This document shows positions 1 to 64,000 of a DNA stretch of 64,000 nucleotides, piece after piece (the stretch's first letter is position 1; every line of letters starts with the position of its first letter). The DNA comes from Botryllus schlosseri (lineage: Eukaryota): contig CM119372.1 of assembly GCA_051294905.1 (NCBI GenBank), positions 29,824,001-29,888,000 of the forward strand, written 5' to 3'. Made by a program: the position numbers and the translations under genes. Below the pieces are notes generated by a model. It did not search any database, was not told the DNA's origin, and saw nothing but the letters and a program-made list of their open reading frames with translations.

Positions 1-87
1 CGGTAGACGAAAACTCGCATGAGCATTCCCCTGAAACTAGATGTACTCCGTTATCTGTTATAAATCACCGCCGCTTTTTCTTACTAG

Positions 88-250
88 GAACGGCGAGCTG
101 GTGCGTAGGATCAAACTGTCCGAAGACACATCGGGACTGACTTCGCGGGTCACCAAACTGGTGCCTGTCGCAAATTTAGCAGTCGCTTGCGACACGGGCA
201 AGGCACTGCAAATCGTCAGTTTCCCTTCGGTGTTGGAGAAAGTCGATTGA
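88..250 (+). CDS. SCAP: Terminal coding exon of SREBP cleavage-activating protein (rest of gene is upstream of the window)
   Basis: Polypyrimidine tract plus AG acceptor at 86-87. Translation NGELVRRIKL...AVACDTGKALQIVSFPSVLEKVD* resembles the vertebrate SCAP C-terminus (...ELSLVYVPSVLEKLD), recalled from memory. Confidence 0.75.
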
Positions 251-1175
251 GTAAATGGAATTCCTTGTTAAGCTTTTTGGTATTTACGTACGGGTCCCCG
301 TTGTTATTTATTCGAAATTTCCTACTTTATTTTTGCTGCTTGTTATATGCAACTTTGTGTATTAAAATGAATTTCGTAATTGTCTGTGTTTTGACGGCAC
401 CGGTTTGAGGCCGCCAGGGTTTGCGAGGAAAGTCTTACAACGATGCCAATAAGGATTCCTGGCATATGGCCATATAGTTTCGTTTCTGACATAATTGACA
501 AAACTTCTCAGGTTGAATTCACGTCCGTGCAGTATACACGCGCACGCACATCCTGGTCTGCTGATCAGGCTTCGCTGATACCGTGCGTGGAAGTTGTTAG
601 GATTCAGCAGTCAATTTGTGAATGAAACAATTGCCCATGCTATGAGACTACAATATTCCTGCTCTGTGATGTGGCTGTAAACGAGTAGACCCAAAGCTCT
701 TCATGCCGCGATATCAGCCATTCTTGCTGAAGTCGAATATAAAAATCGTCCACCATCGATATTGCTGATCAGTACTGTCCAACCTTCACGTTCGATACCT
801 AAAGTTTTGAATGTAGTTTTGACCTGCCTATGGTGCATTTCCTCATGATTACCGGCCACGCTCTTCGTTGGCGGCGACTTCGAAGCGAAGCTAGCAAGTA
901 CTAACTTACTACCGAAAAATCTGCTAAAAAATCAGTTGTTCCGAATGAAGATTCGAAGTAGACGAACTTATGCTATACGCGTAAGTCACATCCTATGCCT
1001 GGGCTCGCATATTTACTTGGCGACTGAGTACGGAATTATATCATCACTCCGATTCAGAAGATTGTGCCAAAGAAAGAGAGTAACGAAGCTTGTTCCAGCA
1101 CCCAGCATTATTTGAAAATTCAGGGACTCTTTTATATACCCAATCCGAGTTATCGAATATTCTTTTCTCTCTTCA

Positions 1176-1305
1176 GGGGAGATAGCGTGTAGTGGTGACT
1201 TTAATCGCGCCCGCCGCCCGGGCAGCCGGGCTACGATTCCGCGACGAAGGTCATTATGGGCCCCCCTTCCCCTGCGTCACTGTTCTTGCAGCTATAAAAA
1301 AAAAA
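1176..1305 (+). mobile_element. Short degenerate tRNA-derived SINE-like element
   Basis: A-box-like TAGCGTGTAGTGG, B-box-like GGCTACGATTCC, ends in an A-run. Confidence 0.4.
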
Positions 1306-1696
1306 GCAGAACAGACCCGATGAAAGAGCTTGCTTACAAGAAATGGAAAGAGCAACAAAGAACCGCGGAATGGAGACAAACACCGAAGAAAGAAGTGCGA
1401 CATCGATCAGGCCGAGGTGGATGGCAGTTTAAGAGACCGCAATTGCAACTAGTCGTTCGGCATCCTCCTACCTGTTTATTACATCGTATTGTACATTGTG
1501 TGTGTCTTGTTCAGATAAAGATATTTTCTGACGATTATGTTCTTATCTGGATATTCTATGTCGAATTCATCCGCACTAGCGCGGCGTGTATATAGCTTGT
1601 GCAGTAGCATGTACCGACGCCACTAACTTTCGCGACAAAGAGAGTTTAATTGAGGTTGACAGAAATAAAAGGAAATCCCAGAAAAAATTATTTGAT

Positions 1697-2659
1697 TTAA
1701 TCGGTGTCCTGGTCGTCCTGTAAATCATCATCTTCTTCCGTACAATCCATATCCTCGTCGAAGAAATCTTCCATTTCGATGGTAGCTTCTTCGCGAGTCG
1801 GAATTTTCGTTCTCACGCAATATTCCTCGACTGTTGAAGGTACGGTAACGCCGTCTCTCAAAGCTTCTTTTTGACTGTCGTGAACCTGAAATCACAGATA
1901 TTATAGGTCGTAATTTACAGTAGGCTATGTCGTCAAGACGCGTTTGGCAATCAGACTTCAGACGCACAACTTAATCACTTGCGACAACTTGCGGGAATAA
2001 CTTTCGCATTGCTAGGCAACCGGCAATAATAATCATGGCAGTGCAGAGTTCAGAGTGACCCGTATTCTGCATCTCCATCGACATCAGAAAGAGAAATGCG
2101 TACCTGCTGTTTAACAATCTCTTCGTATTTCGCATTTTTTCGGTCAACCCAATCTCTAAACATCACTGATGCATCAACGTTGGCGGGCGAGAATGTATTT
2201 GGCTCATTTAGCAATGAGATCACGCTCAAAAGTACCGTGCGGACGTTTTGTGTTGGATTCCATCGCTCTTGCGGTAATTCCCCGCCTTGTGGATCGTCGA
2301 TTGGCGGATGAAGAATCGATATACATACCTGAAACAAGATTGATAGCTGCATTCGTTTATAAGCGAATTGTCATGGCCACTTTACTCACCTCGCCATTAG
2401 AATAAACATTTGGATGCCAAATATTTGATAGAAACCGGAACGTGGGCGGTGAATACGGGTAATCGCCGGGGAATCTCAAATGCGCTTTGAAATACCCGCC
2501 TTGATAGAGAGTGCCCGGAGGACCGAAGATGGCTACCTGCCAGTCGTACAGGTTGTTTTCGTCGACCAGCGTGATTTTGAAACCTTCGACCGGTTCCTCC
2601 TGGATGTTTTTGAGTTCCTTGGCCAGAGCCTTAGCAGAACTAGCCATCGGAAGAGCCAT
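1697..2659 (-). CDS. UBE2R2: Ubiquitin-conjugating enzyme E2 R (Cdc34 family), 227 aa, 3 exons
   Basis: Exons 2659-2390, 2328-2104, 1885-1697, all GT-AG phase 0. Catalytic HPNVYSNGEVCISILH, Cdc34 acidic loop PPIDDPQGGELPQERW, RDGVTVPSTVEEYC motif, acidic C-terminal tail. Confidence 0.96.
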
Positions 2660-3362
2660 GACCAATAGAGAACCGATGACCACGAACCGAGAGGCGCGCG
2701 GCTGATATCGATTGCTCAAAACTCGCGCTGTTACTGATTCTTCGGCACTCTGTTAAGCTCCTGTGACGTCACAATCTGGGGTGTTTCATTTTGCGTTAGT
2801 AGTTTCGAAGAAGCGTATATCTTGGACTCGCGGCAATTTCGGCCCTCATCACAAGGGACAATTGTATATGATAGTTTTGAAATCGAGTTATTACGCGCGT
2901 TTCGCATTGCAATCGAAATCACCAGATTTGGTAATAAGCGCCATTCATATTTTAGTGTATTGCTATTTTGTGTACTTTCGTAGGATACTCAAATCCATAC
3001 TAAATAGCATCTACAGATCTAGGTACCTGGTGCCGCATCAAGGTCGAAGCTCGTGTTGCAGTGTCATTGTGTTATGGTCATGTAACGATACGTTGATATT
3101 GGTCGACTTCTATTTGTATTGAGGACTACTGCCTACATATCAAAGCCTTGTATTTATGCTAAAGCAACAGCACCTTCATAATATGTTGGCAAATTATTTC
3201 ATCAGTATCGCTTGGAGACAGAGTCTTACACCACGAAACGCTATGTCGACGCGTGGACTGGACAATAATGTTTATTACGTAAGATGCAGTCCCAACACAT
3301 CGATTTTTCGTTATGTAAAGCAGTTATATAATATCAACATAGTAATCAATAACAGTAATTAT

Positions 3363-4616
3363 CAGAGGTGGTCAAAGTAGTCAAGAAAGCTACTCAAGTA
3401 GAAGTAGAAGTAGCGACGAAAAAATCTACTCAAGTACAAGTAGAAGTACTTCTTTCATGAGCAACCTAACAACTACTTGAAGTAGAAGTAGAATTGACTG
3501 ACTTTAAAAGTAATCAAGTAAGTAAGTAGTTGTGAAAACGATCCTGATTGGATGGATTATAAAAAGGTGCAAATTGAGCTATGTGATAGGTGACGAGCTT
3601 GATTCATATTGATGCATACCAGCAGGTATCCAATTTTCAATAGCATTCGTCCACATCATTGGGTGAAAATGATAGTATTGATAAGGAAATGCGATACTGA
3701 TCCTCTGTTTTCTCGAACAACGCGTTTTGGAAAATAGTATGGTATGGCGCCATCCCCCTACAAGGCCTGTAGTTTAGTCGAAGAGCAATATGGAGAAGTT
3801 GTATAGGATACGGTGTAAACACTTTGCGCGATTAGTAAACGTTAATAAAAAATATGGTGGACCGTAAAAATGCCATATTGTGTAGCTTTATTTCCAGAAC
3901 TTAAAGGCATTACTGCAATTGCTTTTATACTTCAACATGTATGTTATTCGGACAAAAGAACTGATATTAATTATAACTCAAAGTATATGATACTGAGAAT
4001 TGAAAGTGAAAGATAAATACTACTTCTAAAAGCAGAATATGTATTTCATGTTTTTAGTCCAGAAAGTTTCGAAGTTGGTATACTAAAACACTCTTCCAGA
4101 TTAGGACACAATATGGACATATATATGCTATATTACGATATGACAAGAACATGCTAGATTGCGAAACATCAGTTTCAAACGTTATGATGAGCCATATATA
4201 CATACTGTGATGAATTAGTTCATGGGTGAAGGCCGACAATGTGGTGTGAACGGAACCACGCCAACCCGCCACCTAAATTATATTCACCGATACTTTCGTG
4301 AAATCATACTGGTAACTCCGTATCCACTGCGCGCGAAGCGCGACGAAAATTCTGTGCTTTTCTAAACTTTTATGAAAATTAAATGTTAATACTCCGTGAA
4401 AACAGCTCCAAAATTCCTCAGGCTATCTTCCTAATTGGAAGATTGAACTACTTCTACTTGACAAACTGAAAATAGCGAAAAGTAAGTAAGTAGATCACAA
4501 AATATTAGGGAGTAGAAGTAGCGAAAATCAGATCTACTTGAGTAAGTACCAGAAGTAGAGGAAAACTACTTGAGTACTTCGAAAAAGTAGATGTACTTCG
4601 TTACTGACCACCTCTG
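3363..4616. mobile_element. Non-autonomous hAT-type MITE (AAGTAG subterminal repeats)
   Basis: TIR CAGAGGTGGTCA...TGACCACCTCTG, 8-bp TSD GTAATTAT. A related left end starts at 59771. Confidence 0.85.
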
Positions 4617-4839
4617 GTAATTATTAGCCAATTGATCAACGACAACACGATCCAGTATTCAGCTCCTGTGGTCGAACACAGAAAACTAAATAATGACCTA
4701 TAATCCTCTTGCGGCGGTAAATAGTGTTGAAGAGTCCCAGTTCAGATTAGAACCAACACTGTGCCAGGAAATTGTAGGCCTACTGCAAACCACAACTACC
4801 GCGCTAAGCAAGCAAAAGTTTGTCAAGATGACGATAGGG

Positions 4840-5620
4840 CAGGGGTGGGCAAACTTTTTGGCTCGCGGGCCACATTAATTATCTGAACACATTGGCGGGC
4901 CGCGCTATACTAAACAGAGAGTATTAGCCAAACACGCAATGATTTTATTTAATTATATAGTGACCGTGTTAATATGGAGGTAATACAAATGTACATTTAA
5001 AACAAACTAAATATAGGCTACGTGTCAAAATATATTGACAAGATCTTGTAAGACGGTCGTCCTCAATAACCAATTTGTCAGAATTAGCGATCAAAGTCGC
5101 CTGTGTCGATTCATGCAAAAGGGTGGAAATTTGAGATTCTGGGAAACGAACTGTTAATAGATGTGCCGATTCTACTTTTGCTTTGCGCATCCAGGATACA
5201 CAATGCTGACAGCATCATAGCCGTGTTTCCTTTAACTACGCTTCTACCATATATTGAAAATATAAATATAAAATACTTCTGAACTCATCGAGGATGGATC
5301 ATAGCTAACACTCGCATGAATAGTTTTTTTTTTTCAAGCTCAGCACTAAAAGTGATAAGCGCTGGTAAAACGAATATTGCTATCTCTGTTTTGACTTTCT
5401 GTGATGTTTAGCAAGTGATGAAACCTTTAAAGATGCGTGGGCATTGAGGTCAGACTATTGCAGTAGCAACAAAACTAAGAAATAAACATCATAGTAAGAC
5501 TATAACTTATCAATGTCATGATGAAATCTATTAAGAAAGAGTTTGGTCAAGTTGCCGCAATAATTAATTTTTTAGTAGGCCTACGCAACACTTTTGAGGG
5601 TTTCGGGGGCCGCATAAAAC
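4840..5620. mobile_element. Truncated hAT (Buster-like) MITE
   Basis: Left end CAGGGGTGGGCAAACT...GCGGGCC. Internal similarity to 26063-27178. Right end not found. Confidence 0.6.
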
Positions 5621-6460
5621 CAAAATTAGGCAATGGAATACTTTTTTGTTCAAAAATACAGGACGATAGGAAGGCTGATGCATTGACGAGTCAATCCTCA
5701 TCTGTGATTGGGCGATTTATTATAAGCATGTCAGAATTTATATGAGGCTATCTGCTATTAATCGAGTGCTGTCGTCGCAGTGATTCCGACAATTCAAATA
5801 CAAGTAATTTCAGAGCACCAGACCCGCTCAAAATGACCAAGTACTGTGAAATTCGGCGTTATGTGAAATAATGCGCCATCGGCTATCGAATTCGCGAACC
5901 GGCGGTGTGGTATGAGGCTGCGAAGGCAAAACATACATAACAACTAGCCTATGCGCCAGTAGGCCTACTACATGTTTAGTAAAGTTGTTATGTATGTAAC
6001 CATGCACAATCAATAACGACCGAACGGGTACCTGTATTTTCCATACCCACAATCAATTGTGAATATACCATAGCCGTTTCTTCTTCTTACGTTGCCTGCA
6101 TGTGACGAATTCTGATGAGATATGAAGATTACCAGTGAACTCGGCCCATGACGAATTCGGCCCATCGAACTCGGTCCATTACGAACTCGGCCATGACGAA
6201 CTCGGCCATGACGAACTCGGCATGTGGTGAACTCGGCCTATGGTGAATTTGTTAATAAAAATTATTATAAACGTTGGGAATTGTTTTTATTAATAATTAT
6301 TAATAGTGAATTGGTGGTGGTGGTGAACATGTCGTATGGATTTTATTCCCACTGGGGGGGGGGCGGTATCGTATGTCGGACGTATAAAATGTTATATTAG
6401 GCATGTGGAGCTGTGTAATGTTGATGAAGAGTGCAGAACCTCGAGGATGATGTTCTAAAC

Positions 6461-7051
6461 CAGTGGTTCCCCACCTTTTTCGACTCATCACCCCCTTTTG
6501 AAGCACCACACCGATCATCGCCCCCTAAATATTGGGAACCAATAAAGGTCAACTTTTCGGCTCCACCTCAAAATTACACTTTTACAGCTAAATTTTCTTC
6601 GGGGTGCCTATGGACAATTAAACATAAATGTATATATATCGAAGTTTTCGGTCAGCACAATGGCATTCCTTTTCGGCCAAGGTCTTCTCGCTGCTGATAG
6701 TTCTGGCATACTTCACAGAGTCGTATGTTACATGGCCTATAACTTCATATGTCGTGGAGCGTCGTGGCGCAGTATTAGTCGTCGCCGAATTCTCCATTTC
6801 CATAAATTATGCGTATTGTTGTTGGGGGAAGGGTACCCTAAAATTGGGGGTTTGGGGTGCGGCAGTTACGGTTCTGACTCCATATTGCCGTTTTAACGCG
6901 CCATCGCCCCCATCGCCCCCTCCGTTGTTTTTGCCCCCTATCGCCCCCTTCGTCCGTTCTCGCCCCCCTACCGCCCCCTTCGGTAATTTCGCCCCCCTAG
7001 ACCGCCAAATCACCCCCTGGCGGGCGATATCGCCCACGTTGGGAACCAATG
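6461..7051. mobile_element. hAT MITE (CAGTGGTTCCC family)
   Basis: TIR CAGTGGTTCCC...GGGAACCAATG, TSD TTCTAAAC. Confidence 0.85.
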
Positions 7052-7571
7052 TTCTAAACGGAAAAACTTCATTGCAGATGTGAAATCGGTGTATCCCAAG
7101 ATTAGGGTTGGGGGATATGATCCCAACCTTAACCCTAATCCTCATCCAACCCTAATATCCCTAAACATAAGCCCCTCAAACCCTAATCTTGGTATACACC
7201 GAATTCACCACGTGCGATGACGTTTTTCCGTCTAGATCAGTGGTTCCCAACGTGGGCGATATAGCCCCCAGGGGGTGATTTGGCGGCCTAGGGGGGCGAA
7301 AATGACGAAGGGGGCGATAGGAGTGGCCAAAATGGACAAAGGGGACGACAGGGGGTGAAAACAGCGAAGGGGGCGATGACGCGTTTAAACGGATATATTC
7401 GGGTCAAGTCGGAGAAATGACCTTTTTTTAGCCAACCCACGGAAATTTAGTTGCAAAAGTGTAAAATTCGACATCGAGCCGAAAAGTTGATTTTTTTTTA
7501 GTCAACCCGCCGATAATATCCCTCTTCCCCAATCCTTATATCTCTAACCCCCAACCCTATCAACCCTATAG

Positions 7572-9632
7572 CAGGGCTGTGGAGTCGATAAATTTTATCA
7601 CCGACTGCGGCTCCGACTCCGACTCCACACATTTTGAATATACCGACTCCGACTCCGACTCCGACTCCTGAGTCTATAAACGTACCGACTCCGACTCCGA
7701 CTCCTGGGTCTTTAAACGTACCGACTCCGACTCCGACTCCCGACTCCGACTCCAGCATTATTACCAATTTACTTCGAAATTATATGACACATTGTCGGTT
7801 GAATGACTATCATACAACCATTAAACATATGCAAACATATGATTAACGGTGGCATGCTAAATTGTTTCATTGTGGCACAACTCGAATTATCCACTTTGCA
7901 ATTAACATGAAAGAAAGATTTGCTAAATATCCTTCCTTTTTCAAGTTTTTATAACATGGAGTCTCTAATATCCTGAAATGTATGAATCATTCAAATATGG
8001 CAGATATCCAATCCTGTACGATAAAAATGTAGAGGGTTGTAGATAAAAATCCAAATGTAGCTCTTGTGTATTAGTCAGCAACTAATAAAGAGATTGAACT
8101 TACTAATTTTGTCATTGCACATTATACTGATTACAAGCACACACACTCTTACTACTAATGGTATTGGTCATAAATGGAATTTAGTTAAGTAGTCAAAGAC
8201 CATAATAGCCTATGTCTAGTCTACATGTACTTAATCAAGGATTGGGATTTGCAGTATTTCTTAATCATTTGTTCGACCCAAACAGCTAAGCTACACTACA
8301 AATATTTTTAATTTTGTCAAGTGGGAAGCATCGTTTGGTCATATTTAGATCATTTTTGCAATTTTACAAAACCAGCCGATGCATTTGCTCTGTCACGGTA
8401 TCATGGTATAATTCCAAAAATTGCATCAATTTTAACTGCATCGCGAAAACGCATATTGCGATTTTCTTCCCCTGTGCAACTGAGTGGTAATTTGCAATTA
8501 ATGTCAAATTTTATCTATATCAGGGGTCGGCCAGAGGGACACATGAGATTTACGAACTATTGCGCGGGCAACTGGAATGTTGATAACCTTTTTTTAGTCG
8601 TCCGATAGGAGAGAACCGAATTTGGTAACATTGCAAACAAGACTTACGCTCTAAAATTGATAACAATTCGTCATGAAACTGTGCAGTGCGCAACCAGGCC
8701 GTGGTCGCGCCAAGCGCGAAATTTTTTTGCAAGATAATAACTGAATTATATCAATAAATATGTTGCTAACATACATTGGGGGTCGCATCTGTATACCACT
8801 GGGCTCATTTCGAAAGGACAGGATTACTCGACGTTTAGACATAGCAAAATTGACGGTATCAGTGATTATGTCTCTATCATTTTGTGCAAATATTTTGTCG
8901 ACGATCTCGTTGCGAGTGCACAAGCGAAGTAGCATGTTGGACGACACGTTATCTCCTAATTGCGAATATAGTTAGACTCAATTCTGTGAATAATATGTAT
9001 TTACAATTTTCAGAAGGGGGTCAAATACTAATGTAAGAAATCTAGTGACAATGAATAATGCGAAATAGGCCTACCGAGAAAAATTTCAAGTCAAATAAAT
9101 TTGCTATGAAAGATTCTACTTTTTGGTCATATACGAAGATCTGGGATAAATGTGGCTGGCCCCTGGATACGTCAATGCGTCAGAACTGTTGTTTTAGTCA
9201 TCATCAAATTTCGCGGTCATGCTAATCAAATTTTGGTTGGCCTTGCAATTGTACCTGATGTCATAAATAATTTCGAGAATTACCTCGCAGGCCACACCTA
9301 ACCTTCTCGTGTGCCAAATCTGACCTGCGTTAAACGGGCTGGCCGCACCTGATCTGTATGGTTATTAATAACAGTGATTGGTGGTACATAAAAATTCTAT
9401 TGAAAATTCTTTGAAAGCAAATGTTTTCATGATAGAGAAGTTGGAGTCGGAGTCGGAGTCGAAGTCAGGGTTATTCTCACAAACTCCGACTCCAACTCCA
9501 GTCAGTATTTTTCCCACGACTCCGACTCCGACTCCAGCTAATATAGTTTTTACGACTCCGACTCCGACTCCGACTCCATCAAGCGAAAATTACCCAGACT
9601 CCGACTCCACCGACTCCGACTCCACAGCCCTG
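7572..9632. mobile_element. hAT-type MITE with (GACTCC)n subterminal arrays
   Basis: TIR CAGGGCTGTGGAGTCG...CGACTCCACAGCCCTG, TSD CCCTATAG/CCCTATAA. Confidence 0.88.
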
Positions 9633-9639
9633 CCCTATA

Positions 9640-9905
9640 ATATCCCCTCCAATCCTAACCCTCCCCCAACCCGAATGTCCCACACCTCCAACCCTAATCT
9701 ATCCCCTAACCCTAACCCTCCAACTCCAACCCTAATCTTGGGATACCCTACCCGAACCCTAAGCCCCTCCAACCCCCTTCCAACACCTCCAACCCCTCCA
9801 ACCCCCAACCTTAATACCCCTCTTCCCCGACCCTAATATCCCTCCTGTAACCCTAATTCTCCTCCAACCCAAATATCCCTAAACATAAGCCCCTCAAACC
9901 CTAAT
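9640..9905 (+). repeat. Degenerate CCCTAA/CCTCCAA telomere-like array
   Basis: Repeated AACCCTAA and CCTCCAACCC units. Similar sequence at ~7125-7190. Confidence 0.6.
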
Positions 9906-10720
9906 CTTGGTATACACCGAATTCACCACGTGCGATGAGGTTTTTCCGTCTATATCAGTGGTTCCCAACGTGGGCGATTTTTCGGTCCAAAAAATCTGGT
10001 GGGGGGGCGATGATCGGTGTCGAGCTTGAAAAGGGGGCGGTGAGTCGAAAAAGGTTTGTAACCACTGGTCTAGATTCTGATCATTGACATTCTACACTCT
10101 TCATCAACATTACACACTTCTCACTTACACAGCTCCATGTGCCGAATATAACATTTCAAACGTCCGACATTCGGTACCGCCCCCAGTGGGAATAAAATTC
10201 ATACGACATGTTCACCACCCCCAATTCAACGTTGATATAAATTAAACATTCAATAATTACAATTTCAAACGTTCATAATATTTTTATTAACAAAGTCACC
10301 GTGGGCCGAGTGCACCGAAGGCCGAGCTCGCCATGGGCCGAGTTCGTCATGGTCCGAGTTCGCCATGGGCCGAGTTCACTGGTCACCGATATGAAAGGAC
10401 GTAATAGCTAATTGAACTCGGACTGCAACCTCAAAATTGTACCAAATGTCCCTAAATGTTACTTGGTATGTAGAGAAGTTACTCATTGGCATCATAAAGT
10501 TGATTTCCTTCTTCGGGAGCATTATTTTTTCAATTCAAAAAGTAGGTTGATTGAATTGGAAGTGAGAATAACTAAAATAATAATAAACTTGTAATTGTCT
10601 TGGTCGAATATTAGACCAGCAATGTCGGGCTGTAAGTTGCAATCGAAGTCGGTGTGTTTAAAGTTTCCGGGGGCGGTGGTTGAGTGAATTCCTGCTTTTA
10701 AGTAGCTATGACCGATTTAA

Positions 10721-11664
10721 CCCTTACGAGGTGGGGCCATATTTTGCAGAATTGATCTTCACTTTTCAAATTCTCACCGCGATTCCACCAGGACTTGAAT
10801 CTGGGCCGTTCCAGTTTAAAGGTGGGCGGAGTATAGCCCTCTACCGATTCCACCCTTGATCGACACCCCATGACATGCCTGAGATTTTTTAATAAGTTTA
10901 AATAAACAAGCTTTTCCCCCCACAAAATCTCTCTCTCTCTTAATTTTCAAGGCTGACCCTCAGGATGGCGTCAGAGAGAGGAATATGATGCTTCAGTGCG
11001 TAGCCACTGTTGCCTGGTTTCAAACAAGCCGTCAACCATGGTTGTAAACCGCGCGGTTCGTCAGATATCGAAAAATGGAAAATACATATAAAATTTACAA
11101 ATGGGCGTGGTCAGTGAGTGGTCATCAAGGTCAAGTTCATGATCAAGACTCAATCGGCCCCTACAGTCCGGTTTATGGCATAAAACAACGCGATATGCTT
11201 TCTTTTGTCATATCCAACTATTTGCAGGCATAGTAAACCTATTGATGACTCATATGCCGGCTGAATTTGCACTTGAACTTGACCTAGATCTTGAAAATCA
11301 CTGAAGCGTGACCAAAATTTACAAATACCCCTCAGAAAACTCTCCAGAAAACGTTTTGATGTTTGAAACGGTAAAAATTTACACAGAAAACCGTACATGT
11401 CGACTTCTGATGTTCTGGCAGATTTTCCGACAATATTTCCCACTCGGAAAATATGCGGAAGTTTTAGGTGATAACCACATTTTATTTTATTTTTAATTTT
11501 TTGTTCATTTTTACAAACCAAAATTTTTGAGTAAGGTACCAAATAAATCGGGAAAGTCTCAGCTTTTCAAAAAACGTAGTACCCGATGTCTAGGGCGTGT
11601 GAACATGGAGAAATCGGTGTCGGATACATGCCATATCATATATGATACGCCCACCTCGTAAGGG
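10721..11664. mobile_element. Non-autonomous piggyBac-type element
   Basis: TTAA TSD on both sides, TIR CCCTTACGAGGTGGG...CCCACCTCGTAAGGG. Confidence 0.88.
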
Positions 11665-11899
11665 TTAAAAACGATGTAAGAATTGCGTCCACTGAGCATC
11701 AATTCTGTCTTTACATTATTGCGTCACAGCAAATTCGCAACAATGAATGTAAATGGCGAGATTGGCTAACCAGGCTAATATAGGGCTAACGGCCAATTCA
11801 TCGGTATTGTATTGTCTATTTATTGAACCGTATTTGGCACTTATCGCCTATTTGGTCATTTGTGCCCAGAACATGGATGTTGTAAAGTTCGTTGGTCCT

Positions 11900-12194
11900 T
11901 TTCTACTTGTGTAGGCCTACACTTCGCGGACGACTTTCAGTCTCGCACGCATTCACCATCTTTCACTCTCTCTTCCGTGCGTCAACTTCAGTATCTGTTG
12001 CTGTCGATTATTCAAAGCTCGACATCACTTTATCCGTCTGGGCTTTTCGTACGACACCGCACAAGCTGCGAGGTCGGCGATGAAGAGCCCAGATAAACCT
12101 CCGACACATAGAAACATGTCAGAGCCGAGACTCGAACCAGCAACCATTGGTGTCGTGACTGCTGTGTTTAACCAACTGCGACACTCGCTTCCCC
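11900..12194 (-). mobile_element. tRNA-derived SINE
   Basis: Minus strand GGGGAAGCGAG-TGTCGCAGTTGG (A box)...GGTTCGAGTCT (B box), followed by a non-tRNA body. 3' end approximate. Confidence 0.6.
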
Positions 12195-12518
12195 ATCGGT
12201 ATAGTAAACAGGTTAAATCATAACCTTGTTGAAATCTAAATATTTCCAGATATTGACTATCACTTCTAAAATGTATTTGGTCCTGTATTTACCTGCTTTT
12301 CAATTTATTTGCTCTTCGTGGTCACCTGTTTACTTGTGGAAGTTATTTATTTGCCAAAAATATCGCCATTGTTCGACAACGCTATCTCAATTAGGCCCGT
12401 TGACTATCACTAATTTCCAGCAAATCAGCGCCGTGCATTTTTTCATCAAGCCCTGTCTTTTCGTCCTGCAGTAGGACTCGTGTCAACCACTATGACTCGT
12501 GCTGGACCCTCTACTAGC

Positions 12519-13293
12519 CAGTGTTGGGGTCAAGTCAATTCCTATGAGTCACGAGTCATCTGGAGTCATTGCACATTTTGATTCAAGTCAAGTCAATTGA
12601 TTTTCGAAAGTGACTCGAGTCGAGTCAAGTCACTCGTTTTTTGAAGGTGACTCGATTCAAGTCAAGTCAAGTCACGAGTCAAGTCACAATTCAATTCAAA
12701 TTGAATTTTCGTAGTTGGACTGATGGTTCAAAGTCACTACATTTTACTAGCTTTACTAGCACGAAGCCTCGAGAATCCGAAACAAATTGATATGGTACAA
12801 AACACTACCCATATACACATTTATGTGAGAATACACGTGCGTAAACTAGCCTATTCGCTCGAATTAAATCATACAAGATGGTTGGTGAAGGTGAGCACTG
12901 CGAAATGTAAGCACAGAGACGTCAAGAAACGGAAATATACGGCGCTATAAGATTAATATACTACCACTGCGACGACGCAAGCTGTAATCATTTCGTTTGT
13001 GGTCAATTTTTCTGTGATGTAACAAGGGAGGATCTGTGAAAACCACAGTCAGTGAATGACAGGTTGCCCTCACAAGTGTCAACAGCGTATTCCGAACAAT
13101 CCGAACATACACAAAATACGGTGATGTAATCAACACTATTTGCTTGATGAATTTAAATAGACTCGTAAATTTGCTCCGAATCACGATTCAATCCACATTT
13201 TTATAGTGCCGAGTCAAGTCAAGTCATTTCTGCAAAGTGACTCGAGTCAAGTAAAGTCAAATGAAAAAGTTGACTCAAGTCATCCCAACACTG
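12519..13293. mobile_element. hAT-type MITE (CAGTGTTGG, CAAGT/GACTCGAGTC family)
   Basis: TIR CAGTGTTGGG...CCCAACACTG, TSD CTACTAGC/TTACTAGC. Relatives at 27888-28882, 29547-33295 and ~39100-39743. Confidence 0.8.
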
Positions 13294-13599
13294 TTACTAG
13301 CTGGCTTGGACTCGGATTTGACTCGGTGGTGAATTGAAAATGACCGGACTTGACTCGATGCAAAACTATAAAAGTGAGATTGACTTAATGACTCTGAACC
13401 TTGTGACTTGGTTACAACTCTGGCTTTCGGAGATCATTATAGCTATATAAAAAATGACTAGGTGGTACGCCATCGATATGTTGCTGCAATATATCGCTCT
13501 ACAATTCCAGCTAACATGAAACTCAAATATTCAAGTCCACGTGAATTTATTCTGATTCTGATTCACGATTGACGGTCGGTATGGATAGTCGAAACTTGG

Positions 13600-16500
13600 T
13601 TAAAAAGGCTTGATGTTGAAGCAGTGACCGTGGACGAATTCTAATCTCATGGAGATGTGGTTGTGCCATCCATGCGGATAGATTCGAATGTATCGGCAGG
13701 AAAGTACTGTCGGGAAGCGATTGTAGACTTTGGTGTCAAAGTCAAAGTTTCCCGTATATATCTGTGGATCAAGCATAGAGTTTAGTAATCGCATCAGGAC
13801 ATTAGTAGTTCTCAACTCGTTTTCATAATTGAACCCCTTTCGTACAGTGGTAACTAAGTTCCTTCGCTTCAATGTGACACAACAGCAGGTACTCTCAATG
13901 CCACTTGCAACATATGTACATTTGTATATTTACCACACTGAGGTTTCCCCCAGATGATTATTTGAACACCCTATGAGGTGACAAGAACTGCTGCGTTTGT
14001 GGGCTGATGAAGTGCTGTTTCGGTCCTTATTCTAGCTAGCTACAAGCCACGCTAACATGGTGCACAAACGGAAGGCTATGGCGGCCGAACCAAATCGTGA
14101 GTAAAGAAATGCGAAATAACGATTGGTGACCGTTTCAAGTAGGGCCGAGTAAGAATAAAATAAAGTGAACATAAAATTCTGCCATGACGAATAATGTTTC
14201 TCGCGGTTGAACATGAACCTCGAAATATGCAAGCGGTATTTGTGCTTCTACTTAATAGGCATATTGCGAGCTGTCATTACGAGTAACGGCAACGATCAGC
14301 TCGGTTATAACTCATGTCAGCAGTCAGCAACCGATGATTTTAATGCTTCGATGTGAAATTAGCATTGTTTCTTTTTACGGGTATAATATTTCAAATATTT
14401 GGTCGCCGTACGTACGTCATACATACAGGCCCACTCGCCGAGCAGCAACGTTATGCGTTCAACTTAGCATATCCAAAGATCAATACAAACGTTATTATTT
14501 GAAACTAGGCAAATTGGTGATTATTATTTTGCTGCGAGGTAGTGGCGGATGGACTGTATATTGACAACCTGATATAAGGTATGCAGGCGGTTCTCACAAT
14601 CACGTTACTATACAGGTGCGCAATAACGAGCTAAGCTAATACTCGGGACGTAATAATGACCAGCGACGTTTGAAAACCCGACGTATCTGCTATTAATAAC
14701 GTGGCATAATATCGAACTCTTTCATGTTCAGTTTCTGTCATAGTTATCTCACAAATATTGTGAAATCGTTCTTTCACAAAGAACTCGATAATATATGAGA
14801 AATAATCGATTATGATTAACTCGGATTTTTTCGAATATAATCGATTACGCTTATGATTACTTGATAATCCTGTATTCGCTATAAAAAGCAATTGCGATTA
14901 CCGATCAGGATTACCCCCAATGTCTGATTATGGTACGGTACTGCAACAACATCCATTGGCCACGAAGGCAATGTTCCCTCTAAGCTACGCACGTGCGCAA
15001 ATGCGCGGTGCTGAAGCGGTCTCTGCGCACAGAAAATCTACGCTGCGCACAAAAAATCAGAAATGATGTTTTTTTTTTATAGTTGTTACGCACTGTTGTC
15101 CAATGGACCACGCAGGCGCGCAGATTCGTGAAAATTAAGATGGAACATTGCCAGGGCCAAATATTGTTATCACTGAAGTCTGAAACCGAGGTACAAGACC
15201 GCCCCGCAAAGGTAACTATTGCGCTCCGTGAAGAAATGAGAGTTCACAATCACCTGCGCCTCACGGAAGATATTTTTTTAGTATGGCCTCGTACACGTGA
15301 GCGATACTGATATCATTTCAATAGCGCATTATTTTCTGGGAATGACGAAATAACATGGTTTAACAAAGTTATAAATAACAATGAGCTAGCTCGAAGTTAA
15401 TTTGCGAGAAACTATGGAATGATACTTCTCCGCGTGGCATGAACATTGTGTAAGATTTACTCAGGACCGCAACTTTCGCACCCCAAACCCCCAATTGGAG
15501 GGCCCGAGCTCGAAGGGGGTCCAAAATTATTTCGAGAATTAACATAAATCATGGTGTATTTTTTTGGAATTTATCAGGAATTTTTTTTTCGCGCTACGCG
15601 CGTTTTATTATTGTCAGATTTCTGATTATTGGGTACCCTTTCCCAACAAAAATTACGCATGATTTGTAGAAATGTGCAGTTGAGCGTCGGCCATTACCGC
15701 ACCATGACGTGCCAAGACATATGAAGTTAAAGGCTATGTAACATGTGACTCCAAGAAGTGCGCCAGAACGATCAGCAGCGTGAAAACCTTGGGCGAAAAA
15801 GTCTGCCCCGGTGCTGACCGAAAACTTCGATATATACAAATATATGTGTAATTATCCATGTCCATAGGCGCCTAAATGGCTGGCGCCGAATGTTCCTGTC
15901 CTGACGATCCGAGTCCCACAACAAGACAAATGCCATATCGAGGGAACATTATTTTCCAGTTAAGAAATACCAATTTGAAATCGTGTAGGGGAGATGTGGT
16001 ACCGATGGATCACTGGGACCGAAAATACTTGAAAAATTCCTTATGATAATTCTATGATTACACTCCGTGAATTTGTCTACAATTACATGCTGACAGAATC
16101 TTTACTCACATGCAAAAAAAATCGACCTGCGTGAGTTATGGGGTCTGTGACGAATGATTTAAGTTTTAGGGGGTGTAAAGTAGATTTGGATCGACATTTG
16201 CATTTTTCTATATCACCTTTCGGACTAACAAACCCGCCATAATTTTTGATGTGAAGTATATGGCTTGTATCAGGGTATATAATGGCACATCTTTTTTGAA
16301 TCAATACCATCCTTGAGTGGACTGTTTTCAAGTCAATTACAATATTTATGGGGTGGGGGACCTATGGTACCATAGCAAAATCAAGCAAAATAGATCGACC
16401 AACTAATCACTTAACAACAGAAACTCGCCTACATATATATAGGGTTTATATCATAGGTACCTGTGGTGTTTTATCGCTATTACGAGGTATATGAAAGTCA

Positions 16501-19500
16501 TAATGTCGATTTGCGGGTAATCTGTATGTGGCATTAATTTTGTAAGTTTAGGCCAAATCAAAACATGATTTTATGCCAACATTTGAGTTGATATAATCTA
16601 TTTTATTCTTGAAGATCGCGACGAAACATTCTTCATTGGGTTGCTGTAGCTTAGCTTATAGTACACAACAAAACAAGTTCACAAATTTGAGTTTTTCAGC
16701 CTACGTCTCATAGGTCCCATGGTCGTGTGCCTTTGGACTCACCGGGTGGGGACCGATGACACGTTAGAGCAACAAATTTTAAATGTTTATGAATATTTTT
16801 GGAAAGGGCGGATATTAATGTAAATGTCCGCGATAGGTAGAGCTTGTATCGAAGTGTTGAGACAGCAAAAGATCTGCTATTCTCGGTTGAAAATTTGAGG
16901 GCCAGAGATCATTTTGCAATTTTTGATCCATCGGTACCACATCTCCCCTACGTCTTTTACTTTAGTACGTTTTGGCGATTTCAACATCTTTTGACATAGC
17001 AGATATGGGGTCACGAAATAGCATCATGTAACGAATTCATTATATCAACGGGTACCCCCGAAGATTTTTTTTATCATTATTTAGAGGGCATATCTATTCC
17101 AACACACCTCACTGGATCAGGTCTACCGGTAAATCTGATTATGTGAGCAGGGAGAGGATAAAAATTAATAACAATATGTGTATGCAATTCCCGATCATAT
17201 TGGCCGATGCAATCATGAATTATATAAATTTTTCGCGCTTCGCGCGTTTAAGGACGCTGCTACTTAATGGACACCCAATGTAGATGATAAGTACATGAAA
17301 AGCCTAGAGCCCTAGGGGGGTCTGGGGGCCGAAGCCCTCCTGATGTTAGTTTTATCACCCTATTGGAGAGCGGCTGCGCACTGTTGTCCGAGGGCCTGCG
17401 CAGTGAGTTGGCGTGTTTGCGCAGACTCTTGAAAAATTAGAGGGAACATTGCACGAAGGTATTTGGTGGCTGCGACTATTTCCGGAGCTGGGTCGGAAAG
17501 CTGACCTTTTTTTAGTGTACCGACCACGAAGTGGGAAATATTTACCAGTTTTGCAGGATTTCCCACCGGTATTGCAAATCTGAGAATTTTGGAAAAGTGT
17601 CATCTTTTCGGATTACCAAAATATGGCGACCCTGGTATATGGTGATTTTACATAGGAATATACTGCAAGTTGCAATGAGGATACGTGCTACTGCATCATA
17701 TGGAAGGATTGGAAGCAAAGTGAGTGACGTATAGTATGTTGCCCAAGTGACGATTAAACACGCGAAGCATGAAGAAAAATTTTACTACCTTTTTTAGTTT
17801 ATTCTAATGTACGACGATTTACTAAAAATGTGACTGGACCTTAGATCTGCCAATGCGTCGAAAGTGATATTTTAGTCATCAACATTCCAAGATTGCACCC
17901 AGACTAATAATATTATTGATTGTCCATGCAAGTTCAAAATCTGAGTAATTCAAGTTCGATAATATAATAGGAAATTAGCTCGCGGGTCACCCTAAACCTT
18001 CTCGTAGGCCACATATGGCCCGCAGGTAGCGGGTTGCCAACCCCTGATATAGACAGACACCTTCGATAGTTTTCAGGGCCAGACCCGGAGCTGGAGCCGG
18101 AGCAGTGGTAATAATGCGGCTCCAGAGCTGGAGCCGGAGCTAATGTATGATAGAAAAAAGCTCTGGAGCCAAAGCTGGAGCAATGCAAATTTATGGCTGC
18201 TCCATAGCCCTGGTTTTGATCGTAATTAATTATTTTCATTGCGGCATCCATCTGATTTTAGTGTAGTGAGTCTGCTCAGTCGAGGTAAAATTGCCTCAGT
18301 GCCAATACAATAGGCTAACGCCGAGAGTCGTTTACAGTCTTTCGCGCCGAAGTCCCTGGATTTAACCGACCAGGCTAACTCGAATATTAATATTCTCTTC
18401 GACAATGTCGAGAGAACAAACGTTTCGAGGTCGAACTAAGCACCTTGACGTGCTGCTTGCTCATTTCCCATAACCACTAGTGGTAGGTTGGTTTGAATAT
18501 ACTATGAATTAGGGATGGTGTGAACGTGAGATTCGCGTTCGCGTTCTGTGTGTGAACCTAAGAAATTTAGAGGTTCACGTTCACAGACGAATCCTCGTAA
18601 GTTCTGCACTGTGAACCATTTTCATACATTATAGTTTTTCAGATCACAACATCATTGGTTGAAATTCTTTGCTTTGCACGACGCTGGCAATATAAAAATA
18701 TCAACACACTATAGTTTGCACGAAATATCCAGCTTTGCGTTTGTGAATATTTATTGACTCACTGCTTTGAGCTTGACCTGCAATCACACAACGTCAAGAG
18801 CGAAATACGCTACATATACGTTGATAGCGAATCATGCTTTATTCCACCAATCAATGAAATTGATGTAAAGAATAGCCTACATCGATGTCTACTGTAAAAA
18901 ATCTAACAAGCGTACTGGATCCATCTTGATTTTATATGTTTATTGTATCATAAAATTCAAATCCGTGCGATTGGTGTGTTGGCCTCTGTATAACGTGTTA
19001 ATGGGATGCAAGTATACAAGCCCGTTTAACACTCAGCTCAATATCAATATATCAATAGTCAGACGCCGAATACATTGTCCGGTCTGGCACAGATCGTTAA
19101 GAGTATTTCCTTGCAAAACCTCGTCGAATTCATTGTTGGCAAAGCGACGGAAGATATCAATTTTATGGGAATATCATATCATTTGATTGCTCCACTTGAT
19201 ACATTTGGTGACTTTTAAAAAGTCAGCATGTACTTCAGCATTGTGGCATAATGTGGCCTCAGTCGTCGCTGTACATTATTATATCACTTCATTGAAATAT
19301 ATTAGGTTGGAATTTGCAATATGACGTCGCGTAACGTCATTTAGGCTCACGTTCGCGTTCACACGGAACCTTTCAGAGTTTACCACCATACCTAACCTAT
19401 ACTATGAGGACAATGCGCCACACGAAAACATCTGACCACAGCTATGCCTGGCCATCCACAAAATCACAAGCCTATCGTCAGCCTAAGTGCCCAAAAACTG

Positions 19501-22500
19501 TGGTTTGGGCCTGCCAATACTTCTAGGGGGCATCGCCCCAAGACCAAGACCCCACAGCTGGTTTGTTGTTTCCACCAGTACTTGTGAACACATTAGAGAA
19601 TGTACTATAGGTGCTTCATGACTGAATCGGTCGATAAAATTGTTAATTGCATAAATTCATATACTGCTGTAAATTTTTATACACTCAGAATTATCAGATT
19701 TTCCGATGGAGATGATTGAGGTGACGTGCTGGAAAATTTAGGGCACGTAATTAATAAGTTGGGTTGGTCTGTTCGAATAATTAGGCTACTTCATTGCATA
19801 ATAATATTTCGTCACCTACTGTCTTGACTAGATATTGAAATCCCCCAAGCGTACTAAACTAAAGGACGCACACGATTCCTAACTGGTTTTTCTTAACTGG
19901 CAAATCATTTTTCTATGTGGTTTGGCGTTCGTGCAATGGGGTACAGATTGTCATGACATTGAGATTAGGCGCTAGTCATTTTGAACATTTTGAACATTTT
20001 GACAATTAGACATTATATATCGAAGTTTTCGGCCAATAAAGGGCAGTTTCTTCGGCCTAGGTTATTCCACCGGTGAGTTTTTCGCACACTTTCCGGATTC
20101 TTATCTTAGCCTAAACTTTATTATGTGATGGGGTATGGCCTGACGCCGAAATGCCCATTTCTATAATTCATGAGTATATCTTGAAGGAGGGACGCCTAAA
20201 AATAAAGACTTTCAAGACATTTAACGACACTAAACCTTGCAAGTTTAGTTATACAATTGCAAATTACCTCACGGACCGACTAGAAATTCGTCGCGGACCG
20301 GCGGTTGAGAACCACTGGTCGAAGGCACGCCCCTTAGCGCACCGCTATTTGCCTACAACTTAAAATGCATAGAATTACCTTGTCAGAATTCCCTTCTCTC
20401 ACCATCTGATAGGTTGTTCTGTCAGTACTACACGCCACTTTATATTTGGTCACCCACTGATTGGCTTTTTGTGGCCTTCCTTGAGTGATTACCCCAGCCA
20501 CTTTCTTCACCGTAAAGAAGTCTATTTCTATCCACGTGCCGATAGAGTCTTCGAGTATGTTGCAAAATATGCACGCAATCAGAAAATTGGTTTTTACTAC
20601 TACTCCAGCTGGAATATCATCTTCAAGTCATGTCGATCTATATTTCATAGCATTATCTTTCGGTTTGTACACTGTTAATATTGATTATAGTATCATTCTA
20701 AATTAAAATGCTTTTACTGTAGTCGCCTACTTATCACGTAGCTGGCTTTGCGTGATATGTTTACGATTGTAGCATACAGTGTGAAATAAAAGCGTGGATT
20801 TTTTCAATTTCCACCATAGCGTGGGGCACGGACCAAGTCAGAAGCAGCGCTGCAGAATAACGTCTAGGCCAGTGGTTCTCAACCGGGGGTCCACGACGCA
20901 TTTTCAGGGGGTCCGCGAAACCTCTAAATTTGTAAATGATTGATAAACAAATTTGTATTTTTTATTGAAAGAAAAGCTTGGGACAGTTTCACTTCATAAT
21001 CGCTGAAACTGTAGGACTCACATCAATAAAACGGTCATCTGAGATGAAATATCGGACTGCACAAACTCATTTCAATTGTCCAATTGCCAATATCCTTCCA
21101 ATATTCCTGTTTAGAGATGCTTTGTTGGGGTTTGTTGAAAAATAAAATCTTGGAGATAACAAAGTCAAACTGGGTGACTTCGAAATGTCTGCAGAACATT
21201 TGTGATCTGGAGTTGTCTGTCATTCCAAATGAATAAACAGTCGTTCGAACTAGAAATTCCTGAATTTTTTTTTCCTAATCCGTCCCAATGAAGGAATTTG
21301 ACACTATCCACGAAATCTATTTTCTCCTGTGATATATCCACCAGATAACTTCAAGATGAGATGTGGGATAGAAATGATTAGGGTGGACGTGATATGTTCA
21401 ATAAAGACTCACAGCAAAATGTGTGGACGGAAACGTTACGCGTTATTATTAGATTCGCCAATACGTATCTTTTGTGGAAATGGATTTTAGGCACTGGTTC
21501 ATATCACATCGAAGACGCGTATTTCCGAGACATTAAATACTATACAAATTAAACATGGAACGGCAACGACCGATTTTGCGGCTTCGTTCCGCTTCGCGGA
21601 GGCTGGAGTGGAGAATTGTTTTGCGTAAGCGACTGTAGGATTTCTGGCAATCCAAAAGCTATCTTCCCGAGCGCATAAATTACTGAATCTGGTCTTGATC
21701 GAAAGCTACTGTTGCACCGATTCCGAAAATATAAATTAAAATATTGATCAGGCACTGATCCACTTACAATCTGTCCTCCAAGTCTGAAATGTCGGCATTG
21801 TTCAGAACAACCGGGTAACCGCAACACAATGGCCATAACAATGACCCGTTGCGACTCTCCGATTGTTCGAACAATGCCGATATTTCGGACTTGGAGGACG
21901 GATTCTCGGTGGATCAGACCCTGATCATTATTTTAATTTATATTTTCGGAATCGGTGCAACAGTAGCTTTCGATCAAGACCAGATTCAATAATTTCTGCG
22001 CTCGGGAAGATAGCCTTTGGATTGCCAGAAATCCTACAGTCGCTTACGCAAAAGAATTCTCCACTCCAGCCTCGGCGAAGCGGAACGAAGCTGCAAAATC
22101 GGTCGTTGCCGTTCCATGTTTAATTTCTATAATAAATACAGATGCAAAATACGCTTCGAAATACTAAAAGTATACCCAATTTCTATATATAGTGTGGTGT
22201 TATTTTCAAGAAAAGTGATTTTGCGGCTGTTTATTATCAGCCTACAAATAATACTTGCACAAGAATTTTGCAATATTTGCACGATAATGGGGCTGATTTT
22301 GAAGGAAAACCTGAGGGGGTCAGCGAATACAAAAAAGTTGAGAACCGCTGGTCCAGGCCTGCTACGACATCCTAGATAGAGGTTGTATCAGTATATGTAA
22401 ATACCGGACTCCTCATTACGTGGTACATTACCATCTACAAAGCTAACCCGATTCATTGAACATTCTCGGTATTTACCTCATATAAATCCAACAATAATTT

Positions 22501-23111
22501 ACGGAAGCTATTAGTCAATGTCCATATTGTCCATAGGCAGGAAATAAAATGAAGAATTATTACTTTGCTTTGAAGCCCATGAACCACCGCTTATATGGGA
22601 AATTCGGTTATCGAGACGCGATTGGTGTGGTGCGTGCCAATCGTTATAATACGTCGAAGCACTAACTGCGTTATTGGGTATCAGTCCAGATTTCATCCCC
22701 ATGTAACAAACTGCAATATTGATGAGTTGTTATGCGAAACACATATTGCAGAATACTATACATACTCACGTTCGAACTGTTTGGCAAAACTTTGTAAACC
22801 TAGGAGAAAGAAAAAGGGAGATGATTATTATGGTTGCTAATATTGTTTATTTTGCAAAATGTAAAAAAGAAATATTTAGCTATCGCTTGTTATCGATCAT
22901 TGACATATTACTCAAGTTCTGATAAGTACAAATATGTCGCATTCATATATTGTAATGCCGGCATTTCAATCAGTGATCGACATTTCGCCTAACACTTACT
23001 CTTGTCGATCATTGATTGCATCATTTCCGCCATTGCATCTTCCACTCCGTAATCAGCCAGTGTTGCGCTGGCACAGATCGAAGTCACGCAAATTAGAACT
23101 TTCAGATTCAT
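13600..23111 (-). CDS. Secreted single discoidin (F5/8 type C) domain protein, 196 aa, 4 exons
   Basis: Exons 23111-23000 (signal peptide MNLKVLICVTSICASATLA), 22710-22564 (CYMGMKSGLIPNNAVSAST...SRLDN...GGSW), 20548-20379 (WIEID...VAGVITQGR...QWVTKYKV), 13761-13600 (IYTGNFD...RYIRIYPHGW...SMRLEF). GT-AG, phases 1/1/0, 591 nt open frame. Confidence 0.9.
14969..17451. mobile_element. hAT-type non-autonomous element
   Basis: TIR CAATGTTCCCTCTAA...TTAGAGGGAACATTG, perfect TSD CACGAAGG. Confidence 0.87.
15988..16948. mobile_element. TA-target MITE (Tc1/mariner/pogo-like) nested in 14969-17451
   Basis: TIR GGGGAGATGTGGTACCGATGGATCA, flanked by TA. Paralogous modules near 34390 and 58800 lack it. 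Confidence 0.8.
20870..22350 (+). mobile_element. hAT (Buster-like) deletion derivative with transposase C-terminal remnant
   Basis: TIR CAGTGGTTCTCAAC...GTTGAGAACCGCTG, TSD GTCTAGGC/GTCCAGGC. ~21448-21520 reads like F-A-x-T-Y-L-C-x-x-G-F-x-A-L-x-H-I-x-S-K-x-R with a frameshift and a stop. Absent from the paralogous intron near 27660. Confidence 0.8.
21549..22123. repeat. Fold-back (palindromic) element, ~270-bp arms with short spacer
   Basis: TTAAACATGGAACGGCAACGACCG...CGGTCGTTGCCGTTCCATGTTTAA. Mirror ORFs 21549-21836(-) and 21863-22123(+) translate almost identically. Confidence 0.9.
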
Positions 23112-23168
23112 CTCGCCTGTTCGTGTTGCAATCGAAAAACGATGTGCTTGAGGTGGTTGGGTATCTTC

Positions 23169-23175
23169 TTATATA
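23169..23175 (-). promoter_or_regulatory. Candidate TATA box of the discoidin gene
   Basis: TATATAA about 58 nt upstream of the ATG on the minus strand. Confidence 0.45.
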
Positions 23176-23607
23176 CAGTTTTGCAGCCTGGTTTCTACGG
23201 AGAAGAATGACCTATAATTCGGAGGTAGTTGAACATAATATTGCCCAGCTGATGAAATATACTCGTATAGTAACAACTGAGAGAGACTGCGAATTCGAGA
23301 GTTATTCGTTCCTCGGAACAAACATGCCTTTACTTTTTGCGGAATTATCAATTGAGAATGTGTACACAAATCCATTTGCTCTTCCTAAATTGGACTTGTC
23401 TTAGCTCTTTTGATGTTGGTTTCCAATTGATAAATACCACCACCGAAGTATGTCAACTGTTGGGTTTGATGCTCGGAGGTGGTCGCAATTGTATCGTCTC
23501 CGCCATTTGCTCTTATAGGACCTAATTATTTCAAGGCTTTAATGTCGACGCAGATAAAATGCAGACAAATTGCCGAACAAATGTGTTGATAAAACGACAC
23601 TCTACAA

Positions 23608-24928
23608 CAGGCTTGGGCAAAGTGGGCCCGCGGGCCAAATGCGGCCCGCGAAGTCATTCTGTGCGGCCCGAGAAAGGTTGCTTGGAATCCATAACATTAA
23701 ACCTGCTTTTTGAATGTGGATGCACGGACTAAAACCATAGGTTGCATCAACTAAGCAGGTAATTTGTGTAATTTGAAGCCTGTTCTGTTCATTCATATGC
23801 CACGATTACGCTGCCTACGTATCTCGCATGCGTAATGCAGATTCAACATGAAGGCAATGTTGCAAAGTATGATTAACAATTATATTCAGAAGAAATCACT
23901 ATTTCCATATAGTTTAGTTCAAACCTTCTTTGTTGCCATTGTCACATTACGTATTATACGGGTAGGCTACGTGTTTCGTATTGTTACGTAAGGCGTTTCC
24001 ATATCCCTAATTCGAAAAACGAGGCAAACAGTGCTCGCAATTACTCTATTTGACTCATCATAACTATCACCCATAAAAGATGAACGGACATGTCAAAAAG
24101 AGAACGCCGAAAGCTGAAATTCAAAGAAGGTTTAGAGCACTAAATATTTGTATACTGGAGTTATATGGGTAAACCCGTCCTTTTAGTTTTTGCCGAGCAC
24201 TCGGTCAAGGAAGAGCGAATTAAAAAAAAATGCAAACTTCGCTCAACATCAATGCTATTGGAGCTGCACACTGTTCGACATGCAGCAACCAAGACAAGCT
24301 TTGTACTATATCCCATATATATTCCAGTGCAGTAGTTCTCGAACTGAGGGTCGTGAATGCATCTGGCGGGAGGCGGAAGCTGAAGATAAATGAAAAAAAT
24401 TTTCGCGCTTGGCGCGATTTAACCCCAGCTTATAGTTTCTTGCTCTGTTTCTTGTCCTACTTTGATATTACAGAATACTCTCATCAACAACCATAACTTT
24501 TCGTGCCATCCAACTATCCGTCGGGATTGCTAGCATGCTGGTTGCTCTTTTTAATATGTTATGATATGAAGATAGGGGGTGGGCGCAAAATTTTCCACTG
24601 TCATAATGGAGGGCGTGTCCAAAAAAAGTTTGGGAACCACTCTTTTAGTGTCTTAATAGAAGAACGTTGATAAGGTTCTAAAGAGAGATAAAAATGTATC
24701 ATGATTAACATTGTTTCGAATCATGACGGCATATCGATATTTATTTAAGTATCCGCCCCTTTCTCATTACCTAACATCAACACATTCACTCAGCAGCATA
24801 CATTAACAATGTAATTTATAAATTAAATTAAATACAATGAAGAATATAGCAAAAAATTATCACTCGGCCTGCCAACGTATTTTCTACTACTCATTTGGCC
24901 CGTGGAGGAAAATAATTGCCCACCCCTG
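23608..24928. mobile_element. hAT (Buster-like) MITE
   Basis: TIR CAGGCTTGGGCAA...TTGCCCACCCCTG, TSD CTCTACAA. Confidence 0.85.
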
Positions 24929-26024
24929 CTCTACAATGTTTAAATTTCCCAGGCCACGTTGAACAGTTTGGACCTGCGACACTTCCCGTCGGCTATATAA
25001 ACACCTGAGGCAACTGGTCGTGGAGATATTAAAATAAATTTGTTCACTTAGGCTTGTTTGCTCCGACTAAATCAGTCTTGACTTGGATATTCTGTTGATT
25101 TGGTACTAGTGCAATGAAGTCTCAGCAGCAAATGTGTGGATTTGTACCGGTAATAGCCTTATCTTGTGGAAGTGCATGGTCTCGTCTCTGGAGTTCATTT
25201 TATTCAACCTCAATATTTCGAGACTTTCTTGCCCACGCTGAGTCCGGAGAAGTTTAAAAAAATACTCTTTCACTATTATGTAAGCACTTACGCGAGCCGC
25301 TCTGAACAATTTAAATTAGGGTTGTCTTCTAACAGGAACTTCCCCGGCTGGAAGATATACCGGGGATTACCATAAAACATGCTTTAGACAAAGTGTTTTA
25401 AAACACCATTCGTTTTAAATGCAACCCTAGTCCGGAGAATGATGAGGGATCTCGGAAAATGACATAATGTCTCGCAAGTAGTAACATCTAAACATTCTAC
25501 CGCAGGATATCGGGAAAAAAAGACATAATGCGTTGTGAAGACAACATCCACACGCTCGTTTTCTCTGATTACGTGAAATTCACACTGTTGCGACAAAAGA
25601 TATCGCCTAAAATCTGGGAATTATATTTTACTGTATTTTACCTGCTTGCTTATTGATTTTCTCTTTCGGTCCGGATTTCAGTGCTGAAAGTATTCATAGG
25701 CGATGCATATCACATAGTCGATGCATGTTTGGTGATACTAAAGTGTCGAAATTTGTCACCGTAAATACTATAAATAAAAAAATGGTTGACATTTCAATTC
25801 AAGATTGCACGGCCTTTAGCGGTCGGAATTGACTGAAATTTTATGCGCGGCGTTTTTTAGGCAACCTGACACTTTTATCACTAAGTGAGTGAAATTTGGA
25901 AAAAAGTTATTTTCGCACGACCGACCGGAGCCGGTGTCGAATCGGAGTTTCGTTAAATTTTCTCTTATTGAAGTTGGGTTCACTGAAATTTTTCACATCG
26001 TCTGAAGTCGGAGTCGGAACTTAC

Positions 26025-27887
26025 CTTGTCATTATACCCCCTTCTCTCACCATCTGATAGATCAGGGGTGGGCAAACTCTTGAGCTCGCGGGCCGCATTC
26101 AACATCTAAATCCATTCGCGGGCCGCATTATATAAAATTGAGATTATATGGTGAGGACATGGAGATTATATATGTTCCCTTTTAAAACAAAACAAACATT
26201 GCTTTGATGATATCGTATACACGTCAGAAACATAGTGGCGAGATTTTATAGGCTGGTCGACCCCAATAACCAATTTGTCAAAATTATAGAGATGAAAGTC
26301 GTTTGTCCCGATTCTTAAAACAGGATTGCAATTTAAATCTATGAGCAGCGATCTGATCATAGATTTACTAATTCCACTTTTGGCTCAGTTCCAGGACACA
26401 ATACTGATAGCATCATAACCATGTTAGCTTCAAACACGCATCTACGATGTGTAGATAAAATATAAATACCCCAATTCTACGCATACAGAGAAAGAATCTA
26501 CCTAAGACACGCGCAAATCGTTTCTATAAGCACATCACTGAAATAATTAAAACTGCAATGAAGTGGCCAATACGAAATCCCACTCGCATATCCGGATTAT
26601 GTCAATCTCGTTTAGGATTTCTGTGATTTTTAGTAGTTGAAACCTTTCAAACTGCGTGCGCCTTGAGATCGGGCTGTCGCGCCAGAAATTAATCATAAAG
26701 TAAGGAAGTAATTACCTATCAGAACAGTGGCTATCAAATTTTTTGAGACACGCCCCCTCCCTTTGTGATGGCGAAAAATTTCGCGCCACCTTTATCGTCA
26801 TATCACAAAACGCAACTAGGGTGCTAGCAACCTAACAGATAGTTTGATGGCACGGAGGGTTACGAATGTGGATGAGGAATTTTTAAATATGAAATTGAGA
26901 CTAAATACAGAGCAATAATCATGACGTGAATGAGAATCGCGCGGAACGCGAAAAAATTTTTCAGTGGAGGGAGGGCGTACCCCAGTTTTATGACCACTGT
27001 CTTCGAATTATCAAGGTGAAATATACTAAGAAAAAGTTTAATGAAATCCCTGCATTAATTCGATATTTAGTACCGATTTTATAAATATTTTTAAAAAGTT
27101 TCTTTAGACTCTCGCGGGCCGCACAGAACGGTGTAGCGGACCGCATGCGGCCCGTGGGCCGGAGTTTGCCCACCCCTGCGATAGATTGTTCCGTCAGTAG
27201 GCCTACCACACGCCACTTTTTATTTGCTCACCCACTAATCGCAATTTTTTGGTCTTCCTTGAGTGATCACCCCATCCACTTTCTTCACCGTAAGGAAGTC
27301 TATTTCTCTCCACGTGCAGACAGCGTCTTTAAGTATTATGCAAAATCTGAACGCAGTCAGTAAATTTGGTACAGTGCTACTTCGGCCCAAATATCCTCTT
27401 TGAAGTCATGTGGATCTTCATTTTCATAGCATAATATATTTGACATAGATATACTATCCTTCGGTTTGTAGCGTTATTATTGATTCTAAGTTATTAGCAA
27501 ATAAAAATACAATTACTATAGTGCTTATCACGTAGCGGAATTTGCGAGATACGTTCATGAGGGTATCATACCATACACTGTGAAATAAAATGTGGATTTT
27601 TTTTATTTTCACCATAGGGTGTCGCGCGAAGCAAGTCTGAAGCAGTGCTTCAGAATTACGTGTAATACGACATTATGAACACAGATTGTATCAGCATATA
27701 ATAGCCTACTGGTCTCATAGCCTACTGGACTCATTGAACATTTTCGGTATTAGCCTCATACAAATCTAATGTTATTTAACGGAAGATATTGGCCCATATC
27801 TATAGGCAGGAAACGGAATGTAGAATTATTACTTTTCTTCGAAGACCATGCACCAATGCTTTGGTAGGAAACTTGGTTATCAAGACG
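26025..27887 (-). pseudogene. Decayed partial tandem duplicate of the discoidin gene (part of exon 2, intron 2, exon 3)
   Basis: Exon 3 copy (WREIDFLTVKKVDGVITQGRP) has in-frame TAG and TAA and is split by the MITE at 26063-27178. Exon 2 copy is cut by the MITE at 27888. Confidence 0.85.
26063..27178. mobile_element. hAT (Buster-like) MITE
   Basis: TIR CAGGGGTGGGCAAACT...AGTTTGCCCACCCCTG, TSD TGATAGAT/CGATAGAT. Same family as 56533-57647. Confidence 0.88.
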
Positions 27888-28882
27888 CAGTGTCGGAATC
27901 AAGTGACTATCTTCGAGTCACGAGTCATTTCGATTCCCTGCACCTGTTGACTCGAGTCAAGTCAAGTCACTTGATTTTTGGAGGTGACTCGAGTCAAGTC
28001 GAGTCAAGTCAAGTCAAGTCAAGTCAAGTCAAGTCAAGTCAAGTCAAGTCAAGTCACGAGTCTAGTCACAATTCAAGTCAAGTTGCCTTTTCGACGTATG
28101 AGGCATGATTACGTCATTGCATTTTGCTAGCTGTCTGAAATAAAGATTGAATGGTCTGGTCATTGATTTTGAACCAATGAACGAATATAGAGTTAAATAT
28201 ACACTCAAGAAGACGCTGTATCGCTCACATACGTAGAGCTGCTAAACTATACGTAGGTAATTGCATAGCCTCAGTGTATATAGGTACCAGCCAAAATAGA
28301 AAATAGAGAAACGAATTTATAAGATGCAATACATTACCCTTTTACAAATTGATATTATACAATTCGAGTCTGCGCCTATGGTTGATGACTATAAGAACTA
28401 TGTTTGAATTCAATTTCAATAAAACAAGAGGTTTGGTTAAGGTAATAAAAGAAAACAAAAATAGACATTTCGATCTTAAATTACTTTACTATACTAGTTT
28501 ACGACATCGTAGGCCGTATGACCTACGACATCGTAGGCCGTATGACCTTCGATCACTTCGTTTGTGGTCAATTTATTTGTGACAGAACAATGGAGGCTCA
28601 GTGAAACGCACGATCATTGGATGATTAATCGCTCTCACGGATTACTACAGCTTTTCGTGAGCAAATCGACCGTATGCAAGATACAGTGAGTTTTATCGAC
28701 ACCGATTACCTGATGACTTGAAATTGACTCGTGAATTTTGCTCCGAGTCACGAGTCAATCCACATTTCTGATACGCCGAGTCAAGTCAAGTCAAGTCATT
28801 TAAGCAAAGTGACTCGAGTCAAATCAAGTCATACGAAAAAGGTGACTCGAGTCAAGTCATTACTCGATTCATTCCAACACTG
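27888..28882. mobile_element. MITE of the CAAGT/GACTCGAGTC family
   Basis: Ends CAGTGTCGGAATC...ATTCCAACACTG, (CAAGT)n arrays. No matching TSD. Confidence 0.75.
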
Positions 28883-30476
28883 GTTCAGTAACACAACCAC
28901 ATAACATCGATCCAGCAGTATAACAGGACAGTCAAGCACACGGCCGGCTGGTCGCACAATTTCATCCAACCGTAAAGAAGTTGCAGGCCAAAAGAGAATA
29001 CCACTCCTTGAAACCACCTGAGCTCAAATTTGAGATGTCGCAACAGCCCAGTTAACGTAAAAAAAAAATCACTCCTGTATACGATTAATAGGCGTCATAT
29101 TGACAGGAAATGTGTCCCTAACTAATTTAATAACCCGCTAGTGGGCGCTGAAGAGTATTCGAAATTTGTGCAACGAAAATAGGGTAACCCTACTATAACC
29201 CTACCTACATATAACTCACAGGTAACCTATTTATACGCACATACTTTTCGTTGAGTCTGGTATTACGTCATTCACGGCGAATGCAAGACTTATCTGCTTA
29301 TGGCAATCAGCTTACCATGCACCGAGATGAAAAATATTAATGCTGTGAAAAATCAGTGTGCGGGTATATTTTCTAGGCAAAGTGCAATTTCTTATTAAGT
29401 TAATGAATAAATTTGATCAATAATATTGGTATACGTGCATTTTAGTCCCTGTCGTGATCACTGATACGATTTACGATAAAGCTGGTGGAAGTCGTGTCCT
29501 GGAAAATTGAGGCACGTAATCTCAAATCGTATACCGTGTCTACGTTAGTGTTGGGATCAAGTCACTACCTTCGAGTCACGATTCATCTCGAGTCATTGCC
29601 CATTGCCCATCAAGTCCGTCGATTTTCAAAGGTGACTCGAGTCAAGTCAAGTCACTCGTTTTTTTGGCGATGACTCGAGTCAAGTCGAGTCAAGTCAAGT
29701 AACGAGTCAAGTCACGATTCAAGTCAAATTGAAATTTCGAAGTATGAGTGATGATACAAAGTCATTACATTTGCTAACTGGGCGAAGGACAGATTACTTT
29801 GCCATTTATCTTGAATAAAATAACGAATATAAAGTTAACTATACATGCAAAAAGGTGTTGTATCGCTCAGGCACCCGTAAAACTGCTAATAGAATACGAG
29901 AGTAAACTGTATTGCTACATGCTAAAGTCTGTTATTATCGGTCAATATAGAGGATCGAATACGAAGCCTCGAGAAGTTGAACAATTTGATATCGTCCACT
30001 ACCTATCTACACACCGTGACAATATAAGCGCATAAACTATATTCGTTCGATTTAAATCATAGAAGAGTGCTGGTAAAGGTGAGCACTGAGCAATGTAAGC
30101 ACTGAGCCGTCTAAGAAACAAAGATACACGTTGATATTAGATTAGTAATCTACTGCTACTACGACAACGTGAGCTGTGATCGTCTCGTTTGAGGTCTATT
30201 TATTTGTGCCGTAACAATGGAGGATCAGTGAAACGTATAATCAGTGAACGACTGGTTGCTCTCACAAGTGACACCAGCGTCCGAACGTACATAAAAGAGT
30301 GATTTAATCGACCCCGTTTACTTAATGACTTGAAATTGACTCGTAAATTTTCCTCCCAGTCACGAGTCAATCTACATTTCTGAAGCGCCGAGTTAAGTCA
30401 AGTCAAGTCATTTTTGCAGAGTGACTCGAGTCAAGTCAAGTCAAGTCATGTCATGCTGACTTGACTCGAGTCATCC

Positions 30477-33278
30477 CAGGGATATCTATTAGTGATTTTG
30501 TTATTGTATCAGATCTGTAACTTGCCTTGACTAACATACGTCCGCCTTCAGTTGGAAATTGTTTTTGGTTGTAACTGCTTTGTAATTTGCCTTGATTAAA
30601 GGGCATTTGTTTGTTAGTGATTTTGGTTTCAACTGCTCTGTATCTTGCCTTGATTAACATATATTTGATATTAGTTAGTAATTCTGTGGGTAGGCCTATA
30701 ACTGCTCTCTATCTTGCCTTGATTTAAAGGCATTACTTGGTTAGTTATTTTGGTTGTATCTGCTCTGTAACTCGCCTTGACTTGAACATACATTTGCTAT
30801 CAGTTAGCATTTCATTGTATGTAACTGCGTGGTATCTTGCCTTTATTAAAAATCAATACTTTGCTAGGAATTTTGATTTTATCTGCTCTGTATCTTGCCT
30901 CGATTAACATACATTAGTTGGTAATAAATAATTTTTGTTGGCATCTGCTCTATATCTTGTGTATCAGTTTCATTTGGTAAATAGGGAGAAATCGTAGGTA
31001 CATATTGTGATGTCAGAGCAGGGTTGTAACCAAGTCACATGGTTCCGAGTCACGAGTCAATCATACTTTTGTGGTTTCGACTCGAGTCGAGTCGAGTCAT
31101 TTTCAATTCATTACAGACTCGAGTCCGAGTCCAAGTCACCGTTTAAAGGGTCAAGTCCGAGTCATGGTGTTATGACTCGAGTCGAGTCCAAGTCACAGTA
31201 TTGAAGTCATGTTCAACTCATGTTTTCAATCCTGCTTGGGTGATATCGAATTCCTTGTTTGCGAAACATGCTCATTTTGTCCCTATCAGAGTCTTGGCGC
31301 GTGTTTATTTAGGCAGATAACGGACAGGTCCTGGCCTCATTTACCGATGCTAAATATAACTTTACTAATCTTAGAACTTAAAATCAAATATCTCTCTTGT
31401 CATTCTGATACATCACCAATACAAGCATTCAGTTTTTATTATGAGCACATCGACGATAGCTCACGAATAGCTGATAGAGAACCAACGAATTCACGTCTAC
31501 ATACTATCTGATAGAGAACCAACAAATTCACGTCAAGATACTAGTTGATAGAGAATCAATAGATGCATGTTTATGTAGAGGTATTTACAACAGGCCAGCA
31601 TGCTGTAAAAGCGTGCATGCAACTATGTGCATTGTGCAGTGAACAACAGAACAGATACCTTTTGATTATACTAAAGGTTTTCCCAATTGCATTACAGACT
31701 ACATCGCAGTTACAGCATTGGATAAATAATTGTACAATGGGGCTGTTCAAAAACATTTTTTCAAATTTTCCGGCTACTTCTTCAAATTGCTAGATTGCCT
31801 AAAAAATAAAATTTGGCTCAATTCCAACCAGTAGAAAGCAATGCTATGAAAGAAAATTTTAGACTAATTACAAATAGAGATTTTAGAATTTTACCGGCTA
31901 TCTCATGATATTGTAACATTGTGTAAAAATATGATTCATAGCAAATTTGACTCAATTCCAACTAGAAAAAGTGAAGTTATTAGAGTAGAATGTTTTGGAT
32001 ATGAAAAAATAGTCGGCTTACTACTATGTAATTATATTATATGAAATAATTTCTCACTAAAATACTCCATTTATTTTCAAATCCAAAATATTCTCCTCTC
32101 ACATCATGGATTCCACTTTTTTTCAAATTAAGCCAGATTCAGTGTTCCTTTTATGCAACAGAACAATTTTATCAAGTAACCACCCAGTAAAATAAAAAAG
32201 AAGTTATTTTAGAACAGCCATATTGTACAAACATCACACAACATTAGCCATTCATTATTATACTCACGTGCACAATGCACATACCTAACAAAACGTCAAA
32301 TGGACGAGGGGCATTGTGTGTTTTCACAGACAGCAGATCAAATCAATGAGTTAGCCTACACCTCAAAAATACTAATGTGGAAAGGAGATCCTCAGATATG
32401 TTAAAGCGGCATGGCCGTAGAATGAATCCACATCTGCTGAATGCACGTTCCGCTAGTGCACTAGATGCAGGAATTGACAAGCATTTTTGAACCACACTGA
32501 AGAGCATTGAATACTCATTCTTTCTAGTCGCCCAAAAATGCAAAGAATCATCGCCTTCAAATCTACACATGAGCTTATCAGTCTCTTGACCATCTGAGTC
32601 ATTTCATTGGCTCTAATTGAACTTTGCTTCAATTGTTTGCTTGTATAATTGAAAAGTCTTGAGTACTTTAATTGCGGAGGATCTATTACCTCTTCATCAC
32701 TGGACGATTTTGTACAATGCATTATTGCTACTATGTATCATTTTCTGTTGTTTTTACGGTGGCATATCTGATATCAGACAAGTGCAACGAAAGCAGTGGT
32801 GATAAATAGCGATGTCGGCAGAATTCGTCGGATGCGTTGATCTAGCCATTACGATTCGCAAATTTCTTCATCTTCAAGTCATATAAAATAAGCCGAGTCA
32901 ATGACTTGGGTCGAGTCATGCGCAATGACTCGAGTACAAGTCGAGTCAATCCAAATACTGACTCGAGTCGAGTCGAGTCATTTTCCCATTTCCAGAAAAT
33001 GACTCGAGTCAAGTCGAGTCATAAAAAAATCGTGACTCGAGTCTGACTCGAGTCGAGTCATGACTCGAGTCATTACAACCCTGTGTCAGAGTGACGTCAC
33101 GGTTTCTATGGTGATCAATAAAACTCATGTGGAGAGTCGGGATAGTAGGATTGGTAGGAATGGAATCCTTCACAGTGATTCCCGACAGTAAAACGTCTGC
33201 TGTCATTGTTTTCGAAGTGACCCTACTCTTGTCCGCCTAAAAAACGAGTGACACATCCCGGAGTTCTAGATATCCCTG
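30477..33278. mobile_element. TIR element carrying a ~60-bp minisatellite (9-bp TSD, possibly MULE-like)
   Basis: TIR CAGGGATATCTA...TAGATATCCCTG, duplicated target GAGTCATCC (7 bp if the TIR is one base longer). Minisatellite at ~30485-30960. Confidence 0.7.
31019..33083 (-). mobile_element. hAT deletion derivative with dimerisation-domain remnant
   Basis: TIR CAGGGTTGTAA...TTACAACCCTG, TSD TGTCAGAG. ORF 32343-32570: LHFW...LSIPASSALAERAFSRCG...LVFLRC. Confidence 0.9.
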
Positions 33279-34509
33279 GAGTCATCCCAACACTGGTTTA
33301 CGTCCAGGGCTGCGGAGTCGGAGTTTCGCTAATTTTTTCAGCAAGTGCTTTCAAAGGGCTCAATTACTCATAATAAATAAAATCGGATTTGTATATACCA
33401 ACAATTACTGTTGTTAATAGCGATATTGACGACATTGGACATTTGCGAATTGCAATTCAGTTGCATAGAGGCAGAACATCGCAAGATCCATCTTCGTGAC
33501 CAACGCAAAATTTCTGATGCAATTATAAAGAGGTGCAATTTTTAGACTTATGACATGATACCGCGAAAGAGTAATTAAATCGTCTCGTTTTGTAAGTGAC
33601 AATATTACTTGTAAAATGGATGCATATGTAACCAAACTCTGCTTCTCACTTGACAAAATCCAAATATTTTTAATGATAAGTAGCTGATCCGCTTGGGTCG
33701 GACAAATCTTTACTAAAGAAAGAATACAAGTATAGTCCTAGTCCATGAATAATTGACTAAGTGCATGTGTAGAGCGGTGGTTCTCAACCTTTTTTGTCCT
33801 CGCAGACCTTTTTTATACCGTGACGAACCCCCGCGGACTCCCACAAGTTTTAGTTCAAATTTAGCTCAATTATCGTGCAACCGTCATCTGTCTTGTGCAT
33901 ACATCCAGCACCGTAACTGCCGCACCCCAAACCCCCCAATTGGGGGGGGGGCCCGAGCTCGATGAGGGGCCCAAAATTATTCCGTGAATTAGCATAAATC
34001 ATAGAGTATTTTTTGAAAATTTATGCAATTTTTTCAAAATTTTTTCGCGCTGCGCGCGAATTCACGTAGCCATTTATCTTTCTTATTGGGTATTGGGCCA
34101 TTACCGCGCCACGACTCAACAAGACATACAATCAAGTTTTAGGCCATATAACACGCGACTCCAAGAAGTGTGCCAGAACGATTGGCAGCGAGAAAAGCTT
34201 GGCCGCAAAGGTCTATGCCCTTATGCAGATCAAAGACTTCGCTATATATACAAAATACATATAGGTTTAATTGTCCATAGGCGCCTAAATGAATGGCGCC
34301 GAATGTTCCTGTCTTTGCAATCTGTACCTCACAAGACAAATACCATCCCGCTGGGAAAAATTTCATGCCAGTGAAGAAATACCAATTTGAAATCGTGTGC
34401 TTCTCTTAGTTTAGAAGCCTACGTTTGGGCGGTTCTATATTTTCTGATATAGGAGACTGGAAGTCACGAAATAACATCATGTAACGAAGTCATATCAACG
34501 GTTCCGCCC

Positions 34510-35250
34510 GCCCGAAGATGTTTAATCATTATTTACGGGCCCTCCCGTTTTCAAGACACTTCACTCAGCTCTACCGGTAAATCTAATTACGTGAGTAGAG
34601 AAGACAATAAATTGATAGCATATTATATATGCGGTCGCCGATCTGATTTACCGATTTTATCATAAATTATCGAAAATTTTCGCGCTTGGCGCTGGCTCTC
34701 AATACAGTACGGGTAATTTCGTGACAAACGTGAACAACGTGATGGGGGGTCGTTTTATCACCCTATGGGAGCCCAAGACCCACGTTCTTGGGGGTCTGAC
34801 GAGGTGCTGTTTCGTTCCTGCCAACGGGTATACGCCCGAAGATGTTTAATTATTATTGAGTGGTCCTACCATTTCAAACACACCTCACTCAGCTCTACCG
34901 GCAAATCTGATTACGTGAGTAGAGAGGACAATATATTAATAGCATATTATATATGCAGTCGCCGATCTGATTGACCGATTTTATCATAAATTATCGAAAA
35001 TTTTCGCGCTTGGCGCTGGCTCTCAATACAGTACGGGTAATTTCGTGACAAACGTGAACAACGTGATGGGGGGTCGTTTTATCACCCTATGGGAGCCCAA
35101 GACCCACGTTCTTGGGGGTCTGACGAGGTGCTGTTTCGTTCCTGCCAACGGGTATACGCCCGAAGATGTTTAATTATTATTGAGTGGTCCTACCATTTCA
35201 AACACACCTCACTCAGCTCTACCGGCAAATCTGATTACGTGAGCAGAGAG
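34510..35250. repeat. 324-bp direct tandem duplication within repeat-derived sequence
   Basis: Near-identical ORFs at 34765 and 35089 (offset 324). Confidence 0.85.
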
Positions 35251-36123
35251 AAGATAAAAATTCATAACAATGTATGCAATTCCCGATCATACTGACCGAT
35301 GAAATCATGAATACTAGAAATTTTGCGCGCTTCGCGCGCTTAGGCGACTAAAAGCTGATTCACTAAAGAAACTCCCAATGAAAATGATGATTGGTAAACA
35401 GTGTATCGCCGGAGGGGGGTCTGGGGGGCGAAGCCCCCCAGACGTTCGGTCTATAACACTATGGGGGGCCCAAGATCAAAGTTTTTTGGGGGGGGCTGAC
35501 GAAGTGCTGTTACGGCCCTGCATACATCAACTTAAGGCTAGTGATAAACAGCAACGAAATGACCGCCCTTGGAAATAATATCATACTATATGTAAAAATA
35601 TGGGTAGACTTTTATTATTTCGAAGGGAATTCTGCTGCTGAATTTCTTATTTGTTGAAATATGTGGTTCTGTCTTGAAAATTCATGCGTTCGGTTTGCTA
35701 TGAACGAGTGCCGTAAATATATTTCTACAATGGTATACCTATTTTAGGTGACTTCGAATGAAATATTACCGCCTTGCGCTTCCGACGACACCTTTGAGCA
35801 CGTTCGCAACAAACATGGCAACAGATTTTTCAATATAGTATCACGTCCAGACCAGCCATATTTATATAGCAGCTCATGTCCAAGATATTCTGGAATAGTG
35901 GTTATGTATATCATATGAGAAAATGGATTCTGTGATAAGGTTTTCTTCACTTCTGTGAGACAGAATAGTAGAACTATTTTCAACAAACCTCAGCAAAATA
36001 TCTTTAAGCATCAATATGTTCGAATCAGCAGGCTATTGGCAATTTGGCAAATAAATGTGTTTGAACAGTAAGGAAAGGACGTAGTTTATTTTTGTCCTTG
36101 ATGTTTTTGCGGCATATACACTA

Positions 36124-38621
36124 TAGGGTTGTTCAGATTTGAAAATTTGTCCGGAAACTTCGGCCATTGTGATCCAAATGATGGTTTAGTACGTACAAAA
36201 ACAGTTTTATGAGCAATTTTGGTCATCTTCATCGTGATCTTCCTTTTCCTCAAAGCCCCCAAAGATCAGGGGCCAATTCTCCTAATTATTGGGGACTCCC
36301 CACACTTTTTACCTAGCTCTTATGGTAAAGCAGAGCAGTGCTCTGAGGTGATGATTGTAACTTTAGTGGAGTTTGCAGTTGAAAACGACCGTCTATAGGT
36401 GATAAATATCATGGTAATATATCTTTTTGGCAATCGTATTGAACTACATATGCCAGTGCGACCTTCTGGTACATGTGTTGTTATCTCTATATATGCCCAG
36501 TCCACTGCTACAGCTAGTCAGGCTATATGAATGAGACAATTGCATGCATTTCCAGGTTGCTTTCATTTTGTTAACGTTGGTGAAAGATCTATCAAGTAGG
36601 AATATAATGTGCAATACCAGTGCCTCTGGACAATTTCAACTCATTTGTAAAATACTGAGTTGTCTAATTTGATGGAGGACCGGAATTTAGTTGAAGAATG
36701 TCTGAAACAAAGCGGAGAAGGGTTGTACCTGTCCTGCAAAGAACAAGAGACAAGTCCGCTACTCAATATTCCCGTTCACTTATTGCCCGTAGACGACCAA
36801 AACGCAGGACTGTCATGTTCAAACAGTCTAAGAGGTTGCCATTGTGTGGAATATGACAAGGGTACCTACTGACACTGAGCCACATTGTGAAAATCCAACA
36901 AGTTCATGATACAAGGCTTGCTCTTGTAACAACAGGAGAGTCAAGTGAACGCAATGTATGTTTCTGAAACTCAATGAATTTATTGTGAGAACATTTTGAA
37001 TAATCAAACTTTTTGAAGCAGATTATGGCAAAAAATAATCAGCACGTTATAACATTTTCGTGGCTTGCGACAATTGGTATTATCATTGAAAAGCTGTTGA
37101 GAATTCCAAGTAATTCTCCATAAGTAGGCTGAGGATAAGAAGACAATATCACAGCCTATGCTTCATAGTTTGTTCCAAATCTGTCTTCTGTCAACTTTCC
37201 ATCCCAGTGTATAGCAGCATGATTGGGTTGGTCTTGTTGGAATGATTCTAATATATCATGTGGAACCTTACGGCGATTAGCCTTTATATGTCTCTTTTAT
37301 ACTTGATATGGATAGCACAAAGGCATCAATATTCACTCCGCATGCCTGCATGAAAGCACTAAGTAGCATAGTTGCTTGGTTATCAGTCAATTTTAGGCGG
37401 TCCAGCTCATCAGTAATATGTTTCTTTCTTAACAAGTTTCTCAGGAGCTTGAAGTTCAATAAATGAAGGACATTTGATTGCAGCATCATAATCAGAGGGT
37501 GGTGTACTGGTTTCCTTCCCAGGTGACGAGGACATTATTGTATCAAATTCATCACTAGAACTTATGCTCGCAGATGCTGAAACAGGTTTGTCACTGATCT
37601 CAGTCTGGCTTCTTTCAAAGGTATCATGTTTTCCTGCGAGTCGTGCACTGCGAGAATACTATTGGTCCTCATAAAATGCGATGTCTTGATTTTTCTGAGA
37701 TGGCGACAACTGCGTCGCAATGTCCAAGGTCCCCCAACTTATCGAGTTCATCACAATAGACATGTTCTTTTGAAGATAGTAAAGTTCAAGCGGCATGAAC
37801 TTTGGCAACCTCTTCCAACAGATTGAAGAAGAAATTCCTGCGTTTTGGTAGTCTTAGGGCAGTTTTCTTTCAGATATAGCAGATATTTTAGAACTGGGAG
37901 TGACTGATACAATCAGATGACTATCCGCTCGAATAGTAACCAGACTTCGATCTTGTTCTTGGTGAATCCGGCACTACCTTTCTCCGCTTTGTGTCAGGCA
38001 TTCTACTTCTACTAAATTGCACTCTACCATCAAATGGAATTACTCGTTATGTTACAGATAAACTAAAATTGAGGTAAATATTACTGATATTACATATCAT
38101 ACACCTTTCAATACATTTACTGCTTAAAAAGTAGCTGCAAATCTCTGCATTTGTTCATGACTTTGCAACCCAACGGCGCTCCTTCGAAGTACGATCCATA
38201 ACAAGCCAGTGTCACCCGTGCAACTAATAAATGCTTCCCATGAACACGATAGACAGGTTTTGAACAGGAAAACGGAGATACATCTGATATTTATAAGACA
38301 ACATTTAGGTACAATTTTGAAAACAAATATACTACCTTGCAATTCCTTATTTCTGCACAACCGTTTTCAACTGATAACATCACAAAAGCTACAAACTGGT
38401 TACACGGTCAACACTACAGAGCACTACGTAAACGTAAACACTCTGGTGTATCAGCGGTAGTAAGGAGAAATGACCTCGGGATCTTTGGGGGCTTTGAGGA
38501 AAAGGAAGATCACGATGAAGATGACCAAAATTGCTCATAAAAGTGTTTTTATGTACTAAACCATCATTTGGATCACAATGGTCGAAGTTTCCTGACAATT
38601 TTTCAAATCTGAACAACCCTA
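36124..38621 (-). mobile_element. Degenerate hATm-like transposon with ~165-bp TIRs
   Basis: TIR TAGGGTTGTTCAGATTTGAAAA. ATATACAC on both flanks (2-nt offset on the left). Minus-strand transposase relic LDRLKLTDNQATMLL...AAIHWDGKLTED with stops. Confidence 0.75.
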
Positions 38622-38629
38622 ATATACAC

Positions 38630-38907
38630 CGACTCATGATACACATACACGCGATCTGCGCATATGCATACCATGAGTACATGATGTGCATATGCCGCTG
38701 GACAAGGAAGTGCAGATATAGCCTTTACAGCTTTCTAAGTCATGCACCACCCCTCCATGCTATCCCAGTAATGCATGAGCGCCAAGCAGGGAAGCCATGG
38801 ATACCAGTGTTACTATGCAGGTCTTCGGTCTGACCCCGGCCGGGAATCGAACCCACGACCTACCGATCAAGAAGCAGGACGCTTAACCATTACGCTATCT
38901 TGTCGGT
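38630..38907 (-). mobile_element. tRNA-derived SINE (MetaSINE-like core)
   Basis: A box TAGCGTAATGG, B box GGTTCGATTCC, then GGTCAGACCGAAGAC...TGGCTTCCCTGCTTGGCGCTCA. Core family assignment is from memory. Confidence 0.7.
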
Positions 38908-41625
38908 AAGATTTTTACATTGATATGGCCATTCTGTTGATGGGCATTAGCGGTTTGAAGCGAAACTGCTTCGTGATTTCCGTAATTAAAAAATTGGTTC
39001 TTAGTTATTTTCCAAATTTAGAGGTTTCACGTACCCCCAGAAAATGCTTCGCGGACCCAGAGGGGTGTAACCTGCAAGAGCAACCAATATTAAAATGATT
39101 GTGCGTTTTACATAGCCACCATTGCTCTGTCACAAGTAAATTGACCACAAACGAAGTGATCGGAGCTTACAGCTTACGTCTTCGTAAACTAGTATAGTAT
39201 ACTCAATACTTCTCATTTTGCTCTGCTCTCGCCCTAACCAAACATCATCTTTGATTTAAATAGAATTCGAATATAGTTTATATAGTCATCAACCATTGGC
39301 GCCAGGCATGAACTGCTGTATAACATGGTTGTGTAGGCATCAGATCAATTCGATTCTACTTTGAGGCTTCATCTGATATTCTCTATTTGGGTAATAATTG
39401 TGTAGCGATACTATACAGTATGTAGTTTAGGTAGTTTATGTCTACGTATGTGTGAGCGATACAGCGCCTTTTAGCAAGTATGCTTTTAACTATATATTCG
39501 TTCCTCGATTCAAAATGAATGACCACTCAATCTATATTTAAAACAGCCATCTAAATGCTATGACTTAGCGTTATCATGCCTCGTATTCTGAAAATGCAAT
39601 TTAATTTGAATTGTGATTGTCTCGTGACTTGACTCGAGTCACCTCCGAAAATCGAGTGACTTGACTTGACTCTACTCGAGTCAAAATGTACAATGACCCG
39701 AGATGACTTGTGACGCGAAGGTAGTGACTTGATCCCAACACTGGTTGGAGCCAGAATCGGAGTCGGTGCGTTTAACGAATCGGGAGTCGGAGTTGGAGTC
39801 GGTGTAAGTAGTGAGGGTACCTGAAATTGGCGCCGTCCAATCAAATTTCGCCACGCCGCCTTAATTGGCATGTCTACAGGACGCCCATTGCCACGTCACC
39901 TGCCGCACCTATAACACACCCATTGTCACATCATCATGTTAGAAGATTAAATTCCAATTTCGCGCAATCAATTTATGTGTATTTAAGACTATATATGATA
40001 CATAAGACCTCTGTAAATATTGAGAAATGGCATCATCACTAATTAATCAATGTTCATTTATTTCGAAAAAATAGCATACTATATCAGTAATAGCGTTAAC
40101 GTCACAAACGCATCCAGCACGACCAGACGGCGTGAAACAGCGCTTTCGCTCGATTCTTGTAGTCACCACATTTCATACGATTCAGTCCTTTTTATGTCAC
40201 TAGAATAAGGGTAATTAAACCGACAGTGAAACGCTGGCGGCGTCTTATAACGTAATAATGTAAGCTGCGTCGGGTGCTTCTCTAATGTTAGGAGCGAATA
40301 TAGTAGAAAGTCCACGTCTGGACACCTGTAAGCAGGTGTGCATACTACCGTTAAAACGCATAACAGAATTCACGCAAAATCGGTACTGCTCTGCGATAAT
40401 TTTGATCACTATGTTTTGATAATAACTTGCTTTAATGTTGTTCCATACCGATTGGGAAGATAGCACACCTAATTTCGTAACTAACTACATAATCCCTAGT
40501 AACGTAGTCAGACGCATAACGGAATTTACGCAAATTGGCATTGCTCTGCGATAATTTTGATCACTATGTTTGGATAATGACTTGCTTCCGAGAAATAAAT
40601 AACATTCATTATACGTTAGATGATACTTTTCCTGTATATTCTATTATGTGTATTTAGGGCTAATGCGTCATCACTATGTTGGCGACAGGCCTGGTTTGAA
40701 CACACTAATTTTGCAAATTAAACTTATCACCCACCACCGACACTCAATGAAGAGCACCCTGGAGCACCCACATAAATGCTCTACAATGCTTGACATATAA
40801 TATACTGAGCATATAATAAGCTGACAAAACTGATACTTGAGTACTCCGAAATGTACAAGTACTTTACCTTTACACGACGTTTTTGTAAAATGAATACTAA
40901 TGGTACGCGAATGAGAATGATCATATACTAAGCTCAGAGTTGGAAACTAAATGCATATGAAAATTTAACTACGTTTTCCCCACACGCATCAAATGCAGGC
41001 CTCCTCAAGTGTTTATGAGGCGGCTAATAGTTCGAAGGTTGTTGGTATGCAAGGACGTCACATAGAATTGTGGAGTTTTCTGTAAACTATAATCCAGTGA
41101 TATATTTTCAATCACTATACTTTAAGTAGGCAAACCCCAGGCAAGTTTCCTCTGATAAAAGCTGGAGTAATTCGTTATCCGTGAAATAAATAGATAACGC
41201 GCTATATGAGCGGTGTTACGATGACTGACAAATACTAATAATATAATATTAATTAATGTATAGAAGTAGCGATTTCGAACTACGTAAAAAGTTAGTATAG
41301 CTCACGCATTTTCCATTTTCAAAAGTCAAATTACTTATACAAAATACAAATACAAAATTACAAAATACTTATTTTATTAAAAATTGAAAAATTAAAAAAG
41401 AGCGAAAAATTACATTTTATCCCTGAACGCAACAAGAAAAATCGTATGAATTTAAACTATTTATGCATGACATAATAATAATTCTACTTGCACACTTTTT
41501 CACATTTTATAACACTTTTAGTAGTACTTAACAATTTCAGTTTTAAATAAAATTCGGAATATAAACTATAATCAAAAATTTCGGTAACCAATTTCGCGTA
41601 GGCTATGCATACAAACGAGGGAAGT

Positions 41626-42903
41626 GAAATACTTGTTCGCTTGAGCTAACCCGCAGCGCCTGGAGTGAAATTTTATAGTTCTTGTAAAAAGTTGTTTGTA
41701 CTTAATATATGTTTAAGGTATGTCCTACACATTCATGATTTCGTCCGAGTTTGTATTTTAGTAGTATATACTAATTTACGATACCGCATTTGTAATTTGT
41801 GCAAGAGTTGTATGCGCACAATATATGTTTATCATAAGTCCTACACATTCATGATTTCGTCCTAGTTTGAGTTTTAGAAAATATTATACCGACATCGCGA
41901 CATCTTTCAAAAACAAAACCGTGGTCAATGCTTAAGAGACCATTTTCGCTATTTTCCATCGCCATTCTGGACCGCGAAAACACATTGTACGATATAGATG
42001 AAACTTTGGAAGATAGCACACTCAATTTTGTAATGTATCTAGATAACTACTTTTATGAAACTCTTACATTTCTACTAAACTAATACACTGAATCTTGTGA
42101 GTTACGCATTTCATCATTGAACAACTTTAAAACTAACGCAGTTCTATGCCGACATTTGCGTGAATCTCTTTTGCGGGAGCGTAGCACATACCTATGCGTA
42201 GTCAACTTACTGGTGTAATTAGTTTCAACACTTTTACAACGATTTTTCTTGCTTCCTATAACATCCCACTCGAAGCCCTAGTTATTAGGCTATGATCTCG
42301 GCCTGAGCTATGTCTTGACTCCTACGGGACTCTGCAAATTGTTTCGATATATTCTGCCCGTTTTAATTTAAGATAAGGAAGCCCATTTCACTCAATGTAT
42401 CGATGCCTACGGTACTCTACAAAATTTTCTGATTAATTCTCCCTATGTTAATTTACCATAAGAAAGACAATTTGACTCCTAAAGTCCGAAATACTTGCTC
42501 GCTTGAGCTAAGCCGCAGCGCCTGGAGTGGAATTTTATAGTTCTTGTAAAAAGTTGTTTGTACACAATATATGTTTAAGGTAAGTCCCACACATTCATTA
42601 TTTCGTCCGAGTTTGTATTTTAGTTGTATATACTAATTTACGATACCGCATTTGGAATTTGTGCAAGTACAGGAATATCATAGTTTTGGTAACAAAGTTG
42701 TATGCGCAAAATATATGTTTATCATAAGTCCTACACATACATGATTTCGTCCTAGTTTGAGTTTTAGAAAATATTATACCGACATCGCGACATCTTTCGA
42801 AAACAAAACCGTGATCAATGCTTAAGAGACCATTTTTGCTATTTTTCATCGCCATAAGTCATTCTGGACCGCGAAAACGCATTGTACGATATAGATGAAA
42901 CTT
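41626..42903 (+). repeat. Direct duplication (~41626-42006 and ~42488-42903) upstream of Bcl-2 copy A
   Basis: GAAATACTTG...GATATAGATGAAACTT occurs twice in the left arm and once in the right arm. Confidence 0.85.
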
Positions 42904-42980
42904 ATGCAAATCCTAGGATCCTCATTTTCAAAGTAGCTTAGATTTCGAAACAAGCTCTGACTCGCTATTCTCCTCAAAGC

Positions 42981-45314
42981 ATGGAATTACCACGAGCATC
43001 ACCTTCGTTCACTGAAGAAAAGGATGAAATTATATCCAAAGTATATTCCTTGACCAGGAATTTTATCATGTACGAACTCGAAGGCTCATGCGTTAAGGTA
43101 AATACGAAAGCAGAGAGAACCTTACGTCGAGTTGGGGATGAAATGTTCGAGCGACATCGAACTGTCCTAAACGCAGTCTCCAAACGTCTCCGCTATAGTG
43201 ATATCGAAGTCAATGAAAAATACAAAGAATATTTACCCTATGAGCGAATGTTCCTGATGATAGCTGATGAAATTTGCAAAGATACCAAAGAAAATTGGGG
43301 TAGGATTGTCTCCCTTTTTGTGGTCGGTAGCAGAGTTGGATCAATTGTAATTTGTAATTGTAATTGAATGTAATTAATTACATTTTTCAATGTAATTGTA
43401 ATGTAATTGTAATTGAAGCATTTTTATTTTGTTCAATTGTAATTGTAATTATAATTTGACAAAAATTTGGCTCAATTACAATTTCAATTACATTAAATTG
43501 CTATTGAGACCTGACAAGCACAACATAAAATATTTGACTTATAATGCATTCTCTTTAAATGTCGACAAGGAATTTGGTGGATCCATTCGCGGAAGCCCTT
43601 GACTGCGCCCTTGCGGGCGAAGTTTTTTTTATTTTTACCGCTATGCTGGCCTCGGCTGCCATTGTATACAATTTTTAGATTATTAACCAACGGATGGATT
43701 CGCAACACGTGACTCACGATTGAATACGCCGAGAAGCGAACTGCTGAGCCGGCTAAAAGCAGAAGAATTGATAGTCCCATAGCTGGCGATCCAAGCGTCG
43801 AAATTTGATTTGTATGGTCCTAATCGGAAGCTAGTGTCGCACTGATTCCGCAATAAAAGTATATTTTCAGGCAATGGTACCACCCAAAATAGTCGTGAAA
43901 GTCTGGGAATCGGCATTGTTCTGAACAATCGCCGGGCGTAATTGGTAATTGTTTTGGTCATGCTGCTGCAGCGCTCTCACTTTTCAGAACAGTCGGCCTT
44001 AAACGGCTATTTTGGAGCAGTTACATTGCCCTGACGAGAATTTATTTTGTATTTTCGGAATTGGTACATCAATAGCTTACGATAAAGACCAGATGCATCA
44101 AATTTGGACGCATGGATCGCCAGCTCTAGGACTACAAAGTTTGCTGCTTTTAGCCTGCTCTGCAGTACGTTTGTCGGTGCATTCATCCGTGACTCACATC
44201 TTGTGCATCTATCCGTCGGTTGGCAATCTACAATACGATTTCAGATCACGATGCTGCATCGTTACTTCGTCTGGCTAACTAACCAGACCACTGGATATTA
44301 TATAACGTCTTATCTGACAAAGCATGGTTTTGTTTTCACTCCTCATCCTAATTCCTACGTCCCTCGATAAAAATAATATTATTTCTTTAATTATATACTA
44401 TATACGCAAATCCAACCCATGCATATATTATAATATTTTTTCAACGACATACTGCACCCTATCCTTAATCATAACCCATAGGAAATTAGGTAAATAACAT
44501 TTTACAATTACGTGAGCCATAATTACCGAGCATACAAAACACGCTTATATTACGTCACAATGACATCTTACAGAGCATACTAAGTACGCACATGAACACA
44601 TTTATTACTACACAATCTGAACTAGACTTGGATTGTTGTTAAATACGACGCTACGGTTGTCAAGGAGCACGGTTGAATTTATGATTATTCAATTACATGT
44701 TCAACAGCAGCAATTGTAATTGTAATTGTAATGTAATTGAAGCATGCAAGGAGTCATTGTAATTGTAATTGTAATTTGATATTTTTAGCATTGAGTAATT
44801 GTAATTGTAATGTAATTGAAACATGCATGAAAGTAATTGTAATTGTAATTGTAATTGAACTGAAATAATGTAATTGATCCAACTCTGGTCGGTAGCATTC
44901 TTGCTCGCAAGAACGTGGATGAACATCACGGGGAGCATATAGAAGCTATCATACAGACAGTCGGAAATTACATTGCTAGCAGAAGACTAAAGTGGATAGT
45001 GCAAAATGGAGGATGGGTAGGTGATTTACATGCTTTGCTTAGTATTTATGAATTATCTTTTAGCATGAGATATATAGTGTATCTGCTCTCCAGAGCCCGT
45101 ATCATCTCTCGATGATGAAACTCAGCTTTATCTTCCAATTCGATTCACGACACGATAACTTTCCTCCCTATTATCATTAAGGCTTCTATTTTTGTTGCAG
45201 GATGGCTTTGTAGGATTCTTTGATAATACCGCTTTCGACTACAATAAAGTTTGGAAGGGACTCGTGTTTTTCGGAATCGGACTGACATCTATAGCAATGA
45301 CATTATCAAGATAA
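42981..45314 (+). pseudogene. Bcl-2 family (Mcl-1-like) gene, copy A; 194-aa frame intact apart from a transposon insertion at the end of BH1
   Basis: Exon 1 is 42981-43330 plus 44896-45016, intron 45017-45200, exon 2 is 45201-45314. BH3 LRRVGDE, BH1 NWGRIVSLF, BH2 WIVQNGGW|DGF with the family-typical intron, hydrophobic C-terminal anchor, AATAAA at 45354. Confidence 0.9.
43331..44887. mobile_element. hAT-type MITE (CAGAGTTGGA, GTAATT arrays) inside the Bcl-2 exon
   Basis: TIR CAGAGTTGGATCAATT...AATTGATCCAACTCTG, perfect TSD GTCGGTAG. Empty site present in copy B. Confidence 0.95.
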
Positions 45315-45637
45315 TGGATGTTCGCATGTTTTTATCTCATGTAATATTTTAAGAATAAAATTCTTCATCGTTTAATCGCATCCATTTTACTGTAGGATGT
45401 ATAGAGTTTCTTCTGAGAATACTCGAAGGGTTGCCCCATATGGAAACCTTCTTTATACTTTTAATTTTTTAAATTTTTACAGCTACGTAAGGGAATTGTT
45501 AGGGTTACCCAGAATACGCTGCAGGTCAAATTTGATTTGATTACGAGCATTATAGCGACAGAGATTTACGATAGTGTAAAATAACCTACCTTACGACATT
45601 AAATTTCGTCTTCTCTCCAAGTGGAAATATCATGTTC

Positions 45638-45734
45638 TATAAGCATAAAAACATTCCCGCGCGCTCCTAAACCTAAACTTTTCGTAACCCTACCACCTAA
45701 TACTAAGACGCGCGGGAATGTTTTTATGCTTATA
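45638..45734. mobile_element. ~97-bp miniature inverted-repeat element
   Basis: TATAAGCATAAAAACATTCCCGCGCG...CGCGCGGGAATGTTTTTATGCTTATA. Confidence 0.75.
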
Positions 45735-46160
45735 CAACTCAGCGAATACCCATCGGCCTGCTCACTACATTTGAAAGATTCTCTCCACTATTGTGTATAA
45801 AAGAATATACTTCTCTTAGTAAGCAATTTCTCGTGAATTCCGAAGCACGTTGACGTGTGTTAACTTCTGTATTAGGTGATAATATCATTTTAATGTCTGA
45901 TAATGTTACTTGTCTAGTGATACAAACGTAAGCTCATATACTACTTTAAAATTTAATGTCTCACCAAATTTTATCCAAAACTGAAACTTTTAAGTACCGA
46001 TAAAGTACTCTAAAACCTAGTCACTTTTTACGTGGAGGGAGTACATAGCGGAGTACTTGTACAATGTGGAGTACTCAAGTATAGGTTTGGCCTGCTTGAG
46101 CTATACTTATAGAATCATTCCTGTGTCATAAACACTTGAGTAGTTGGTGCGTGTGGACAT

Positions 46161-47730
46161 CAGAGTTGGATCAATTACATTATTTCAGTTCAATTACAAT
46201 TACAATTACAATTACTTTCATGAATGTTTCAATTACATTACAATTACAATTACTCCATGCTAAAAATATTAAATTACAATTACAATTACAATCACTCCTT
46301 GCATGCTTCAATTACATTACAATTACAATTACATTACAATTACAATTACAATTGCTGCTGTTGAACATGTAATTGAATAATCATAAATTCAACCATGCTC
46401 CTTGACAACCGTAGCGTCGTATTTAACAACAATTCAAGTCTAGTTCAGATTGTGTAGTAATAAATGCGTTTATGTGCGTACATAGTATGCTATGTAAGAT
46501 GTCATTGTGACGTAATATGAGCGTGTTTTGTATGCTCGGTAATTATGGCTCACGTAATTGGCAATGTAAAATGTTATTTACCTAATTTCCTATGGGTTAG
46601 GATTAAGGATAGGGTGCAGTATGTCGTTGAAAAAGTATTATAATATATGTACGTGATGGATTTGCGTATATAGTATATAATTAAAGAAATAATATTATTT
46701 TTATCGAGGGACGTAGGAATTAGGATGAGGAGTAAAAACAAAACCGTGCTTTGTCAGATAAGACGTTATATAATATCCAGTGGTCTGGTTAGTTAGCCAG
46801 ACGAAATAACGATGCAGCATCGTGATCTGAAATCGTATTGTAGATTGCCAACCCACGGATAGATGCGCAAGATGTGAGTCACGGATGAATGCACCGACAA
46901 ACGTACTGCAGAGCCGGCTAAAAGCAGCAAACTTTGTAGTCCTAGAGCTGGCGATCCATGCGTCCAAATTTGATGCATCTGGTCTTTATCGTAAGCTATT
47001 GATGTACTAATTCCGAAAATACAAAATAAAATCTCGTCAGGGCAATGTAACTGCTCCAAAATAGCCGTTTAAGGCCGACTGTTCTGAAAAGTGAGAACGC
47101 TGCAGCAGCATGACCACAACAATTACCAATTACGCCCAGCGATTGTTCAGAACAATGCCGATTCCCAGACTTTCACGACTATTTTGGGATGGTACCATTG
47201 CCTGGAAATATACTTTTATTGCGGAATCAGTGCGACACTAGCTTTCGATTAGGACCATACATATCAAATTTCGACGCTTGGATCGCCAGCTATGGGAATA
47301 TCAATTCTGCTGCATGTAGCCGGCTCAGCAGTTCGCTTCTCGGCGTATTCAATCGTGAGTCACGTGTTGCGAATCCATCCGTTGGTTAGTAATCTAAAAA
47401 TTGTATACAATGGCAGCCGAGGCCAGCATAGCTGTAAAAAAAAACTTCGCCCGCAAGGGCGCAGTCAAGGGCTTCCGCGAATGGATCCACCAAATTCCTT
47501 GTCGACATTTAAAGAGAATGCATTATAAGTCAATTATTTTATGTTGTGCTTGTCAGGTCTCAATAGCAATTTAATGTAATTGAAATTGTAATTGAGCCAA
47601 ATTTTTGTCAAATTATAATTACAATTACGCAAAATAAAAATGCTTCAATTACAATTACATTACAATTATATTGAAAAATGTAATTAATTACATTCAATTA
47701 CAATTACAAATTACAATTGATCCAACTCTG
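46161..47730. mobile_element. Second, inverted copy of the CAGAGTTGGA MITE
   Basis: Same TIRs, own TSD GTGGACAT, near-identical reverse complement of 43331-44887. Confidence 0.95.
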
Positions 47731-48211
47731 GTGGACATATAACTACTTGAGTACTTTGAAGAAGTCCATATACTTCTCTGCTCAACATCTCTGAACGGTA
47801 GAAGTGGAGATATAGTCTACAAACATATTCAGTCAGTTACTTACTCTGTAATCGCTATTGCATAAGTAAAAAGTTGGTATTCAGGGGTCTATTTTTTGTT
47901 TAATACTGAAACAGTCTTGAAGTAGAAACAATCCTATATCACAAACATTCGAATATTTTCTGTATGTAGGAAAAACCTACTTGAGTACTCAGTACTACTC
48001 TACTCATCATCTCTGAACGCTAGAGGTGGAGATAGTCTACAAACATTTACTTACTCACTTTGAAATCGCTACTTGTACTTATATTCGAGAAGAATTGCTC
48101 GACGTTGAATACCATCCGATAGCGTTTATGATTCTACTTTTACTTCATAGAATATATAGTTATAAAAGTAAATAGTTTTATGATAATCTACATCTTCAAG
48201 CTGAAAAGAGG

Positions 48212-50477
48212 ATGTACCATCAATTAGTACTTACGGATCATGATGAAGTGAAAATTTATTATGGGCTCTATCACCAAACTATGACTGAATTGGACATAAA
48301 TAATATCGCGAATTCTCTTATTCGGCAATCTCGCGTGTATGAGTTAGAATTTCGTCAATGCCATCTCAATGAAAACCTCGTCAAGATTCTATTTGATACA
48401 ATTCGTGGATTTGAATTTGAGGTAAACGCCTTCACACATTCCGCTCGTAGCCATTGATCATTATAAATTCACGTTCAATTTAAGTATATGTTATCCGTAA
48501 AATATTGAGATACAGCTTTATCGTTATCGCATTGTTCTGTATTACTAATGTGTTAAGGCGCGAATTGGTGGTATCGCAGAGAACAATGCTTATTTGCTAC
48601 TGGTATAGGCATTAGTCTCGATAGCCTTACTAGATAGACTATAGTCAGAGTTGATCAGTGTTAAGATGTTCATAGATCATTTAGCGTTTTATGCGTTAAG
48701 TTTTGCGCTCGTTCAGGTCGAAATGAGAAAACTCAGCGTTACAGCACACAACGACATTGCGAAACTCATCCCATTAATCTGTGAGCTGATGAAGGAGTGT
48801 GCTTCGACGGAGCTCAATCTGCAAGAAAGTGGTGGATCCGAGGATTTTCTGATTATTTTGAGTAAACTTATACAGCACCATCAGGTATTGGTGATGGAAA
48901 AAGCTAGGCGCTAATCTAGTATAGAACCTATCGAAGTGATATTTCCTAATACCTCATTTCCGTAGGCGAAATTGAAAAACCTCGATCTCAGCTACGCAGA
49001 GAACATTAACTTTACGCAACTCGGGACTATTATTTCGAGTGATCTAACATATTTGTCAGTTGTGAACTCGCGCTTGCAGTCAAAAGATTTCATTGCTATG
49101 CAGCTCGAAAACTTTAAGGTCTGCGCGATTATTGCTGGGTACGGTTTTTATTGATCAAAGTCTGTATGAGCAGCTGTGTAGAGATGGATGAGGGAAATTC
49201 TAGTTTCATCTTAGCACATTTAGCCTATATTATGACGTGAGTGACTAGACAACATATTTTCTGTTATAAGTTTGAATTTTTTTATGTCTGATCATTGCTG
49301 ATCGTAAATTTACAGTTTCCGAAATTTTTTAGCTCCAATATCTTGACATCAGTTACAATCAGCTGGATGAAGAGTGTATGATCGCGCTGCCTGCCTTACT
49401 TTGTAAAGACAAAGGGGTTACTCTTATCATGAAAGGATGTGACCTTACACCCGAGAAAATTCACGCTTTTGAAAGTTTTGGTGATATCGGGGTACTGAAT
49501 CGTTTCTATAGTTTTGTGGATCATTTTGAAGTAAATTGGTGGATTTATAGGTTGAAAGCCTTGATATGAGTTACAATACCGATATGGAACCGGGAGGCTT
49601 GAAAGAAGTTGGATGCTTCGTAAGAAAGCATTACACGAAAACAGTTCGACTTTCAGCTTGCGAATTGGATGAAGACTCACTAATCTCGTTAAATAATGGT
49701 CTCGGAATTTATGAGTTGATCATTTGAAATATATCTGTTTTGTTTTCTAACTGAAATAATCAATCACAGTGTAATGCTTATGTGAGTTTTGGTAATATTC
49801 AAGCATGACATTTCATTGATCGATAGAATTGTCATCATCAATAAAGTGCTTCTGATCACGAGCTTCATTATCTTCTTCGGTGTTGCATAAGTTTTGCTAT
49901 TAGGAGTAGAAATCGCAAAAATTTGCTCAACCTTCGGTAAATAATATAATATAAATCTATTACAGCCTTCGAGCCGTTTGTAGTCTCGTAAACTATCTGA
50001 ACATCACACCATGTTTTAGCTGCATTCGCTGGATTTAAGTAGAAATCCTGGCATTTCATCCTGCTACAAAACAGTAACTAAAGTCCTGTGCAATTCAAGT
50101 GTGGAAGAATTTAATCTGTGTAATTGCAAGATGCTTTCCCTGCAAATCAGGAATCTGAGCGAAGAGATGGGAAAGTAAGTACAGTAAGATCTTTCTGCTC
50201 AATCATATATCCCGATTTAGCGATGTAGTTCGTTTCTGTATTTCTAAATTGATATAAATCTCCTATTATTCAATTAACAGCTAAAAGCAATCGACCTCAG
50301 TGATAGCGATAGAACGAGAATCGATGAGAAATACGTGAATTCCATTCAGAGAGCTTCGTGACATATAATCCTGAATGTCGCAAAGTCAAACTAGTCTTAC
50401 CGCGCTTGAGTGGGGAAGATATGAAGACCTTGAGAAAACAACTGTACTCACCCTGTACGGGGATATTTTCCGAATAA
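48212..50477 (+). pseudogene. NLR/RNI-type leucine-rich-repeat-only gene, 7 exons, 3' part degenerate
   Basis: Exons 48212-48421, 48717-48884, 48966-49118, 49333-49491, 49551-~49715, 50020-~50174, 50281-50477. Later exons open with LxxLDLSxN motifs (LKNLDLSY, LQYLDISYN, VESLDMSYN, LHSLDLSRN, LKAIDLSD). First four introns are clean phase-0 GT-AG. After that the phase-0 donor is lost at 49716, there is a phase conflict at ~50175 and a frameshift at ~50350. TATAAAA at 48161. Confidence 0.8.
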
Positions 50478-51053
50478 ACATGTATCTAGATGAGAATTAG
50501 GAGATTTTTCCTTTACTTGATAATGCTTTGCGTGAGCGCTACGGCCTGATAAGATTATAGGTAGGTAGGCCTACATATTAGCAGAAGTTAACACATGTCA
50601 ATGTAACTTTCCGCATTTCTGTCTATATAGATTCGGAATCCACCAGAAATTGGTTACTATGTGAGCGAAGTATTCTTGCAAACCAACAGCACAGGCAAAT
50701 TTAAATTAGTTCGGTATGGACAATATTATAGAACATGATATTTCCACTTGGAGAGAAGACGAAATTTGATGTCGTAAGGTAGGTTATTTTACACTATCGT
50801 AAATCTCTGTCGCTATAATACTCGTAATCGAATCAAATTTGACCTGCAGTGTATTCTGGGTAACCCTAACAATTCCCTTACGTAGCTGTAGAAATTTGAA
50901 AAATTAAAAGTATAAAGAAGGTTTCCATATGGGGCAATCCTTCGAGTATTCTCAGAAGAAACTCTATACATCCTACAGTAAAATGGATGCGATTAAACGA
51001 TGAAGAATTTTATTCTTAAAATATTACATGAGAAAAAAACATGCGAACATCCA

Positions 51054-51808
51054 TTATCTTGATAATGCCATTGCTATAGATGTCAGTCCGATTCCGACAA
51101 ACACGAGTTCCTTCCAAACTTTATTGTAGTCGAAAGCGGTATTATCAAAGAATCCTACAACAAAAATAGAAGCCTTAATGATAATAGGGAGGAAAGTTAT
51201 CGTGTCGGGAATCGAATTGGAAGGTAAAGCTGAGCTTCATCATCGAGAGATGATACGGGCTCTGGAGAGCAGATACACTATATATCTCATGCTAAAAGAT
51301 AATTTATAAATACTAAGCAAAGCATGTAAATCACCTACCCATCCTCCATTTTGCACTATCCACTTTAGTCTTCTGCTAGCAATGTAATTTCCGACTGTAG
51401 TATGATAGCTTCTATATGCTCCCTATGATGTTCATCCTCGTTCTTACGAGCAAGAATGCTACCGACCACAAAAAGGGAGACAATCCTACCCCAATTTTCT
51501 ATGGTATCTTTGCAAATTTCATCAGCTATCATCAGGAACATTCGCTCATCGGGTAAATATTCTTTATATTTTTCATTGATTTCGACATCACTATAGCGGA
51601 GACGTTTGGAGACTGCGTTTAGGACAGTTCGATGTCGCTCGAACATTTCATCCCTAACTCGACGTAAGGTTCTCTCTGCTTTCGTATTTACCTTAACGCA
51701 TGAGCCTTCGAGTTCGTACATGATAAAATTCCTGGTCAAGGAACATGCTTCGGATATAATTTCATCCTTTTCTTCAGTGATCGAAGGTGATACTCGTGGT
51801 AATTCCAT
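51054..51808 (-). pseudogene. Bcl-2 family (Mcl-1-like) gene, copy B
   Basis: Inverted paralog of copy A. BH3 Gly to Arg (LRRVRDE), 1-nt frameshift near 51400 giving a stop before BH2, 13-nt deletion removing the original exon 2 acceptor near 51160. Confidence 0.92.
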
Positions 51809-52981
51809 GCTTTGAGGAGAATAGCGAGTCTGAGCTTGTTTCGAAATCTAAGCTACTTTGAAAATGAGGATCCTAGGATTTGTATAAGTTTCATCTATAT
51901 CGTACAATGCGTTTTCACGGTCCAGAATGACTTATGGCAATGAAAAATAGCAAAAATGATCTCTTAAGCATTGATCACGGTTTTGTTTTCGAAAGATGTC
52001 GCGATGTCGGTATAATATTTTCTAAAACTCAAACTAGGATGAAATCATGAATGTGTAGGACTTATGATAAACATATATTGTGCGCATACAACTCTTGCAC
52101 AAATTGCAAATGCAGTATCGTAAATTAGTATATACTACTAAAATACAAACTCGGACGAAATCATGAATGTGTAGGACCTACCTTGAACATATATTGTGTA
52201 CAAACAACTTTTTACAAGAACTACAAAATTTCAATTCAGGCGCAGCGGGTTAGCTCAAGCGAACAAGTGTTTCACTTTACTCATTTGTATGCATAGCCTA
52301 CGCGAAATTGGATACCGAAATTTTTGATTAGTATATATTCCGAATTTTATTTAAAACTGAAATTGTTAAGTACTACTAAAAGTGTTATAAAATGTGAAAG
52401 AGTGTACAAGTAGAATTATTATTATGTCATGCATAAGTAGTTTAAATTCATACGATTTTTCTTGTTGCGTTCCGGGATAAAATGTAATTTTTCGCTCTTT
52501 TTTAATTTTTTAATTTTTAATAAAATAAGTATTCATTTTACAAAAAACGTCGTAATTTGACTTTTGAAAATGGAAAATGCGTGAGCTCTACTAACTTTTT
52601 AGGTAGTTCGAAATCGCTACTTCTATACATTAATTCAAAGTATTTGTCAGTCATCGTAACCCAGCTCATATTGCGCGCTATCTATTTATTTCACGGATAA
52701 CGAATTACTCCAGCTTTTATCAGAAGATACTTTCCTAGGGTTTGCCTACTAACAGTACTTGGTTTAGATTAATAAAAGTATAGTGTTTGAAAATAGATCA
52801 CTGGATTATAGCTTACAGAAAACTCCACAGTTCTATGTGCCGTCCTTGCATACCAACAACCTTCGAACTATTCGCCGCCTTATAAACACTTGAGGAGGCC
52901 TACATTTGATGCGTGTGGGGAAAACGTAGTTAAATTTTCATATGCATTTAGTTTCCAACTCTGAAAGCAAGCTTAGTCAAT

Positions 52982-53728
52982 TATTATTATTATTATAGGT
53001 AAAAACATTGGCATGAGTGGCGCTTATCACAACTGAAGGCTTTTTGCGCCACGGACAGAAACAAGTTAAACAGAAAGTTCATAATATATAACTGAGATAG
53101 TTAGGCCTACACATATGCACATAAAAAGGTTTTACAATATTCCTCGAGTCGATCTAACATATTCAACAACATATCGCAGTGCTTGTGGATCAGTCAGTAG
53201 GGTTCGCATGTCGAAATTTACATTCTTAGACTCTGCATGACGTCGTAAGCGTTCTCTTTGATAGCGGTATTTTCTACAATTCATGAGATAATGCTCTACG
53301 GTTTCCTCAATACCACATGCTTCGCACCGCAGTTGCGAGTCGATGCATCCAATCTTGTTGAGATGGTGGTTTAGTCTGCAATGCGTCGTTCTTAACCGCA
53401 GCAAAATCGAATTTCCCAACCTTGTATCCACTTCCGATAGTCCGTCATGTACCGAGGGTCGCAGATCTTTGTACGCTCTCCCAGTATCTGTGGATTGATA
53501 AATGCGGTCCCACTCATCTTTGCAGCTCTTTAGCAAGCACGACCGTACGTCGGCGAGTGGGATAGCATGATTCCGACGTATGTGTGTATTAGCAGCTCCC
53601 GTCCTAGCTAATTGATCTGCAGATTCATTACCGCGTATTCCGGAGTGTCCAGGCACCCATACAAACGATATGGTGATTTCTGCTGTTCGCAACTGATGGT
53701 TCAGCTCAATAATTTCATTCACCAGTGC
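52982..53728 (-). mobile_element. 5'-truncated non-LTR retrotransposon (I/Nimb-like): RNase H C-terminus plus CCHC finger
   Basis: ORF 53132-53722: WVPGHSGIRGNESADQLA...LRLRTTHCRLN...CEACGIEETVEHYLMNC. (TAA)n tail, 12-bp TSD AGCTTAGTCAAT. Confidence 0.93.
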
Positions 53729-53789
53729 AGCTTAGTCAATGATCATTCGCGTACCATTAGTATTCATTTTACAAAAACGTCGTGTAAAG

Positions 53790-55589
53790 CAGTGGTTCTC
53801 AACCATTTTCACCTCGCGGACCGGTAAAATTTCAAAAAATATTCGGCGCACCGGTGGACTTTCAGAAATTGAAATCAACCCAAAATGTAGAGTATGTAGC
53901 CGTTTTTTGCGAGTTTATGGTGCTAGAGAGTGACATTTTTAGGGTTTTAATCGTAATTAATTATGTTCGTGATGGTATCCATGAGATTTTAAGGTGGTGA
54001 GTCTGCTGAGTCGAGGTAAAATTGCCTTTTCCAGATAAACGTGCTACCGCTGCGAGTCGTTTACAGTCTTTCGCGCCGTATGCCGTGGATTTAACCGACC
54101 ACGCCAACTCGAATAATTTTCTTCTCTTCGACAATATCGAGAGAAGAAGTGTTTTGGAGTCGAACCAAACACCTTGTCGTGCTACCTTACTGAATGGTCA
54201 TTGCTCAATACCACCAAGCGTAGGCTACTACGGATACAATGCGCCGCACGGAACACCTGACAACAGCTATACCTGGCCAATGGCCATACACAAAACCAGT
54301 GCCGAAAAGGTACGTCGTCAGTCAACCCCCCGAAAAACGTTCGTCTTGGGCCCCCACAGTTATATGGATGCTTTCGTCACTACTTGTGAGCACATCCATT
54401 CTACTTAGTGTAGGCAGAGAGTTTACGTTGCCTAATTGAGCGAAGCGTGGGAATTTTCTATAATTCATGACTGAATCCGTCAATAATACTGCGTACATAT
54501 TGCTATAATTTTTTGTATCATCCTCTCAGAATTGTTATCAGCAGATTCTCCGGTAGAGCTGAGGGAGGCGTCGTCTTGGAAAATTTATGGCATGTAATCA
54601 AATTAAACTTATTCGGGCTGGACTGTTGCAATAATTACTTCGTTGCATGTCATTTATTCATGACCTACTGTCTGTTATATGGCGAATAGATATTGAAATA
54701 GCTCAAGCGTAGGCTATCTTAGTAGCTATCTTAGTACTAAGATAAAAGAAGCACACGAATAAAAATTGCTATTTCTGCACTGGAAAATAACTTTTCTCTG
54801 TAGGATGGCGTTTTGCTGTGGGGTACAGTTTGCCACGACAGCAAATTTCGGCTCCAGCCATTTAGGTGCCTATGGACAATCTGACATATGTATATCGAGG
54901 TTTTCGGTCTGCCAAGGGTAGCTGTTTTCGGCCGAGGTTTTCTCGCTGCCAAATCTTTGGCACACTTTTCGCAGTCCCGTGTTAGCTCAAACTTCATCAT
55001 GTGTAGGTGCTTCGTGGCGCGGCAAAGGCTGACGCCGAAAATGCCAGATCTTACAAATCATGCGTATTTCTTGGCGGAAGGGCACCCAATATTCAATATA
55101 TTCAGTGACACAAAATTGGACAAAGAGTGAAAAATTTTGAAAGAGGTTGGATGAAGTTTCAACTAAAATAATCTATAATTTATGTTCATTCACGGAATAA
55201 CTTTGGGCTACCTTCAAGCTCGGTCCCTATCAATTACTGGTTTGTGGTCCGGCAGTTACTAGAGGGCCTAGGCCACTGCACAAAATGAATGAATGGAAAA
55301 CCAATCATCGTGCAAACTGCGCATTTTAGCGAGTCAGCTTGTACTTGTCGCTCGCATGTCGTCAAATGACACGGCTTGGACTTCAAGTCAAATGTTTCCA
55401 GATCTAATATTACCTCACGAAGTTCTCAATCAGTTTATATTTTGATGTTTTATTTATTTTATCAATAGACATGCCTTCAACATAATGTATCTGGAAATTA
55501 AGGTATAAAATTGTAAAATGCCTGACGGACCGGCAGGAAAGTCGTCGCGGACCGGCACCGGTCCGTGGACCGGCGGTTGAGAACCATTG
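53790..55589. mobile_element. hAT (Buster-like) MITE in the right arm
   Basis: TIR CAGTGGTTCTCAACC...GGTTGAGAACCATTG, TSD GTGTAAAG. Empty site near 40870. Related to ~18250-20318. Confidence 0.9.
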
Positions 55590-56532
55590 GTGTAAAGGCA
55601 AAGTACTTGTACATTTCGGAGTACTCAAGTATCAGTTTTGTCAGCTTATTATATGCTCAGTATATTATATGTCAAGAATTGTAGAGCATTTATGTGGGTG
55701 CTCCAGGGTGCTCTTCATTGAGTGTCCGTGGTGGGTGATAAGTTTAATTTGCAAAATTAGTGTGTTCAAACCAGGCCTGTCGCCAACATAGTGATGTCGC
55801 ATTAGCCCTAAATACACATAATAGAATATAAAGGAAAAGTATCATCTAACGTATAATGAATGTTATTTATTTCTCGGAAGCAAGTCATTATCCAAACATA
55901 GTGATCAAAATTATCGCAGAGCAATGCCGATTTGCGTAAATTCCGTTATTCGTCTGACTACGTTACTATAGGGATTATGTAGTCAGTTACGAAATTAGGT
56001 GTGCTATCTTCCCAATCGGTATGGAACAACATTAAAGCAAGTTATTATCTAAACATAGTGATCAAAATTATCGCAGAGCAATACCGATTTTGCGTGAATT
56101 CTGTTATGCGTTTTACTACGGTAGTATGCGCACCTGCTTACAGGTGTCCAGACGTGGACTTTCTACTATATTCGCTCCTAACATTAGAGCAGCACCCGAC
56201 GCAGCTTACATTATTACGTTATAAGACGCCGCCAGCGTTTCACTGTCGGTTTAAGTACCCTTATTCTAGTGACATAAAAAGGACTGAATCGTATGAAATG
56301 TGGTGACTACAAGAATCGAGCGAAAGCGCTGTTTCACGCCGTCTGGTCGTGCTGGATGCGTTTGTGACGTTAACGCTATTACTGATATAGTATGCTATTT
56401 TTTCGAAATATATGAACATTAATTAATTAGTGATGATGCCATTTCTCAATATTTACAGAGGTCTTGTGTATCATATATAGTCTTAAATACACATAAATGG
56501 ATTGCGCGAAATTGGAATTTAATCTTCTAACA

Positions 56533-57647
56533 CAGGGGTGGGCAAACTACGGCGGGCTACCGCGGGCCGCATGGGGCCCTCCACACCGTTCTATGTGGCC
56601 CGCGAGAGTCCAAAGAAACTTATTAAACATATTGAATAAATGCGCAATAAAAATCGCAATAATGCAGCGAATTGATTAAACTTTGTCTTAGCATATTTCA
56701 CCATGATAATTCTAAGACAGTTGTTCTCAAACTGGGGGCGCACCCCCTTGGGGGCTCGAAAGCATCTGAAAAAAGGGGCGAAGCTGAGCTCAACTGAATA
56801 AATTTTCGCGCTCTGCGCGATTTACATACAATTCCTAATTGTTGCACTGTATTTAGACTGAATTTCATATTTAAAAATCTCTCATCCACAGTCGTAACAT
56901 TCCATGCCATCAAACTATCAGTTCGGTTTACTAGCATCCTGGTTGCGTTTTGTTATATGCCGATAAGGGAGCACGGAATCTTTTACCGTAATACCACTGT
57001 TGTAATGAAAATACTTCCTATATTATTTTTACGTTAAATTTCTGGCGCGACAGCCCGATCTCAAGGCCCACGCAGTTCCAAAGGTTGCAACTGCTAAACA
57101 TCACAGAAATCCTGAACGAGATTCACATAATTCAGATTAAGAGAGTGATGATTTCAGATTGGCCAGTCCAGTGATGTGCTTATAAAAAGCGATTCGCGCG
57201 TGTCTTGCTTGGGTAGATTATGGTAGTCATGTTTATCTACACATAGGCTGGTATAGAAGCGTGTTTGAAGCTAACATGGTTATGATGCTGTCAGCATTGT
57301 GTGTCCTCGAACTGAACCAAAAGTGGAATTAGTAAATCTATAAACAGATCGCTGCTCATAGATATAAATTTCAATCCTGGTCTAAGAATTGGTACAACCG
57401 ACTTTCATCTCTATAGTTTTCACAAATAGGTTATTGAGGTCGTCGAGCCTGTGAAATCTCGCCACTGTTTTTGACGCGTGTACGAGATCACCAAAGCAAT
57501 GTTTAGATTGTTTTAAATAAGCATATATATTATCTCCATGTCCTCACTATATAGATCTATATAGAATCCCAATTTAACATAGTGGGGCCCGCGAATGGAT
57601 TCAAATGTTGAATGCGGCCCGCGAGCTCAAAAGTTTGCCCACCCCTG
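56533..57647. mobile_element. hAT (Buster-like) MITE in the right arm
   Basis: TIR CAGGGGTGGGCAAACT, TSD TTCTAACA. Empty site near 39940. Confidence 0.92.
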
Positions 57648-58127
57648 TTCTAACATGATGATGTGACAATGGGTGTGCTATAGGTGCGGCAGGTGACGTG
57701 GCAATGGGTGTCCTGTAGGCATGCCAATTAAGGCGACGTGGCGAAATTTGATTGGACGGCGCCAATTTCAGGTACCCTCACTACTGGTGTATTGAAAATA
57801 TCTGGAGTCGCAGTCGGAGTCGGTGGTAAAACGTACCGACTCAACAGCCTTGTTTACGTCACACGGTTAAGACTATGACAGGCTCTCAGACGTTAGCTAG
57901 CTTCAACTGGGTCCATTGCGATTATAATGAATTGTTTGAGCTTGTTTGCCATCTCGTGGCCTCCGGTGAACATTGTGGCTTCTTAAGAATACTGGAATCG
58001 TGCACGCGTACCGGGCCCAAGTAAAAGTATATTAATTTGGCAGACGCATGAGATTCCAGATTCCAAATTCACGTGGTGCAATATTTTTATTTGTTGGTCG
58101 AATTCGTCATAACATATCAACATAGAG

Positions 58128-59478
58128 CAGTGGTTCCCAACCTTTTTCGACTCATCGCCCCCTTTACAAACTCCACACCGATAATCGCCCCCCCAAATAT
58201 TGGGAACCGAAAAATGGGCATACAGACTGAAATCACCGGCGAGTTGACTACGAAAAAAGGTCCACTTTTCGGCTCGACCTCGAAATTACACTTTTCCAGC
58301 GAAATTTTGGTGAGTTGACTAACAAAAAAGGTGATTTCTCCGACTTGATTCCAAAAGGACCGTAACAGAACTTCGTCAGCTCCCCCCCCCAATACGTTGC
58401 TCTTGACCCCCTCCTCCATAGGGTGATAAAGCAAACTTCTGCACCCCTCAGACTCAACTCCCACGATACCTCTTTACCGCTACTTCTCAGCACAAATTGT
58501 TGAACTTTTTAGTTGGTGGGCCTAATTCGCGAAAAATTTCGATCATTCATGTTTGAATCGGTCAATATGATCGGGAATTGCATATATATTGCTGTCAATT
58601 TTTATCCTCTCTCTGCTCATATGCATTCATATTAACCGGTAAAGCTGAGTGAGGTGTCTTAGAAAATGTAGGGCCCGTAAATAATGATTGAACATATTCG
58701 GGCGGACCCGTGGTATAATGACTTCGCTACGTAATGACATTTCGTGGCCTGTCTGCTATGTCAAAAGATATTCAAATCGCCCATACGTACTAAACTAAAA
58801 GACGCACACGATTTCAAATTGGTATTTCTGCACTGACAATTAATTTTTCTCTGCGAGATAGCATTTTTTGTGGGGTTCTGATTGCCAGGACAGTAACATT
58901 TGGCGCCAGCCATTTAGGCGCCTATGGACAATTAAATATATATGTATATCGTATATATATCGAAGTCGGTCAGCATAAAGGCAGTCCTTTTCCGCCAAGG
59001 TTTTCTCGTTCTGGCACACTTCTCGGGGTCGCATGTTACATGGCCTGAAACTGCATATGTCTTGGTGCGTCATGGTGTGATAATGGCTGAGGCCGAGATG
59101 CCCATTTCTATAACTCATGCGTATTATTTCTTGGAGGAATGGTATTCCATAAGCAAGAAAAATGCGACCACGAAATTGCGCGCAACGCGAAAATTTTTTG
59201 GAAAAGTTACCCAAATTTCCAAAATAATACCCTATAATTAATATTAATTCACGAAAAAATTGTGGGCCCCCTTCGAGCTCTGGCCGCCCATGCCCATTGG
59301 GGGTTTGGGTGTGGCAGTTACGGTCATGGACGTTAATATAGCCATTTCAACGCGCCATCGCCCCCTATCGCCCCCTTCGTCCATTTTCGCCCCCCTATTC
59401 CCCCCTTGGCTATTTTCGCCCCCCTGGACCTACAAATCGCCCCCTGGGGGGCGATATCGCCCACGTTGGGAACCACTG
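58128..59478. mobile_element. hAT MITE (CAGTGGTTCCC family)
   Basis: TIR CAGTGGTTCCCAAC...GTTGGGAACCACTG, TSD ACATAGAG/ACGTAGAG. Confidence 0.88.
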
Positions 59479-60861
59479 ACGTAGAGGTTTCGGCAAAGAT
59501 TCGTCGGTCGTGGCTAGCTCCTGAATTCCGGTGTCTAATAGTCCAATACCGAGGGCTGACCAGTGAACACCTAGAAACTAAAGCTTCCTAGCGACCACAA
59601 ATAACACTATGAGAATATAACGTTCTCTCATCATCGTAAATAGAAGTGGATTAATTTCTGCAAATTATGCATCTTTTTATACCTTTTTCATTTGATTTGC
59701 GAAAGTGAGTACCCATATTAAAATCTAGAAATGTGGTGAAACTAATTCGCGAGAAGCATGAAGAAATGAGCAGAGGTGGTCAAAGTAGTAAAGAAAGCTA
59801 CTCGAGTAGAAGTAGCGAAGCAAAAATCTACTAATGTATGAGTAGAAGGTGTAGTTTTGAAGGCAACCCAAAACTGCATGAAGTGGAAGTAGAATTGAAT
59901 GACTTTGAATCTACTCAAGTGAGAAAGTAGGTAGTTGTGGAACCGGTCCTAATTCGTTCGCATGGACTGTGAAAAGCTGCAAATTGCGCTATGCGGAAGG
60001 TGAAGTGAGCTTGATTCATATTGAGGCATACCAGGAGGTATCAATTGTCGACAGAATAAGCATTTATCCGCATCATTGGACTCAAATGATAGTATTGAAA
60101 TGGCCCCCAGATAGTCTTCTTGCGGCCCCAAAAATATAATAACCCTTTTTTTTTGGGGGGGGGGGGGTCACTGGTGACCCAAGGTCAATTTCTCCCAATA
60201 TATAAGTCGTAGCGGACTGCTTTTGGTTTCTATGGAAAGCCTGCTATCTTCTGATTTATATGATACCTAATTTCAAGGTATAGGGCATGACAATTGTCGA
60301 ATACAGACGATCTTACATGAGGAGTTCGACTGAAAATACCCTTGTCTAAGACTTCCAGATATTTTCCGAGTGGGAAGTATAGTCAGAGATTCTGCCAGAA
60401 CATCAGAAGTCGACTTGTACGGTATTATGTGTAATTTATCACCGTTTCGAACATCAAACCTTGTTCTGGGGAGTTTTGTGAGGGGGTTTGTTAATTGCGG
60501 TCACGCTTCGGTGATTTTCAATAACATAGTCAAGTTCAAGTCCAAGTTGGCGACGGAATATTAGTCATAAACTGGTTTACTATGCCTGCAAATAGTGGGA
60601 TATGACCAAGCCCCGAACTACTGCCATCTCCGGCTAAGCAAATTTGCGTGATCACCATCTTACAGATGCATTGTGGGTAGTAGGCTGGACGACTTAGTAC
60701 AGGCGCTTATGGAAAAACGTCCAGTGTTAAAATATATTTGATTCGTAATAGGTTTGTAGTATTTTATACGAATGGAGCTTTGAATGAATAATCATCGTAA
60801 CATTCAAGATTTGTTTCAGCCCAATATCTCGTGTTTATCTGTGTTATCTGTGTATTTCGAC

Positions 60862-63800
60862 ATGTCGAAGACATCTCGTTTTGGTGGTAGTGTTTGTTGC
60901 GCCTATGGGTGCAGTAAAAGGCAGAAAAAGATATCCACGGAGTCATATATGAGAAGTAATAGCGATGGTAGTAGCGATGAAGAGTCTTTGGTAAAGCGTC
61001 GGCATCCAAGAACATTTCACCGGTGAGTGAATGGCAGAATAAGCAGGGCAGCAAGACTATCTTTGAAGAATCAGTTTCTATTTTGGTATAACCTTACCAT
61101 CATAGTCTGTCAATGTCCAGATGAGCCACAGCATTAATGAATAGGCCATGTTAACGTGTGATTATACTAGAACATTTTGTCACAAGTATATGGATGTTGG
61201 TATGATCAGAGCAGACTATATCATCAGTCCCAGCACAATGTCAGTTCATCAGTATACCTGTAATAGCCAGACATGGGGTGATTACTTCATGAATGTAATC
61301 GATTGCGATTACGATTACTCCTGAATGACGCGATTACGATTACGATTACGATTACAGCAAAATCAGGAAGTAGTCGATTACGATTACGATTACATTGGAA
61401 AAGTAATCACGATTACCCATGATTACATTTATTTTGCATCTTAGAAGTTATATTGGAAGACAATTATGGATTGCGCTGAAAAGGCCTAATGAGATAACAA
61501 ACTTCCATTAATAAGATGCGTCATTTGCTTGTTACGTCATAATGTAAATATTGCCCATTTTTATAGTGGACGATTTATCGCACCCAACGATTTGCATTCT
61601 TGCCAGGTCCATGACTGCCGCACCCCAAATTTCCCAATAGGGTGGGGAGCGAGCTCGAAGGGGACTTAAAAGTATTTCGTAAACCAACATAAATTATGGA
61701 GTATTTTCGAGAAATTTATCGAACTTGAAAATTGTGTTTTTTCAAGTTGTAAAATTATGCCATATTTGTGTAAATGCTTTCGAAAAACACGTTGTATGAG
61801 CCTACGGAGAATTGCCACCCGATTTAGCCGACATACATCGATATAGGAGGGTTGGAACCCCTCAAAATAGTCGGTTCAACAGTTATATTAAAGATATTTC
61901 GTCAAAGGAGCTATATTTACCCAATATTTTCAATTGTCAATGACAATCCACATTCGTGACGTCATTGCATAAAAAAAAAGAAATAATAAAAAGACATGTT
62001 TTAAGCAAGGGCTGTAAACAGGGGCCTTCTTTTAAACATGTTCGCTTTAAATTGATTTTTGTTTTAAAAGCAACCCTAATTTATAGTAATAGGCATTTAG
62101 GTTACAGCCAATACCGTGCCACGACACACCAAAAGACATATGCAGTTTCGACCAACACGCTACTTCACGAAGTGTGCTACTAAAGAAAGACCTTGGCCGA
62201 AACTTAGGGTATGTGCCCATTGTCAATAGCCGCGCTGGGTGGGCGTGACTATAGTCTGGTCCTTCCAATCTGATCCCACAATGCAAATGCCACTCCCGGA
62301 CACCCATAGAGCATTAAAGACATGACAATATGTGTGTGCGTCTCACGAAAGTTTTTTTCTTTTAGTCTGCTACGTTTGGGATACAACAATATCTTTTGAT
62401 TATATTACAGACCAGAGGCCATGAATTAACAACATACACTAAAGTAATTATATAACAAGATACCAGACGTAGATCTGACCATCGTGGGCAGAGAGAGGAT
62501 TAAAGATTAATAATAATATAATAATGCAATTACCAATGTTATTGACGACATTCAGTCTTCAAGTTGAAAATATCACACTATGGGGGCCAAAGACCAACGT
62601 TTAGACTAGGGACGAATTGCTGTTTTGGTTCTGATTCTAGCTATATTCCACGCTAACATGATATATAAGCCCATGGCTTTGACGGCAGTAGAGTCATATG
62701 AGAATAAGATTAAGACAATATAAAACTCTGCCTTCAACTGAATACTGATAATGTACTGCAAGCTGCCGTTACGAAAAACGGCAAAAACGGCTCGGTTATG
62801 ATATATATCAGCAGCTGTTGATATTTAATGCTTCGTTATATTTGACGAGTACAAAATTTCAACTCTTTGTCCGGTGTACGTACGTAGCCTACTACATAGG
62901 CCTACTGCTCGGTTAATCAGCAACGGTCAAACTGCGTTTAACTAAGCATAACCAAACATCAATGCACAAGTTACTATTTTAAACTAGGCAAAGTGGTGAT
63001 TAGTTATCCTGCTGCGAGGTACTATGGCGTGTGGAACGTGTTGATAAGCTGATAAACAGCACGGTGGGTGTTCTTACTATCACACTAATGTACGTACATT
63101 CAATATCTATTTACTGTGGATACTTCTTACGCAATGACTAGCAAAGCCAATAGGCTACTTCTGACGTAATAATGAGCAATGGCATTTGAAAATCAGACGC
63201 TTATGCTATCACGTAACTGGTATAACATCTCTTCCTTGTTCTCGAATATTCATTTCATTTCATAGTCCTTGTACAAATAAAAAGTAATCGTACTTTCACA
63301 AAGAAATCGATTAGATATGGGAAGTAGCCTAGTCGATTACGATTACGATTACTTCGGAATTTTTTCGAATGTAATCGATTGCGATTACGATTACTTGAAA
63401 ATGCTGTAATCGTCGTAATCGATTACGATTACTAATCGCGAATACCCCATGTCTGGTAATAGCATGACCAGCTAGGTCACTGTTTGAATTCTGTATGGGC
63501 AGTTCAGCCAATAACTACCTTAGTACTCAATCCTTGCTTAAAATTGTCGTGAAGGTTGGAGGTAGGACTAGAAGGAAAGGTATAAATAACGACAACACGG
63601 TTTTGTCCAGCATAGTTCAGTATAATAATTCTATTTTTCTGGTGCCAAATGTCCACAATACAGTTCAAATTGCTAATTCCGTGGTCGAGTTCATTATAGC
63701 TTCGTGCGTGCGAGAGGCGAGATGTTTTTTCTAGGTTTACCTTTGGCTTTGGATTTAAAAGGTTATCTAATAGTCTATCCTTCTGGGGTAGAAAGTAACA

Positions 63801-64000
63801 GATATATTTAAATCAAACAATATAATTTCACATATGTTCCTGCTACTTTTATCATCGTTCATAACAAAGAATGGTCAATTTGATGTGCTTTGTATCTTAG
63901 AATTACTTGTGAACTGATACAATGTTCCGTAGCCTACAACGCTGCTTTCCTACCAATGATTCCCTGAAAGAAAGATGGATAGAGTGTATTAGAAAAAAAT
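60862..64000 (+). CDS. THAP zinc-finger domain protein, 5' part (host gene or transposase)
   Basis: Exon 60862-61022 MSKTSRFGGSVCCAYGC...RTFHR with GTGAGT donor. In-frame continuation from the AG at 63931-63932: LQRCFPTNDSLKERWIECIRKK. Runs off the window. Confidence 0.7.
61268..63455. mobile_element. hAT-type MITE with (GATTAC)n subterminal arrays
   Basis: TIR CAGACATGGGGT...ACCCCATGTCTG, perfect TSD GTAATAGC. Partial relative at ~14030-14926. Confidence 0.9.

What the first reader, a model, noticed from the sequence alone, without database searches (positions are those of the whole stretch)
39807..57785. 18-kb Polinton/Maverick-ended element carrying anti-apoptosis and immune-receptor-like cargo instead of viral genes
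Seen: the segment starts AGTAGT, ends ACTACT, is flanked by an exact 6-bp duplication GGTGTA, and interrupts the GGAGTC array of an unrelated MITE, so it integrated as one unit. The arms are ~3.5 kb after removing later insertions. Each holds a spliced Bcl-2 family gene, and an LRR gene lies between them. No ORF resembles pPolB, integrase, packaging ATPase, protease or capsid. Established: 6-bp TSDs, 5'-AG termini with short terminal repeats and long TIRs define Polintons/Mavericks, and the related adenoviruses encode a Bcl-2 mimic (E1B-19K). Inference: this is a non-autonomous satellite mobilised in trans by a Polinton that captured genomic, intron-containing host genes able to block cell death.
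Basis: partly seen in the sequence, partly recalled or inferred. Interest (0 to 1): 0.95.

Follow-up and report, generated by a model that had tools for sequence, protein, structure and literature searches.

The report
Decayed Polinton-derived palindrome carrying Bcl-2 genes
This 18-kb segment is a dead copy of an abundant palindromic mobile element, derived from a virus-like Polinton transposon, that has spread a cell-death-blocking Bcl-2 gene and a repeat-protein gene to hundreds of places in this marine animal's genome.

Summary
Window 39807-57785 starts AGTAGT, ends ACTACT, has an exact 6-bp duplication (GGTGTA) and two long inverted arms.

It is a Polinton/Maverick derivative. Its 24-nt terminus recurs 39 times in the genome, twice on copies with a protein-primed polymerase gene. 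Relatives with these termini and their own 6-bp duplications encode polymerase, A32-type ATPase, rve integrase with chromodomain, a capsid-like protein and a BIR protein. The window holds none of these.

It is one decayed member of a large family, not a unique capture:
- The Bcl-2 gene has at least 150 scored matches, about 55 as facing pairs.
- The LRR-like segment has at least 42 other matches at 94-95%.
- In ten copies Bcl-2 sits where the polymerase gene sits in another copy.

The Bcl-2 gene has one intron, at the BH2 position seen in cellular Bcl-2 genes (recalled), and RNA reads cross it. The large gap in the left copy is a hAT-like insertion. Both Bcl-2 copies here are broken, and probably the LRR-like gene too.

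Bcl-2 and IAP homologues in adintoviruses are in print. The palindromic, amplified form was not found in my searches.

The parts
39801..39806 (.). Left copy of the 6-bp target-site duplication GGTGTA
   Evidence: Read directly. Identical in direct orientation to 57786-57791.
39807..39944 (+). Left terminal inverted repeat. It starts with (AGT)2 and holds iterated CCCATTGCCAC-type motifs.
   Evidence: 138 nt, 97% complementary to 57648-57785. The terminal 150 bp gave 49 genome matches. The 24-nt terminus has 39 matches against 0 in the control.
39807..45642 (+). Left arm of the palindrome. It includes one later insertion and about 0.87 kb (roughly 42007-42879) that the right arm lacks.
   Evidence: It is collinear with the left 4.3 kb of the Bcl-2-bearing Polinton copy at C3:4.18 Mb.
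42981..45314 (+). Left Bcl-2-like gene. Exon 1 is 42981-43330 plus 44888-45016, split by a transposon. The intron is 45017-45200 (GT..AG). Exon 2 is 45201-45314 and encodes a hydrophobic tail.
   Evidence: Pfam Bcl-2 above cut-off in both pieces. 90% amino-acid identity to an open family copy. Intron and exon 2 read.
43331..44887 (+). hAT-like non-autonomous transposon inserted in Bcl-2 exon 1, with CAGAGTTGGATC terminal repeats and the 8-bp duplication GTCGGTAG
   Evidence: Junctions compared with the uninterrupted right arm.
45643..46160 (.). Non-coding centre sequence of the family. In LRR-less relatives the palindrome axis maps to about 45686.
   Evidence: Mirror-image matches in five other copies. 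Contiguous with 47731 onward in the C17 copy.
46161..47730 (-). Second, independent insertion of the same hAT-like transposon, inverted, with its own 8-bp duplication
   Evidence: Absent from the collinear C17 copy.
48212..50358 (+). Multi-exon LRR-like gene. Exons start at 48212, 48717, 48966, 49333, 49551, 50020 and 50281. TATAAAAG lies about 50 bp upstream. The gene is probably defective at the donors of exons 5 and 6.
   Evidence: Exon borders read. The 59-nt intron 49492-49550 is crossed by 3 RNA reads and one contig. Pfam LRR_1 (E 0.003) and LRR_6 (E 0.021) are below cut-off. At least 42 other genome matches at 94-95%.
50726..57785 (-). Right arm of the palindrome, including two later insertions
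51054..51808 (-). Right Bcl-2-like gene. Exon 1 is 51808-51339 with a one-base frame shift near 51399. 13 nt are missing at the border of the intron and exon 2, near 51157.
   Evidence: tblastn frames. ATG and exon end. Other copies differ by indels at exactly these two places (table 4).
52965..55589 (-). Composite later insertion with a 3' fragment of a non-LTR retrotransposon (RNase H ORF 53132-53731, (TAA)n tail). It replaces about 59 nt of the arm.
56533..57647 (-). 1.1-kb hAT-like non-autonomous transposon with CAGGGGTGGGCAAAC terminal repeats and an 8-bp duplication
   Evidence: The same element sits at another position in the C3:17.0 Mb copy.
57648..57785 (-). Right terminal inverted repeat, ending ACTACT
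57786..57791 (.). Right copy of the target-site duplication GGTGTA

Best explanation
The segment is a decayed copy of a high-copy family of non-autonomous, palindromic derivatives of a Polinton/Maverick (adintovirus-like) lineage that is abundant and young in this genome.

**Structure.** Each family member consists of two inverted copies of the left end of a Polinton variant. In that variant a Bcl-2-like gene lies about 3 kb from the terminus. One subfamily also carries a spliced LRR-like gene next to the centre.

**Shown here:**
- The ends, the 6-bp duplications and the link to polymerase- and integrase-bearing copies.
- The family-wide presence of both cargo genes.
- The intron of the Bcl-2 gene and its splicing in RNA.
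- The damage in this copy.

**Inferred:**
- The element was copied by a helper's protein-primed polymerase, primed on the terminal AGT repeats. It was inserted by a helper's rve integrase, which makes the 6-bp duplication.
- The palindrome arose by a strand switch during replication (a snap-back defective genome), so that both ends carry what replication and integration need.
- The Bcl-2 protein has BH3-like, BH1 and BH2 motifs and a membrane tail, and its closest solved relatives are pro-survival members. Its likely role is to keep the cell alive while the helper replicates.

**After insertion.** This copy landed in a short repeat. It was then hit by three hAT-like elements and a LINE fragment, lost one partial LRR copy, and both Bcl-2 genes broke. 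It is now a relic.
For: **Ends and duplications**
- Ends and GGTGTA duplication of the window element.
- Arm map.
- The terminal 150 bp gave 49 matches, mostly as +/- pairs 4-37 kb apart (40 of 302 candidates scored).
- 7 of 11 pairs with both ends read have perfect, different 6-bp duplications. One right end carries (AGT)3 instead of (AGT)2.

**Genes in relatives that share the termini**
- Copy C3:4178811-4194366 has the termini, a duplication (GACGTG), BIR, Bcl-2 (E 1.4e-20), Pox_A32 ATPase, and rve plus chromodomain.
- Copy C1:31.17 Mb has duplication CAAGGA and a polymerase-like gene. In the protein atlas, 28 of 30 named hits are PF03175 clusters, top score 0.94. Exonuclease and polymerase motifs were read by eye.
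- The same copy has a capsid-like ORF: atlas score 0.98 to clusters in which 15-30% of members carry the double-jelly-roll domain, and Pfam PF21738 E 0.007, below cut-off.
- Polymerase matches lie inside two pairs whose terminus equals the window's at 24 of 24 and 23 of 24 letters.

**Abundance**
- The ATPase has 150 scored matches (of 228 candidates), 39 of them at 98-100%.
- The Bcl-2 protein has 150 scored matches (of 426 candidates), all E <= 1.3e-84. By my reading of the table about 55 are +/- pairs 3-14 kb apart, and 72 of 150 have no stop in the matched stretch.
- Ten Bcl-2 copies lie upstream of ATPase copies of the 98-100% group (about 400 bp in the three I measured), where the C1 copy has the polymerase gene.
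- LRR and Bcl-2 occur together in the same order in other palindromes, for example C17, whose arms are 99.97% identical.

**The Bcl-2 gene**
- Best solved relatives are BCL2L10 (E 2.4e-10), Mcl-1 and A1.
- Exon 2 is conserved across three lineages while the intron is not alignable.
- dN/dS is 0.45 in one pair.
- 4 RNA-seq reads run from the GGW codon into exon 2 sequence.
Against: - Mobilisation in trans was not observed.
- The two polymerase-bearing copies that share the window's exact terminus both have stops in the polymerase. The one polymerase-bearing copy I read in full has a different outer 30 nt and a frame break.
- The snap-back origin is inferred from structure only.
- At two loci (C2:6.97 Mb, C3:17.0 Mb) the flanks outside the termini are mirror images too. 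That points to palindrome formation in the chromosome, or to an assembly fault, at least there.
- One pair had no duplication and one had an imperfect one.
- The polymerase-like ORFs, the protease-like ORF and two other ORFs of the capsid-gene block gave no Pfam hit. The capsid-like ORF is below cut-off. The PF03175 genome scan was blank, but its control was blank as well.
- RNA reads come from paralogues at 90% likeness or more and cannot be assigned to any locus. Only 81 reads were laid, from about 6% of the run.
- The LRR assignment is sub-threshold.
- No relative of the Bcl-2 protein was found in the 5.8-billion-protein collection.
Confidence: 0.85

Rival explanations
1. One reading: this particular element is a unique satellite that itself picked up a host Bcl-2 gene twice, plus a host LRR gene, between Polinton ends.
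For: The window element has Polinton-type ends and no viral genes. Both cargo genes have introns. The single LRR copy makes this member asymmetric.
Against: - Bcl-2 and the LRR-like segment recur in the same order and orientation in many other copies at 92-95% identity.
- The two Bcl-2 copies are arms of one inverted duplication, not two captures.
- The asymmetry fits loss of a 2.35-kb partial LRR copy relative to the C17 copy.
Confidence: 0.04
2. A foldback-type or other cut-and-paste DNA transposon family that is not derived from Polintons. Its ends resemble Polinton ends by chance, or because Polintons and these elements sit inside one another.
For: - Long arms with internal tandem repeats and no coding capacity for transposition recall foldback elements.
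- Other superfamilies also make 6-bp duplications (recalled).
- The outer 30 nt differ between subfamilies.
Against: - The shared sequence is at the very ends of gene-bearing copies, directly next to their own 6-bp duplications.
- The window arm is collinear with the left 4.3 kb of a gene-bearing copy, including the Bcl-2 gene at 85-87%.
- Exact 24-nt termini flank polymerase-bearing copies.
Confidence: 0.04
3. The palindromes are not made during element replication. They arise in the chromosome (fold-back repair or recombination between inverted copies), or they are long-read assembly artefacts. The window structure would then be a secondary rearrangement of an ordinary one-armed fragment.
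For: Two loci have mirror-image flanks outside the termini. The C17 arms are 99.97% identical.
Against: - The window palindrome as a whole is bracketed by one direct 6-bp duplication, as are four other palindromic copies.
- Its arms differ by 2-10% and carry four independent insertions. An assembly fold-back would not produce that.
Confidence: 0.07

Closest known systems
Polintons / Mavericks (self-synthesising, virus-like DNA transposons)
   Same: 6-bp target-site duplication and ends 5'-AG...CT-3' within terminal inverted repeats. Relatives sharing the ends encode protein-primed polymerase, rve integrase, A32-type ATPase and a capsid-like protein. Their definition by polymerase plus integrase is taken from passages of PMC6431247 and the search listing of PMC5499653.
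   Different: The window element has none of the defining genes. Nearly the whole element is an inverted duplication of one end, whereas the polymerase-bearing copy has terminal repeats of only about 200 bp.
Adintoviruses with Bcl2 and IAP homologues (Starrett et al. 2021, PMC8502044; passages read, supplements not seen)
   Same: [quoted passage not shown] Here BIR and Bcl-2 genes sit near the left end of gene-bearing copies.
   Different: - In this lineage Bcl-2 was seen only in copies without the polymerase gene.
- It has been multiplied to hundreds of copies on palindromic derivatives.
- It keeps a cellular-type intron.

The paper's supplementary figures may show gene orders that I could not compare.
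Snap-back and copy-back defective viral genomes. For adenovirus, defective genomes made of inverted left ends are recalled; Daniell and Mullenbach 1978 was seen only in a reference list.
   Same: The structure is symmetric and built by reverse-complementary copying of one genome end, and it depends on a helper. The review PMC13506859 describes snap-back genomes in these terms (passages).
   Different: Those are transient products inside infected cells, mostly described for RNA viruses. Here the form is integrated in the germ line, flanked by target-site duplications and amplified as a transposon family. The mechanism is not shown here.
Adenovirus E1B-19K and other viral Bcl-2 homologues (recalled)
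   Same: A DNA virus-like element carries a pro-survival Bcl-2-type gene, presumably to block death of the cell in which it replicates.
   Different: The gene here is a clear sequence homologue (Pfam E 1e-20) with BH1, BH2, a membrane tail and the cellular intron. It is not a distant mimic.
Cargo-carrying Mavericks of nematodes (recalled, not read here) and foldback elements of Drosophila (recalled)
   Same: The first are Mavericks that move host-type genes. The second are long inverted arms with internal tandem repeats.
   Different: The cargo and the host group differ. Foldback elements are not linked to a polymerase- and integrase-bearing virus-like partner.

Membership tests
Polinton/Maverick | 6-bp target-site duplication | tested here: met
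   GGTGTA on both sides of the window element. 7 of 11 pairs with both ends read have perfect and different 6-bp duplications.
Polinton/Maverick | Terminal inverted repeats that begin 5'-AG and end CT-3' | tested here: met
   AGTAGT... and ...ACTACT; 138-nt terminal repeat at 97%.
Polinton/Maverick | [quoted passage not shown] | tested here: not met
   Absent from the window (tblastn). Present in relatives that share the termini. The window element can therefore only be a non-autonomous derivative.
Polinton/Maverick | Retrovirus-like (rve) integrase gene | tested here: not met
   Absent from the window. Present with a chromodomain in relatives (rve E 1.5e-13).
Polinton/Maverick | Virion module: packaging ATPase, double-jelly-roll capsid protein, adenain-like protease | tested here: not met
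   Absent from the window. In relatives:
- ATPase is above the Pfam cut-off.
- The capsid-like ORF has Pfam E 0.007, below cut-off, plus atlas score 0.98.
- The protease-like ORF is inconclusive; its only PDB hit is a viral cysteine protease at E 0.57.
Bcl-2 family | Bcl-2 domain (PF00452) above the curated cut-off | tested here: met
   Window pieces score 38.5, 32.4 and 43.7 bits against a cut-off of 31.4. Open family copies score 74 bits.
Bcl-2 family | BH1 (NWGR) and BH2 (GGW) motifs, BH3-like LRRVGDE, and a C-terminal membrane anchor | tested here: met
   Motifs are seen in the alignments. The hydrophobic tail is encoded by exon 2. The motif names are recalled.
Bcl-2 family | Intron right after the GGW codon, as in cellular family members (position recalled) | tested here: met
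   A 184-nt GT..AG intron at 45017-45200. 4 RNA-seq reads pass from GGW into exon 2 sequence of paralogues.
Bcl-2 family | Pro-survival activity | not testable with these tools
   Only likeness is available: the best solved relatives are BCL2L10, Mcl-1 and A1.
Leucine-rich repeat proteins (ribonuclease-inhibitor/NLR type) | LRR profile match above cut-off | tested here: not met
   LRR_1 E 0.003 (17.8 bits, cut-off 20.6) and LRR_6 E 0.021 on single exons only. The spliced protein could not be submitted.
Leucine-rich repeat proteins (ribonuclease-inhibitor/NLR type) | Repeated LxxLxLSxN-type motif, one or two repeats per exon | tested here: inconclusive
   Five exons begin with such a motif, read by eye.
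Snap-back defective genome | Two copies of one genome end in inverted orientation around a short unique centre | tested here: met
Snap-back defective genome | Origin by strand switch of the replicase, and dependence on a helper | not testable with these tools
   Inference only.

The most novel reading that the evidence does not exclude
A resident Polinton/adintovirus lineage has spawned germ-line-fixed 'snap-back' satellites that behave like defective-interfering genomes turned transposons. They keep only the replication and integration ends plus an expressed, intron-bearing Mcl-1-like survival gene, and often an LRR-only gene. They have multiplied these genes to hundreds of copies.

They may be sized for packaging into helper capsids. 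8 of 15 pairs with the window-type terminus are 14.7-16.7 kb long (my pairing of the table). The gene-bearing copies are 15.5 and 17.6 kb.

If so, the host genome holds a virus-driven reservoir of anti-death genes that selection could act on.
Probability: 0.3. Interest if true: 0.8.

Novelty: new variant of a known kind. Interest (0 to 1): 0.6.

Why it matters
- **A full series in one genome.** The genome shows a virus-like transposon with its polymerase, a variant in which a Bcl-2 gene stands where the polymerase gene was, and small palindromes made of ends plus cargo. That makes the birth of satellites of an animal dsDNA virus-like element open to study by comparison.
- **A route for gene amplification.** An intron-bearing cell-death regulator can be carried and multiplied hundreds of times by such elements. 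This bears on counts of Bcl-2 and LRR genes in this and related marine animals.
- **A testable idea on packaging.** The size clustering suggests that packaging limits may shape defective Polintons.
- **The locus itself.** This copy is a relic and probably has no function.

Tried and rejected
**Searches that gave nothing or too little**
- Genome scan with Pfam PF03175 found nothing, but its 14-genome control was blank too, so it is uninformative.
- The family Bcl-2 protein had no hit at E <= 0.001 in the 5.8-billion-protein collection, searched at near lengths only.
- The 770-residue polymerase-like ORF had no PDB sequence hit and no meaningful Pfam hit. It was identified through the protein atlas and motifs instead.
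- The protease-like ORF and six other ORFs of the polymerase-bearing copy had no Pfam family even at E 10. The only PDB hit of the protease-like ORF was at E 0.57.
- Pfam on single LRR exons gave sub-threshold hits only.
- The earlier-findings index held nothing for this genome.
- An anchor regex printed nothing for the C1 copy. I read its ends directly instead.

**Sequencing runs**
- No RNA holder was listed by the look-up of sequencing runs.
- Organisms C and D and a marine metagenome hold small shares of the words, but I did not lay them, so they count for nothing.

**Literature**
- Searches for Polinton or Maverick with Bcl-2, for non-autonomous or defective Polintons, and for palindromic cargo-carrying Polintons gave one relevant sentence in PMC8502044 and nothing on the palindromic family.
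- Daniell and Mullenbach 1978 is not held.

**Limits met**
Only one polymerase-bearing copy was read in full.

**Ideas considered and dropped**
- That the 1.5-kb gap in the left Bcl-2 is an intron. It is a transposon with its own 8-bp duplication.
- That the LRR gene is unique to this copy. It is not.

Full report
**1. Observation**

The window lies at C2:29,824,001-29,888,000 of a 495.5-Mb assembly. The segment 39807-57785 begins AGTAGTGAGGG and ends CCCTCACTACT. GGTGTA stands directly before it and directly after it, in the same orientation.

The flanks contain GGAGTC-type hexamer runs. Each flank is also part of a very abundant short repeat, with 1,894 and 698 first-look candidates. That fits insertion into a MITE-like repeat. 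I did not prove that both flanks belong to one element.

**2. Anatomy of the window element**

The inverted-repeat map gives a left arm at 39807-45642 and a right arm at 50726-57785. Block identities are 97.1, 97.8, 89.8, 91.7 and 95.5%.

Four later insertions break the symmetry:
- A 1,557-bp element at 43331-44887 with CAGAGTTGGATC terminal repeats and the 8-bp duplication GTCGGTAG.
- A second, inverted copy of it at 46161-47730, with a different 8-bp duplication.
- A 1.1-kb element at 56533-57647 with CAGGGGTGGGCAAAC repeats and an 8-bp duplication.
- A 2.6-kb composite insert at 52965-55589 that carries an RNase H ORF and a (TAA)n tail and replaces about 59 nt.

Eight-base duplications and these terminal repeats are hAT-like (recalled). 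The left arm also has about 0.87 kb that the right arm lacks. Without these additions the element is about 11 kb and the arms are 3.3-4.3 kb. No ORF or six-frame match to any of 17 ORF translations from a polymerase-bearing relative exists anywhere in the window.

**3. The ends belong to a Polinton family**

The terminal 150 bp gave 49 matches in the genome (40 of 302 candidates scored), mostly as +/- pairs 4-37 kb apart. I fetched ten such pairs and later one polymerase-bearing copy.

Copy C3:4178811-4194366 (15.5 kb) carries:
- a BIR gene
- an unbroken Bcl-2 ORF
- a Pox_A32-type ATPase
- an rve integrase with chromodomain
- further long ORFs

Copy C1:31.17 Mb (17.6 kb) is 91-98% identical to the C3 copy except for one segment. 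Where the C3 copy has 2.2 kb with Bcl-2, the C1 copy has 5.3 kb. This segment encodes a polymerase-like protein in three ORFs:
- By eye it shows FDFES, NSSRYD, YNEGD, DANALYL, KSGNSAFG and ETDTDS, that is exonuclease and polymerase motifs (motif names recalled).
- In the protein atlas, 28 of 30 named hits are PF03175 clusters, with a top score of 0.94.
- Pfam and PDB sequence searches were blank.

The 425-residue ORF downstream scores 0.98 in the atlas. The matching clusters are eukaryotic hypothetical proteins in which 15-30% of members carry the double-jelly-roll domain. One further hit is a viral capsid cluster. Its Pfam hit is below cut-off. A protease-like ORF remains unproven.

Both gene-bearing copies start AGTAGTG and share the inner part of the terminal repeat with the window. 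Both have their own 6-bp duplications, GACGTG and CAAGGA.

Of 11 pairs with both ends read, 7 have perfect 6-bp duplications, all different:
- GGTGTA
- GACGTG
- CGCACG
- CAATAT
- GATGTA
- CAAGGA
- ATGGCT

Of the other four, one has none, one is imperfect and two have mirror-image flanks.

The window's own 24-nt terminus occurs 39 times with up to 3 mismatches, against 0 in the reversed control. Two of these termini bound copies with polymerase matches:
- C9:4.79-4.82 Mb, terminus 24 of 24 letters, polymerase with two stops.
- C6:0.12 Mb, terminus 23 of 24 letters, polymerase with one stop.

**4. The family is large and the cargo is family-wide**

- The ATPase has 150 scored matches (of 228 candidates), 39 of them at 98-100% identity.
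- The polymerase has 58 matches at E <= 1e-50 (of 309 candidates).
- The Bcl-2 protein has 150 scored matches (of 426 candidates), all at E <= 1.3e-84.

By my reading of the table, about 55 Bcl-2 pairs (110 rows) are a + copy followed by a - copy 3-14 kb away, as in the window. In 72 of 150 rows there is no stop in the matched stretch. In many of the rest the match runs past the GGW codon into the intron, where stops are expected.

Ten Bcl-2 copies lie upstream of ATPase copies of the 98-100% group (about 400 bp in the three I measured). No scored polymerase match lies next to a Bcl-2 match. In this lineage Bcl-2 therefore stands in the place of the polymerase gene, and that polymerase-less variant has itself multiplied.

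The LRR-like segment (48130-50480) has 42 other matches at 92-95% (40 of 299 candidates scored), mostly as -/+ pairs. A longer query shows copies on C17 and C10 that match through the LRR-like gene and Bcl-2 in the same order.

The C17 copy (L051) has arms that are 99.97% identical. It is collinear with the window from 52140 back to 47731 and then 46159 to 45709. This confirms that 46161-47730 is an insertion. The C17 copy also carries a second, 5'-truncated LRR copy that the window lacks. So the window element is an asymmetric, older member of the family.

**5. The genes**

*Bcl-2.* Exon 1 runs from the ATG at 42981 to the GGW codon ending at 45016. It contains a BH3-like LRRVGDE, NWGR and GGW. 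A 184-nt GT..AG intron follows. Exon 2 (45201-45314) encodes DGFVGFF... and a hydrophobic tail.

The same exon 2 is conserved in two other lineages, while the intron does not align. An intron right after GGW is the position known from cellular Bcl-2 family genes (recalled). This argues for descent from a genomic copy of a cellular gene.

- One pairwise estimate gives dN/dS 0.45 (dS 0.226).
- The best solved relatives are the pro-survival members BCL2L10, Mcl-1 and A1 (E 2.4e-10 and weaker).
- In an RNA-seq run with the same species label as the best DNA holder, 4 reads pass from the GGW codon straight into exon 2 sequence of a paralogue (table 7).

In the window both copies are broken. The left is split by the hAT-like insertion. 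The right has a one-base frame shift near 51399 and a 13-nt loss at the border of the intron and exon 2.

*LRR-like gene.* It has seven exons in phase, canonical borders, and TATAAAAG about 50 bp before the ATG at 48212. The 59-nt intron 49492-49550 is crossed by 3 RNA-seq reads and by one contig of a run guessed to be RNA. The last intron is crossed by one such contig.

Five exons begin with an LxxLDLSxN-type motif. Pfam, however, gives only sub-threshold LRR hits, and I could not submit a spliced protein. In the window copy, exon 5 has no in-phase donor. The exon 6 donor region lacks 12-13 nt that the transcribed paralogues have. This gene is probably dead too.

**6. How it most likely works**

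Shown:
- the ends and the duplications
- the shared termini with gene-bearing copies
- the absence of any replication or integration gene in the element
- many transposed palindromic copies

Inferred:
- A helper's polymerase copies the element by protein priming on the AGT repeats. One copy has three units at one end and two at the other.
- A helper's integrase inserts it with a 6-bp duplication.
- The palindrome arose when the replicase switched strands a few kb from the left end. That gives a molecule with two left ends, as in snap-back defective genomes (passages of PMC13506859; the adenovirus case is recalled).

The Bcl-2 protein, like the BIR protein of the gene-bearing copies, would keep the cell alive during replication. 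The role of the LRR-like protein is open; a decoy or adaptor for innate sensors is a guess.

A lead for packaging comes from lengths. 8 of 15 pairs with the window-type terminus are 14.7-16.7 kb long (my pairing). The gene-bearing copies are 15.5 and 17.6 kb.

**7. Against, and limits**

- Trans-mobilisation and the strand-switch origin are not shown.
- Two loci have mirror-image flanks, which points to chromosomal or assembly-level palindromes there.
- The polymerase-bearing copies with the exact window terminus have stops.
- RNA reads are few (81 laid from about 6% of the run) and come from paralogues.
- The Bcl-2 protein found no relative in the large protein collection.
Only one polymerase-bearing copy was read in full.
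- I did not check long reads or empty alleles.

**8. What is known and what is new**

That adintoviruses (animal Polintons) carry Bcl2 and IAP homologues is in print (PMC8502044, passages). I did not see its supplementary figures.

Six searches found nothing on any of the following:
- palindromic, polymerase-less Polinton derivatives
- a Bcl-2 gene replacing the polymerase gene
- amplification of Bcl-2 and LRR genes by such elements

The library lacks most subscription journals and Repbase reports. I rate this a new variant of a known kind. The locus itself is a relic. The interest lies in the family.

Noticed in passing
G000 C11:23.46-23.49 Mb (L046-L048), right end: The right terminus carries three AGT units where the left carries two. 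Only when the third unit is counted as part of the element is the 6-bp duplication (GATGTA) perfect. A variable number of terminal trinucleotides is what a slide-back priming mechanism would give (mechanism recalled).
   Followed up: partly
G000 C2:6.966-6.971 Mb (L031) and C3:17.016-17.037 Mb (L043-L045): The 25-60 nt outside both termini are reverse complements of each other, so the palindrome runs on into the flanks. Possible causes are nesting in a larger palindrome, fold-back duplication in the chromosome, or an assembly fault.
   Followed up: no
G000, whole genome: There are several Polinton lineages. ATPase matches fall into groups at 98-100% (39 rows), 84-90%, about 67% and about 49% identity. 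Of 58 polymerase rows, 17 in the 93-96% group lie in open frames of 1,293-1,303 codons, and about 20 at 58-62% lie in frames of 1,283-1,314 codons. The family looks young.
   Followed up: partly
L049:4594-6903 (polymerase-like ORF), residues about 523-572: Between the polymerase motifs there is a stretch with a weak RAP-domain hit (E 0.0017, below cut-off). It could be an inserted nuclease-like domain.
   Followed up: no
window 39840-39940 and the terminal repeats of all copies read: The terminal repeats hold several iterations of a CCCATTGCCAC(A/G)TCA-type motif; the C1 copy has many more. They may be binding sites for a terminal, integration or packaging protein.
   Followed up: no
window 42101-42208 and arrays in L035-L047; L050 about 4100-6800: A unit of about 100-200 bp from the window arm forms long tandem arrays in other palindromic copies. 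The gene-bearing copies hold about 4 kb of 500-bp tandem repeats before the right end.
   Followed up: no
window 39569-39745 and 57786-57855: The flanks belong to very abundant short repeats, with 1,894 and 698 first-look candidates.
   Followed up: partly
coded run X2 (organism B): Its contigs match window 47731-52300 about as closely as those of organism A: 23 at 99% or more, 85 at 95-99% and 60 at 90-95%. The family is therefore shared with a differently labelled organism, or the labels cover one species.
   Followed up: no

Follow-up and report, generated by a model that had tools for sequence, protein, structure and literature searches.

The leucine-rich repeat (LRR) gene described here lies within a mobile element at 39807-57785 of the window (the whole 64,000-nucleotide stretch of Botryllus schlosseri DNA that was analysed), which is probably an old, decayed 'satellite' of Maverick/Polinton virus-like transposons, carrying a captured and selected host LRR-only gene, the present copy of which is dead. 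Mavericks/Polintons, which are plentiful in this genome, are now regarded as endogenous viruses, and a few bear Bcl-2 or IAP homologues. Under this explanation, each arm of the palindromic element would represent the terminal accessory region of a Maverick, from its AGTAGT terminus through an intronless, Mcl-1-like Bcl-2 gene, and the loop between the arms would carry a seven-exon gene for a cytosolic, LRR-only protein of 405 aa, taken from host genomic DNA together with its introns, and with repeats of the type used by host NLR (NACHT-LRR) sensors. The satellites would have spread this gene to the at least 150 copies, at about 83 loci, that were found in the genome, where it appears to have been kept under purifying selection, transcribed and spliced. 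Maverick integrase may move the satellites in trans, which would give rise to the 6-bp target-site duplications, and the palindromes may derive from copy-back during protein-primed replication.

The mobile element and its relationship to autonomous Mavericks

Inverted-repeat mapping and alignment of the termini delimited a palindromic, non-autonomous Maverick/Polinton derivative with ends that read AGTAGTG...CACTACT, flanked by a 6-bp target-site duplication, GGTGTA, at 39801-39806 and 57786-57791. A paralogous, unbroken repeat unit at 7608-7668 represents its empty site. The left arm (39807-45642, forward strand; inverted pairs I1, I3-I6, I9, I11, I12, I19, I20 and I23) and the right arm (50726-57785, reverse strand) share 92-98% identity per block. 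Both have been invaded, as gaps in the arm pairing show, the left by a 1.6-kb foldback transposon (about 43333-44956), and the right by a LINE fragment (about 52965-55589), with an RNase H ORF at 53135-53731 (Pfam RNase_H, 6.8e-08), and by another transposon (about 56533-57647). Between the arms is a unique loop (45643-50725) that contains the LRR gene and, upstream of it, a second copy of the foldback transposon (46161-47730; pairs I2, I7, I10, I13, I15 and I22), which is absent at this place from the related element on C17, where the sequence runs straight from window position 47743 to 46159. AGTAGT ends and perfect 6-bp duplications were present in all five elements examined, on five chromosomes, and the duplications differ: GGTGTA in the window, CCGAGT on C3, CAGGTG on C17 and GACCTC for the C10a element.

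Maverick ends of the form 5'-(AGT)2...(ACT)2-3', with inverted termini and 6-bp target duplications, are described in PMC8097293, and the window element resembles Mavericks (adintoviruses) in all three respects. It differs from them in consisting almost entirely of a single Maverick end in palindromic form and in carrying no core genes; Pfam searches of 140 ORFs detected no polymerase, capsid, ATPase, protease or integrase, and it is non-autonomous for this reason. An ATPase and an rve+chromo integrase are present in the autonomous copies of this genome. The protein-primed polymerase profile, PF03175, had no matches genome-wide even though Mavericks are present, so that this search was uninformative.

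The relationship to autonomous Mavericks is clearest at C8:25.66 Mb, where the terminus, AGTAGTGAAGG, is followed in order by genes for a Bcl-2-like protein (intact; Pfam Bcl-2, 8.1e-21), an ATPase of the Pox_A32 type (8e-09) and an integrase of the rve+chromo type (2.1e-14), with the Bcl-2-like gene adjoining that for the ATPase. Its terminus shares 74% identity with the terminal 127 nt of the window element (133 aligned nt), and an internal block and the Bcl-2 gene share 84% with the window arms, the latter over 647 nt. The three are collinear with the arms (74-88%), and the likeness ends just before the ATPase gene. From this one autonomous copy, compared in detail, the window element reads as a derivative that is continuous in sequence with an autonomous Maverick. 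Comparison of coordinate lists placed a Bcl-2-like match 2.65-3.03 kb upstream, and on the same strand, for 7 of the 144 integrase matches scored (from 770 candidates). The Maverick at C11:4.51 Mb had nothing detectable in common with the satellites beyond an AGTAGT-type end; its outermost ends are unlike each other, and no clean duplication could be read.

A further difference from Mavericks is the intron-bearing, LRR-only gene, of which neither PMC8097293 nor PMC8502044 makes mention; the word 'leucine' has no occurrence in PMC8502044. No such gene in Mavericks or their derivatives was found in the literature at the level of titles and the openings of abstracts. No LRR copy was found inside an autonomous Maverick among the candidates scored (144 of 770 for integrase and 150 of 407 for Bcl-2).

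The LRR gene, its lesions and its family

The gene occupies 48212-50477 of the forward strand and comprises seven exons, all in phase 0 and made up solely of RNI/NLR-type LRRs, with frames taken from stop-to-stop reading of the sequence. Exon 1 (48212-48421; 210 nt, 70 aa) specifies an N-terminal cap and the first repeat, and has no Pfam match. It is followed by exons 2 (48717-48884; 168 nt, 56 aa), 3 (48966-49118; 153 nt, 51 aa), 4 (49333-49491; 159 nt, 53 aa), 5 (49551-49715; 165 nt, 55 aa), 6 (50020-50183) and 7 (50281-50477), the last ending in the family stop codon at 50475-50477. Introns 1-4 are bordered by AG/GT. Repeats of the RNI-like class alternate, have about 24-29 residues each and follow the pattern LxxLxLxxN/CxL. 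An earlier note on this DNA had described phase-0 exons of 153-168 nt, each with about two RNI-like LRRs, and this was borne out by alignment A1, in which exons 2-6 each form one unit of two repeats, LxxLDLSYN...LxLxxCxL. Also as had been noted, a TATAAAA (48161-48167) ends 45 nt 5' of the ATG at 48212, and 7/7 other aligned copies retain it. Exon 4 matched LRR_1 (0.0031) and LRR_6 (0.021), both below the Pfam cut-off, as were the matches to these profiles among 18 exon units as a whole (LRR_1 in 11, LRR_6 in 7). The gene is far beyond chance, given its recurrence at 94-95% identity in at least 40 places, the coding constraint and the spliced reads described below.

In the window, the gene is a pseudogene with three lesions. 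The donor of exon 5 (49716-49717) reads TT, where 7/7 other copies have GT, and it is only because of this loss that exons 1-5 read open, as had been observed, to a TGA at 49725-49727. Damage to the later exons was also correctly noted: exon 6 has lost 4 nt from its 3' end relative to 7/7 other copies examined there, which brings a TAA at 50176-50178 into frame, and exon 7 has gained 2 nt in an AG run (50348-50353), which shifts the frame.

Other copies have fared better, and a proposed check on whether they keep an intact frame and are expressed came out in favour of both. Genome searches returned 147 matches to exon 4, nine of which contain stops, and 150 to exon 7, of which 126 are whole and open; the exon-7 matches fall at 83 loci, 55 of which have copies on both strands. 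Values of dN/dS between subfamilies were 0.26 (0.20-0.35), 0.31 (0.23-0.41) and 0.32 (0.25-0.45), at dS of about 0.5-0.6, while the youngest pair gave 0.50 (0.25-1.10), indistinguishable from neutral. Gap columns in exons versus introns numbered 1 versus 180 and 0 versus 213. The values between subfamilies argue that the element-borne family is under purifying selection. In RNA-seq run X22, seven reads with seven distinct starts cross the junction of exons 4 and 5 at GT..AG, and in run X18 three reads exit exon 4 into an exon-5-like start, although this RNA support is thin, with 36 and 18 reads in the two runs, a single junction, and no read on exon 1. Runs X1 and X3, guessed to be RNA, were rejected as evidence since their contigs span introns and so look like DNA.

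The LRR gene is the sole block that blastn found in common between the window copy and the diverged paralogues on C11; it lies in the loop or adjoining it. For the diverged subfamilies, the termini of which lie beyond an assembly gap or a palindrome that extends past the DNA examined, the layout of inverted pairs suggests a long association with satellites.

Origin of the repeats and the Bcl-2-like genes

The likeness of the gene to NLRs is in its two-repeat, 153-168 nt, phase-0 exons, which start L-x-x-L-D-x-S-x-N. It had been proposed that this exon architecture is NLR-like, and it does recur in the host: three LRR exons that follow one NACHT ORF are 165-168 nt, in phase 0 and in the same register, and share 28-37% identity with exon 5. 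In a search of databases with a profile of the repeat unit, which favours proteins with many repeats, NLRs were the best matches (best scores 1.1e-34, 1.2e-19 and 3.6e-16), which favours NLRs on the question, raised earlier, of whether non-NLR proteins would match better; 8 of the 22 matches carry NACHT, the three best named matches and the unnamed match in second place are of NLR type, and fish NLRs were the best of all. Profile scores for LRRC31 (6.1e-11 to 3.1e-05) and ribonuclease inhibitor (4per, 2.1e-06) were below the best of the NLRs, and RanGAP was also matched. The gene resembles ribonuclease inhibitor and LRRC31 in being LRR-only, cytosolic and of about 400-560 aa, with repeats that appear to alternate; neither of these is known to be transposon-borne. 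The two top PDB profile matches were to designer PPR proteins and were treated as spurious (each aligned over a 17-residue piece alone, with 3 bits for each repeat). Neither exon 1, in a word-index search of longer proteins, nor the Bcl-2 ORF, in a word-index protein search, had matches.

Unlike NLRs, the gene has no NACHT or effector domain. Among the 140 stop-to-stop ORFs of at least 45 aa in 39700-57900, Pfam detected no NACHT or death-fold ORF, in agreement with the earlier note, and no N-terminal effector domain such as a death-fold or TIR; the matches above the cut-off were limited to three pieces of Bcl-2 and one RNase H. The further proposal that the gene is a truncated fragment of an NLR was not supported. 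The gene possesses a first exon and a C-terminal tail of its own, and is read as a captured host LRR-only gene and not as a fresh NLR truncation, because the most distant paralogue examined, at C2:3.62 Mb and outside any inverted pair, already consists of LRRs alone, and the 5.6 kb upstream of it contain no NACHT ORF. One copy on C16, L025, is preceded at 3 kb by a same-strand NACHT ORF; this copy keeps the upstream region of its own family, lacks the ATG in frame and is interrupted by a stop in exon 7, and the odds of one such adjacency arising by chance were roughly estimated as about 0.2. At a second NACHT gene (C8:3.07 Mb), no LRR exon was present in the 6.5 kb downstream.

Bcl-2-like genes flank the LRR gene on both sides. 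They are intronless and Mcl-1-like, their translations contain BH1 (NWGR) as NWGRIVSLF and BH2 (W..GGW) as WIVQNGGW, and the nearest solved structures are those of Mcl-1 and A1, which together account for all 57 PDB matches. The left gene (42942-45112, forward strand; Pfam Bcl-2, 1.8e-09 and 1.4e-07) has, according to the repeat map, been cut by a transposon insertion into 42942-43364 and 44864-45112. The right gene (51243-51847, reverse strand; 4.1e-11) is out of frame past about residue 149 of its ORF. Of the 151 other copies listed, nearly all have open frames of 187-224 aa and can be aligned with this ORF just over its residues 1 to about 149 or 150. As the LRR copy and both of its Bcl-2-like neighbours are broken, this locus has no product or function, and the idea of a working cassette here was not upheld.

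Genome-wide, there are 407 candidate places for the Bcl-2-like gene (150 of them scored), most of which are away from LRR copies. By our own count, a listed Bcl-2 match adjoins 13 of the 150 exon-7 copies listed, and Bcl-2 is absent from the C3, C10b and C11 elements, all of which have the LRR gene. The pairing of the two genes is facultative: the co-carriage noted earlier stands insofar as both travel on a mobile, virus-like element, but not as a fixed partnership. Through defective, palindromic derivatives of one Maverick end, the Bcl-2-like gene appears to have reached hundreds of candidate places, and a subset of satellites to have spread, in addition, an intact, selected and spliced LRR-only gene of NLR-type repeats. 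This is a warning for annotation, as apparent large 'expansions' of Bcl-2-like or LRR genes can, in genomes of this kind, be the cargo of transposons.

Possible roles of the captured gene

That the region is not mobile, and reflects either host immune genes amplified as a palindromic segment or an error of assembly, is highly improbable. The near-perfect palindromes, with arms of 99.7-99.96% identity, and an array that adjoins an assembly gap would be in keeping with it, but it is already contradicted by the target-site duplications, which are perfect and differ between five elements with defined AGTAGT ends on five chromosomes, and both the paralogous empty site and the collinearity of the arms with the end of an autonomous Maverick speak against it. 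Given mobility, it is possible that the LRR gene is passive cargo, a host LRR-only gene picked up by chance and amplified, with selection acting at the level of the host, or left over, and the element gaining nothing. Non-autonomous DNA transposons commonly capture genes, the introns of the LRR gene are of host type, the LRR-only paralogues at C2:3.62 and 3.68 Mb are on the same strand and outside inverted pairs, and the youngest pair of copies cannot be distinguished from neutral. Captured fragments usually decay, however, whereas the exons here are indel-free, with the low dN/dS values given above, most last exons remain whole and open (126/150), and host-level selection on each copy does not readily account for such constraint at about 83 loci. 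The comparison with Pack-MULE-type elements is similar, in that host genomic DNA with introns is held between transposon ends and amplified, but their captured pieces are mostly fragments without constraint, and the present element family carries a whole LRR gene that is apparently under purifying selection in most copies.

A tentative alternative is that the LRR-only protein is an NLR decoy which, together with the Bcl-2-like protein, forms a cassette that would suppress innate sensing and cell death to the benefit of the Maverick/satellite system. The NLR-type repeats, the purifying selection on element-borne copies and the resemblance of the Bcl-2-like protein to pro-survival Mcl-1 and A1 are consistent with this, as is the large number of potential host targets (94 NACHT matches from 224 candidates). 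An autonomous Maverick in this genome also bears a caspase-domain gene (4.2e-13), so that cell-death genes appear to be a theme, and adintoviruses are known to carry homologues of Bcl2 and IAP as accessory genes (PMC8502044). Against a cassette, LRR and Bcl-2 occur together in a minority of elements, three of those examined lack Bcl-2, no autonomous Maverick among the candidates scored was seen to carry the LRR gene, and all three genes are broken at this locus. An unlikely reading is that the LRR protein aids the parasitism of the helper by its satellite, binding Maverick proteins for replication, packaging or integration. Its being the only block shared with the C11 paralogues, in or beside the loop, would fit such a role, but LRRs are generic binders, the proposal is pure inference, and many Bcl-2-bearing satellites seem to manage without the gene.

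Within the preferred explanation, a Maverick-derived satellite with a captured, selected host gene, the LRR protein would be a binding module without NACHT or effector domains, which may compete with or hold down NLR-type sensing, and may act alongside the survival-type Bcl-2 protein. It is a more doubtful step to propose that the satellites acquired and have long kept an NLR-mimicking, LRR-only gene, the product of which would dampen NLR sensing and cell death during activity of the helper, either by itself or jointly with the Maverick-derived Mcl-1-like protein; if true, the hitch-hiker of a virus would encode an immune-evasion module in an animal germ line in more than 100 copies. The family offers a testable case for the role of accessory genes of virus-like transposons in animals, and for how pieces of the NLR system are copied, moved and possibly turned against it. 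Precedents for the concept are KSHV ORF63, a viral NLR mimic that resembles the NACHT-LRR part, and the existing Bcl-2-type inhibitors of NLRP1; in each, a virus-borne NLR look-alike without effector domains, or a Bcl-2 homologue, blocks an NLR. The gene described here, known from its sequence, differs from ORF63 in having LRRs only and in being carried by an endogenous satellite, not by an infectious herpesvirus.

The LRR gene and its copy in the window

The genome that holds the window comprises 495 Mb, and the leucine-rich-repeat (LRR)-only gene occupies the plus strand at 48212-50477, in the unique loop (45643-50725) of a palindrome that an inverted-repeat map placed at 39807-57785. Reading of sequence and frame gave seven open segments with AG and GT borders, all in phase 0: exon 1 at 48212-48421, exon 2 at 48717-48884, exon 3 at 48966-49118, exon 4 at 49333-49491, exon 5 at 49551-49715, exon 6 from 50020, and exon 7 at 50281-50477. 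Alignment of exons 2-6 to one another revealed a common two-repeat unit, consensus LxxLDLSYN...LxLxxCxL, and a TATAAAA at 48161-48167, ending 45 nt before the ATG, is conserved in all seven other aligned copies. The earlier note, which had described a run of phase-0 exons of two repeats each and a TATAAAA about 45 nt before the ATG, was therefore right on these points.

Seven other genomic copies from three loci (L002-L008) served as reference for the lesions of the window copy. Because its exon-5 donor reads TT, and not GT as in these copies, the exon-5 frame continues to a TGA at 49725-49727, which explains why exons 1-5 had been read as open to that stop. The damage suspected in the later exons is real: compared with the other copies, exon 6 is short by 4 nt at its 3' end and carries an in-frame TAA (50176-50178), and exon 7 has two additional bases in an AG run (50348-50353). 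The LRR gene copy at this locus is dead.

Elsewhere the gene is conserved and spliced. The clean model (copy L003) has exons of 210, 168, 153, 159, 165, 168, and 195 nt with GT/AG at every border, and specifies a product of 405 aa, in the translation of which inspection revealed no signal peptide or membrane segment. As a genome query, exon 4 matched 147 places at 100-53% identity, with a stop in nine, and exon 7 of an intact copy matched at least 150 places from 164 candidates. These exon-7 matches group into 83 loci, 55 of them with copies on both strands, and 126 of 150 are whole and open (stops occur in 12, and 17 are partial), so other copies do keep the LRR frame. Between subfamilies (dS about 0.5-0.6), dN/dS was 0.26 (bootstrap 0.20-0.35), 0.31 (0.23-0.41), and 0.32 (0.25-0.45), while the youngest pair gave 0.50 (0.25-1.10), indistinguishable from neutral. 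In two comparisons, identity was 82% in exons versus 73% in introns and 76% versus 64%, with 1 versus 180 and 0 versus 213 gap columns. Two RNA-seq runs bearing the same species label were aligned to one intact copy, at low depth (36 reads in X22, 18 in X18) and with exon 1 uncovered. In X22, seven reads with seven distinct starts cross the exon 4-exon 5 junction at the exact predicted GT..AG, and three X18 reads continue from exon 4 into sequence that resembles the start of exon 5. Among these 36 and 18 reads, no other junction met the threshold for listing. Expression of other copies is thus seen, if thinly.

In a diverged element (L033+L034, G000:C8:28321501-28335500) the border between palindrome arm and loop falls inside LRR intron 2, so that exons 1-2 are missing from one of the two mirror copies and the other is complete. 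At L017 (G000:C11, about 11758989-11759089) an assembly gap of about 100 N abuts two LRR arrays, whose layout is consequently untrustworthy. At G000:C10:4934624-4980323, matching copies on the two strands are separated by 45 kb, with an integrase match 16 kb off, and the arrangement may represent a single very large element, palindromic or composite.

A Maverick-ended satellite

The window element is a mobile, Maverick-ended satellite, that is, a palindromic non-autonomous Maverick/Polinton derivative. It runs from AGTAGTGAGGG to CCCTCACTACT and is flanked on both sides by a perfect 6-bp duplication, GGTGTA. The repeat unit that was the target also exists in uninterrupted form at 7608-7668 of the window, and this other unit acts as an empty site. 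The repeat, (GACTCC)n blocks around a short spacer, occurs at 7608-7746 and 9481-9577 and flanks the element at 39750-39806 and 57786-57830, the satellite having inserted into one unit. Four other LRR-bearing elements were compared, on chromosomes C3, C17, and C10 (two loci); ends were read for three of them, and each begins with AGTAGT and is flanked by a different perfect 6-bp duplication (C3 CCGAGT, C17 CAGGTG, C10a GACCTC). All four sets of ends and duplications, including those of the window, agree with the 5'-(AGT)2...(ACT)2-3' motif and 6-bp duplications of Mavericks in the available text of PMC8097293.

The window element codes for very little: among its 140 ORFs of at least 45 aa, only three Bcl-2-like pieces and an RNase H, which belongs to an inserted LINE, passed the Pfam cut-off; the absence of NACHT and death-fold exons reported earlier holds for this set. 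The element is old. Its arms are 92-98% identical per block, versus 99.7-99.96% in other elements. A 1.6-kb foldback transposon interrupts the left Bcl-2-like gene, which spans 42942-45112, and another transposon copy precedes the LRR gene, at a position without insertion in the C17 copy. The two transposon copies (43331-44887 and 46161-47730) are 97% alike, mutually inverted, and each internally inverted-repeated. The right arm contains a LINE fragment and another transposon, and in the right Bcl-2-like gene, at 51243-51847, the frame is lost beyond about residue 149; among the matches listed, nearly all other Bcl-2-like copies align only to about that residue, and their open frames are 187-224 aa long.

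An autonomous Maverick at C8:25.66 Mb, starting AGTAGTGAAGG, carries an intact Bcl-2-like gene about 3.3 kb inward of its terminus (Pfam 8.1e-21), followed by a Pox_A32-type ATPase (8e-09) and a rve+chromo integrase (2.1e-14). Collinearity of the window arms with this Maverick covers its terminus at 74% identity, an internal block at 84%, the Bcl-2 gene at 84% over 647 nt, and the sequence beyond that gene at 80%, and stops just short of the ATPase gene. The arms thus consist of two inverted copies of the accessory region at a Maverick terminus. The other autonomous Maverick examined has nothing in common with the satellites except an AGTAGT-type end. Such palindromes may originate through copy-back replication, and the satellites would be moved in trans by a Maverick integrase. 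Candidate places for this integrase number 770 genome-wide; the best 144 group at identities of about 95, 74, 65, and 49%, nearly all of them with an open frame of 333-359 aa, and the 49% class could be either Maverick or chromodomain retrotransposon.

NLR-type repeats in an LRR-only gene

The earlier note had proposed a truncated NLR fragment, of which the NLR connection stands and the fresh truncation does not. The genome yielded 94 NACHT exon matches from 224 candidates. Downstream of one NACHT ORF on C14 lie three phase-0 LRR exons (165, 168, and 168 nt) that begin L-x-x-L-D/N-x-S-x-N, the same design as in the LRR gene, and are 28-37% identical to its exon 5, above the identity among the gene's own exons. 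A profile search with the exon unit recovered 22 proteins, eight with NACHT; the three best named matches and the unnamed second match were NLR-type, with four LRRC31 proteins, one ribonuclease inhibitor, and one RanGAP lower down. Matching solved structures were a designed LRR protein, ribonuclease inhibitor, and the LRRs of NLRP1, NLRP5, and NLRP4F. From these similarities it is concluded that the repeats are of NLR type.

Both the first exon and the tail of the LRR gene are its own. Among the paralogues examined, the most distant (C2:3.62 Mb) has the same seven exons with long introns, 41-64% identity by exon, a first exon with Met, and no NACHT ORF within 5.6 kb upstream; at a distance of 60 kb the same strand has a second match. 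On C16 (L025, G000:C16:8626001-8635500, minus strand) a damaged family copy that retains the family upstream region lies 3 kb downstream of a 460-aa NACHT ORF and in the same orientation. The NACHT ORF has first LRR exons of its own, and the adjacency could be chance, insertion, or a trace of gene origin. The gene's own ends, the LRR-only C2 paralogue, and the upstream region of the C16 copy argue against a fresh NLR truncation, and the conclusion drawn from sequence is that the host gene was probably already LRR-only when the satellites acquired it together with its introns.

Bcl-2 and the possible roles of the cargo

Co-carriage with Bcl-2, proposed earlier as a cassette, is seen in some elements, including that of the window, but Bcl-2 is absent from three of the five mapped LRR elements. 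Most of the 407 candidate places for the Bcl-2-like gene are far from LRR copies, and by coordinate count 13 of 151 listed matches adjoin one (150 of the 407 candidates scored). The Bcl-2-like gene is a Maverick accessory gene. By coordinate lists, seven of the best 144 of 770 integrase matches are preceded on their own strand, at 2.65-3.03 kb, by a Bcl-2-like match. The available text of PMC8502044 reports Bcl2 and IAP homologues in adintoviruses and has no mention of an LRR-only gene. The nearest solved structures to the protein, all 57 matches, were pro-survival Mcl-1 and A1 (best 4.5e-05).

The readings of what the LRR protein does all have low probability. That the gene is passive cargo is doubtful, though the likeliest of these readings; the ratio of the youngest pair, indistinguishable from neutral, is to be set beside the lower ratios between subfamilies. 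Slightly less probable is that the protein, as a predicted binding module, would interfere with NLR-type sensing, a role that the NLR-type repeats favour and that, as a cassette with Bcl-2, the incomplete pairing speaks against. A function in exploiting the Maverick helper, on which the satellites would depend for movement, is distinctly improbable.

Mcl-1-like Bcl-2 matches among those listed are mostly inverted pairs 3-7 kb apart, so part of any apparent Bcl-2 'expansion' is Maverick and satellite cargo. Close to the right end of an autonomous Maverick on C11, which encodes a Pox_A32-type ATPase (1.1e-09) and a rve+chromo integrase, lies a caspase-domain ORF (Peptidase_C14, 4.2e-13; L028:6794-7564, plus strand; G000:C11:4522794-4523564), and genes of cell death seem to recur as cargo in this genome.
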